A stretch of 61,422 nucleotides of DNA, filler included, from Sphacelaria rigidula (Eukaryota): assembly GCA_964200075.2 (NCBI GenBank). It is 4 parts of 4 records of this genome, joined end to end, with 100 filler letters (N's around TTAATTAATTAA, not from the genome) between each part and the next. Parts side by side here need not be neighbours in the genome. Positions count along the whole stretch, not along the records: positions 46,145 to 61,422 come from CAXNAA020001827.1; 3 more parts are not named here. One strand, written 5' to 3'. This document shows positions 1-61,422 of this stretch, one piece after another (within the stretch, counting starts at the first letter, position 1; each line of letters begins with the position of its first letter). The notes under the pieces are model-generated. The model searched no databases and was not told the origin of the DNA. It saw only the letters and a program-made list of their open reading frames with translations. Made by a program: the position numbers and the translations under genes.

Positions 1-653
1 GCATCTGAATCAGATGTCCAGTACGAATGTACCGCGCAGATATCGGAACGGTTTTTTAATGTGAAGACAACAACCACAACCCCCCCCCCCCTCCCCCTCC
101 AAAACAAAAATGGAGAAAAGCGCTCGAGGCGAGGAAGGAGAGGAGGAGAACTGCCAAGTCTGGGATTGAATGAACGAATCCTACCCCATGGTGGGTCTCG
201 GAAGGATCAATTCGCAAGCCACGGGACACACGGTTGCTTTTTCACGTGTCAAGCGTCAAATTTGCACGAAAAAGAGAAAATAAAAAAACTTTGCACTCAA
301 AATTAGGCATGGAGTCACAATCACGAAAAATTAACTACTTTGCGTCGTAGTCAAGAGTCTCAAAGCACGGAAAAGGCTGAGAGTATTTGTAGCCAAAATA
401 AGGAAACGAACGTGCTCAGGCACAAGATGCTGTTTTTCTTTCAAAAGCTGTGTGTTTTAAACGTGCTGTACGTATTGCGTAGAACGACTATCTCTTAAGA
501 TGCACGTACAGTACATGCAGGTATTCTTGAAAGCGCCTTTCAAAACATGTCTAGTCAAGCCAATATGTATAAAAGATACTGAGGATATCTATGCAGTGCG
601 CTACGATACGTTTGAATCTTCTGAGCGCCCATGATAGTTTATTCCCAGTTTAT

Positions 654-1370
654 TGACAGCCCCGGAGTTTAGGGGTGACCGTTGCGAGGTAAATGCGCCA
701 CCCCCTCCTTCATCCACCCCACGAGACTGTCATGTGAATCCTATCAGAGTTCGCGTCAGCTCTGTCGTATCCTACCTACCCCTACCCTGCAATAGGGGGG
801 TAGTCAAGGAAGGGCAGGGGGAATTGAAAATTGATCGATACTAGGGAATGACATATATAACGCAGGTGAAAATGGAGGCTAGTTGGGCGTGGGCGCCTAC
901 AGGAGTTCATCAAAAAGTTGGCATTTGTAATCGATCGATTGCCTTGCAGCAGCCTCGCTCCATGATTGTGATGGTGGCAAGCGTCACCCGTGATTGAAGC
1001 ATGACTCTGTCGGGTGTGCTGCCAGCTCAGTAAGAGCACGGTTGCTGTATCCTCTACACGTCCTGTTTCCGCTGTGTTTGGTGTTCATTCGTCTGCTGTC
1101 GATTCCCACTTGTAGTGAGTTGTTTGCCCTCCCGCTTTCTGCTTGTCTTTAACTATGTCCATGCCTATATATTTGTCTCTGTCTTTACTCTTGTAGCTGT
1201 CTCCGTTTTAGCCATTGTTTCTCGGTTTACATATTTTGATTGTTATATGAATATAGGTGTCCATATTCCCTTTCCTCTAGCGAGCGTTACCGTTTTGTTT
1301 ATCTCGGGTACACCCAACTTGTGGATAATGACCACACCTAGGTCCCTCGGGGGTTAGTTAATGTGCGACA
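654..1370. mobile_element. Possible solo LTR or interspersed repeat
   Basis: Non-coding block from TGACAG to TGCGACA (TG..CA). The flanks TTTAT/ATCAT match poorly as a TSD and there is no second copy in the window. Confidence 0.2.
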
Positions 1371-1774
1371 ATCATTCAAAATCAGTCAATGGGTGTCTCG
1401 TCCCACATTTCTAGGTAGGCATTCTCTCGTTCAGAACCCCATGGACGCGCCCATCCAACACAAGTCCAACCAGAGGACTCGGCGGTAAGTGGGTTATTAC
1501 GAGTACGTAGAGCACGCTGAGCAAGTTTCGGTGAGCGTCATGTCTCAATTTTTGTCCCGAAAGGATCACCAATTGATCCATCAGGTGTCACATCGGTGAT
1601 CAATCTAGAAGCTGTGCAGTGTGTTTATTACCACCAAGCACGATAAACGGATTGATTTGTGAGGGTACACACTACATACACATTTTCATAATAGTTAGAC
1701 ACGGCTAACTAATCAGGGTATAACTGGCATATGGTACTCGGCACATGACACATGACACACGACGCATGACATAC

Positions 1775-1903
1775 CTCTGGCGGGGTGAAGGCGAGTCTAC
1801 GATGTCTTGGAGTGCCGATAGAACGATCTCCGACAGAGCTGTTTCCACATGTTTCGACCGTGACGAACTCATAGTCGGCAAGTGTAGTTCGGCCACCAAA
1901 GTC
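1775..1903 (-). CDS. Internal exon of unidentified minus-strand host gene (TLVAELHLPTMSSSRSKHVETALSEIVLSALQDIVDSPSPRQR)
   Basis: Pyrimidine-rich acceptor ..cctattccag| and donor AG|gtatgt. 129 nt, phase 2-2, open frame, joins in frame to the 6127-6284 exon. Confidence 0.7.
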
Positions 1904-2515
1904 CTGGAATAGGAAGAACAGCGGATAACAGCGGAAAAGCCGAATAAAGCCATACAACAAGATAGAAATAGACAAATAGACAAACAAAGAAAGAGACGGA
2001 CAGGTCAATGCATGCAGAAGGGTGACCTGAAGAAAACAGATAAGCAGTCGCAAAATGAATGTGATGGCACCTGCAATTCAAATGAAAAAAATGACGAGGC
2101 GAGGCTATCAAAACAGCACGGAGTAGTTCAAGGGCTGATACAGGCCGAGGGGGCAAAAAAATCGCCTAGGAGTACAAGAGGAAACGCCGCCTTAAAACTA
2201 TATTATACTTTTTCCAATTTTCAAATTGGTTGTTGTCTCAGGCTATTCCAGATTCGGCATTAGATTTCTGTGACAGGAAACACTGTGTTTTTTTCGGAAT
2301 ACTTTTCAAAAAACGAGGAGAACTTTTCAAAAACAAGCAGAACTTTTTGAAAAACTGCTCAAACCACGACTCCATTATATGTAGTACAGGGTACTACACT
2401 CAACACAAGACAATTCTGCAGTTGTGTATGGAGTACAGACTACTACACACAACACAAGACAACACAGTAGTTTTGTCGAGTTTGTCGCACGGTCGAAACG
2501 CGAACCGTCTACGAT

Positions 2516-2518
<3 letters not shown>

Positions 2519-2583
<65 letters not shown>
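2519..2583. repeat. Perfect (CAG)n microsatellite, about 21 units
   Basis: Uninterrupted GCA/CAG run visible directly. Confidence 0.97.
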
Positions 2584-2584
<1 letters not shown>

Positions 2585-4324
2585 CGGCGCCGGTTGGTTC
2601 AGATCCACCCCCAGCCACGTACATTCACTGGCAATAAATATGCTGCTGATACTGCTGCTGCTGCTGCTTCTCGTGCGGACGGTCCACGGCACGTGACAGC
2701 CCCCCGCATACACAAAAGATCTAGGGGGCCTAGTTTGATATTTTGCTGGCGTCGCGTCAGCGGCCCGTAAATCCCCCCCCAGAGCGGAAAACACCTTATT
2801 TGAGTACATTTGGGTTATTTGCGAGTCAGCACCACGCTCAAACGCGGAAACCAAACTAGGCGACGTAGCTTGGGTGTGTGGGAAGCGCGCGTAAGAAACC
2901 GCAGTCCAATCCCCCGCTTCGGTGTCGAGTTGTAAGCGTTGCGCGATTGGCACTTTTGGGTTGAGGATCAGTAGCGTCTTTCGAGGTCGAAGATGGCAAC
3001 TTCAAAAAAATCGGTGCGCATACTTCTTTCCCTGCCGCAAGCAAGTTGTGAAGACATGCACTTTGGTTGCGTGCCCCCAGGCGCTGCTTTGTTCTGTGCG
3101 GCTGTGCACAAAGGGCAATTTCGCCTTTCAACGGCAAGTATCCTTTCAAGTGTCGAACTACAGAGGGAGAGTTGAAAGAAGAAAGACAAAGCTGGCGGCT
3201 GCTTCACGTCAGGGCTCCATCCAGTGCAGAAGCCAAGGCGTCGAGAGCGATTTTAGCACGAGTATGTGCGTTACATCTGCTGGCGACCGCGGTCATGTAT
3301 TTAGTAACTGTCTGTATATACTACAAATAGTATTAGAACGAGATGCAAACTACGCGATCTTTGACAAGCTTCGTTTTGAGCTGCATCTTTTTTCTTGCGG
3401 CAAGCAGTGTGTGACCGGTGGCATTTTAGTTTGTGGCATGCCACCAGGTACCGCTTCGTTCTGTACGACTGTGCACAAAGGGCAAATTCGCCTTCAACAG
3501 CGAGTACCCTTCATGTATTGAGTTGCAGAGGAGAAGCCAAGGCGCCAAGAGTGATTTTGATTTCAGATTGCGCACCATGTATGCTGAACATGTTGATCTG
3601 GACAGAGAGGATCAGACCGTGCCCAAGCGGCTGACAAGATGGGATTCCTCCCACTCATGCCATGACCCTGACCCGATGGAGCCCATGAGAAATTTACTCT
3701 CCAATCCCGCAGCCATAGCTGTGTGTAGGACATGCAGCGCGTAGCCTATCCGCACAGCGTGAACCTCTTGGTCGTCAACATCATCAGCATCGTTCTCATA
3801 GTTTTCGGATGCGCGACGATGCTGCTCATGATCTCCAAATTTCCGTACTTTCTCGTTCTAGCACTATGTCAGGCACGCCTTTCACTGCAGTTACGTTGGT
3901 GTGTAGCGGCCACAACTGCTGCTGTTCGTGCCCTTGTCTTGTTATCTGCGCTATGACGGTAAACGTGGGGTGGCAGCTCGGGGGCGTGTGCTTCCCGACT
4001 GGTACAGACAAAGGCAGAACACTCGCTAGTGCAACAAGATTGTCCATCTACTGGTATGGAGCGAGCTTTCCGGAGGAACAAAATCATCTCAACACCGACC
4101 ACTCCCAGGCTTGAATAAATGTACTAGAAATATAGTTCATTTTTTATGAGACAAATCGTCATTTGTAGGTGACGCGTGTATTTTCCGTTGATATGATTCA
4201 TGGATCACCGGCGACTTCTGACGCATGTAGCGTTCAGCTTGCACTTCCCATGAACATAGTACAGAAAATCTGCAATTCCTACCCATAACTGCACTGTCTA
4301 ATTTTTGGCCGAGAACGAAACTGT

Positions 4325-5750
4325 TGTAATGCGTGAGAGGACCGCGTGCTTGGAGGACCGCGTCGGAAGTTGAACATCCCTATGATTGGGGTTAGGGTTA
4401 GGGTCAGTGTTGGGGTTAGGGTCAGGGTAGGCTTTTACTTATTATGCCAGCATAGTTTCTGGCATAGTTCTACCTTCGTAGCATAAATAGCATAGCGTTT
4501 CAGCAATTAGCATAATCGAGCATAATTTTTCACCATAGGGTTGGGTATACTGGTCTAAATGCTGGCCTGCTGTGATATTTTGGGCGGAAACTTTGCTATC
4601 ATCGACCGCAGGTCTGAAATACGTGTATGCTCTGGAACTAGACATTCAAACTGCCAGTGTGATCGATCGCAGGTCTAAAAAACGGTGCAGTACCGTTGTG
4701 GAGAGGCGAAGCAAAGGGTACCAGCGTATTGCTTGGCATGTATTCGAGGAACTTTGATGAAGGGCACCGAGGAACCGTTTGGATGTAGGATGTGAGGGAT
4801 AGGTGGGGAGCCCACGTATACATGTTTTTTACCTTGGCTTCCCACTTGTTTCTTTGTGTGTTTTGGTTCTGTACTTTGTCGGGCTTTTTTATTCTTCTCG
4901 TCTACTCCAGTATTTTTACCAATTTCTACCCCTCTGTGTGTTTCCTTTTTTGCACCTTGTTTCCTAGGTCGTACCCATCTTGCGACCTCGGCTAGATTAG
5001 AAGCGGATCGGTTCATGCGAGACAATCGGTCTAACAATCATTCATGAATTAACTGCCAGTTTTTCGTTTGTCGTGGTCCTTGTACACGAGTTCCTCGACA
5101 TGGGACAGGCGACGAGTGAACACATCATGTAATTTCGTGACTTGTCATTTTGAGTGTGATGAAATGCATCTGCATCGACCTTCGCAGGATGCACACAACA
5201 TACACTAATTGTGCCAGATCGTGATGGATATTCGAATCAGCAGGTTGCCTGCCATATGTCTTGTCTGCAGGGCAGTGGGGTGGCGGCATATAGCACAAGA
5301 TGTCGTACATGTAGTGCGCAATGATATACGATGATACGCCGTGTACGACAACAGGAAAATACTGCATCCAAGCGTCCTAATGCAGGCAGAAGTATTTCGT
5401 ACGTTAAAAAAAATGCATATAGTGATCGGTGGGTCTGTATCCGCTCGAAAATGGCATCCTTGCCGGATATCACGAGCATAATCGAGCATAAATTCCACGT
5501 TGTGAGTATGGATCGAGCGTTTTTTTTGGAAATGCGAGCATAAATCGAGCATAAATTCCGCTTTACGAGCATAATTCTTGGTGAGATTACTAGCAAAAAA
5601 AATTGACCTTACTAGCATAATAAGTAAAAGCCTAAGTCAGGGTCGTGGTAACCGCAGGGACCGGCCCGATTGGTTTTGGAAAACGTCGATGCCCAGGTGT
5701 TTCGAGCGACGGTGCGGTCCTCTAAGCACGCGGTCCTCTCACGCGGAACA
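4325..5750. mobile_element. Non-autonomous TIR element with TGT..ACA ends and 4-bp TSD CTGT (Ginger-like); hosts a nested hAT MITE
   Basis: About 31-bp IR: GCGTGAGAGGACCGCGTGCTTGGAGGACCGC (4331) vs GCGGTCCTCTAAGCACGCGGTCCTCTCACGC (about 5714-5744). CTGT at 4321-4324 and 5751-5754. Internal GGGTTA-like repeats. Confidence 0.7.
4428..5634. mobile_element. hAT-like non-autonomous element
   Basis: 20-bp TIR TAGGCTTTTACTTATTATGC / GCATAATAAGTAAAAGCCTA. 8-bp TSD GGTCAGGG/AGTCAGGG. Subterminal GAGCATAA repeats. Confidence 0.85.
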
Positions 5751-6126
5751 CTGTGACCTACGGAAAATGCCAAGGTGCTCTGGAACGGTCTCAGGTGTCA
5801 ACATCCGCTGAGCCCTCTTTTCAGGGCAAAAACGACGGAGAAGGGTCAAAAAAGCACTTTTCAACATGTTCTATATTCGTGATACATGACAAGTATAACA
5901 AGTGGCCTAACAAAGGAAAAATAAAATAGAAAATTGGAAGCGCGATTGCGAAGCAGAGCAATCTATTTGTAGGAATGGATGTTTTTGTCGCTCACTGTTA
6001 CACAGGCCCAGTCGTGGAGATACAACACGAACATTGGAGCATGCGCAGGGAAAAGTAGCAGAAAAATGGATAAGAACAGTTGTTCTCCAGCGTCTTCAGA
6101 AAGGAGAAAAACCGTTACTAGTTCAC

Positions 6127-6284
6127 CTGACGAATGCGTGTCTGGTGTCGCTGGACATCTCGCCCCACTTGGATACCACCCGGGTGATCTTGATATCCAT
6201 TGGTCCCATATCCAGATTTTTCGGCAGGGTTGGGAATGATGGAACCGCATCAGGGACGCTCGGCGTAGGGTTGAAAAGGAGGTC
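6127..6284 (-). CDS. Internal exon of unidentified minus-strand host gene (DLLFNPTPSVPDAVPSFPTLPKNLDMGPMDIKITRVVSKWGEMSSDTRHAFV)
   Basis: Acceptor ..aaacgcag| and donor AG|gtgaac. 158 nt, phase 0-2, compatible with exon 1775-1903. Confidence 0.65.
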
Positions 6285-6664
6285 CTGCGTTTATGTAACA
6301 CACGTTTTTGTCACACGAAACAATCCGGAGGGAGGGGGAGGGCGACGGGGGGTGGACCAAGGTGTGACCAGACACAAACGAAGGTGAACGAACGAGAAAA
6401 GCAGAAAGTCGCAAAATACGAAAAAAAAAATGACCTCTTGACTTGATTTAATTTGGTTCGGTTCGATTTGGTTCGGTTCGACTTGACCCGATTGGTTCTT
6501 GCGCATTAACCATGAGCTGATCCGCGACGGATTTATCCGTTGTCACATGGTCTATGTCCCCCAAGGAAAAATGAACGGAAAATAACCATTGTGGATACAA
6601 GCTAGCTCGTGTACAAGCGAGACAACAACAGTAGAGAAGGAAAAGGAAAACAATACAATCGTAC

Positions 6665-6770
6665 AAGTGGTAGATTGCAGTCCTGGGCAGCAGCAGCTTG
6701 GGAGACGGTGATCATGGCGGGGGACTGAGTCGCGCTCGATGTGGGCTTGATTGAGAGCGCAGGCCCGCCT
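6665..6770 (-). CDS. Possible upstream exon of the same gene (GGPALSIKPTSSATQSPAMITVSQAAAAQDCNLPL)
   Basis: Open frame ending in phase 0 at donor CTT|gtacga, matching the next exon. The acceptor (taag) is weak. Confidence 0.35.
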
Positions 6771-9700
6771 CTTACACAAAACGGGCAACGTCATTTTCAA
6801 CAGAACGAACGAAAAACATCCGAAATGCCTCAGGGGTCTTGTTCGAGCAATGCTACGGGAGGGGTGCACTTTTTAACCAAAACGTTTTCTGGTTCAGGGG
6901 CTCCTAACGGTCCCAGATGCATAACAATATGGGTCAGGGCATCCCCGTTTACAAATTCATTCGGGACACCCCTAGCACATTGGAATACGTAGTAATCCTG
7001 GCGTACTCTCACATATTTCATAATTCGTGTTTTGGATGAGATGAAGGGCTCCTAGTGGTTCTGACCTCGGAAATTTGTTGTGCACCCCTACAGTAGCATC
7101 ACTCGCGTAACTAACGAGGCATTTAGTTTTCATGTTTTGTATTTTTTTTCCCGAAAAATTGGATGTTTTTTCTGATTTCTCCGCACAACAAACTGTTAGA
7201 GGAAAAATCTGCCGCTACATTTTCCGATAAATCTGTAGTGAATGCCAACCCTTTAATCCCCAAGGTGGGTAATCTGTTGAATCGGCATCCTTTTCGCTCG
7301 AAAGAATACTGCGTGACCCAGATTACCTACCCTGGCGGTCGAGGGGCAAAATTGATCTATTACCCGACCTTGCTAGGAGATCTGCTCTCACAGTTTTCAC
7401 GGAAACCGTTTGTTTTCTCGAAAAATTCGGAGACTTTCGGGGGAAACTAGACCAGTGAGCTATACACAAACACTCTCAAGTCTGAGGGTACTCAACTGCC
7501 TATCCTGGTTCGCAGTGTGCATACATGCACAACAGACTCTGCTGATTAACGTTGGTGATCAATCCCAAGCACCCACCACCACAAGAAACATGCTTCACTG
7601 ACATCATTTCGGAACATTAATGACCGTGTCGGAACAATTCATTTTTTTGTTGGAATGATTCCGGTCATTTTTACGGAACAATTCCAGGGCGCGAGAGAAG
7701 CGGTCCGTGACCCGTCGCTGGCTTTCGAGTAATATACCAGTACAAGATGAAACGGGAATATCAATAACCAGCGTGGTGTCGTGTCTTCAATCCAACCGAA
7801 CCACAATGAGGGCAATCATCCATCACATCACAAAAACACCACAAACAGATCAGGCGTTTCACGTGCATAATGTCGTCGCCATACGGAAGGGAATGTTATC
7901 GTCGTCTCTTGTAGACCTTTTTATTTGTCACACTTTGAACCCTAACCCCTCCCCTTCCTCGGGACAAGTCCGCGGTCACAAGACATCAACCCATCTCTTC
8001 TCCACAATTTACCAACCTGGCCAAAGCCCTACCCGTTTGCCTTGCTGGCGGGGCCACACCCACAGCGCTGCCCCTTGGTACGGTATGCGTAGCTATGTCC
8101 TTTTCCGGCTGTACCATATGAGTCGTGAAAATCTCTGTGTATGTTTGCGTGTGATAAGAAAATTAGGTTGCCATTTATTGCTTAGCGGTACAACCTTTCA
8201 CTACTTCCCTGACGTGCACATACGGCTCTACAGCGCGTTTGTTGCACGCGGAAACCAGCTTATACACTCTGTGGTATGACCATCATCTGGGCTACAAGAG
8301 TGGATAGCGCGGAGGTGTACGGCTTGATTTGTGTGCTGGTCGTGCGGCTTGTGTACTCCTGTGTCACGTTCGCTGGCAGTGCTGCCCTGCCGTCTTCGTG
8401 CGAAACGGGAGTCCCAGTCCCCCTCCAACCAGCTCTGTACGCATCTTCACCATACTATTTCAACTCATGATATCACCAATGCGTCGTCCGTATTTCACCA
8501 CAATCAAGCTCAGCGAGTGGGGGCCAACGCTTGGCCAGGGGAGGGGGGCGTACTTATTTGTTGCTGGCCTTCGTCGTTTGATCATTGACAACGCATCCCT
8601 TTCGAGACGGAGCACCGTTCCTTCTCCTGTGGTTTGGCCAGAGGGAGCGGGCATTCTGCCCCTATGAAATGACGAATTACCTGTGAGCACCGCTAGCGCA
8701 GCATCGGCAGCACTTTCCCTACTACGCACAACATGATGGTATGGTAGACGCGTTTTCAGTGCAGAGATCCCGCCACATTGTCGTATTCCAGAACATTTCA
8801 ATTTGGTATGCCCCGCGGCGGAGAAAATCACCACCACCATCAACATCGAAACGAACGCAACCCCCTCAACGACAGCAATTATCATCATCACCCGACCACA
8901 GCACGAGCAAAAGCAACAATATTGGCAAATAAGAAGCAGCAGCAGCAACGACGACGACGGCAACAACAACAATAGCAATGAAAAACAACAAAACAAACAG
9001 CAGCAGCAGCAGCAACAGTAACACATGAGATCACCTTAGTAACCCCCTCCGTCGTGTCAGCACTGCAGTGCGGGGGGGTGGTTAGCTGCATCGTACGCAG
9101 GACCAACGCCTCACTGGGCCTCGTCTCCCCTGCACAAGAATCACTACCGAGGGCCCAAAAACGAAAAAGAGAAGAAACGGAAAAGAGCAAGCAAAAACGA
9201 GAAAAAAACAAGGATCCGAACTAACCACCACTTAATCACCGCTGCTGAATTGGAGGCCTTTTTGGAAGACGTTTCATGCGCATTTCTACACAACATCAAG
9301 ACTGAGCGCGGCAACACAGCACGCCCTTGGTGCACACACGTCTACTAACTGCCAAGTACAGTATATGGAAACAAACATACAGAAAGTTGAATGAGCATGG
9401 CGAATACATAGACCGGGCACATAGTGGGAACAGTGGGGTGTCGCAAAGACCGCAGGGCAGACAGACTGTCACAGATATGTAACGACGCATTCAAGGAGCC
9501 TAGGAAAGATGCGGTATCTCATGGCCAAAGTACAATAGAGTACCAGCCTTGCGATTGACACGAGGGAAGGGTAATAAATAAATAAAACGCAAATTAAGGG
9601 AGGGGAAAAACGGCACCCCGATGAGTTGAATGAAGACTCATCGTCGAGAGAAATATTCAGCAAAAGTAAGAGTGAAGAAAGTAAAAGAAAACAGAGGACA

Positions 9701-10848
9701 AAGAGTACTGAAGAAGCGAAGAATATAACAACAAAAAGAAGGTCCAGGATCGACTTGAACAACCACGTAAAAAGCAGAAGACAGAAAAAGGCGAAGTACC
9801 TCGAGCGTGCCCCTGGAAGGTGTCCCGCCTTGCTCGCACCGGCACCGTCACGGCTACCAGCATGACCCGCAGCATCTACCCCCGCACCCACACCCTTCGG
9901 CATGCCTACAACTAGCACTCCGCTTCCTTCCCTGGCACGACGCTTCGTCGGTCGAGACGGGCTATCCACTAGCGCAGCTGCGGGGATGTCCTCAGTACTG
10001 CTACGGCACACTTCGGGCGCTTCTTCGGGCTTCTGGTACGGTCGCCAGCGGTACCGGGGGACGGGGGCAGGCGGGAAGAGATTGCATCAATTTGCGCGAG
10101 TTCGCCCCCTAAGGGGTCTCACTCACGGCTTTCTTTTCCCCCCCGAAATCTCCGAACTTCTCGGGGTGAGGGGGGGGGGGGGAAATTCACCAATAATGTG
10201 AGAGCAGATTCGATAATCAGGCCGGGCAATCGATTACTTCATGAGTGACTACAGATTTCTCCGAAAATATAGCATCAGATTATGTTTTGAGCAATTGTTT
10301 TGGGGGGGGGAAGGGAGGTCGGACATGAATTTCAATTTTTCGGGAAAAATAATCGGAAAAAATTGGAAAAAAAATCCCGTTCCTGTGATCCATGGTTGAC
10401 ACACACTTGTGCTCGGTGTGGACACTGACGTCAGCATGCGGATTGTTAAGGGCCTCCTGAAGGTCTAAGAAGCTCGTCAGCTTGCGAATTGTAGCGCACA
10501 TGTTTTGCTCAAATCGACGCCACCAGGGAGGCATCGACTTGAACCCGCGATCCCCTCGGTGGTTCATCAGCCATTGAATCGGCACCATCTTGACTCGAAG
10601 AATGATTGTCAAGACCCGGGTGGCCCGCCCTGGCGGTCAAAGGGTTGGGCTCTGTCAACGTATAGTTCGCCTAGGGCACACCCCTGTCAGCTCTCCTTGC
10701 CCGAGGGTTGGTTGCCGGTTAGGCTTTAATTAGGGTTTGGGGTAGGAATGAGGTTAGTAGTCTGACAAAATCAAGCACAAAGTTCGTTTCAATGGTGAAT
10801 TTCAGGTGAGAAACCAGGGGTAACGCCGTTGAGGGAAGGGGAACGGGA

Positions 10849-11000
10849 GGGAGCGTACTCATTTGTTGCTTGCCTTAGTCGATCGACCATTGACCGCGCA
10901 TCGCTTTCGAGACGGAACGGGACCGGGGGGGGGAGGGGGTACTCATTTATTGCTTGCCTTAGTCGTTGACCATTGACCACGGATCCCTTTCGGGACGGGC
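10849..11000. repeat. Two tandem copies of an about 75-bp motif also present at about 8545-8615
   Basis: GTACTCATTT(G/A)TTGCTTGCCTTAGTCG..CATTGAC..CTTTCG(A/G)GACGG seen three times. Confidence 0.75.
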
Positions 11001-11149
11001 AATTGATTGCCGCACATGAACAGATCCCCGAGGGTCCTACTGATGTTGTGGTTATTATACGTAAGATGGACGTACCCAAGGTGAACATAACAGAAACATT
11101 CGCTAACTGTAGAAAGAGAAGTGGCAAAAATAATGAACATGTTAAACGA

Positions 11150-14010
11150 AAAAATACACGAAAGGCGTGGAAAAAAGGTAATGACTCCTACGAAGAGGTT
11201 GAGCCAGATATTTGACGTGTGTGTCGGTTATGAAACTGTGTTACATGTGATGAATAGAAGACGGAAGATCTGGCATGAGTGTCGCATGATAGGTATTAAG
11301 GAACGCGAACGTTGAGAGCACGGAATGTTGGATGAAACACACTGAATTTGGTTCCACGTATGAAAAGTGTGAAGAACGCGGAAGACCTGAATGTGTCACA
11401 AAAAATGCGTTCTGAAAAAATAAAAAGAAAAGCTGAAACATGGAGAAAAAAGTGGATTCGTTCTCCAAAAGTAGGAGTTTGCTCAGAATTCGATATTTTC
11501 TTTACGGAAGAGCAACATTATTATGTACAACCGTTGGTTGAAATTCGCTCCAATATAAACCTATACAACATTCGACGTTTCACGAAAAAAGCCATAGTAC
11601 TGAGGTAAGCAAAAAGGACGCGACTTCATATATATGTGCCAGGACAAAAACAGAAAAACTCGGCTCCAAAATTCACCGAACCACAGCAAATCGGTTGTTA
11701 GATTCACCGAACCCCGAACCCCGCGAAATCGAATCTAAGGAACACAGAAAGGCCAACGACAAAAGCAACGAAAAATGTATACACGTTCTAAAATTTACCC
11801 CAAGTCAGAGACAGCCTGGCGGGAACAGACAAAAAAAATTGATGGTCCGACCGAACCTTGTAAATAACTTGAGCAACTCGTCATTTACCAAAAAATAGAC
11901 GGCTAGGACAGGGACACTAAAATGTGGCTCCAAAATGACTCCCACCAAAAGGTTGAGCCAAAGATTGGATATCTGTATCGGTTATGAAAGTATGTTATGT
12001 GTAATGTGTAGAAGATGGAAGATCCAGCACGGGCGTACTGTTTGATCCGTTAGTTCGTGCACTTTTTTTACCCTTTCACGGCGTGTCTTAGGCCAACTTT
12101 AATGGGAGCCGTTCAAAATTCCTCTCAAAAACTGCCTTTTGGGCCCTGCTCCGTCGATTTACCCCCGAAAAGAGGGTTAGATGGATGTTGACACCTTCGA
12201 ATGACTTCCTCTACGCGTTGAGACTGTTCTAGGGCAACTTTACATTTCCCGCTGGCCGCACTTTTGTTGTTGGCCAAATGAGGCCACACACGGATGTTCA
12301 GTAACAAACGGTCAGGTGATCAAAATTTCCACCTGTGTGTTTCATCGCTTGACCGTCTTTTGTTGATCTGATACGTGCACCACATTTATGTCCCCAGAGG
12401 GTTTCAACTCAAAAACATAATAAGGGAGCGCGCGGAGAAAAATGCAACGAGGTGAAAAACAATCGTGTTCGATCGAAAACATGCGGTCAAAAGGCACGAG
12501 GCGGCACTTGACTGCTATCTTACAGACCACCACGCCAGATGACATCTGTTCACAGGACCATGCAAACCTCATTTAACTCATTCTCAGCTACCTCCGCAAT
12601 ACTGCAGCATAGCGCACGAGTTGAACCCAGGGATAGATACACTGCAGTAGTTGGTTGTGCTTTGTTTATTTTTGTCAGCGAAAACTTGACTTCGCATCTT
12701 CTCTCATGGTCGGGATCAGCGACGGAACTGCGTGGTACGGTGCGCATCCGAGTTGCGTGCACGCTAATGGACAGTGCAGGCAGCACAAAGCTGCACGTTG
12801 CTGAAGTCCTCTTCACGTCGCATTGTAAGCAGAGAGAACTGATAGTCCTGGCTTGTCTGCACTGCACGTTGCCCGCTTCTCTTCGATATCCCCCTGAACG
12901 GAACACGCACACACGCACCCAAGACACTGCTTGCAAGCAAATGCAGACAGTACAGACAGAGACAATAAAATCCGGCTCCAAAGTTCACCGAACCGCGGCA
13001 AAACGGCTGTTAAATTCACCGAACCCCGAACGCCAGGAGATCGAATGCTGGGGACACAGAAAAGCCTGCAAACAGGCAACAACAAACACAGCGCCTATGA
13101 TTGTTGTTGATTGAAATCATATTGATATGACGCACGCATATGTCGCGCTTAAGCCTATGGTGTAAGGAAATATAAAGTTAATCGCGTTACCGTTTGAACG
13201 TCATGTGTTGCACATATGTAATAAAGGCTGCGCTGGGATTGCCAAATAATAGACAACCCAGGAAGAGACGAAAAAATGCAAAAAAAACCGCGACATCAAT
13301 ATTCACCGGACTCCGAGAAATCGAAGCTAAAAACAAAGAAATGCCTGCGAAAAAAGCGCCGCGCGGTAAGCTGCAAGTTTTAGTGTTCTTGCTTACGCTC
13401 TCACTGATCGGACGCCTCAACGTGAGTGTGTTGCACACATACAGTCATGTATGGCCCAAAGAAAACTCCAGCCTGAAGGAAGCATCGACGCTTTCCTTGC
13501 TTTTTGGTGTCTTCTGCGCGTTCGTCGTGTATGCATGTAAGATTGAAGTCGTTTCAGAATCAAAACATCAGGACCACCATCATCAAGGCTCCGCATATGA
13601 CCTATTACGTGCATATTTAGGCACTGATAGCTTGGGTCAACGTGGAATCTTGCGCTCGTCCAAGGTTAGCGGTGATGGAAAATTATTGCGGTACCTGATC
13701 AACCTTATGTTATTATGTGCTTTGCACACTGCAGCCACACATATACATCGGCATCGTGCAAAGGAAACTCTAGCCCGGAGGAAACAGAGACGCTCTTCTT
13801 GCGTTATAGTGTCTCCTATGTTCATCGCGTATGCGTGTAAAGAATCAAATTTCCGTTTTTGAGAATCAAAGTGTCAGAGCCACCACCAGGGCACCGCGTA
13901 TTGCCTATTACGCGCACTTTCAGGCACTGACAGCTTGGGTCGAAGGTCGAATCTCGCCCTCGTCGAAGGTGAACGGTGATGGGAAAACATTACACTATCT
14001 CATCAAGCTT
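11150..14010. repeat. Block of diverged internal duplications, probably an old TE body
   Basis: Approximate pairs: 11180-11280 with 11935-12030, 11655-11755 with 12965-13068, and 13480-13705 with 13785-14005. Confidence 0.65.
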
Positions 14011-14561
14011 TCGAAAATGAAAAACGTCGCAGGGTGACGTCGAGCTGAAGGGATTTGTGAAGCGTACTGTTTTGAGAGTAGGTCTAATTTTCCCGCTTAC
14101 ACGGGAGCGTTCACACGTAATCTTAGACATATATACATATATATTGATACGGACGATTGAGACAACTCCGGTTTAAGTTTTGATGCGAATAACGACGTTC
14201 CAGACATTGTTGTTCTGTGTTGTGGCTTTGATAATTCGAAACCACTTCGGGTCTAAATATTCCAACAAATGCTTGAACAGCAAAACGTCAGGGGCAGGTA
14301 CACCACGGGGTGTATCACCCGTTATCTAGATGTGTGGGTTCTGAGTTCGACTCCCGGCAGAGTTTTGTTCAAATGTCGTCAGAAAAAACATGAGAACAAA
14401 AATTGGTACAACCGACAAAAAATCGATAAACATCTATGGGCTGCGAGAGTACCAATCCAACGCTCGGTTCCCGAGTTCAAGGGAAGTACCGGGGGGGGTA
14501 ATGGACAAGTCCCTCGACACGGTAAACCCGTTCGAGCGACGCGAGGAAGAATGAAAAATAC

Positions 14562-15064
14562 CAGGGCTATACACGCGACACGTGCCATAGCTCGTGAACG
14601 TTAATTTTTTTTCACGTGATGAACATAACGTAAACATAACGTTAAATTTTCACGTGTAACGTTAACGTGACGTGATTTTTTTTACGTGATGAACGTAACG
14701 TGAACGTAACGTGAACGTAACGTTAAATTTTCAAATATTTCGTTAACGTAGCGTTACATTTTTTCATGTGACATACGTCACGTAACGTGAACATTACATT
14801 TTTTTTCATGTGATGAACGTAACGTGGACATGAAAGTGTACCTGTATAGCCAGGGCTATACACGTTACACGTGCCATAGCGTTGCACGTTACGTTCACGT
14901 TACGTTTTGGCCGAAACGTAGCGTGGACGTTTTTTTATTCACGTGATGAACGTAACGTGAACGTAACATTATTTTTTGACGTGATGAACGTAACGTGAAC
15001 GTAACATTATTTTTTGACGTGATGAACGTAACGTGAACGTGAACGTGTGACGTGTATAGACCTA
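14562..15064. mobile_element. hAT-like MITE packed with (GTGAAC/GTAAC)n subterminal repeats
   Basis: TIR CAGGGCTATACACGCGACACG / CGTGTGACGTGTATAGACCTA. Perfect 8-bp TSD AAAAATAC (14554-14561, 15065-15072). A second left end lies internally at about 14851. Confidence 0.9.
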
Positions 15065-15282
15065 AAAAATACGACAGAAACAAAAGTGAGGTACTGGGTA
15101 CCGCTATTAATATTATAATTTATATACGCGAATAGTTGGAACTTCACTTGCAATAATGTGTTGCACGTGCCAGGGGTTAAGTTTCAGTAGTATTCCTTGT
15201 AGTACGCGTGATTCTTAGTTATTTGGTTGGCGATATTTGGGGCCTTGAGTCTCGCCCGTAGTCGGACCCTGTGTTCATGTCT

Positions 15283-15382
15283 NNNNNNNNNNNNNNNNNN
15301 NNNNNNNNNNNNNNNNNNNNNNNNNNTTAATTAATTAANNNNNNNNNNNNNNNNNNNNNNNNNNNNNNNNNNNNNNNNNNNN
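15283..15382. other. Assembly gap (N44-TTAATTAATTAA-N44 linker)
   Basis: Artificial 100-bp spacer, identical at three places. Confidence 0.99.
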
Positions 15383-16551
15383 TTTCGATGCATAGCTCCC
15401 CCCCCCCCCGCCCCGGTGCCCAGTAACACCGTTACTGGTGAGCGGTGGCTACTTTCGCTGTGGTGCCAAACTTCAGCTTGTACCCACAGCTGCTGTGCAT
15501 CGTTCCTTCTCGCTTCGGCTAAAATGGCGTTCGAAGGAGGGGTAGCCCCGGACGGGTGAAATATTTGTATGCGTACCCATCGGGTTAGGTGGAACCTAGT
15601 CCCTAGATCGATGTTATAGAGGCGGCGGCAGTGGCGGCAGCAGCTGAGCATGGAATATGTACACTGCTGGTCGCGCCTGGCTTGGGGTGAACAATGACAA
15701 CGGAGACCCAGTTACTGGAAGTATCCGCTGGAGAAAAATGGAGGAAAGATCGGTCGTGCAAACCGTTGGTCAGGAGCACTAAACGAATTCATTTGCGGCG
15801 CTTCAGCGACATTTTCTTGCAAAGGCGCAAAAATACTGCTGTTATTGTCGTAACGCAGAAAAACTGCTGCAGTGGCGGACGCACAAAAGATTGATGCTGC
15901 TGAGGAGGTGCAGCAACCTTCTGCCGCGTGGAAGGGTGCGTCAACCTGCTGCTGCATGGGAAGGTGCTTGCACGGGAGGCTGTTGGACGGATCCCGCCGG
16001 GTAGAAGGACTGGGCTCGAGGGTTCAAGGGGTTTCCACTCATTCTTCACCGATTTGGGGTTGGCTATGTGATAATCGACACGTTAAACCTGCACGCACGT
16101 GCCACACAGATGTAAAAACACCGATTGAAATAATTATGGATGATTCATTGCAGTATATGACAATCTCCATGATTCAAGAGTCACGAGGGTGGTGTCTGGA
16201 TGAAACATTCTCAGTCATCAATGGCGTGAGCACACGATGGAATAGAACAGACAGCATCACCTTTTCATCATGATACGAAAGTGGACACCAGGAAGGAAAG
16301 GTGAACAAGGGAAACAGGAATTTGTTCGAGCAAAACAGATTCATGTGAAGAAATGATGGAACCAGCAACATGAACAGTAGTGCTTCACCAGTATAACGAT
16401 AACGAACAAAACAAATAAAGGGGAGGGAGAACGAAAGGAACAGCAATATAACTGGACAAAACAGGTTTACGCGTGTGTATTTGGCCAGGGTATCACGTGT
16501 CGGGGACAGCTAGGTATAAATTGATGGACTCCCAAGGGAATTCTGGCTCCA

Positions 16552-17064
16552 TGTCAACCTGTTCGGACACACATGGGAAAATCCTGGCCACCTGTCAACC
16601 TGTTCGGACCGCATGCGAACTCCGGGATGCCTGTCAACCTGTTCGGGCACACATGGGAAAATCCTGGCCACCTGTCAACCTGTTCGGACAGCATGGGAAC
16701 TCCGGGATGCCTATCAACCTGTTCGGGTACACATGGGAAAATCCTGGCCACCTGTCAACCTGTTCGGACAGCATGGGAACTCCTGGATGCCTGCCAACCT
16801 GTTCGGGCACACGTGGAAAAATCCTGGCACCCCTGTCAACCTGTTCGGAAACACATGGGAAACTCCTGGCACCCCGTGAGCCTGTTCGAAAACACATGGG
16901 AAACTCCTGGCACCCTGTCAGCCTGTTCGAAAACACATGGGAAACTCCTGGCACCCTGTCAGCCTGTTCGAAAACACATGGGAAACTCCTGGCGACCAGT
17001 CAACCTCTTCGAAAACATATGGGAAACTCCTGGATTTCCTGTCCACCTGCTCGAAAACACATGG
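16552..17064. repeat. Minisatellite of about 13 units (39-42 bp) with an 80-bp higher-order dimer
   Basis: Units start TGTCAACCTGTTCG. 41-bp and 39-bp variants alternate in the 5' half; the 3' half has a single 41-bp type. Confidence 0.95.
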
Positions 17065-17378
17065 TCTTGACATCTTGAGCCTTCGTCTTCGCCCATTTTC
17101 CTGTATGCAATCATATCCTGCTTGTTCGCTGTATGATGCAAGCGTGTATATATATCTGGTTCATACAATTTTTCGTTCATCCACTCGATGTCCGACTTGT
17201 ATGTTGGCAACTTGCATAGTCTCCACGATAAACACATAAGTCGTTCATTAGAAGCCAACAACTTTCATCAGATTATTTCCGGTGTAAATCTTGGCAAAGG
17301 AATGTGTGGAACCCATGGACTCTCAAGACCAGAAGAATGCAGGCAGGGCGGCCTCCGGGACGGTCATAACGCGCACAG

Positions 17379-17501
17379 GTAGACGGTCATCTTCCAATTG
17401 ATTGTCGGAGCACGCACATGTAGACTGTCATCTTCGAATGGATTGTCAGAGCGTGCATAAGTAGACGGCCATCTTCGAAATGATTGTCGAAGCATGCACG
17501 A
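17379..17501. repeat. 3 x 41-bp tandem repeat
   Basis: GTAGAC(G/T)G(T/C)CATCTTC..TGATTGTC.. starts at 17379, 17420 and 17461. Confidence 0.9.
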
Positions 17502-17649
17502 GACTTCGCACTTCCGAAAAGGAGTGGACACCAGGGTGCACCCGATTGGGTCGGTCCTCGGAAAGAACCGGATCCAACCAGATGTAAAGAGGCATGTTTA
17601 TGTATTCCATCTCTCGATGGATTTACATAACGCCTCATCCCTGACTGCG

Positions 17650-18590
17650 GTACTAGCCAGTTCCCGCAATCAGCCCTCCGGGCGCGTACGTCGTTTTGAA
17701 TCGACGGCCCATCATCGTACTACCCTTATCCACCACGCCACGCCGCGATCCGGAATACCTGCGCACTCGGACAGGCCTATGTTGTGTCGCGTTCTTGCCC
17801 GTCGAAATGTCGTGCCTGTCTCCACCGCCGCCGACCTTCACACTATCTTGCACCACACTCGGCGATGCATAAGATGCATGCTTGCGCAGCACAAAGAGCA
17901 ATCTCTCTTGCTCAACATCATTCGCACAATCCAAAAATGTGTCACATTGACAGTCCTTGATGTGTGCGGGCATGAGGTCAGAGACCGCTGGCTCCTCACA
18001 AACGTGCAAGCGTGCTTGACGCACGTTCGTTGCGTACACCTCACGACGGTAGTCCTCAATATTTCCGCAGAGACTGAGCAGATATTTCACTTGAGAACTT
18101 GCGACCGCAGTAGGGCAAATCCAGTAATCGTACACGGAAAGCGCGACGACCATCTATGACAACATATTGTTGCGGCGCACGAACAACATGGCCGTCTACC
18201 GCGACACACTCCTGCATCTCGTACGTTTCGGGCAGCAATACAGCACTCCACACCGCTTTTTTTTAAAAACGAAGTCGCCTTCCACTTACAGGAACAACAA
18301 CTCTCTCCTTACCAAGACGCGCTTGGCCACCAAACGACAATGGCCACAGCGCCTCTTCCTCACGCAGGTCTCACCACGTGTTTGAAGTCCTTACACTCCT
18401 CTTCCTGGCCGTACCTAGCTCCTGGCCGTACCTAGCTCCTGGCCGTACCTGGCCAAGCGTGGAACACGCAAACCTCGCTGGCTCCGCCAGGCAGTACGGT
18501 AATTGCGCCGCTTTTTTCTGGAACGCGCACGGGCTCGCCAGCTGTCGGTCAACCCCTCGCACCTCTCGCACGAGCGATACCACAGCCCAC
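17650..18590 (-). mobile_element. Ty3/gypsy-derived LTR family, copy A (leader + gag N-terminus, truncated)
   Basis: Translation LDLPYCGRKFSSE..VSDLMPAHI is homologous to ORF 28230-29033 and to the gag start near 53990. The leader is shared with 23290-23360 and 29150-29260. Confidence 0.75.
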
Positions 18591-18599
18591 CCTAGCACA

Positions 18600-19489
18600 A
18601 TGAGCAGAAACTACGAGATGCGTAGGCTTTTGTATGTGAACAAGTATAACGTGAGTATTCCAGAGGTTGACGGTAAAAAAATCGTACGCGAATACAGTGA
18701 TTTTCCACTGTGGTACATCTTTGATGGCTTGTCATGTGTTTGGGTAAGCGCATAGATGGTGTTTCGCATCTGCAAAACGGAGAATGTGGATGGTGTGCCC
18801 ATTTTTCTGGAAGGAGCACCGCATATTTGTTCTGAGCTGCATCAGTTGTAACTGAGTCAAACGGTGGGGGCATGGTTGTAGGCAAAGTACGGTATCAAGC
18901 TTTGAGTGCATGGTATGATTGGATGTTATGGTTTGAAATGGTATTTTCCTCGGCGCGTTTGCTTTGTGTGAGCATGCCACGACTGGAAATTGCTGTTGAC
19001 TGAATTACTGACTCACTGAATTCGATTGAGACGCTGTGTTCAAGTGTCGTTGCTCAGCGTTTTACGAATGATCATTTTCTTTGTGAACATGACATAGCAT
19101 GGTCATGTGTCACTAACAGGCAGACAAAGGTAGCATGAACGTGTTCGTCGGTGTCTACTGTTTGTCAAACTCGCTTTCTACTTCGAGTAGTGCGGAGTTT
19201 TGGGGGTGCTGTAGAGTAGTCCACCTCCAGTACACGTACGAGCAGGTTGATGATGATATACAAGTGGAGTAATCTGCTGTAGGCGTTTTCTATTGGTTGA
19301 CGGACTTGCGGGCCTGATTGGCAGACTATGTGGATTTGAACATCACATGCTTCACGCATGTGGTTACTTCCGATAACGAAGGCTGTGTGTTTATGAATAA
19401 CAACTGTCTTGAAGTCCCCAGGCCCTAGTGAGGGAGGAAGCCCTTGGAGCAATCTTGTGACTTTTTTCTGAGTCCAGGAGGGCTATATA
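18600..19489 (+). mobile_element. Same family, copy B (3' internal region + 3' LTR 19210-19489)
   Basis: Reverse complement of 50008-50850. PPT-like GGAGTTTTGGGGGTGC precedes TGTAGAG; the LTR ends GGCTATATA. Confidence 0.85.
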
Positions 19490-21076
19490 ATGCACAGTAT
19501 ATATTAAATGTTTTATTGCCGGAGCAAATGCGTGTCCAACATATATTGACATACGTTACTTCATGATCATGATACGAGCAATACATGCTGTTGCTTCAAT
19601 GTCTCCGAGGACATCTGAACACAATTTATGTCGAAAGAACAATATTTGCGCTGGTGCCAATACAAAGTATTGGTATCATATTGGAACATATTGTATTGCC
19701 CAAGGTATAAAAAACACAGCCCCGGTGACCGCAGGGGTACCAAAAGGCGCATATCGACCCGCGTTTTCTGTCATCGTTATTTTCAGCCAAGATATATCAA
19801 TTACATGATGTGAAAGGGATGGGAGGTCTCGCACCGGTGGCCAGATAGGTACCAGGAGGTGTATTTACCGGGTCGCCTCTTCTGTCATCATATTTTCCTA
19901 CCAGTATATACATATATGTCAGCGCATTCGAATAAGTTCTCCGTAGTGATGCACACCAAGGGAAGTTTCAAGCCGAAACTTGACCCTCATTACACGACGA
20001 GTAGGTCACCTGCTGAACCGGCATCAATATTCACTTGAAAAACGTATGTGTGATTCAGATGGACTACCCTCGTGGTCTAAGGGTTAGCTCTTAGCTCGTA
20101 AAAGATTCGCTATCAGGTGACATAAGCCTTGCAACTACTATTTGGAAGATAGGTTGGGATGTCACTTTCCACTTTCAAGGAGGCGGTAGATAGACGGAGG
20201 CTAGTTAACCCGGAAAAATCAAATGTGCACCCTGGGATAACGGCAAAAACACGTGCGGCTAGTCAGCGCCGCATGACCACGGCCCGGACCGTGGTTCTCA
20301 AACTATACAATCCGAGCCAGCACAACCAACGCAGAGTACAGTAGTAGCACAACAATAAAATGATGTCGCACTCTCTCTCATCTCTCACTACTCGTCGCAT
20401 GGTCGAGTCTGCTGGACTTCCCACTGCCAGCTCGAAAACGAAAGCTCTGTGTTAATTATTTCGAAGGTCAAATTCTCTGCTCGCTCATCTCCATCCTCCA
20501 TCCATGCATGACGATGTACACCGACAGGCTATGAAGGGAAAAGAGGTGCTGCTTTGTGTACCCAGAGAAGCACAGAGAATCCAAGGTAGAGAGAGTGGCG
20601 TGTTCTGGAATAAACAACAACATCACGGCGACTACATTATATTCTACTGTCTGTCAATTGCGCTAAGTCTATCGGTAACGCCATGGCGCCTACCGTGCCA
20701 TCTCCTCAGCAAAGTGAGCTATGGTCTACAGACAGTACTACACATGACCGTGTAGTACTGTACTGTATGAACACGGAAGCAAAAATAATACACAGCAGTA
20801 CAGTGCAGTCGTCTTATTCTCCGTCATCCCGCTGCGTTCATCCCTTGGTCGATCAGAATTGCCGAAGGATCAGATTCCACCAAAGCCTCGGGAAGCGTGA
20901 TGCCTCCCTGCCGCTAGCTGTAAAACTCGACCCTTATTTGACCACCAGGGTGGGCATTTTTGAAGTGAAAATTGTGCCGAATAAGAAACAGAGGGCCCAC
21001 CCTCGGTGTGATATGTTCTCGATGTTCTTTCAAACAACAGCGGAGGGATGCTGTAGGGCTTCCAGTAGGAGGCGAC

Positions 21077-21358
21077 CTGAGGATTTGTACGTAAACAATG
21101 GTTGGTACTATGGAGATGCCGCCAACCCTAACGCCAACCCTAACCCCTCGGGCAACGGGGTGCAGTATGTTCTCTAGGCAAAGTGTGCGTTACCAGAGCT
21201 CAAATCGACGCCTTTCAGCCGATTTTAGACCAAAACACGTTCTGGACGAGCTGGGTCCACTGCTCACCTGCCCCAGACCATGAATTTTCTCACAACTTTG
21301 TTTAGTCTAAAATCAAGTAAAATCGAGTACCAAACATTATTTACGTACAAATCCTCAG
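21077..21358. mobile_element. MITE with telomere-like AACCCT core, copy 1
   Basis: About 33-bp TIR CTGAGGATTTGTACGTAAA(C/T)AATG(G/T)TTGGTACT. Core shared with 21948-22268 and 43138-43452. Confidence 0.75.
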
Positions 21359-21495
21359 CTCTACTGTCCGGTAGTAGACTTTACCACTTGGTAGTTCAAG
21401 ATAGTTCTCGGAAAATTACGGCTCGTGGACAGGTGCAGTATTGGACTTTAATGTAGACACGGAATTTCGGATCTTTAACCCTTTGACCCCAAGGG

Positions 21496-21924
21496 TAGGT
21501 CACCTGCTGAACCGGCAGCAATGTTCCCTTGAAAAACGTATGCGTGATTCAAATGAACTACCCTCGTGGTCTAAGGGTTAGCTCTTAGCTCGTGTTGTCG
21601 TCCCATTCGTTCTTGGTACTCCATCTTCGTTCTGCGGTGCTTGCCTTCATTCTTTATCGCGAGAGGGACACACCAGTCCCTTTCCCTCGTCGACCATCAA
21701 GTCGAATTCTGTGTACCCACGGCATAGCCGCTCCTCTCCACTGTTGGGCATGGTGTGGGAAAAAGTCTCAGATCGCTCTGAGATTCAAACCCACGACCCA
21801 ACCGTCAGAACATTCCGAGGTTCCCAAGTGAGCCACTGGGGCGACCGCCGTGGTGCGGGTAGTCTATCTCGATCACGCATACGTTTTTCAAGTGAAAGTT
21901 GATGCTGATTCAGCAGGTGACCTA
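21496..21924. mobile_element. MITE with about 55-bp TIRs; a left-end copy also lies at about 20001-20099
   Basis: TAGGTCACCTGCTGAA..TTGAAAAACGTATGCGTGAT vs ATCACGCATACGTTTTTCAA..TTCAGCAGGTGACCTA. Confidence 0.75.
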
Positions 21925-21947
21925 ACGTCGCGGTCTATCCAAAAAAT

Positions 21948-22268
21948 ACCTGAAGACAGGTTCGTAGATAATGGTTGATGAGGAAAATCATCGAATGTTA
22001 CAGACTTAAAAACACTAACACTAACCCTAACCCCGACCCAAGGCGCACGAGACCCTCGGGCGGGGAGGGTGCGTAGTTTCCCCTAGGCAAAGTGTGCGTT
22101 GGCAGACTTTGGATCGTCGTGGCAGGCGCCGATTCCGACAAAAACACGTTCTGGACGAGCTGGGTCCACTGGCTTACCTTCCCGAAGCCAAATTTTTGCG
22201 AAAGTTTATCAGCTCTAAGATCGAGTGGTCATCTCTGTCAACCATTGTGTACGAACATTTTATCAGGT
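21948..22268. mobile_element. MITE with telomere-like core, copy 2
   Basis: Imperfect TIR ACCTGA..GTTCGTA.A.AATGGTTGA. Shared core CTAGGCAAAGTGTGCGTT..AAAACACGTTCTGGACGAGCTGGGTCCACT. Confidence 0.65.
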
Positions 22269-22299
22269 CTACAGCTCTGAGGGTCAACGGGCCTCTTAT

Positions 22300-25200
22300 T
22301 ATGCTAGAAGCCAACGTGTCGTGTAACCATTCAAAAGATGAATGTCGCGCCAGTCCAAAACAGATGTCACTCTCAAATGGATCTTCAACTCTCAATTTCA
22401 CGAAAACATTGTTGGTTGTCACATCGTGAATGTGAGCGAATTATGCGTGACAGTGTTCGTACCTTGAAGGTCATAATGCACGAAGGAAGACACGATGCGA
22501 ATGCTTGGGTGGGTTTGGTACCTGTCGTCTAGTGGCCATTGAACACCGATTTTCGGGAAAGCTATCATAGTTGTAGCTGCATCTATGATGCGAGGAGCGA
22601 CTGTTCGAGTGGAAATGCTGCTCTATGGTATGGAGGAGATTGTAGCCGAAGTGCTGCTGTTTCTCAGGAGGATGTCGACTCAAGGCAATATTGTCCCCAT
22701 GGTTAGGTACATGACTGCAGTAGAGAAAAAACATAGAAGGCGTGAATAGGCTGGTTGATGGATAACGAGTCTGATGAGAGTATGATCGGTGGACTCCATG
22801 ATGTGAGATGTTTGCACACGGTGTGCGCCGGTCACTTCTGGTTAACGAAGGCATGCTGTTCGTGTGACTGCTTGAGTTTCAAAGTCTCTGGAGCCCATGA
22901 CAGGGAGGAAGCCCACTGTGACCTTATTCTGATTTCAGACAAGTATATTACAAACGTTTATTCAGGACACTTTTCGCTTTTGGATTGGGGTTTCGAAGCC
23001 GCACCCCATAGTCACGTTGAAAAACAGGCGGGGAGAAAGCGGCGGAGAGATAGGTGCTGGTCATATAAACCTAGGCGACTGAAGGACAGAAGCCTAGCGG
23101 AAGGATGGCAGCGCGCAAGAGGATGGAAAGAGAACAGCCGTAAACGTTCTGAGGTGGTGCTAGAGTGTGCTTTGGAATCGGTTAACCAACAGCTCTTGCC
23201 CGAAGAGCCTGCCAAAAAATGCGGCACAATCACTACCTCAGACGGGAGAATTGTGCGAGAACCGACGAGGGCTAGTTCAAGGTTGGCCAGCCGCGTTAAA
23301 AAAAAGGAGTCTGAGGACTTCAAAAGCGTGGTGAGACCTGCGTCAGGAAGAGGCGCCATGACCTATACACCTATACAAGACCGCAGGAATCTCTGCTTAA
23401 AGGGGAGGTGGATTCCAAGTTGACGGATTTAGATCCGCGCGATAGACTTGTGTTCGATGACCAGCGTGTGGCTGAGGACACGCCTTGCATGCTCGAAGCT
23501 GCAGGGGGGTCTTATTCGCGTCATGCGGACGAGCGGGGAGCTTGGGACTCGCCATGCTCATGGCAAATCTGTGTGCGCCGACGATATGGCGAGAGATGGT
23601 TCAGATGATTCCCGGGGGTGTCTGCTTGAAGGAGAGCTGGATGCACAGTTGGCGGAGCCGCTTCCGGAGTAGCGTGGCGCTGTGGACAAGCAGTGCATGC
23701 TGGAAGCAGGTGGAGTGTGTGACCCGCGTGAAGCGGGTAGGCAGAGCGAGCTTCAGGCTTGTGATGCTATTAGCGGTCATAATTCCTACAGCGACGGTGA
23801 GCGTTGCGTAGTGTTGGGGTGGTCGTATGCACTGCTATTTACATGGACAGGTTTGTTGTACTCGGCGGCGTTGATCGAGGTGTCTATGCCGCTGCATGGT
23901 CAGGTGCTTGAGGAGGATGGTGTGATGCCATCAGTAGGTGTTTCTGTGCGGGACTGTATGGCTGTTCCCGTTTCGCCTCTCGTTTCAGTCTGAAGAAACG
24001 ACTGAAGCACGAGCTTTCGCTGATGCTCAAGCATCTGTGGGGGCTGAGGATTTATCGTATTGGTTTGGCGGTGCGGATATACCGTTCGGTGGGGTGCTCA
24101 GCGGCACTGTGGGGGTGCTACATGTAGCTGGACCGATGGTCCACGGAGCGAGTGTTCGAATGGAAACGCTGGGCTATGGTGGGCATGAATTTGTGGCGCG
24201 ACTGCTGCTGTTTCTCACGAGCGGGCTGGAGGACTACAAAGAAGGCATTACCTGGGGGGTTTGCTGTTGTGGTGAGCGCCGAGTTGGGTACTGATGTTGA
24301 GGAGTAAGTGCTGTAGTTAGTGATTGAGTGCTTGTTGAGAATGAGGAAACACATTATGACTGGTATTCGCGAATCGTTTTGAGAACGATTGCAGCTTGTT
24401 ATTGTGTGGTTTGTGGTTATGCTTGCGCATGAAACATGCTTGTTGAGCGAGTATGATCGTATCGTGTGTGCAAGGTAAAACTCTGGCGTACACGTGGATA
24501 TTTGGCATGTGTGTGTTGTGCTGCTCTGGTTGGCACGGACGATGCATTGTGTTCGCTGCGAGGAAGGTGGCATTGCATGTGCTGAGTGGAATATTGGCAT
24601 GCATGTGCGGATTTTCGTATGCTGAGTGGAAATTTGGTAGGCATGTGCGCATTTTTGCTCAAATGGTACTGATATGAATGGTATCTGGTGACGACCGAGG
24701 GTTGGGCAGTTTTCAATATAGTGCTGTATGCTAAATGAAGAGAAGCTCGTATAATCTTGTTTGCGCAGGAACACAGTCTAATCATATTTGTGCGGTTTGC
24801 ACGTACTGACTGCAGGATATATGGATTGCTGCTGTTGGCGTGAAAGTGAGCTGAAATATACGAAATGCGTAGGCCCGTCGCCGTTGTTGGATTGATATAC
24901 ATGGCTTGAAAAGCGGTTTGAGCCATGGCTTTCCTTTGGTTGTCTTTATGAAATGATGGCAAGTTGAAGCATTGAAGCTTTGATGGCGGGGAGGCATGCG
25001 ATGCATACGTATTTTACCGTGTTGCAGAAGCAAGAGGCCAGGTGCGTTTTAGACGTGTAGGGTGCATATTTCCTTCTAGCGGGGAGGATGATGTATCATT
25101 TGGCTGTTGTACTCCGTTGCGCAGGTGTTGAACGTACAAAGAGTGCATTTTGTATGTTGAGAAGAACCTTGTCTCGGATGAGAGAGGCGATGAGTCACGA

Positions 25201-25806
25201 ATGCTCTGGGATTTGACGTTCGCTAACGTTTCCGGTTTCGTGCCGATGAAGAGTCAAGAGACCTACCTGTCTGGGGCGAAGATTTGAGAATTTGGCGCTA
25301 GCTATCGCTTTGTAACTCGAAGTGGTGCAAGTAGCGTGATTGCATGTTCATGATGGACGATATTTTCTTGGGATCTCTTGCGAGTTGTTGGGAAGTGCGG
25401 GGCAAGCTTGTATGGAGCTGTTCTTGCAAGCAGCGGAAGGGGTTGCTAAGTTTCGCGGAAAACGACAGTACTATCAGGCCCCAATGATGTCTGAGTTTGT
25501 CAAGCTCTGATGTAAGTACTTCTTGGTAGTAGGGACCTTTGGGGGTGCTGTAGACTCTAGCCATTATTGTTACCTAAGGTCAGGAACATTACAGGTGGAG
25601 TTGCGAGTCTGATTGTCGGACTCTGTGATGGTGACCTCCATGACGAGTACGCTTGGTTTTGCTACTCTGGTGGAGAGAGGTTGTGGTCGTGTTCTCCTGA
25701 ACTATGCTGAAGGTTAATATATGAATAACTAAAGCCGCTGAAGTCCATGTGCCCGTGATGGGAGGAGTCCACAGGGCAATTTGATCTTGAGTGACAGAAG
25801 TCTACA
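22300..25806 (+). mobile_element. Same gypsy-derived LTR family, copy C (integrase relic, degenerate LTR to about 22950, decayed internal region, 3' LTR 25549-25806)
   Basis: 22370-22700 is homologous to integrase 51170-51625. The 3' LTR has terminal IR TGTAGACT..AGTCTACA preceded by TTTGGGGGTGC. Confidence 0.8.
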
Positions 25807-27628
25807 GACCCGCAACTCCACCTACACAATGTCCCTGACCTTGGGTAATAATGGTGACTAGAGTCGGTAGCACCCGCAAAGCTCTCTACTACCAAGAAGT
25901 AGCTACATCAGAGCTTGACAAACTCAGACATCATTGGTGCCTGATAATACCATTGTTGTCCGCAAAGATTAGCAACCTCTTCCGCTGCTTTCGACAACAG
26001 CTCCATACAAGCTTGCGCCACTTCCGGACAACTCGCAAGACATCCCAAGAAAATATCGTCCATCATGAACATGCAATCACGCAACTTGCACCACTTCGAG
26101 GTAAATAGCGATAGCTAGCGCCATATACTCAAATCTTCGCCCAAAACAAGTCTCTTGACTCTTCATCGGCACGAAACCGGGAATGTCAGCGAAAGTCAAA
26201 TTCCAGAGATTATACGAACTTCTCTTCATTTAGCATACAGCACTATATTGAAAACTGCCCAACCCTCGGTCGTCACCAGATACCATTCATATCAGTACCA
26301 TTTGAGCAAAAATGTGCACATGCCTACCAAATTTCCACTCAGCATACGAAAATCCGCACATACATACCAATATTCCACTCAGCACATGCAATGCCACCTT
26401 CCTCGCAGCAAACACAATGCATCGTCCGTGCCAACCAGAGCAGCACAACACACACATGCCAAATATTCACGTGTACGCCAGAGTTTTACCTTGCACACAC
26501 GATACGGTCATACTCGCTCAACAAGCATGTTTCATGCGCAAGCATGACCACAAACCACACAATAACAAGCTGCAATCGTTCTCAAAACGATTCGCGAATA
26601 CTAGTCATAATGTGTTTCCTCATTCTCAACAAGCACTCAGCCACCTCAGCACTTACTCCTCAACACCAGCACCCAACTCGGCGCTCACCACAACAGCAAA
26701 AAGCTCAGGTAATGCCTTCTTTGTAGTCCTCCAGCCCGCTCGTGAGAAACAGCAGCACTGGAACCACGACCCTATGCACAGCGTAGAGCAACGTTCCTAC
26801 ACGAACACTCGTTCCCCGCGCCATGAGCCCAGCTACACCTCGCACCCTCGTGGAGCCGCTCAGCTCGCCACTACACGGTATATCCGCACCGCCGAATCAA
26901 TGCGACAAGCCACCCGCCTCCACAGATACTTGGGCAGTACTGAACATCTGTGCTTCAGTAAGTTTTACAGAGAAAACGAGAGGCGAAACGGGAACAGCTA
27001 CACAATCCCGAACAGCAACACCTCCTGATGGCACATTATTCTCCTCAAACATCCCGCAGTGCAACAGTGGAGACACTTCCGCCATCGTCGCCAAATACGC
27101 CAAACCTGTCCATGTAAGCAGCAGTGTACACAACCGCCCCAACACCACGCGACGCTCGTCGTCGCCGTCAGAATTGTGATCGTTGATAGCATCACGAGCT
27201 TGCAGCTCGTTCTGCGTACCCGCTTCACGTGGGTCACACGCCCCTGTTGTTTTTCGATCATGCAAGGCGTGTCCACAGCTACGCACTGCACCGGTGGCAG
27301 TTCCGCAAACCCGGCATCCACCTGTCCTTCAAGCAGACACCCCTGCGAATCATCTGAACGATCTCCCGCCATGTCACTGGCGCAGATAGATTTCCCATGA
27401 GTACGGCAAGCTCCTTGCTCATCCTGCTTGTTCGCAATACGCGAATAATACCCCCCTGCAGCTTCGAGCATGCAAGGAGTATCTCCAGCTACGCGCTGGT
27501 CCGGCGGCAACAAGCAACTGGGACCTCCACCCATCAGTATTTGCGCATTGACCCATGTAGGCCTCGCCCTCTCAACATCGCCAACAGCAGCAGCAGTATC
27601 ATCCATACTCGCTACAGCCGCAACCTGT

Positions 27629-28106
27629 GACGCTGACTGGTCAGTGGTCTAGTTGGTTATCTCCTAAACCGTCACAAAAGTTAGTCGCTGGTTCGATTTC
27701 CGTCGGACGCACTTTCTCTGGAAAAAAAAGAGGAGAGAAAACCTCTGTCAAAAAACTGGCCCCAAGGAGAGAAAACCTCTGTAAAAAATTGTCCCGAAGA
27801 AAAAGGGTGCGGTGTCGCCTGGTGGCTATGTTTGGAGTGTACTGCAAAGGACCCCAGTGCACACACTCTGGAATGAGTGGAGGAGACGAGTAACTCAAGG
27901 GTACGGTGAGAGTGACAACATTAGAGGTCCTAATGGCAGTCGATAAAGCGCTGGCGAGGGGTGTCGCCCTCCTCGGACTGATAGTGACGGGGATCAAACC
28001 CCCAGGGCTAACTTTTGTGACGGTTTAAGAAACAACCAACCAGACTAACTGACCAGTCAGCGCTGACTGGTCGGTAGTCTAGTTGGTTGTCTTTTAAACC
28101 GTCACA
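27629..28106. mobile_element. Insertion with inverted tRNA-like heads and terminal 90-bp palindrome
   Basis: About 56-bp IR 27631-27686 vs 28007-28062. A-box-like TGGTCTAGTTGG and B-box-like GGTTCGATT / GGTTTGATCC. Palindrome 28016-28106. CTGT on both flanks. Confidence 0.7.
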
Positions 28107-28229
28107 CTGTCCGGCTTGCTCCTTGATCGCAATAGCGGCAACTCCTCTAGCGCTCTCGTGCCTGTCCCCTCGAGCTAACGATCGCTGTGTGACTTGCTCG
28201 CCTCTTCCAACAGCACTGCCAGCGGCTGC

Positions 28230-29033
28230 TTATTCAGCACCGACTACTGTACTCTCACTATTCTTGCTACCCAGTGCGTCTCTTCGGACAGACACATGCG
28301 TCGTCATCTTCGCGCCCCTCAAAGTGGCACCGCGTTGTTGCTTCAGTCGCGGACGAGCAGTTTCTACTACTGCACGCTCAGCCGGTGCTCTATCGTGCCT
28401 GTCCCCTCGGGCAGCCACGTGCTTGTCGGCTTTCACAGTGCAAGCAGCTACCGTGTATCGTTCTTTCAGACGCGGACCACGTACTGCACGTTCGGCGGGT
28501 GCACGGTCGTGCCTGTCCCCTCGGGCAGACACATTCTTCTCGCCCTCCACAGTGCATGCGAGAGCGCTTTCATGCCTGTCCCCTCTGACAGACATGCGCT
28601 GTGTGACAAGTGCACCCTTTACAGTGCCATGCGCCCCACCGGACGACGCATGCTTGTGCAACGCGAAAAGCAAGTGCTCGTTCTCAACATCATAATCATG
28701 CTTCAAGAAGGTGTCACACAGACATATCGCAACATGTTTCGGCATGAGGTCAGAAACTGCTGCCACCTCAAAGAGCTTTGTCCACTGCACGTTCACCTGG
28801 TCTATATCTCGCACATATTGTTCGTATTTCCGTGAAAACTCGGCCGATTTCTCGCTCGAAAACTTGCGGCCATAGTACGGCGGCAACTCCAGCACTAGTA
28901 CAGGAACAACACGACCATCGACGATGACATACTGCTGCGTCTCAACATGTTGAACAGCTGAACAGGCTTTGCCGCTACCTCCACGCTGCTCATCAAACGC
29001 CGAGCCGCCACGACATGTGCACATAGGGAACAA
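28230..29033 (-). pseudogene. gag-like ORF of copy D with repeated RGDRH(D/E) peptides
   Basis: 267-aa ORF. LELPPYYGRKFSSEKSAEFSRKYEQY..VSDLMPKH aligns by eye with LEAPEYGRHFSEIASRRFYQKYVEY..VTELVPKH of copy E gag. Confidence 0.65.
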
Positions 29034-30664
29034 TCACAAAGCAGCCCCTCAACAGCTCAACGGTTGTTCCAGAAAAAACAGCGTTGTTTCTCAATCACAG
29101 AAACAACAACTTCCCATACACCAAGACGCGCTTGGTCACGTAACGACAATGGTCACAGCGCCTCTTCCTCACGCAGGTCTCGCCACGTGTTTGAAGTCTT
29201 TAGACTCCTCTTCCTGACCGTACCTGGCCAAGCGTGGAACAGGCAACCCTCACTGGCTCCACCAGGCAGTATTTGCGCCGCTTTTTTTTGCTTACGGGCT
29301 CGCCAGCTGTCGATCAACCCCCCGCACCTCACGCACGAGCGACACCACCGCCCGCCCTAGCACTGCCTCAGAACCTCCTCGGCTCTACTTCTCCAACTCC
29401 TCGCGACGTCAACACGCCTTGAGCTGGTCTGGTTTGCTGCAAACTGATCAGGCCTGCAGACTTCCCTATCTTGATGTGTCAGCTACCGCCAGTCAGCGGA
29501 CCTACTGCCAGTCAGCGGAAAGAATGAACGTTCATTATAGACCGCTGTCACTCAAGATCAGACCGCCATGTGGACTCCTCTTGTCACGGGCATATGGGCT
29601 TCAGCAGCTTTAGTTATTCATGTTTTGACCCTTAGCATAGTACAGGAGAACGGGACCATAGCCTCTCTCTCTCTCCACCAAAGTAGCAAAACCAAGCCTA
29701 CTCGTCATGGAGGTCACCCATCACAGAGCCCGGTAATCAGACCCGCAACTCCACCTACACAATGTCCCTATCCTTAGATAACAATTTGGTGGCTATAATG
29801 TACAACCCCCAAAGCTCGCTTACCACTCACAAGTTGTCAACCCAGAGCTCGATAAACTCAGACATCATTGTTGCCGAAGTTCAACATCAATTTGCACATA
29901 GAAAGGCAATCCCTACCGCAGTGTATGGTGACAGCCATACAAGCTTGTTCAATCTCCGAACAACTCGCAAGAGATCCAAAACGTCCATCATGAACATGCA
30001 ATTACGCTACTTGCATCGCTCCGAGTCACGCAGCGAGAGCTGACGCCCAATTCTCAAACGCATGCCCCAAGCAAGTCTCCTGACGCCAAACCGGCGAAGA
30101 AATTTTAAACGTCAGCGTACTTCAGATTCTCAAGCCATCGTGACAATTCATCTCTCGCATTCGATACCGTTCAACATAAAACATACTCTTTGGGACGTTC
30201 AACACCTGCGCAACGGAGTGCAACAGCCAAGCAATATACCTGAAACTAGAATCAAATAGGTAACCAACAACACGTCTAGAGCGCAGCTGTCACCTTGCTT
30301 CTTCAACTCCGTGAAAACGTATGCATCATACACCTCTTCTTCGTGAAAGCTTCGAAGCTTCATTGCGCCACTCAACTCATGAGCATACTGAAAAAAAGCC
30401 ATGACTTGAACCGCTTTTCAAGCCATGTATACCAATCCAACAGTGGCAAACAGGTCTCGACCTCCGCCATCATTGATCGACCGTAGTGATATCGTTCTCA
30501 AAGTCGTTTTACCGAGTACACCTCAGGAAGCACCCAAATATAATATCCCAACTTGGATTCAGGACGGTCATATCCCCTCGGACGACTAACCGCGGTGTAA
30601 AATGCAGCTCACCCGCACCGCTTCCTTAGACAAACGGACACTCCATCCATATGATCCTTCCAGA

Positions 30665-30764
30665 NNNNNNNNNNNNNNNNNNNNNNNNNNNNNNNNNNNN
30701 NNNNNNNNTTAATTAATTAANNNNNNNNNNNNNNNNNNNNNNNNNNNNNNNNNNNNNNNNNNNN
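30665..30764. other. Assembly gap linker
   Basis: N44-TTAATTAATTAA-N44. Confidence 0.99.
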
Positions 30765-31272
30765 AATGTTCTGCTGTTTTGGGCCTGCATCATCACGAGT
30801 ACACCCCCCCCCCCCCCCCTTGCGCTGGGCTGAACTATCTCAGAAGGATGCAGGTCACCTTTCGTGCGACTTGCCGAACACATCACGGCGCTTCGCGCTT
30901 GGTGATTGATTGCGAGCCTAGTCCGGCGAAAACCCGGCGTGCTCCGTCCCATATTTTGTAGGGATACGAAGTCAATGGTCAGATGACTATGGCATGCAAT
31001 ATCATGAGTATATCCCCCCCTCGCGCCGATCATCTCGCGTAATCTTAATGATAAGGAAGACATTGGGGATAAATCGATGTAAGCACCTGCCCTTGACAAT
31101 CATGTACTGAAAAAAGATATCTTTTTTTACTGTTCGTCTTCCTTTTCATCCTAGCAGGGATTGGTTCCCATCTTGGTTGTTATTCATCATGATCATGATC
31201 CTTTTTCCTCATCATTACTCGTATATTTCTTCTTTTTTTTTTCCAAATCTTGGAAGACAAGCACATGCGTAC

Positions 31273-31412
31273 CCACCTCGCCGCCCTTTTTCCGCGTTTG
31301 CTCACAGTCGCTAATGGACGACGCGAGCTCGCCGAAGTCTGCCCCTGCCTCGAGCTGTTTAAGGCACGTTTTTGCCATCGCCTCCGTCTGTACCAGGATG
31401 TGGCGAACCCAC
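31273..31412 (-). CDS. Exon 2 of parvulin/PpiC-type peptidyl-prolyl cis-trans isomerase
   Basis: WVRHILVQTEAMAKTCLKQLEAGADFGELASSISDCEQTRKKGGEVG carries the classic rotamase motifs (RHILV, DF.ELA...S.C, GG..G). Acceptor cacag|G is phase 2 and matches exon 1. The donor is at 31273 or 31277. Confidence 0.88.
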
Positions 31413-31976
31413 CTGTGTGTGTTGGGTCGGCGACGATTTCGGAGAATTGTGCACAGAACGGATACAAGAAAATTGGGGAAAGGTTGGCATGGGATCGGCG
31501 GTCACAAATCAACACAAGAAAAAGTGCACACGTACTATAGTCGAGGAATAAAAAAAGGGTGGAGACTTCATTGGATTTGACGGGGGAAAAAAAAAAGTTG
31601 ACCACGAAAACAGAGCTGGATGCCGTACAGGGGGTTACCTGCCTGTCGTGGGTAGATTGATTTTGATTTCGATTTTGCTTGTCGCACTTTACCTGACCCC
31701 CCAGGGGTCCAGCCGTGGTCACACGATAGATGTACCTGAGACAAAACAAAACGAAAAAAAAACACTTGCTGAAGAAAAAGAAGAAAACAGAAAAAATAGA
31801 ACAGAACAAAAAAGTAGATTTGACGAAAACAAAAAGGACGACAGAATGAAAAAAAAAACATATGAATTTTGTGTCGGCACGTACAGAATCACGCTAAAGA
31901 GGAGAACGCCGCAGGACAGGCAAAATTCTGCTCTTCCGGGGTGTACATGCACCATTTCATTAGTTTCCTCATGTTT

Positions 31977-32150
31977 CACACCCTGGACAAATATATGGTC
32001 AATATATGCAACAGACGAGAAGTGTACAGCATAAAGTGTAGGCCTATTGCAACTATTGCCGGCCCACAATTATAGTAGCAACAGGCCTATACTTTATGCA
32101 GTACTTTCCTTGTCTATTGCAACTATTTATCATATATTGTCCAAGGTGTG
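31977..32150. mobile_element. Fold-back MITE (near full-length palindrome)
   Basis: CACACCCTGGACAAATATATG..GCATAAAGTGTAGGCCTATTGC mirrored by GCAACAGGCCTATACTTTATGC..CATATATTGTCCAAGGTGTG. Related halves lie at about 35135-35163 and 35500-35560. Confidence 0.8.
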
Positions 32151-32249
32151 TAATGTTTCCGTCGTGTGTCAAAAGATGAAAATGAGGGTATGCGGGGGGT
32201 CGGTTGCGACGAGCGAATCAATAAAAAATAAATAAACGACATTCGCCTC

Positions 32250-33000
32250 CATCAGAGCACACGCAGGGCCGCGATGTCCATCCTCACTACGCCACTCTGT
32301 CCCGGAAAACGGGGTACCCAGAGCAGAACGCCGACAATCCGACTGAAGCCGATTCTCAACAAGCGGTCAAATTCCCTCACGATATTGGCCGTTGAGCACG
32401 CTGTGTGCCCCTGGCACGACGCCATCCCCTTCGACTCAGTTCGGAGCAGTGGCTTCGACATCGCGCACCTCCCTCGAGGCATGCAGCGCTGACCGCATGT
32501 TGTCCTCATGTCCCATCGATCGCACACGGGGGACTGCCGGGCGTGTGGTTGCATGAGGCAGCACAGCACTGGAGCACAGGGATCTACACGAGCAGCTTGA
32601 CCAGACGCTGGTAGACACGACTGGCGAATCTTGAAGGGAGCTAGCTACGCTGCGGATTTTCAAACTGTCCCAAATTCCCAGCGCCATGGCCCCTTTCTGT
32701 TCTATTCGGGGCCCAATCCACCACGGCGTAATTGCTGCCGCCCTCGGGGATCCCGTGCCGGCTGACTCGGTTTCCGCCATAAGGAACACGGGTTTGGTAG
32801 TAATGCTAAATAACACACCCGTTGTGGACGAGCTAAGGTTGCCGCAAACGATGCTCCGACTGTCCCGTGAATGCAAAGCGAGCCTATCCAAGCGCCTCAA
32901 CGGCGCAAGGTCTACGGCTGCTCCAGACGAGGCTTCTGGTCCTGCCCGTCTATTTATGTTGCCAAGCCGAAACGGTAGATAACACCCTCTTCCTGGGGCC
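32250..33000 (-). mobile_element. Possible non-LTR (CRE/R2-type RLE) retrotransposon relic
   Basis: Frameshifted peptides KGAMA, RSMGHED, a Cys/His remnant and RMDI recall the C-terminal zinc-knuckle/restriction-like endonuclease region. Recognised from memory only. Confidence 0.35.
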
Positions 33001-33449
33001 ATTTGAGCTACTTTTTTTCTTTTAGGGGGCCGGGGGGGGGGCGAGGGGTGCACTGCTCCTGTTCCCAGGCAAGATTATTTTATTTTTATCGCTAAGAGCT
33101 TTAGCGTATAGTGAATATTCCGAAATTTTTCCCACCGCAGTCGGGGGCATCATCATTAGTTTAGAAGAGGCCAAACCGTGAGATATTTTAATCCCCTCCC
33201 CCAGGGATACGGGACGTACAACTCCCGCGGAATGTTATTTTCTCATCTCCGGACGAATTATGCATCTCCGCAAACGAACTTCCAATAAATATATCGTATT
33301 TGCTACTCTTTGTGAGTCTTTGAGTGTGTTGAACCGGAAAAAACGAGTGGCCCAAGTAAACGTGATTTTGAATAGTCATCGTGACGTACTTTTGGGTCCC
33401 GATACGAGCTGGTTCACGCTCATCACCCAAAAAACACTCATCGGCAAAA

Positions 33450-34115
33450 CCTCACGCCGTCTTAACGAGTTAGACTCTGAAATTTTGCACAGTTGTTCTA
33501 TGGGTCATTACGCAACTCTCGAAGAACGAGTTTTCTTCATTTATTTTCTTTACTTTTTCCATCGTTTTTCGGGGGTCCCCATTTCTCCAGGAAAACATCA
33601 ATCCAATCGAGCCCCCGTGAAACGGCGAAGAAAAAAAAAATCGTTCTTCCAAGATTGCGTAATCACCCATAGAACAGCTATACAAATATTCATGGTCTAC
33701 CTCCTTAAAGCGGCGTGAGGTTTTTCGCTCTTGTGCGGTAAACCTTGGCGTACCGTGGTGAAACCGCGGACTACTTGATTTTTGTACCAAAACGGCATAT
33801 TTCGGCCTTCTTTGACGTGAATATGAAAATTCAAGCATCGGTTGATTGACTTTCGCGACGAAATTCTATGGGGCCCTTCCATGGGTAATGCGTCGACCAA
33901 TCGTGCGCGAAAAAATGAAAAGAAAACAAAGCGCCGGTTTTCCGGGGTCCCAGAATGGAGACTACTTCGAAAAACGACTTGCATCTAGTCGGACCCCCGA
34001 AGAACGGGGAAAACTCCAACAGTAAAAAAACCCTCGTCCACAGAAAGTTGCGTAATGGCACATAGAATATTTGCGCAATTTTTCAGGATCCAACTCCTAA
34101 TAACGGCGTGAAGGT
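33450..34115. repeat. About 85-bp unit in inverted plus direct copies (fold-back TE interior)
   Basis: 33450-33535 is inverted relative to 33635-33720; a further direct copy lies at about 34025-34113. Confidence 0.7.
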
Positions 34116-35179
34116 TTGCGCGTTTGTGGAGGACGTGGGTTTGAAACGTGCAACTCCTAACTACTTGGTACTAGTATGCGAACGTCTTCTTGGGTGAATT
34201 TCACGTCAAGGCAAGAAAAACTGTGTGAGGTTTCCGAATTTCTCCACCAAACTCTGTACATGTGTTCCTTGAACTATCCCGGGACGCATCATTTTGTTAT
34301 TTTTCTTTTGGGGCATTCTGTACCGCCTTCTGGGGGATCTTCATACTGGGACCCCCAGAAGCCGGTAGAGAACGGAGAAACCATGACATGTTGTCAAGAA
34401 ATACATTTTTTTTTTCCATTTGGAGCATCGATACCTACTGAACTGCCAAGTTTGAAAGCGATCTGAGCGTTTCTACAACAGATATAGGGGACACCGTCAC
34501 GAGGCTCCCTGGGTCTTTCGTGCGTATCATTTGTGAAAATTAGACGACGCCAACACCCGACGTCACCGAATCAAGGTTTTGGGTATAATTCGACCCCCCT
34601 AGCAACCGTTTTGAAATATGTTTTTTTCGTTAGATTGCCGAGCTGATGACGGCTATAACGATTTGAAGCATGTGGAGATTGGGTGAAAGTTGGGCTTGGA
34701 ATTCGTAATTCCGATCTCGGAACAATTTGACGGGCGCTAATTGGTCGATACACCTTTTTGCCTTTAGCGCTACCACTAGGGCCTTACACACCAATCCGGC
34801 TATATCACGCTCTTCAGCTGCCCATGGCGGTCAGTATGATGTCATGTATGCGACTATCGGGTAGGTATTGCGAAAGGTATTTGCTGATGACGCAATTTTG
34901 GGTGATAAGCATGAACCAGTCTGTGTAGTGATCGAAAATCCAGTTTACCGCGAAGTTTACTCCGCAGCAAAACGATGTCTCCTGGGGATCCCAATGTTGT
35001 GCAGTCCAGATCCCATGTCACACCACCGCACTACATCGGGACCCCTACTGCATCCTCTTCCCTCTTCCAATGGCGTGAGTTTTCCACGCCCTGAACAAAA
35101 TGTAGTCAACTGTTGAAAAAGAAAAAGTATATTCCGCAAAGTATACGCCTATTGCAACTATTGACGACATGGTCTTGCC

Positions 35180-35264
35180 GCCGCGCCCCGGTGGTGTAAT
35201 GGTCCAACTGTTACCGTCAGGGTGGAGAGATGGGGGGTTCGATTCTCGATGCGTTGATTTTTTT
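35180..35264 (+). mobile_element. tRNA-derived SINE head or tRNA pseudogene
   Basis: A-box TGGTGTAATGG (35192), B-box GGTTCGATTCT (35236), T7 run after. No intact cloverleaf. Confidence 0.55.
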
Positions 35265-37733
35265 CTTCGTGACGTATGATTTCCACGAGGAAAGCGTAAG
35301 AAAGTGGGTAAACAAAGTAGTCGACTGGATTCGTGTGACCTGAGTTGACGCGGTGCGGGAGTACTGATCTAATCCGCGAGACCAAAATGACGGGCGCGTA
35401 CCCGGGGAGAGATGGGTTGATCCCTTGAGACCACGGACACATCCCGAGGAAGGGGAGAGGTTCAAAGTGTGTGGAAAAATAAAAATAAAAGTCCATTCGA
35501 CAATAGTTACTTACAATAAGCGAATACTTTACGTGGTACAATTTTATATTGCAACTATTGGCCACACATTGTGGATTCTTCACAAGGCTTCGTCACGGCT
35601 GTACATGGGCTTATTGCAACGTTCTTCTCCGGATGCAGAAGGCTATGCCAGATCCTACAATAATGGGGAAGATGGAAAAACAAAATGTGCTGGCTGCCGA
35701 AGTTGAAGAGTTTATCTGTAGGCTTAGCGGGGTATCCACATACTGCAATCCTCTGACAAGGGTGGAGCACTCTTTGGTGCGGGTAAAAGTCCCTTTTAAC
35801 AAGTCAGCAGTGTGCCCAGTTCGCTGCGGGTTCCGATATAATCCATGTCCTCTCACCCCTGCCGCACTATATCGGGACCCCACTGCAAGGTCAAAATAGC
35901 ACCAATAGGTCATTGTCCACTCCGTTTCCAGGAGTGCATGCCAAACATTTTAGGGGCGGCGCGGATCACCAGTTCGGGGACCTTCATTAGGTTCCTTACT
36001 TCGATTTGTACAGGTTTGCCCGAAAGTACTGGACGTTTGGTGATTTCGGACCTTGAGGGACCGGATTTGTCCTCGGAAAAATGACCAAACACCTGAAGTT
36101 CATGAACCAATGCCTTCAAATGTACGATGCGCATCTACCCTCAAAATTTCAGGTTCAAACTCCCTGAGACAGAGAAGAAATTATCATGACGCGTTTTGGT
36201 GTAGGATTGGTAAACAGCAAACTACGGGGTTTTCAAAACTGAGTGGATAGATTGACACGTGGCACACACGTCATTAGGCAGGCGATGATTTTCTTTTAAT
36301 TTCTCGAGTCTCATTCGTGTCCCGCCCCGATTATTCGGGTGCCGAGGACCAACGAATGTGATCAACATGTAACTTTTTAAATAAAAGAAGTACCCCATTC
36401 CGTTTCACCAGCTGATACTGTGCTGTGCTGCCTGTTGCATGCGTGAGAATTGTCACTTCATTTCAGAACAATAATATGCTGTATTCAGGAAACAGAATGA
36501 AAGGAAACGCGTTTTGTTTGGGATTTGACGGATGTCGTGGCATATTGGGTGCGCATGTACAGTTATCAGCGGAGGTATTATTACCCCTAATAAGGAGACT
36601 AACAACACCTCTGCTGAGTGTTCCACGACGACACTGCAGACAGTGTAAACCTGTGCTGGCAGTACATGAGGGGTCAGGCAGGGGCATTAGACCACGAGCA
36701 GTATAAAAAAGCAAGATGTTCGTGTCCATGCTATTCATGGTTGAATTGTCAAGACCAAAATGAGAAATGCGACTACACAGCGAAGCAGTCCATCTGTCGC
36801 CCACCTACAGGAAAGCAAAGTGAACATGTTGATAGCCGTGATTGGTAGGTAGGAATGGTCACTCCCCTCTTCTCCGGCCTCGTTCCTCGTTTATAATTTT
36901 CTGTGAGACTTCCAACACACACGGTTGACTTGGTGAGCTTTTCGGTTGTTCTGCGAACAAGTCCCCACTCCATGTAAAAAACCCCGCCCCCTGGAAACTC
37001 CTGCATGTCGCTGAGCTCTCAACCTGTGAAACTGTTCTGAGGCGACGCTCGCTGTCTAAATGTTGATTGAAAAAAAAAAAATTATGAGAGAACGATTTCC
37101 GGGAAGGTCAGAATAAACCACCAGCCCTCGATCAGTAAGAAGGACAACGAAAAATACATGGGTACAACGCAAGAATCGTTCTCGTCATCACAGTACAGTG
37201 CGTTCTCATTTTTTTGCCTCGTGAAGACGGGGCCAAATGAACTGCAACATGGGTGGAAACGATTACAAGTGGTTTAATTTTTTTTTTTTGTACGAGTAGG
37301 GTAACCTGAGTGTATATGCAATGACCGGGGGTGTTATTCCCCGTAATGTAAGGTCAAGTGTTGAACTTGCATACGGTGTGCATTATACATTATACTCTCC
37401 CCAAGCTCCACCCGCCTGCACCGCGTGGACGTTACACTCGTTGGAAGAAGACATATCTGTAGACCCTCTGTAGAAGTTCCTCAACCATCTTTTGCAGAAC
37501 AACATCGACCAAATAAATTTGCAAAAAGGGGAAAACATGAACAGATCCATAAGAGGATACGTGTGCAGTTGAGATGAAACATGAAACATGCGAAGAAAAA
37601 AAGGATCGATCCATTTCGAGTATGTGGGGCAAAAATATTAAAAAACGGCAACTTGGGAATTGAGCGAACAAGGGCCGAGCCTAAGAACAGCCCCCTGTAA
37701 TCAATATACAGTGCGGTACCGCATTAGACTCAC

Positions 37734-38053
37734 ATGGCCTCAACGTTGCTGTAGTCCACAGTCTCCTGTGCTTTCGTGAGCCAGGGCTTGACCACCTTAC
37801 CTCCGTCACTTCGGGCCTCGAACTGCTTTATGGCTTCACTGGAACGAACGGCGCTGCCGCTAGCACTAGACATAATGAGCAGAGTTCCGGCTGCCGGCGC
37901 GTCCGCCGGAATTACTTTAGACAATCGCTCGCGGCTAACAACAATCGTCCCCCCCCGCCTCGCCGAAGCTGTCACGAAGGCTGTGCAGCGTGTAGGGCGC
38001 CACCAAAAAAATAGGACATGTAGAGCCGCAGCAGCCGTGCGGACGAGAGTCAT
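37734..38053 (-). CDS. Exon 1 of plastid-targeted parvulin PPIase (signal peptide + transit peptide)
   Basis: ATG at 38053. Hydrophobic N-terminus ending CTA-FV (ASAFAP-like), then an S/R/A-rich transit region. Donor AT|gtgagt (phase 2) joins exon 2 as VEA-M-WVRHILV. Confidence 0.8.
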
Positions 38054-38356
38054 GTTTTCGTATCTGGTTGGTTTTGTGTGGCTGGAGCAATGAGGTCAGG
38101 CAAACATGTAGTAGATGCCAAAATAAATCCTATTTCATTCCCTTGCTCTGCCCCTCCCTCTCGCTCGAGTTCCCTCTCCTGTGAGTGTTTCTCCCCCTCG
38201 CTCTTAGTCATCCTATTAGCCTTTCGTAGTGTTTCTCTCACCCGCAATTTTCTGTACAATGACAGTTATAAGCGTTTGCGCCAGATTCTGCGCAGGTTAC
38301 TGCGTTCGGGGCGGGAAGAGCGTAACGCAGGGTAGGGGGTACGGAGGGTGGTCAAG
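38054..38356. promoter_or_regulatory. Putative bidirectional promoter and 5' UTRs
   Basis: Only 303 bp between divergent start codons, with no recognisable TE. Confidence 0.55.
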
Positions 38357-38494
38357 ATGGATGAGCGTGGAATAGGAGCTGCTGATGGGATTGGTGGTGG
38401 ATCTTCTGAACAAGCGCTTCAGGAGAGCTTAGTACGGCAGTCCTCTGCTGGCATCGGTGGCCACCAGGATGCGCAGCAGCAGCAGGACCAACAG
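38357..38494 (+). CDS. Exon 1 of polyQ/QLQ-domain protein
   Basis: MDERGIG..QQQQDQQ, donor CAG|gtgata, phase 0. Confidence 0.7.
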
Positions 38495-39057
38495 GTGATA
38501 TCGGTGCTACAAGGCCAGCGGTTTGAAAAATCGTGCTCTTGTGTTTTGGTTCTTCCTGGTTGAAAAGGTCTCTCCAGTCAATACAACAGACAGACAGTGG
38601 TGTACTGTACAGTACACCAGTACCAGTAGTGCAGCACTACAGACAGTCCCGCGTTTCACGCAATCGATTTGTTGTCAGGTGAGGGACAGCTAGCCAAGGT
38701 TGACGCAACGATTAGGTGCCGTTACGCCACTTGTCGCTGCTTCTCTTGGTATCATATATGAAACATACCCTCTTGCTGCTGTCGGCGTCATACAATTTCT
38801 GTGCTCTCTGCTTCCCCGATCTTCTTAAAAGACTACGGTCAAAATGCGACAGCGTTAAGATGATAACTTGAACAGGTTGGTCAACATGTAAATACACGCG
38901 GTAGAGGAGGTAACCCCGACACTCGGTGTTTAACTTGATGTTCCACCTGGTTTTCGCATCGCTCTTGATCCCCCCCCCTGCGCGCCGCTGGCTTCTTGGT
39001 CTGCATTCGTCGCTGCCCGATACCCGACCATAGCTTTTTGAGCAACAACGATTCCAG

Positions 39058-39228
39058 ATGGCGCTGCAGCTGCGCCAACAGCAGCAGCGCCAGCAGACAC
39101 AACAACAGCAGCAGCAACAACAACGTCATAGTGCGTTGCCCCACAACCCTCTTCAAGCATCTGGGCAGCAGGAGAATACTCAGTTGCCAGTCTCTACGGA
39201 GGAGCATGTGTTGCAGCAGCTGTACCTG

Positions 39229-39261
<33 letters not shown>

Positions 39262-39296
39262 GCTCAGCAAAGGGCCCAGCTGAAGCAGGCACAATC

Positions 39297-39329
<33 letters not shown>

Positions 39330-41166
39330 TGTGATGCAGCAGCGCCAACGCGAGCAACAACAAGCGGCAGTGCAACAAGCTATGCAGCAACAGCAGCAGC
39401 AGCAGCAGCAACGACTGGAGCGCGATCGCCAACAGCAGCTGTTGCTTCTTCAGCAACAGCAGCAGCAGCGGCAGCAACAACAAAACATGAGGCAAAGAAA
39501 ACAGCGTGGCGATGAAACCAGGCGACAGCAGCAGAGCATGCTATCGATGCCAGAACACCATCAGCAGCAACAGCAGCAACAGCAACAGCAACAACAACAA
39601 GAACCCTCGCCACTACGCAGCCCCGGCGCCTCCGACACTGCCAGCAAAGCTCACTCTAGCCCCGGCGGCGGTGGCGGTCTGCCGTCTGCGGCGCCGACAC
39701 AACAACCACCGTACGTCTTCGAAGAGCACCACCTAGCTGTCCTCAAGTCACAAATCGCCACCTACCGCACGCTCGTGGCCAATATGGATCAGGCGAAGTC
39801 GACTCTTGCAGAGTTCGTCACTAGGTCGCAGGCGCTCAAAGAAATGGCTGCACAGCAGCGGCAGCAGCAGAAGCAACAAGAAGCTGCAGCGGCCCAGCAA
39901 GCGGCGGCGGCGGCCGCGGCCGCAGCTGCTGCGAAGCCGCCGCCGCCACCGCCGACGCAACCGCTGTCGATACAGCTGCCTCCTCTGCCCCAGGAGACGC
40001 CACAGACGCAGCACGGACAACAACGAGGCGCTTCAATGCTCACAACAAGGACTTCCTCTCCATCGGAGTCATCGTCGTCAGCGATGTTGTTGTCGCAGCA
40101 GCTCGCCCCACTTATCAACACCTCCACCGTCGGCGGCGGTCCGGCATCGATACGTTGTCCGTCATCCCCGCGCGAGGGCAGCAGCAGCAATAATAATAAC
40201 AACAATAATAACCTACGTGGGGCAGTAAACGGGGCGTCCCCTTCGCGCCCTTCCATCGCCGATGGAAGTAGTGACAGCACAGGAGCAAGTAGCGGGAGCG
40301 CCGGCGGTGGTCAATCCTTGAGAAGCAGCGCGTCTGTCGCGGAAGGCGGGGGTACGCTACGCCTACCCTCAATCAAGCCCCCAGGCGGCGACGTTGGCAA
40401 CGTCGATAGTGACTCCCTGCAGTCATCAACCGCCGCCACCATTTCGGCTTCAAGGAGCGGAGGCGCCGGCGCCGGCTCTGCTCTCGGGTCGGGACGACTG
40501 CCGCCGCTATCGGCCATCACCGGGGGAACGGAAAAAACGCTCAGAGGATCGATGTCGGCGGTGAATCTCGGGCTCGTCCCGGGCGCTGCCGCCGTAGGCG
40601 AGCACCAGACCGGCGGCATTAGTCGTGGATCGCCAACTGCCGGCGTAATGGGGTTGTCGGGGGCGCAAGAAGAGGATGGAGCGACGGCGCCCGCGGCAGG
40701 GGGAGCGGGGAAGGTGGCCGGGGTGCGTCCTGTGGGTACGGGGCTTGTTGGCCTAGGAAATACCAAGGGATCGCCGCAAAAGCTGAGCGAGGAGGCGCGA
40801 GCGATGGACGAGGCGGCCCGTGCAGAGAGGATGGGCAAACTTGCGCGCGCGGCGGCAGTCGGAGGTGGAGGAGCAAGAGGAGGGGCGGGAGTATCGGACC
40901 TTGTTGACTCACCGCCGTCACCACCGCCATCGCCGCCGCCGGTGGTGGAGTTCGTCCCGACGCCCGTGGAGCGATATAGACGAGCGATGGAGGCAGAGTT
41001 GGTGGCGGCGGATTCTGCAGAACGTTGCACTGGCGATGTTGCGTCGGCGGTAGCGGCGATTCCTCCGAAGGAACAACAGGGAAATAACGGCTACAGCGCG
41101 AGTTACGGATTCTACTTACCGCTGAGTGATAACGCCATGGGTGTCCCCTATCCGATGAACGCGAAG
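39058..41166 (+). CDS. Exon 2 of polyQ/QLQ-domain protein (SNF2/BRM-like N-terminus)
   Basis: Acceptor ttccag|, 703 codons, donor AAG|gtctgt. PYVFEEHHLAVLKSQIATYRTLVAN (about 39710-39785) fits the QLQ consensus F...QL..L+.QI.AY+.L..N. Confidence 0.85.
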
Positions 41167-41659
41167 GTCTGTGTGTCTGTACATGTGTTTTGCGGTACTC
41201 TTGCTCCAAACCGGGCCGCCGTTACGTTGCCGTTACGAGTAAACGTCATGGATGAGCTGCGATTCAGGCGACCGACCCCCTTGGTCATACTCCACCTGTG
41301 TTTACACCATGTACCGTTTGTCGCACTGCAGTTGCGATCCGCTGCAAGGTGAACGATTCGCTTGAATGGGGTCCCAATCACAGATGCAATACAAATACGA
41401 ATCTCTTACGAAACACTGTACTGCATGCTTATGGCGTATAACAAAGACAAAAGCGTGTGTGATGGAAACGTATGTAGTTTTTGAGAACGGCAACAGCAAA
41501 AAACACACAACCCCGCCGTGCCAAAACTCTAATGCGTGTGTGAGAATACATGTTTTGCCTTGCCTGCTGAGTAATACTATAGAGGCTTGATTAGTTATGC
41601 TTGACGGTGATTACTGATGGTGATGGTGCTGGGGGTGCTCGTGCTCGTGCTTACTTCAG

Positions 41660-41989
41660 GACGTGGGACCCGCCTTCAAAAAACGCCCCGCCATTGTGTG
41701 CGACGAGTTCCCAGTTAGCACTGCCGCTATTGTTCCGCCGGCTTCCACTGTGATGAGCGACGATCATGACGAGGGTCCTTCGAAGGAGACCGCGCCGCCT
41801 GCGAGCAGCAGTAGCAGTAGTGCCGATGGCGGCGGCATTATCGCACGGGAGCGCGGCAATCTGGAGGAGCGGGAAGCGCAGCTAAAAGCATCGCTGAAGG
41901 ATAAGAAAGCGGCATTGAATGGTGAGGGGGGGCATGCGGGCCTAGAGAAGGAGGTGGCTCGGATGCAGCGGGAGCTGTTCACGATACAG
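41660..41989 (+). CDS. Exon 3 of QLQ-domain gene (coiled-coil IIARERGNLEEREAQL..)
   Basis: Acceptor cttcag|, donor CAG|gtacgg, 110 codons, phase 0-0. Confidence 0.8.
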
Positions 41990-43137
41990 GTACGGTTTCC
42001 CCCCATATGCTTTTACTTCTTGTAGCAGAAGTAGTAGTGGTAGGAGGAGGAGGAGGAGGAGTCGTAGCAGCAGCAGCACCACCACCACCACCACCACCAC
42101 CACCACCACCACCACCAGTAGCAGCAGTAGTGATGGACAGCGGTCGTAGTGAACGTATTTCGCAGGGCTCTTCACGTAGCCGGTCTTACATATATCTTCG
42201 TCGCGGGTCCATGTTCCTCGATCTGCCAATAGATGGTTACGCGAGGTTTTTTATTTTTCTCCGCTCGGTCCGTCCAAAGGTGCCCACGCGATAGCCTGCC
42301 TCGCACGTGAAAGGCCTTGATGGCTTGTGTCCTTGTTATTGTACAGTATGTTGAAGTAGTACAAGCTTCAACTTTGTATTCACTCAGAGGGGATCCCGCT
42401 GTAGCGCGGTGGCTCAACTTTCGATCGAAATCGCTTTTCGTGAAAGTCCCATCCCCTGGACGTTTTTCGAGTAAAAAATCATATTCATGGACAGTTCTTC
42501 TTTTTCTTCTTGTGAACGAAACATTTGTCAGTTCAATGAATTAACATCGCAAAAGAAAAAAAAGCAGACTGCTGGTTACGTTCACATTGTTGTTTGTGTC
42601 AAGCCTACTTTTTTTGTGGACGCCACGGTAATATTTCACGTTGAAAAAACTGGCGAAAACAAAATTGAAGAGTCAAATTCTATAAATCGTCCTCGACAGG
42701 AAGTGGGTTCAATCGGCAGCCGAGCGTTCTCATGATGGCTGTCGGCAACCTTTGCAAACTTGAATTTGAAGAGGCATGTGATGCTTGTTGACTTCATCAT
42801 AACGACACCGCTACCGAAAGTTGTGGTGCATATCCACCGTGTTGTCGGTAGTCCGTGTATGCTGGAGGTCGGTGGGGGTCGTACATTCTTGAAACAACGC
42901 CCCCACGATTGGGCATTTCAGTAAAATATGAAAAGTCGACACACACGCCGCGCCAGGAGGTGGGGGTTTGACCCAGGCCGGGGGTGCTGCTTCCTGCAAA
43001 ACGATTAGAGGCGGTGTAACGTGGACACTATAGAACCCATAACCATGGAATTTTTTATGGCATGCCTAGTGATGACAAGCTACCAAGATTGTGCTCTGTA
43101 GAGTATGTCCGGTAGGGGGGGCATTTTTGCTGAGGCT

Positions 43138-43452
43138 AGTTCACCGGCGTTGGGTTATAAATGTGCATGGTTGACACAATTTTACAAGTATCGCTACGCC
43201 CTAAAAGCCCTAACCCCAACCCAACGTATACCGAGAACCCTTGGGCAAAGGCTGTGCATGTATTCCCTAGGCAAAGTGCGGCCTTGGAAGACCACAAATC
43301 GGCGCCTCTGGCGCCGATTTCAACTAGAACGCGTTCTGCGCACGCGAGGAGCACACGGGACTGTCAGCCCTACTTGAATTCCGATTATCGTCGTACACAC
43401 TCAAATCAAGTAATATCAACCATGGACATTTGTAGCCCAACGCCGGTAAACT
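43138..43452. mobile_element. MITE with telomere-like core, copy 3
   Basis: About 38-bp TIR AGTTCACCGGCGTTGGGTTATAAATGTGCATGGTTGA / TCAACCATGGACATTTGTAGCCCAACGCCGGTAAACT. Confidence 0.75.
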
Positions 43453-43636
43453 CTAATATTTTTGCTTAGCATTCTATTATACGTAATCCATACCGAAATG
43501 TGTAAGGAACATTCGAACATTCCGGTGTGATCCGGCAGGGCACCGAGCCTTGTTCCGAACAATCCGGTATATGGTGCGGAAGGAGGAATGCTTATTTACC
43601 GATAATTTCTTTTTCTTTCGTTCGGTAATAAGTACC

Positions 43637-43753
43637 TAAGCTTCTACTAATTATTCTAGTATAGCACGGTTTTACATATATTAGCGACCCATCATTATTT
43701 TCAAGATAAATGATTCCTTCAAAAACCGTGCTAGCATATTAAGTAGAAGCCTA
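43637..43753. mobile_element. 117-bp hAT-like MITE related to 4428-5634
   Basis: TIR TAAGCTTCTACT / AGTAGAAGCCTA. 8-bp TSD TAAGTACC/TTAGTACC. Confidence 0.8.
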
Positions 43754-44271
43754 TTAGTACCCGAACTTCACCCGGTATACCCTTCGGAACACAATCTTGC
43801 AAGCTACCTCTTGCGCTGGCTTCGCTGCTGCTATTGATGGCGTAGCCTACGTGTGTGCGGGGTCAGCCCGCTCGCTGGAAGCCGTGGGTGGGCTGCGGGC
43901 GCGTTTGGGTTTTGGTCAGTACACTATTACACACCCTGGACAAAAGATTATACTATCAAAAAGTGTACCGCGTACAGTATCGAATATTGCGTCGATTGCA
44001 CGAAACCACTCTGTATGGCAGTCAAAAAACGGATCTGTACGCAGATCGGGGGACCTCAGATCCGGAAACGCATTGTATGGACCCCAATTTGGCCCAAATC
44101 AGGGAAGCTCAGACTCGTTTGTCACGATTTGATAACGGTTTCACACGAATCTGAGCTCAGATCCGTGAAAAATCGACGTCCCCCGTATCTGTAGCAACTG
44201 ACGTGCGTATGTTGACGTACAATGATGGGGCAACAGGCGTTTGGTATTTTTGCAACAACAGCAGCAGACAG

Positions 44272-44343
44272 TCTCGTGACAGCACAGACAGTGCCTGCGA
44301 GCGCCGGCTGCTGGAGCAGTTTCGCACGGGGTTTGACAAGCGG
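44272..44343 (+). CDS. Possible small exon 4 of QLQ gene (SRDSTDSACERRLLEQFRTGFDKR)
   Basis: Good donor CGG|gtgaga, phase 0-0. The acceptor is ambiguous because upstream CAGs would give a stop. Confidence 0.3.
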
Positions 44344-46044
44344 GTGAGAAGGGTTGACGCCGTACCTGTGGTGATGGCAAGCTTGAATGCTGCACTGTAC
44401 TGCTGTATGTATCGTCATAACGAACGGTACTGTACTGTCCTACACTCTGCTGTCGCGGTACTTGCAGCTTGATGAATGACACTGCACTCGTGAACTCTTG
44501 TCGCACACTGTGCACTGTTCTCGCAATACCGACTGTACCATCATGTATTACCACACGGCATTATTGTGTTCTGTGGTTGTGCAGTGTACTTCACCACATT
44601 ATTACCTAGGGTACCACGGTACGACGCTGCTGTTGAAGGATGATTCCTGCCTGCCTGTTCTTCGGCTTCACTGCGATACCACACCCGGCCAGAAAATACC
44701 CTTTCGTGTACAGAACAATTTCAACAAATCTGTGAAGCCATACAGGGGTACACACGAATCTGAGTTTCACGAAGCTGGGTCCCCCCGATTTGGCACAGAT
44801 TCGGGTCCCACCAGATTCGGGATTAGCTGTCATACAATCTGGTCCTTAGACAAAAGATTCTATGTACTGTACGCAGTACAATATTTGACAATGTAATATT
44901 TTGTCATTTTCCAAAAGGGGTGGTGTCTAAAACTCCTGACTTCTGCTTCGCTCGGCCGAGGTAGTGACGACTCGGCGCACACACGCGAGATGTGCGCGTA
45001 CCGCGCACGACCAAGGGCGTTTTCATCACGTGTGATCTACTTGCCCCTACACATGAACTACTCGCCATTTCATTTATTTGGCCCATGCCGTCGAGTGCAA
45101 GTAAGTCACAATGTGTTCGTGGGCTTTTCCTTCGAGGTGTATCGAAGTCTTGTATCCGATTTCCGATTTTTTTTTTCGGGGATAAAAGAGTTTTTTTTTC
45201 TCCAAAACATGTGAGAGAGCATTTTCTCAACCAGATCACGTAATAGATCAATTTTAAGAAGTTTTCTCCGAAAAAATGTGGGCGCTTCTTGACCAGACCA
45301 GGTATTATATTCATTCAAGAATGACTACAGATTTCTATGAAAATGTCGCGTTCGATTCTAGGTTCAGCAATTTTGGGGGATTTTTTTTTTTTCCAGGGAA
45401 GACTGGGAAAAATCTAAAAAAATGCCCCGCTAGGTAAACCCCTAAATGGTCCGTTTCTTGCAGGTGTTTTTTTGTTTTGGCTGGATTTTCAAATTTGGGA
45501 CATTGATCCAATTTTTGGCCCCCCAAACGAGGATTATTGTCACCATGTGTATTGGACGCTTAGCATCACGTCACTGAGAGAAGTCTAGCCCACTTTTCCG
45601 ATTCGCTTGGCACCGAGGTTTCGAGGATGATCTCAGGCCGCTTTTTATAGACTGAAGAAAGTCTCTGAGAAAAGTCGTTTTGGTCAGTCTCCAGAGACCT
45701 TCTTCAGAACGCGACCTTATAGGGGCCACTTTTCATGAAAAAAGTCTCTGAAAACTGGCCACAATTTGCAGACAGCGGGATTTTGCCAAATCCCTCTGCG
45801 AAAAGCCATCGATTCGCAGAGACTTTTCTCTGTCTGAGAATTGTCGTTCCATCACACGTTCCTCGCACACCGCACCCGCAATGGTACAGTCAGTACTCCA
45901 TCACACACGCCTCGCATACAAGCGTAGTACAGTCAGTGCAAAAGTAGTTGTTCATGTTGTATGTACAGTACCGTGCCAACAGCATAGCTGCTGCAGCACT
46001 CCGTGCATCCTTTTCATGACCGTAGAACCAGGGACAGACAGTAC

Positions 46045-46144
46045 NNNNNNNNNNNNNNNNNNNNNNNNNNNNNNNNNNNNNNNNNNNNTTAATTAATTAA
46101 NNNNNNNNNNNNNNNNNNNNNNNNNNNNNNNNNNNNNNNNNNNN
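46045..46144. other. Assembly gap linker
   Basis: N44-TTAATTAATTAA-N44. Confidence 0.99.
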
Positions 46145-46149
46145 TTTAT

Positions 46150-46625
46150 GGAACAAAATTGCCAATAAGTCACTGAGAGAAAAAAAGAACAGGGGATGAA
46201 AGGTTGTGTCTTCGCACATACGTCCTGTACATCATGTCAAAATTTCATTCAAAAAGACTTCAAATTACGCTACATATTTGCGTTTGAATTATTCGTGGCT
46301 GGTCCATCTCCACGTAGTAACTGCTTGTCGACGGGATGACGCATTTTCTTCGCTCAATTTTGGATCGTTTTCGATGTAATTTCGACACGCCGTACGGGAC
46401 GTATGTACGAACAGCTGACCTTCCATCCCCTGTTTTTCGTTTTTCTTCGTGAGTTATTGGCGAAGTAACATTTCAGAACAGTTTTTTTCGAGACAAAATT
46501 GCCAATAACTCACGAAGAAAAGAAAAAAAACAGGGAATGGAAGGCCAGCTGTTCGCACATACGTCTTGTACATCATGTCAAAATTTCATCAAAAACAATC
46601 CAAAATTGAGCGAAGAAAATGCGTT
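46150..46625. repeat. About 125-bp unit in forward/reverse/forward arrangement (fold-back)
   Basis: 46340-46465 is the reverse-complement homologue of 46497-46625; another direct copy lies at 46152-46270. Confidence 0.8.
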
Positions 46626-46679
46626 TCAACATTCCTGGTGGCTCCTTGGGCGGACCAGCCTGTATGTATGTTTTCTTCA

Positions 46680-49600
46680 TACAGTGCGACGTGAAAAGAA
46701 CTTGAACAGTGTGCGCAGCTTTGTCTGTTTGCACTGTCCATGGGTATGTATGCAGTAAACCGCCGGTCATTGCCTGCACCCTACCCCGCGCATGGTTCCG
46801 GCACCGCGCGATTCCGCGACCATGGAAGAAGATGCTCAAGTTTGAACTTCCACCAACAACACATACATCATACCCAACTACTGCAGTGTGTATCTATATT
46901 CCTGCACCCAACTCGTACTCTTTGCTGCAGGGTTATTGTGGTGGTATTATACCTGCCGTGATGATCCTAAAGGTGCCCTGAAAGCAGTTAGGACATAAGT
47001 GCACCAGTGTTAATGTACACGCTGGAGGATACTGCGCGGCTATGTCCTCCGGAGTCGCAACAAATGCCTTAGAGGCCATAATTGGTTCCTCCTCCAAAGG
47101 AATGATATTCATATTTCCCCCTAAGGGACGATCACGAAAATCACGTGCTCCAGAGCACCACATGTTTGGTCTTCTGGAAGGATTCGGACCTCAGGAGTCA
47201 CTGGAGCATTAGGTGCTCTCCAGAGTTTTCGTTTTATGACCGGAACCGAGTATGAAATACCCTCTAGAGGATACTTTCATCCTCGGGAGGGTCACTTTAC
47301 CCTCGAGAGGATGAAAATCGCGATAGAGGATTTTAAGGGTGTACTCATGATCATGCATGCCATAGTCATCAGACCATTGACCTCTCATCCCTACAAAGCC
47401 GAGACGGAGCACGCCGGGTTTTCGCCGGACCAGGATTTTAAGGGGGTAGCCGAATGGCCGCGTGTGCGCCATCACCAGTTGAAGCTTCGTACCATGACTG
47501 TGTGTACATATACTGGCAGTCAGTGTATGAGATTTGTACAGCAGAGGCTACCGAAACATTATCGTTTCGCCCAACTGATCTGAATTGGGGGGCAAGCCGA
47601 CGGGTTTTGAATAATCCCTGCTGTTCAAATCTCATACGCTGACAACAGTACAGTACATGGGACTTGACCAGCAGAGGCTGGCAAGTCCTAGTTTTGCCCA
47701 ATTTCAAGAGAAATTGACGGACAAAACGAGGACTTTCGAGAAGTCTCTGCTGTACAAATTCCATATGTGCTGTAACGAGTATAGGGTTTCCACAGAAGGA
47801 GTGCTTTCAGCAACAATTGAGAGGATTTCGATAGTGATGCAAACCCTCGAGGGAAACCCCAATGTTGAGATCCCTGTAGAGGATTGCGAATGCCCAAGAT
47901 CCCCTTGAGGTTGAGACACGGTTGGAAAAGCCACTGGAGGATTTTCGAGGCTAGCAGAATGGCCGCGTGTGTCTAAGCCAGGGGCGTGGCCCGAGAGGCG
48001 CGGAATGACCATTCTGACCAATCACGGCCGTCAAAATGGGCACGCAGTTCCCCTACAGGGGAACTACAGGTGGACTGCTTCGCTGTCCAGCAGATTATTC
48101 ATTTTGGTCATGTCGGTTCAACCATCGATAACAGTCTCTCTGTGATAGCTCCCCTCCAAAACAGACGGTGAAACAGGATGGGGATGAGACATGGGAAATA
48201 CTTTCGTGTAGTGTATGGAAGACTCGTAATGAGCACCGAAAGGTTGAAGGTGTCCATGTCAGGAGTAGGAACTGTGTTCTGCGATGTGACAGAGTGAAGC
48301 ACCTCTGTTGAAAGATAGAAGACAGAATGGTGCTTTTTTCCTCGGTTCAAACCTTGTCTGATTTACTTCACGGGTTGGTTGCTCTAGAGAGCTTGAGTTA
48401 TACGAGTAGAAATCCCACAAATCAAATCGAGCCGATAGCAATCACTAACGTATATACCCAAACAAGAAGCAAACCGACTCACTGTGTTCTCCTCCTTTGG
48501 GGATCCGTTCACTCGAGGCACAGGATAACTTGGCGTGCAGAAGAAGATCGAATCCTGAAAATATGCTTGAGTTAGATGCTATGACGGGAACATCACCCTG
48601 CTTTTCGTCGACGAGTTCTACTGCGCACCGAGGCATTTCCTGTCCAAGCAGAGAGGTAGAGAGAAATCGAGCTTTGCATCGGTCAGCGCCACAGACAAGA
48701 GACGACTACCGGAGCATCCCGCGATCTTGTTTCCATGGCTGTGCTACAGTAACCCGCCTGCCCACACACGGCAACCTGCACACGCAGCCATTTGGCTACA
48801 CCCCAAAATGCCTCCGGAGGGATGCACGGCCCTCCAGGAGAAAAACAAGCCTCCGGAGGCCTTCAATCCCTCTGGAGGAAATCAAACTCTACCGACCCGG
48901 ACGGCCGCGCACCCCTCCGGAGGAATTTGGGGGTATGTGCGGCCCTCCAGAGTAAAAAATAAGACTCCGGGACGTTGAATCCCTCTGGAGGAAACCAAAC
49001 ACTTACATCTGGAGGGTCGCGCACCCCTCCAGAGGCGTTTAATTCCTCTGGGGGCTCGAAACATGTACCCACCTGGAGTAATATCGGAGGTATCCAAATG
49101 GCCGGGTGTGTGAGCATGTGCTGGTACTGTAACATAATGCCAATCTCTGCGGAAATTGGGGATCGCCGAACGAAGACAAAGAAAGGACATCGGCGAGGAG
49201 CTTCCTCTCCGCCGTTGCTCCTCTGGTGATATGGTCATCGACACGCGTGTGCACCGCATTCGTTTGGTGTAACCATACGGGCGTAACTGCAACAGAAACG
49301 CTGCTTGCGAAGGTGCTTTTCCGTGGCGATATTCTTAAAGGTGACTTCTCGATTTTCGAAGGCGGGTTGAAGCTCATTCTAACAGCCGATTCTAATCTCC
49401 CAAATCCAGATGTGGATCTGCTGAAAAACAGCACTCACACCCTTCTTGAGTGCTTCGCAAGGCGAAAATATATGTATCCCTAAATTAGGTACTACAATGG
49501 CGGATAAGCACACAGACCTCTCATAACCATGGGTATCTGTCGCTATCGTGTGTATAACCCCTCTACCTTCTTGTAGTAGGTGTCCTCCTGCTGTTCGTAA

Positions 49601-50007
49601 ACACATTGGGGCGCTGAACTCGACAAAATTTGGCGTTCCCCGCTCAATACCAGGTAGTGAACTACTGTTCACGCAATGGGTCCCTGCCGCTCAGTCAATA
49701 ATTACTGAAAACGAAGTTAACATGGCTTTTCTACCATGACTATCCATAGTTTCTGTGAAAAAGGTAAATCCCTTCCCATTTGTAGTCAAAATATTCACCA
49801 CTGGTGCCGACGATGCCCTTGCATGTAAAACCTGTGCGTTTGTAGGTTTCGAAGATGTACTTGTGTCCAGGATACCTTTGTTGACTTGCTGATGTGGATG
49901 CGTCACATTGCTATTGTGCTCGACAGTGCCATTATCACTCCTTACGCCTTCATTCCTATTTTGACTTCTACACTTCATATTATCATGATTGGCTATTCTG
50001 TGTAACG
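46680..50007 (-). mobile_element. Decayed Ty1/copia internal region interrupted by MITEs
   Basis: VIID*AAGTH (protease-like), then TAGGHLLQEGRG..SAIVVPNLGIHIFS (copia post-protease motif), an integrase-like remnant near 48600 and an RNase H-like tail near 46700. The order fits copia. Confidence 0.55.
48779..49110. mobile_element. MITE with CACAC..GGCCATTTGG TIRs and CCTCC(A/G)GAGG repeats
   Basis: CACACGCAGCCATTTGG vs CCAAATGGCCGGGTGTG. Related ends at about 47466 and 47971. Confidence 0.75.
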
Positions 50008-53000
50008 TATAGAGCCCTCCTGGACCCAGAACAAGGTCACAAGATTGCTCCAAAGGCTTCCTCCCTCACTAGGGCCTGGAGACTTCAAGACAGTTGTTAT
50101 TCATAAACACACAGCCTTCGTTATCGGAAGTAACCACATGCGTGAAGCAGATGATGTTCAAATCCACATAGTCTGCCGATCAGCAGATTATTCCACTTGA
50201 ATATTATCATGAACCTGCACGTACGTGTACTGGAGGTGGACTACTCTACAGCACCCCCAAAACTCCTCACTACTCGAAGTAGAAAGCGAGTTTGACAAAC
50301 AGTAGACACCGACAAACACGTTCATGCTACCTTTGTCTGCCTGTTGGTGACACATGGCCATGCTGTGTCATGTTCACAAAGAAAATGATCTTTTGCAAAA
50401 CGCTGAACAACGACACTTTAACACAGCGTTTCGATCGAACTTAGTGAAGTCAATAATTTATTCAACGGAAATTTCCAGTCGTGGCATGCTCACACAAAGC
50501 AAACGCGCCGAGGAAAATACCATTTCAAACCGTAGCACTCAATCATACCATGCACTCAAAGCTTGATACCGTACTTTGCCTACAACCGTGCCCGCACCGT
50601 TTGACTCAGTTCCAGCTGATGCAGCACAGAACAAATATGCGGTGCTCCTTCCAGAAAAATGGGCACATCATCCACATTCTCCGTTTTGCAGATGCGAAGC
50701 ACCATCTATGCGCTTATCCAAACACATGATAAGCCATCAAAGATGTACCACAGTAAAAGATCACTGTATTCGCGTACGATTTCTTTTATCGTCAACCTCT
50801 GGAAATACTCACGTTATACTTGTTCACATACAAGCCTACGCATCTCGTAGTTTCCGCTCATTTTCACGCCAGCAGCAGCAATCACCACTCCTACAGGCAG
50901 TTTCTGCAAAACGCACAAAGATGATTCCAATTTTTGTGCGAAAAATGATATACGAGCTTTATTCCATTCAGCACACAGCAGTGTATTGGAAACTGCATCA
51001 CTCTGACTCTTCATCAGACACCATGCACATCAGTCACACCTGCATGCTCATATTTCACTCAGCAGCTTCTTTGCAGAAACCACCATGTATCATGTGTGCC
51101 AACCAGCACAACACTACAGACAAGTCCAGGAACCACATCACCACCACCTACAACCGTCCACAAAACGATTCAGGTATACAAGTCACAATGTGCTTCCTCA
51201 TTCTCAACAAGCAATTCCACTAGTACTTGCTTCTTAACATCACCCAACACGGCGCTCACCGCAACATCGAGCACCTCAGGTAATGCCTGCCTTGTAACTC
51301 TCCTGCGCTCCTGTTGAGAAACAGCAGTTCTCCAGCTACAATCTCGTCCACACCGTAGAGTAGCATCTCCACTCCAACAGTCGCTCCTCGCATCATAGAT
51401 GCAGCCACAGCTCTCACAGCTGTCCCGAAAACCAGTGTGCAATACCCACTGCACGGCAGGTGCCAAACCCACCCAGGCGTTGGCATCGCGTCTTTCTCTT
51501 TGCATTGTGACCTTCAAGGTACGAACAATGTCACGCACCATTTGCTCACATTCACGATGTGACAACTGCGAGTTGGCCACCACGAATCTGCGATCCATCA
51601 GCACCTTCTTGAGCACTCTCACCACACGATTCTCATATTGCGATAACGTATCGCTGACCCATCCCTCCTACGGCCCCAGCGCTTTGCACCACGTCAACAG
51701 ATGCTTCACCGTCGTTGCCGCCGTACAAGACTCCGCGGGCTCCAACCGCACGAAGTCGCCCGGGTCATCCATCCTTACCAATATGTACTTGAACCGATCT
51801 CCTTTGTCCAAGCCATTATCTCCCAGCGGACTACCCTCGCCAACACTGAGAAAATTGAAATCGAAAACCTTCCCTGGGCGAACACCGTGCATCACCTCCT
51901 TGTGGTGACGAGATACTCCCTTCCCCGCCTTGTATGCATTCATCCAGCCGAAACAGGACTTCTCGGGCGTTGCAATCGCCGCTCTCGCCCACTCTATCTG
52001 CAAACTGCAGTACACGAGCCCGAGCGCCACCAATGTTGCAATGCAGCGTGCCAACCACGCCATCCTGACCGGAAAGTACGCCCTAGGCCGAGCCTTTGCC
52101 TCCACAGCAGCAGGTTTGAGTTTCACCTTCTAGGGCTCGACACGATCAAGCGGACAACCATGCAGCACTCGCCTAAAAATGCTCGCTCTGTTCCGCACAG
52201 GCTCACGAATTTGGCTCACGTCGCTATCCGACATGCCGTAACCCGCGGCCGCTTGTACTGCCTCCTCTGGCGCAACATCAAGCTCAGCAAGCTCTTGTTC
52301 CGGGGATATGCTCATCGCCGGACTTCTCGACAACAACTGCTCGACTGAGGAATAAACGGGCTCCGCCCGACCTCCTGATTGCTGTAAAGCGTCAACCGTG
52401 GTACTGACACGCCGACAGTCCGTAAAATCAGGCGTGTTTACACCTCGCACCGAAGTGTTTCTTGCACGTGCACAGGCACCTAAGCTACTGTACACGTCAA
52501 GGCCCAGCGCCTCCAGCGTAGGGCTCCCCATGATGATCACATCATCTGTACCCTGCATGACCGCATATGAACATGGGTCCAGCACAACCGGACCCCAGCT
52601 GGTGTGTAAAGCGTTGCGGACAGGGCAAGCTTTCTGCTTCACGCTCTCAACATTGCCATCTGCCAATTTCACCAACTGTTCACCAGCCATCGATCTCACC
52701 ACTTGGACATCTGGAACCATGGCTTGCAATTTCGCCGCCACACCAGCTGACATGGTCGTAAGTCCAGATCCTGAATCTAAAATAGCCGTGACCGGACAAA
52801 CACCCTTTGCCCCTGCACTCGGGACAGACAAGTCGGCAAGACACCACCTTTCCTTGTGATCTACTTGCAGACCCTCAGATTGAAAACCTGACACCTCACC
52901 CGCTTTGAGCGATCTCCATGCTGGCACCGCCGCAGAGATCGAACCCGGGAACGAGTGCGATGAGATGGTTTGCTGCACGCCACCAGTAGAAACCACCGGT

Positions 53001-54528
53001 TCTGATGGCAACGTCGCCCCCCCACTGGGAGCACTTTGTCCATCGGCTGAAAAGGCAGCCCTTGTAGGAGCGGGACTCGTACCCCCTCCGCGAGGCACCT
53101 GTGCAGGGCCCTGCGACAGCTGCTGTTGTTGCTGCTGCTTGTCGCCAGCCTTCGTCTGCCCACCGTTGTGTAGCACCAGCCTGGCCTTGCTGCTTGCAAT
53201 CCTTCCGGAAATGGCCCTTGTTTCCACATATGAAACATCCTGCATAATTTGGGCCTGATTTGCGGGTTTTCCCGAAACTGGCAGTCCCATTTCCACTGCT
53301 CGCCGTTTTCCCACCATTTGGTTGGCGCTTGCTTCCGGAAGTCCCGCTACCATTCCTTTGTTTCAGCTGCGGCTGCTGACGGCGCTGTTTATCCGCCGCT
53401 TCCACCGTCTTCCATGCCTCCGCTGCTTCCCGAGCCGTGTTAAACACAAGCCCAGGGTCCTCCTTCCACCCCCCTCTCATGTTCAACATGTTGAGGACTT
53501 TAATTTTGAATTCGGGGTGGGGGTCAGTCCATTCAACATTTCCCGAGTTATGATTTGAGCGGGTCCTGGTTGGAAATCTGCATCATCGCGGAACGCACGC
53601 TCAGCGCTATTATTCTCCGCAAAAAATTCCTCCAGGGCACCCCACTGCCCTTCTACTCTTCCCATTGCAGTTTGCTCGTTGCGGGCCGCCAACGCTTTCC
53701 GCACACCAGCGGCAGCAACTGAAGGATCGATCTCTTCACCCTGCCAACATTTCGCGTGTCGGCCTAGTGCCTCCTTGAAATCACCTTCGTCATGCACGGA
53801 TCCGTCAAAACTCGCGCGTCACAAACACGCACGGAAGTGCTTCGGCACCAGTTCAGTAACAGTCAGTAAGACGGCCTGTATGCTACGTCCTTTGTTGTTC
53901 ATTTTGATCGCCTGTTCATACTCGACGTATTTCTGATAAAAACGTCGGGACGCAATTTCGCTAAAATGCCGTCCGTACTCTGGGGCTTCCAGCGATCATG
54001 CAGGCATAAGCTTCGTAAACTTAAACTTCACCTCTTCGCCTGCATCGCCATCGCCCACTCTCTTGCGCGTTGCCCTAGCTGCACGCAACAGTTCGAGCCA
54101 ACCTAGCCGTCTCGCCGTTGCCAGCGAGCTCCCTCACGTTACAGTGTGCACACTACTGTGATCAAATTTCGATATAATTTCTCCGCAGCTGTCCACAGCT
54201 GAAAAACCTCTTCCAGAAACCAGCGGGTTCCTCTTAGTAAACGTTTATTATAGAGCCCTCCTGGACTCAGAACAAGGTCACAAGATTGCTCCAAGGGCTG
54301 CCTCCCTCACTAGGGCCTGGAGACTTCAAGACAGTTGTTATTCATAAACACACAGCCTTCGTTATCGGATGTAACCATATGCGTAAAGCATGTGATGTTC
54401 AAATCCACATAGTCTGCCGATCAGACCTAAAAGTCCGTCAAACAATAGAAAACGCCTACAGCAGATTATTCCACTTGTATATCATCATGAACCTGCACGT
54501 ACGTGTACTGGAGGTGGACTAGTCTACA
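50008..54528 (-). mobile_element. Gypsy-derived LTR family, copy E: two LTRs, gag, protease, RT/RNase H deleted, partial integrase
   Basis: LTRs 54249-54528 and 50008-50250. CCHC knuckle CFICGNKGHFRKDC. Protease AILDSGSG. Integrase HG.RPG.VF.FNFL..YILV..DD. Multiple frameshifts. Confidence 0.92.
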
Positions 54529-57500
54529 GAAATCTTTAAGCAACGAAAATCGAGTTTTTTCTCCACGTTAAGTCATGAGCGACAAGGAAGGCGAACTCAA
54601 TGCTATAAAAGCACTCGGCCGTAGTAGCTGAAAAGAAGAAGGTACACCCCAGACAACGAGGGCAAAACCCACTCTGCTGCCCGATCCTCCCACACCTCAA
54701 ACAAGGTAAGCGAAATATGCTACCGAAAAGCTCAAGTGCGCTTGAAGACGAAGGAGCACACAATGCTGCTGCGGGCTAGCGAGCTCAAGAGACAAACATA
54801 AAAAAGCTTCGGCGTGCAAGCGAAAATAAAGAGGCAAAAGGGAAGTCAAACCAGGGGTATAACGTCTACGAGCGTGGTACCAAAGTCAACCTCCGAAAGA
54901 TCAATCACATGCGGCGAGCACATGGTGGCTGAGGAAAGCAAAGGAATCAGCAACTCCAAGACTGCAAATGGTCCAGCGCCAGTCATACAAATCAAGAGCC
55001 AAAATACGAAAAGCTCCAGTAGCCGAAGATGAAGGTGCGCCAGGCAAGGTCCATTCGTGGTCAGACGTTGTGCGCTGAGGAAGCTCCGGTTGCAGGCTGT
55101 TGAAGCAGTTGGTGGACGGCACTGGTGTGTCCTGAGTTGTGGGAGGAGGGGAAATATATCTAAAAAACAGCGACAGAGGAAGCGAAGAAAAGAAAAAGGA
55201 AAAATGTCCACGAGGGGGAGGCAAGAGGTCTGTGTAAGCTCAAAGCGGTGCGTTGACATCGTGTGTGCGATCGATGTTATGTTGAATTCCGCGGCGGAGG
55301 CCCTTGGACTTGGGTCGCTGAAGACACCGAGATCCTTTCGGTGCGAATGGACTTGTGGTGTAAAGCTGTGGCCGGAGTTTGAGGTGTACGGGTCCGAGGT
55401 CATCGATGAAGCGCATGATGCATACTCGTCTCTGGGCAATGAAGGTCAAGGACGTAAATGGGCGTTGAGAAACGCCGGATAGGGTACACACCGGGTTCAT
55501 CGGGTTCGGTCAGTCGGCAAGCGGGGCTGAATTCCACAGCCGTTGGAGAAAGGGGCAAGCGGGAGAGAAGGTCAGTATTCCCGTTGGTTTTGCCAGGGCG
55601 GTGTTTGACAGTACACTGATAAGCTGTCAGGAACTCCAACCAGTGTTGCACACGCGGGTTATGTTCGCCAACTTTGGCGAGTTGTTCAAGTGCTCCGTCA
55701 CCCGTGTAGATTTGGAAAGGCACATGGAACAAATATCGTCGAAGGCGCTTTATGGCCCAAGTGATGACTCCGCCTTTCAGCTCCAGTGGACTCCAGTTGG
55801 CCTCGTTTGGAAGGGTGGCGCGACTGATATAGAGGATGGGTCAAATAGAGCCATGGAGTTGGGGCTGAGTCAGGACCGCGCCGAACCCATCGGTGCTCGC
55901 GTCTGTATGTAGTTGAAAGAGGCGAGAGTCGTCTTGTACGGTATTCCAGTCTGGGAAACAAAGAATCGGTTTTCCGGTGAGCATTTTCAGCAAGTCACGC
56001 ACGATAGCTTCCATGTCTTTGGTGAAGGCAAGCGCGGCGCCTTTTTTAGGCAAGTCCGTGATGGGGTAAATCTGTTTGGACAGGTTAGGCAAAAATTTGC
56101 GATAGTAGGATAGTTCACCCAATGAAGAGCGGAGCTGAGTAATGTTCGTGACACTTTCTACGATAGCCCCTTCCCAAAACCAGCTAAGAGTGTCACGAAA
56201 CAAATGGCCATACAGCGCCTGATGTTCGGGTTCAGGCTGCATTAAGCGCCTCATATTTGCGACGTTGGCTAGAACGAACCCAAGCGTGGGAATCCCCAGC
56301 TTCTCGTTGTGGTCGGCTTTTCCCATTCCGATTTACGTGAAGATTTGCCTTCGAAAGCCATGCCCTTTTTGGGGGGGGCTATCGTAGAAAGTGTCCCGTG
56401 GGCATCGGCAATTCAGTCGTTGCCCTGGCTTTGTTGGTTTCAGGGTGTAGACCCGCCGGTGAAATTGAGTGTCCAAGAAAAACCAGTTCAGTTGCGCCAA
56501 GGCGAGCTTTGGATGGAGACAGTTTCGAATCGTGCTTCCGCAGGCGAGACAGAAACTCTCGTAAGGTACTCACATGCCCAAAGGGGAGGCATCGAATGCG
56601 ATAGAATCGCCCAAGTACATGACGACGCGTTCGAGATTCTCTGTAACGCGTTGCACTGAGCGTTGAAAACAACCTGGTGCAGTGGTGGCACCTTGTGGCA
56701 TACGGAGCCATTCGTAGAGCCCAGAAGATGTACAGAACGCTGTCAGAGGGACTGTATCAGGGTGGATGGTATTCTGGAAAAATCCGGAAGCGAGGTCAAA
56801 GGTACTGAATATTTTTTCTTCGCCTAGAGAGTCGAAGACTTCATCTATGCGAGTGATGGGAAGTTGTCCCACTACAGTGACGCGGTTTAGCCGTTGCTAA
56901 TTCACGGTGATCTCTATGTTTCCATCCTTTTTAGGAACTACCACTAGCGATGAGGCCCACGGAGAAGAGGAGTGTTGGATTAATCCGGCACCTAAGTACG
57001 CATCTAAAATGGCGTTAACGTTTTTGGTAAGGATGGGGTTCGTCCGATACGGTCGAGAAGAGATTGGCGAAACACCAGGTTGAAGGGTGATTTCAAAGAG
57101 CAGCGTTTTGCAATGCCCCAGATCCGCTTTGGATCAAGAAAATCTGTCTTGGTACTCCAATAAAACATCGCTCAATTCTTTGATTACAGCGGGTTCCCAA
57201 CCGGGTCCATGTAGGTCAAAGACCATGTCACGTAAATGGGATGGAAGTTGATCCCACATGTGCAAGAAACTTGTCCGAGATTCGGGCGATAGGCGTTGCA
57301 GCACTTCAGCAGGAGAGTCGGACGTTGACGATGCAGGGTCCACGGTGTGGATACGTGATGGAGACGAAGAGCTTACGTCGAAGTAAGGCTCATCGACGCA
57401 AGTGACAGAACCTTCTGGCGGACGCGCCGAGTTGGGCGTCGAGGGTTCAGTAGCACATGTCTCAAGTGGAATGTGCATGAGAGGAGCAGCAGCAAAATCC

Positions 57501-60500
57501 GCAACATCTCCGGGTTCCAAGTTAGCATGACCCGTGAGTGGCAAAAGTTGTTTCCCTGCGGAGACAAAGTGTTCTGTGCCGGCAGGCGCACCAACCCGAG
57601 GAAGAATTCCAGCGAGGTAATGTACCGTAAGGGCAGGCATGCAATTTCGGGGGACGAGGGCAACTTCTAGCAGTTGAGGATCGTCGGAGGGGGTAACACC
57701 AGCAGTTCCATCGTATCGGAGGTGGTAAGCAGCTCCGGTAGCTTGTTCATTTTTTGATGGGCCAAGGCGCCGTGAAGAGTGCTGAAATGTTCAAGGTTGA
57801 GTACTCCACGAGGCGCAGACTGTGGCGATAATGGTGGTAGCGTGCGATAGGTGCGTTGATCAAACCGCATGTAACTTTCTCGGCCCATGAGTAAGGCGTG
57901 AGCCATGGTGCTGTCGGGGAAAACATATGCCCAGACTGCAAGGCTGGCAGAACGAGTTTTGTTGTGAAATAATTGCACACTGAGACGAACGGATATTCGT
58001 GTGGTCAAAGGTGCGATGGAGTCACCAGAACCACCCCATACTCGACGTTTGGTGGTGATTTCGCAAGCTGCTGAAGCAGCGCCAATCTAATTAATATGTT
58101 CCCACATTGATTCACGAATAATAAATGTTCATGGGCTGCCGCTATCTCACAACTAGACACAATTGGCAGTCGTAGTTGCGTATGGTCCACAATGGAGCGC
58201 TACGCGAGTAGAAAACGTGGCAGAATCAACAGACACTTTACCGCCGACAAGATCCGGACCATGTTCAGCGAAGGTGAACCGATCGGAATCAGTAATGCTG
58301 ACGGCGAAAACGGACGGCGGGTGATCCGCCGGGGGTTCAACTTTCTCACCAGAAAGTTTGCTGAATGATGTGTGGTCCCCAGAGTGAGCACAGCTCGGCT
58401 GGGCATTAGCAATTTCATATATGACCGTGTTGGGAAGGCAGGGATCAACGTCTAAAGTAGATCCATGTTGTTCAGTGTAGTCCGCAAAAGAGGTAGAAAT
58501 ATCCGAAATATCTGGTTTGGATTCTCTGGGACACTTAATAAATTCATCGAGCGCAAAGTCGTCTCATTTTGGAGAGAGTGAGGTCGAGACTTTCCACTCA
58601 AGGGAGGTGTACGTGTTGATGCGCGCGCTTCAGTGGGGGCATGTTCGCGGGGCTTCCTCTCTCGCCGTGACAAAGGGTAGTGAACTTCCAAAGTATTTGG
58701 GGAAAGCCCAACTGCGTCCAGTTGAGGGGATGGGGTCAGCATCGGGGCATGCTCGGTCGAAGCTTGTGGACTGTCCGCTGGGAAGCTTGGCTGAGGAGTC
58801 ATAGCCGAAGGTATATTATGATGGTTTATGTGGGAACCAGTCAGGGATAGCTTCGCATGCTGTAATGAACGCGAAGAATGAACTCGTTCGACCTGGGTGG
58901 GTGTTACATGGTCCGAAGCGGTCAAATTCTGACCAGCGACACTTGAACTAGTCGAGTGAATTTACACTACTGCCTGTGCGTGCGGTCGCTGAGGAAAGCC
59001 TTTGCCTCAGAGACGGGCGGTTGGTGTTTCCACACCTCAGACTTACGCTCAGTTCCGGCGGACCAAGTCCAGAGCCGAGGGTAGGGCTAAGTTGTGAGTC
59101 AACGCAACTGTTACGCTGTGTACGAAGAGGTGAAGACGGGGGTCGATATGAGCGGCCGTCATTAGTACTCGTGCATAGTGCCGGGGCGGTTGAGCGAGAT
59201 ATTTTTGTCGCTTGTTCCGCGGTTGGTGTTGAAATAATAGTCTTCGCGTGTGCTGTCGGCGGCGCCGAAGACGTGAAAACGCCGGCGTCGGCATGTCATG
59301 GATCGGTACGATCAGTCATAAAGGAACCAGGGTTTCTGGCGTTGGGGTTCGCGTGATTGTGATTCGACCCCGTGCGCTGGTATCTATCGGCGGAATTCCG
59401 GTGACGGTGAGATGACCTCTCTCTTCGCCGGGAGCCAGAGTTGTCGTAGTTGTTGGGGCAACTGTCGCGGTTCGAGCGAGTGTTGTCGCGGTCGTTGAAA
59501 GGGCGGCGAGAATGACGGTTGGGTGTGCGATATTTACGCATGCGTTTCTGCCATCGGCGCCATGCTGGCTCATTGTCCTGCAGCTCAGAGTTCATGAGGT
59601 CAAAAGAGTTGATACAAGGACGAGTACAATCACGCATACTGTGCCCTTGGGTGTTACAATTGATGCAACTATTTGCGTGGCGGCTGAAGGCCTCGTGTCT
59701 GGCAGCAGACGAGAGGAGGGGGTTCCACAGATGTGGGTCATCTGTCGTAAACGTAGAGGTAGATACAGTGTAAACATCATCCCAAGTCTCGACGGAGTAC
59801 GGCCATCCGTCAAAACTGGCGCTGAACGGATCTCTCTAGTTTGCAGCGCTCATGACGGAGCCGGCCACGGAGGCAGGCACCCACGAGGAACGAAGCGGAG
59901 TGTGAAGCCGGCTACGGGACCCTGAAGGGGTCAAAGAAGGCGCAGAAGCAGACTGAGAACGAACTGAAGCATACTTGTCGCCGCGAATGGCTGGCGTCAA
60001 ATCATTTTCTTGATGAACAAACGCACTCCACATAGCATCCACAGAGGGATAAGGTACTTCGCGGTGGGCTACAGCACCTGAAAACAGTGATGGCATTAGA
60101 GTCGGGTACTGCTCGGCCACTATTCCTCACATATGATTGACACATTGCGTCCGACAGGCCAGTCTAGCGGCCTACTTCCATAGTACTGGAAACGAGAAGC
60201 TTGAATTCTCGGAGGTAGTCCGCAAAGGGGACATCTGTTGCGGCACCGAAAGAACCAAGTCGTTGTATAGCACTCCCTTGAGTGCTGCGATCGAAGTAGC
60301 CGGTGGTCAAGCGGCGCTCCAGATCACGGAGTAAATCCGGGCCTGACTTCCCCGAGGCACGGTCCGCATCCATAGCGGCCATGAAACCATCAAGGACTTG
60401 TGTCAAAGCTGCGGCAGTGTCGGGCAAGCGGCGGTTGATGGGGCGGTGCAGAGCTTTGTGAAGAAGGGTCTGCCAGCCGTCAGCCTAGTAGGAGTTTCCG

Positions 60501-61288
60501 AAACGTTGAGCACCCGCAGAGCCTGCTAGCTGAAGAATATTTCGAAGGGTGCGACGTATAGATGTGATGAGAGCAGAAGTAAATTATCTCGAGTCTTCGT
60601 TGTCTGCTGCAGGTATGAGTTTCACATGCCAAAGTTTTTCACGTCCATTTGGATGTATTCTCTCTGGATGGCGGTGGTGCGGGCGGATTCCGCTCGAGCG
60701 GCGGTTGCTGCTGCACTTGCTGCGGCTTGCGCTCGGTCGGCGGCAGCGGCAGCCAGAGTGCGAGCCGAAGTGGAAGATAACGGTGTATCGAAGTTGTCGT
60801 CCGAGAGGCCTAAAATCTGACGCGAAACATCTGCTAGACGCGGTGTAGCGCGACGCAGGTCGGAAAAAGCCGACGCGGGCGAGTTCATGGCGGACAGAAT
60901 CCTGGGGTTGGTGGAGGAAGAGCTCGACGAGCTGTTACTCTGGTGTGTCTTGTTCAAACCGGTGGTGGGATGGGTCACACGGTGTGGTTGGGTTCTCCCA
61001 GAGAAAGAGCTTGAACCTCCGTGGTGGTTGCGAGAATCACCGCGGTGAATGCGCTCATGGTCGGCAACATCGTGTCTGTGGCGTCGGCGGCGAGGAGTGA
61101 CCGAGATCCAGTCGTCATCAATCTGGGCTGTGGCGGATTTGCAGGCGGCGCGCAATGCGTCGAAGAGCTCGACAATGGACAGGTCGTAAGGGGTGATTTG
61201 TTCGATGTGGCGGACTCATTGGCCGATGGTAATCGGAAAGAGACCATCGGAAGGGCAGACCCCGTCGTGTTACAGGTGGGAAGAAACC
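54529..61288 (-). mobile_element. Second, distinct decayed Ty3/gypsy element (gag, protease, RT, RNase H; integrase truncated)
   Basis: RT SPWASSLVVVPKKDG..FSTFDLASGFFQ..EWLRMPQGA..MYLGD (YxDD mutated). RNase H LHTDAS.DGFGAVLTQ..DLLSRLP. Stops and frameshifts throughout. Confidence 0.92.
56150..56396. mobile_element. MITE inserted in the gypsy RT/RNase H connection region
   Basis: 21-bp TIR GACACTTTCTACGATAGCCCC. CGT duplicated on both flanks. Removing it restores ..LPMPT-NITQLRS. Confidence 0.9.
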
Positions 61289-61422
61289 GACACTTTCTAC
61301 GATAGCCCCCCCCAAAAACGTGCATGATTTTGGGAGGAAAAATCTTCACGTAAATCGAAATGGGAAAAGCCGACCACAACGAGAAGCTGGGGATTCCCAC
61401 GCTTGGGTTCGTTCTAGCCAAT
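61289..61422. mobile_element. Second copy of the same MITE, opposite orientation, runs off the window
   Basis: Same TIR; the interior is the reverse complement of about 56255-56390. Confidence 0.9.

Follow-up and report, generated by a model that had tools for sequence, protein, structure and literature searches.

Retroelements in the window

The window, as we call the whole stretch of 61,422 nucleotides that was analyzed, consists of four joined parts of the Sphacelaria rigidula genome. Element E is found on its minus strand, from 54528 to 50008. It is a Ty3/gypsy-type element which keeps only gag and protease, and is thus non-autonomous. Its features, together with those of a second element of the same type (E'), are as follows:

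54249..54528, minus strand: 5' LTR of E, 280 bp, TGTAGAC...CTCTATA; direct repeat with 50008-50250; 54249 and 54528/54529 are points where contigs break away
54235..54250, minus strand: palindrome of E at the position of a primer-binding site, TAATAAACGTTTACTA in the window copy; it overlaps the LTR end by its first two bases
54220..54265, minus strand: wider imperfect inverted repeat over the U5/leader border, CCAG..GGG..CTCT(A), the palindrome, AGAG..CCC..CTGG, as read from the sequence
54080..54234, minus strand: leader of E, ending at the gag start (tblastn with protein P0001, from residue 2 at 54073; the start codon of E is mutated)
51950..54079, minus strand: decayed gag with a CCHC knuckle, protease and first part of the RT region (Pfam, frame breaks and P0001)
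50251..50268, minus strand: polypurine-like tract GAGGAGTTTTGGGGGTGC preceding the 3' LTR, also present in the contig consensus behind 54529
50008..50250, minus strand: 3' LTR of E, 243 bp, with a private 37-bp deletion; followed by CGTTACACAG, without palindrome
18599..19489, plus strand: 3' part of E'; its 3' LTR, 19210-19489, is followed by ATGCACAG

The two long terminal direct repeats of E are 95–96% identical in gap-free blocks. Their termini, TGTAGAC/G...CTCTATA, form a 7-bp inverted terminal repeat with one mismatch. A 3' LTR longer by 7 nt, ending ...CACA, was rejected, because the 3' LTR of a D-type element (see below) ends TCTACA at the homologous place and TGTAGAG/CTCTATA is a better inverted terminal repeat. 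An ATATACA motif is found about 20–25 nt upstream of LTR position 70. The coding region has frame breaks, its Pfam matches are zf-CCHC (4.6e-5) and Asp_protease_2 (0.002), and it is 61% identical to P0001 over 731 columns. Deletions have removed most of RT, RNase H and integrase, in agreement with the non-autonomous character proposed for such copies from a sequence-only reading of this DNA. No target-site duplication is present around E, which is flanked by ATTTC and CGTTA. Because of the 37-bp indel between its LTRs, the element may be a recombinant.

The family is very abundant. In contigs of three public DNA runs we have found 1083 (run X1), 1194 (X2) and 1087 (X4) contigs that match E. 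A metagenome scan with the 16-nt LTR end gave 61 loci, none of them related to E: only three have a BLAST match to the LTR and leader of E, in each case 19–20 nt over the search pattern itself. Nothing was found in viral contigs with a 20-nt pattern and protein P0001.

Two other copies, C and D, are more diverged:

22780..22949, plus strand: LTR remnant of copy C, 62% identical to positions 104-281 of the E LTR; E-like internal sequence lies before the remnant
22950..22961, plus strand: site of copy C, ACAAACGTTTAT, in which only the core AAACGTTT is perfect; next are the leader and a gag start that is broken, ATGGCAGCGCGC
29536..30442, minus strand: actual 5' LTR of copy D, some 907 bp long, TGTTGG...GGTCTATA; a 73% copy lies at 24880-25804; the D LTR aligns at its end with the U5 of copies C and E
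29523..29536, minus strand: palindrome of copy D, AATGAACGTTCATT, a perfect 14-mer; by alignment with E, its first A is the last LTR base
28647..29522, minus strand: leader and gag-like coding region of D (P0001 residues 32-108 at 28880-28647, E 4e-9)
24880..25806, plus strand: 3' LTR of a D-type element, ending TCTACA, not followed by a palindrome; joined to an inverted, truncated LTR copy

The LTR of copy D had previously been placed on the plus side, before 29523. This has to be corrected: that region is the leader and gag coding region of a minus-strand element, and the LTR runs from 30442 to 29536. Outside their ends, the LTRs of E and D give no BLAST match to each other. The comparison supports C, D and E as LTR retroelements of one diverged family.

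The palindrome at the LTR border

The 5' LTR of E ends ...CTCTATA at 54249, and ATAAACGTTTAC comes directly after it. The window copy has a mismatch in the palindrome, a C at 54237, where nearly all other copies have T. On the plus strand, A accounts for a depth of 14788 out of 14965 in X1 (58 contigs), 17084 out of 17579 in X2 (43 contigs) and 3262 out of 3290 in X4 (48 contigs). The majority form is therefore ATAAACGTTTAT, a perfect 12-mer palindrome, which becomes a perfect 16-mer when the last two LTR bases (TA) are counted. The LTR border is fixed by the two 3' LTRs in the window and by the contigs which break away exactly at 54249 (24 in X1, 30 in X2 and 25 in X4): These are 3' or solo LTR ends, and have no palindrome. 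The palindrome starts at this border or two bases earlier. Among the listed contig differences, its conservation within the E family is not visibly above that of nearby LTR bases. The family has multiplied while carrying this structure, as found in about 1100 contigs per run.

The majority palindrome is part of the wider inverted repeat. Together with CTCT(A)/AGAG it forms 18 pairs interrupted by one bulge, similar in length to a duplex between a tRNA and its primer site.

Similar sites are found in the other copies. The palindromes of E and D (ATAAACGTTTAT and ATGAACGTTCAT) differ by one mirrored change, from A-T to G-C. The best local alignment between 350-nt frames of E and D covers exactly the LTR end and the palindrome, at the same offset, with a score of 14, which is reached by 0.010 of 200 shuffles. 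In copy C the perfect core has just 8 nt. The palindromes that the sequence-only reading had assigned to C, D and E are thus confirmed, each of them after a 5' LTR without a nearby TGG, as is their absence after 3' LTRs: We have not found them after the 3' LTRs of E, E' or the D-type element, nor in the contigs that break away at 54249.

In E, C and D no primer-binding site starting with TGG follows the LTR within 25 nt, the first TGG being at least 26 nt after the border; a tRNA-type site was judged here by its TGG start alone. A canonical site further downstream was considered and rejected. The stretches starting with TGG at +26 to +34 differ among the three copies in the way expected of ordinary diverged sequence. 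If the true site lay there, the sequence between it and U5 would have been copied into the 3' LTR, where it is not seen. ARAGORN detects no tRNA in the window, and Rfam (E up to 5) gives nothing relevant around the sites of E or D, and no tRNA at a tRNA-looking stretch, 27625-27705. Other direct-repeat pairs in the window, sought as a positive control, include no clear LTR element with a TGG site.

RNA folding predicts that the site can pair two RNAs, as a self-complementary leader sequence. The predicted gain of the homodimer over two monomers is about -14.5 to -14.7 kcal/mol for E, its majority form and D, and the predicted dimer makes use of the CTCT/AGAG part of the wider repeat. In the minimum-energy fold of the E monomer the wider repeat is unused, and the palindrome is unpaired between two small hairpins. 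The hairpin formed by the site alone is predicted to be weak, with -1.7 kcal/mol for the copy in the window and -5.5 for the majority form, and the monomer folds give no support to a stable hairpin, being no better than shuffles (z -0.58, -0.49 and +0.17).

A possible priming route and its alternatives

In the established strong-stop model, the primer pairs with the bases which follow the repeat shared by both LTRs. In our case this repeat stops at CTCTATA, so the primer must pair with the following bases, which are the palindrome. Since the site is self-complementary, and has been kept so in two lineages which differ at mirrored positions, the simplest primer is the RNA of the element itself. 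We suggest, with a probability of roughly 0.4, that the palindrome is a priming site, that the element's own RNA is the primer, and that the same site links two RNA copies. The sequences themselves show where the site lies, its conservation and self-complementarity, and the absence of a site of the tRNA type; the primer, the cut and the dimer are what we infer.

Minus-strand DNA synthesis would start at the palindrome, in a gypsy-type family which would make no use of a tRNA 3' end. The palindrome would pair with its counterpart in another RNA copy packaged together with it, or within the same molecule. The primer RNA would be cut after ...GTTTAT and extended into U5. Plus-strand synthesis would then copy the primer, and the right arm would be rewritten from a left arm in every cycle, so that the palindrome would stay perfect and single changes would become mirrored pairs. 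The same pairing would join two genomic RNAs. For Tf1/Tf2 it has been established that the RT of the element itself cleaves the RNA self-primer, according to the part of PMC5341516 that deals with priming. In its full form the site might be self-templating: Two co-packaged RNAs pair, one of them is cut and primes on the other, and the palindrome repairs itself. This would constitute, together with GalEa elements, a third way of priming, a possibility that we regard as somewhat unlikely.

On the other hand, the palindrome might be only a dimer-linkage or packaging signal, with some other RNA as the primer. Retroviral dimer initiation or linkage palindromes are also self-complementary sequences in the 5' leader, which can pair two genomic RNAs. 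In retroviruses a tRNA primer site is present as well, and the palindrome is found further downstream, mostly in the loop of a hairpin. Such a signal would account for the same sequence facts, except for what primes: The predicted homodimer is strong, the palindrome is unpaired in the predicted E monomer, and an element that encodes gag carries the site in its 5' leader. That retroviral dimer sites are palindromic is mentioned in the sections of PMC5445492 that concern them, but these sites exist alongside the primer site and are distinct from it, whereas the E/D palindrome takes the place of the primer site and abuts U5. It leaves no space for a separate primer site, and any primer would still need to pair with it. 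Furthermore, no single fixed host RNA can match both E and D perfectly, because their sites differ at two positions. We consider this explanation somewhat unlikely.

In Tf1-type self-priming, the site would pair with the first bases of the transcript, which lie inside the LTR and would fold back to reach it; G.U pairs would be tolerated. It had been claimed that no LTR segment is complementary to the site beyond 6 nt. This stands for Watson-Crick pairing, with best runs of 6 (E), 7 (D) and 5 (C), at chance level, but not when G.U pairs are allowed. In this case the runs between each site and the LTR of that copy are above average: 10 bp in E at LTR 70-79 (0.046 of shuffles), 11 bp in D at LTR 459-469 (0.066) and 9 bp in C (0.10). 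The position of the ATATACA motif relative to the run in E and the self-priming of related gypsy-type groups, as far as PMC6317226 describes them, also favor this mechanism. Nevertheless, the energies of the duplexes between site and LTR are no better than those of shuffles (0.26, 0.18 and 0.11), the partners in E and C are found at non-homologous places, even though both LTRs align, and the palindromy of the site is left unexplained. Priming of this type appears improbable.

A similarly low probability may be given to the absence of any function, the palindrome being an accident inherited from a founder and the mirrored change between E and D a product of chance. AACGTT is found 18 times in the window, at chance level (19 expected). 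The mirrored change does exist, but its interpretation as compensatory, proposed previously, has no statistical support: It is a single pair in three sequences, without statistical power, and is equalled in 155 of 500 shuffles. Copy C is degenerate, its perfect arm of 4 is equalled at four unrelated AACGTT sites, and we estimate that 10 identical bases are not rare in an alignment of about 200 nt with 62% identity. However, chance would rarely place a perfect 16-mer precisely at the LTR border: There are three perfect palindromes of at least 16 nt in the 61 kb, compared with 0.86 in shuffles. Only three of the 18 AACGTT sites, those of E, D and C, lie at an LTR/leader junction; among all 18, D has the longest perfect arm and E ties for second. 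The palindrome is also the sole block which still aligns between the LTR ends of E and D, and it has a parallel in the fungal GalEa elements.

Finally, it is very unlikely that the palindrome acts as double-stranded DNA, with priming unrelated to it: The perfect palindrome, with ACGT at its centre and the LTR immediately upstream, could drive or silence the element through a dimeric factor, as such factors bind ACGT-core sites, but the exact abutment on the U5 end, the missing primer site and the wider complementarity into U5 would have no explanation.

Comparison with other elements

The closest precedent is the palindromic "Conserved Hairpin Site" of the fungal GalEa copia elements, whose mechanism was considered unknown in 2017 in the account of this site (PMC5445492). 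A palindrome at the same place has been published, so the idea has a precedent. As far as that account goes, both cases lack a tRNA-type primer site, and a U5 complement of the Tf1 kind was found in neither, in our case none above chance with Watson-Crick pairs. Both have a conserved sequence right after the 5' LTR, palindromic when the last LTR base is counted (TA is included in the 16-mer of the E majority form, A in the 14-mer of D), and both have variants at mirrored positions: CTGATCAGT and CTAATTAGT in GalEa, ATAAACGTTTAT and ATGAACGTTCAT in E and D.

There are also clear differences from the GalEa elements described there. They belong to the copia superfamily and are found in ascomycetes, while ours are gypsy-type elements of a brown alga; their palindrome has 10 nt, compared with 12–16 nt; and the sites show no sequence similarity. 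GalEa elements have a second box, CHSeq2, 12–41 bp downstream, which pairs with the first. No such box is present within 100 nt in E, D or C, where the best runs are no better than in shuffles. The E family falls outside the GalEa clade of Ty1/copia, as its protein relatives carry gypsy-type domains: RVT_1, RT_RNaseH_2 and Chromo in P0002, RVT_1 and Chromo in P0004, and rve in P0005. The domains are thus spread over three relatives, and the gypsy order, with RT before integrase, is not seen in one clean protein.

Skipper, from Dictyostelium, is another chromodomain gypsy-type element which has lost the TGG site and has no LTR complement, according to the relevant passages of PMC5006619, where a novel kind of self-priming is suggested. 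It has a polypyrimidine stretch after the left LTR, in contrast to the palindrome of the E/D family.

The E/D family is a second, unrelated lineage with a palindrome exactly at the U5 border which varies at mirrored positions, and this suggests a principle shared by both, not a peculiarity of fungi. To our knowledge, the priming of LTR retroelements without a tRNA site has been solved only for Tf1/Tf2. The hairpin site of GalEa and the polypyrimidine site of Skipper have been unexplained since their description, as presented in PMC5445492 and PMC5006619. If the RNA of the element is its own primer, RNA dimerisation would be one and the same event as priming. A self-templating site, if true, would be a third general way to start reverse transcription, beside tRNA and Tf1-type 5'-end priming, and both copia-type and gypsy-type lineages would have evolved it. 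The E family is very abundant and has multiplied recently, which makes the prediction of mirrored changes testable on thousands of copies.

Tf1 and Tf2 (Tf1/sushi group, Tcn1 clade) resemble the E family in several respects, as far as they are treated in PMC5341516 and PMC6317226. They are gypsy-type elements without a tRNA site, a chromodomain is also found in the relatives of the E family, and their own RNA, cut by their own RT, serves as the primer, which for the E family is only our proposal. The Tf1 site is described there as complementary to the first 11 or so bases of the transcript, inside the LTR, while the E/D site pairs with itself and its LTR complement is not above chance with Watson-Crick pairs. 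We should also note that the chromodomain gypsy lineages of another brown alga, Ectocarpus, have been reported not to belong to the chromoviruses, in the part of PMC12477816 devoted to them.

The palindrome following the 5' LTR

The palindrome found at the primer-site position of this retroelement family is a real feature. Its kind is already known but unexplained and the variant is new; the priming mechanism is hypothetical. The window is formed by four pieces of about 15,282 nt each, joined by spacers (15283-15382, 30665-30764 and 46045-46144) which consist of 44 N, TTAATTAATTAA and another 44 N. Piece 2 holds copies C and D and a second E-type 3' fragment (E'), and piece 4 holds copy E. Copies from different pieces need not be genomic neighbours.

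Elements carrying the palindrome
54528..54249 (280 bp) and 50250..50008 (243 bp), minus: direct repeats bounding element E, 4.5 kb
22780-22949: LTR of copy C, aligning to E LTR 104-281 at 62% (score reached by 0/200 shuffles); followed by ACAAACGTTTAT, then a leader, then ATGGCAGCGCGC, corresponding to P0001 at its start (MAAR)
30442..29536, minus: LTR of copy D, followed by the palindrome (29536..29523), leader and gag; placed by U5 alignment and gag-like coding

The termini of the E repeats, TGTAGAC/G...CTCTATA, form an inverted terminal repeat of 7 bp in which one position is mismatched. Its LTRs are 95-96% identical in gap-free blocks; a 37-bp deletion is private to the 3' LTR, which is preceded by the polypurine-like tract GAGGAGTTTTGGGGGTGC. 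Comparison of the flanks (ATTTC and CGTTA) gives no target-site duplication. The interior contains a decayed gag with a CCHC knuckle (Pfam 4.6e-5) and an aspartic protease (Pfam 0.002), both scores being below or near the curated cut-offs, and frame breaks interrupt the coding region. P0001, an 880 aa protein from a public assembly, aligns to E from residue 2 at 54073 with 61% identity over 731 columns (71% in the protein search). The best named relative, P0003, is 68% identical and comes from the brown alga Sphacelaria rigidula. Other relatives, at 37-43% identity, have RVT_1, RT_RNaseH_2 and Chromo domains (P0002), RVT_1 and Chromo (P0004) or rve (P0005). Given its decayed gag and protease and the domains of these relatives, E is non-autonomous, derived by deletion from a brown-algal family of Ty3/gypsy type with a chromodomain; the sequence-only reading had also considered it non-autonomous. 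A recent survey places comparable Ectocarpus chromodomain lineages outside the chromoviruses proper (PMC12477816). At 56621-57097, minus strand, a weak RT-like match (22% identity, P0002 residues 713-871) is probably another decayed retroelement.

Directly after the 5' LTR of E we find ATAAACGTTTAC. The 3' LTRs are not followed by the palindrome, as the sequence-only reading had already noticed: CGTTACACAG comes after that of E and ATGCACAG after that of E' (19210-19489). We have compared region 53950-54650, at 80% likeness, with contigs from three public DNA runs (X1, X2, X4) and a fourth public run (X6). The E family is very abundant, with 1083, 1194, 1087 and 31 matching contigs, respectively. 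By depth, position 54237 is A on the plus strand in 14788/14965 (X1, 58 contigs), 17084/17579 (X2, 43 contigs), 3262/3290 (X4, 48 contigs) and 53.5/73.3 (X6, 2 contigs). As nearly all contigs have this A, the majority form of the family is ATAAACGTTTAT, a perfect 12-mer. Two bases on each side, the last of the LTR and the next of the leader, extend it to a perfect 16-mer; when the CTCT(A) and AGAG flanks are counted, 12 pairs and a single bulge span 25 nt. Among the variants listed, one more falls within the 16-mer, 54236 A to G (at most 4% of depth in the DNA runs); that no others are listed proves little. Contigs which diverge from the reference exactly at 54249 (24 in X1, 30 in X2, 25 in X4) fix the LTR end from many loci, and contigs with the polypurine-like tract diverge beyond 54529. 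A subfamily (8 contigs, X2) which still has AAACGTTTA and block GGAACCCGCTGGTTTCTGG separates them by TTCAGG, like copy C.

The E leader has two further palindromic stretches, CAGCTGTGGACAGCTG and AGTGTGCACACT (54176-54191 and 54143-54154). The second is private to the window copy: most contigs have A at 54145.

Copies C and D

The palindrome directly after the 5' LTR is also present in C and D. In copy C, its perfect part is limited to AAACGTTT. For copy D, the sequence-only reading was right in placing the palindrome next to the 5' LTR; its strand and layout have to be changed. Region 28645-29363, of which a 66% copy is found at 17873-18598, is not an LTR: gag-like sequence (P0001 residues 32-108) is encoded at 28880-28647, minus strand. 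The repeat on the opposite side of the site (29538-30447) recurs at 24880-25804 (73%), downstream of E-like 3' internal sequence, and its end, read on the minus strand, aligns with U5 of C and E. Copy D is therefore a minus-strand element. In 350-nt frames centred on independently set LTR ends, the best local alignment of E and D is AGGGCTCTATAATAAACGTT with AGCGGTCTATAATGAACGTT, at the same offset (reached by 0.010 of 200 shuffles); the rest of both LTRs has no mutual BLAST match.

Internal sequence like E 2964-3221 (84%) lies at 22415-22672, upstream of the C LTR, and a purine-rich stretch precedes the D LTR. LTRs common to tandem elements, or deletions, seem frequent in this region. A large foldback is found at 23459-27501 (arms 84-86% alike, loop 25612-25804). 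In it, a D-type 3' LTR ends exactly at TCTACA (25806) and continues into its own inverted copy, from which the last ~200 nt of the LTR are missing. The foldback looks like a product of aberrant reverse transcription or self-integration. Stretch 27625-27705 has tRNA-like boxes (TAGTTGGTTA, GGTTCGATTTCC); neither ARAGORN nor Rfam calls a tRNA there. A hairpin at 28016-28106, built from the 5' part of this stretch in two inverted copies, contains a perfect palindrome of 22 nt (28051-28072). In the D leader, the motif CGCTGACTGG is found twice more (about 29480-29517).

Possible roles of the palindrome

AACGTT is found 18 times in the window, the level expected by chance (19). Three of these sites, only those of E, D and C, are at an LTR/leader junction. 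D has the longest perfect arm of the 18 and E ties for second; four unrelated sites have arms as long as that of C (4). The window has 8 perfect palindromes of at least 14 nt (3.6 in shuffles) and 3 of at least 16 nt (0.86). In the alignment of the three sites (A1), the eight inner pairs comprise 24 cells, of which 19 are standard pairs; with the partner slid, the share is 29-46%. The compensatory swap previously noticed between E and D stands as one pair altered on both sides (A-U, A-U, G-C). The formal evidence for covariation amounts to this single event; three sequences give the shuffle control no power (155/500 shuffles do as well).

A primer-binding site for a tRNA 3' end is rejected, in agreement with the sequence-only reading, since the first TGG lies at least 26 nt downstream in E, C and D. 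The TGG-starting stretches found there differ like ordinary diverged sequence. Moreover, sequence between U5 and a true downstream primer site would enter the 3' LTR, and its absence there rejects a downstream tRNA site. Pairing with a tRNA half or fragment is unlikely, as a gapless 14-16-nt palindrome would be hard to reconcile with any contiguous cloverleaf part. A stable monomer hairpin is not supported (fold z-scores -0.58, -0.49 and +0.17): in the predicted E fold, two small hairpins flank the palindrome, which stays unpaired.

In the strong-stop model, the 3' end of the primer is located at the base following U5, so the primer must pair with the palindrome. A self-complementary site, with mirrored differences between two lineages, points to the element's own RNA. 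We tentatively suggest (probability about 0.4) that the palindrome is the minus-strand start site and that this RNA is the primer, a scheme which we infer as a whole. The site of a partner RNA would pair with the palindrome (12 perfect pairs, rising to 18 if the flanks are counted and one bulge is allowed) and would become a primer when cut after ...GTTTAT. In Tf1, priming between two RNA molecules is possible. The self-primer RNA of Tf1/Tf2 is cleaved by the element's own RT (PMC5341516). Plus-strand synthesis would then copy the primer and rewrite the right arm every cycle, which would account for the perfect palindrome of the majority form as well as for the mirrored change.

For E, the majority form and D, the predicted gain of a homodimer relative to two monomers is about -14.5 to -14.7 kcal/mol. 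This gain would also suit a pure dimer or packaging role, some other RNA being the primer, which we consider rather unlikely. Fold-back priming of the Tf1 type is improbable. When G.U pairs are tolerated, the runs between each site and its own LTR reach 10 (E), 11 (D) and 9 (C), found in 0.046, 0.066 and 0.10 of shuffles, but the partners of E and C are at non-homologous places and Watson-Crick runs (6, 7 and 5) are at chance; the sequence-only reading had seen no LTR complement beyond 6 nt. We also doubt that the palindrome has no function: accident is an unlikely explanation for a perfect 16-mer exactly at the LTR border which another lineage, its LTR otherwise unalignable, keeps as a perfect 14-mer with one mirrored change. 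A protein site at the DNA level is very improbable.

Comparison with other elements and 3' flanks

The closest case is the Conserved Hairpin Site found in GalEa, copia elements of fungi. These have no tRNA site and carry a 9-bp box which forms a palindrome together with the final A of the 5' LTR; mirrored positions distinguish the variants CTGATCAGT and CTAATTAGT of the site, whose mechanism is unexplained (PMC5445492). Position, overlap with the LTR end and mirrored variation are alike. Our site is longer, has no second box (no complementary box is found up to 100 nt downstream, which rejects a two-box hairpin) and belongs to gypsy-type elements of a stramenopile. Skipper elements differ in having a polypyrimidine stretch in place of the primer site (PMC5006619), and self-priming is predicted for the Tcn1 and TAR plant lineages (PMC6317226). 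In the parts covered of the literature on brown-algal LTR retrotransposons, primer-binding sites and Ectocarpus chromoviruses, we have found no description of such a site in brown algae. The main text of the Ectocarpus survey lacks 'PBS', 'primer binding' and 'palindrom'; four of its supplements contain one unrelated 'palindrom' (PMC12477816).

A few bases beyond the 3' LTR ends, E (49998-50007, minus) and E' (19490-19497, plus) have CACAG in common, with no inverted partner of this stretch within the window. In Ectocarpus, EnSpm transposons are reported to have CACAG as their terminal motif (supplement of PMC12477816). The contig consensus beyond 54249, GCTCACAG (24, 30 and 25 contigs per run), shares CACAG, with a low overall agreement of 0.36-0.38. 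CACAG at these ends could be a target preference or part of an adjacent element.
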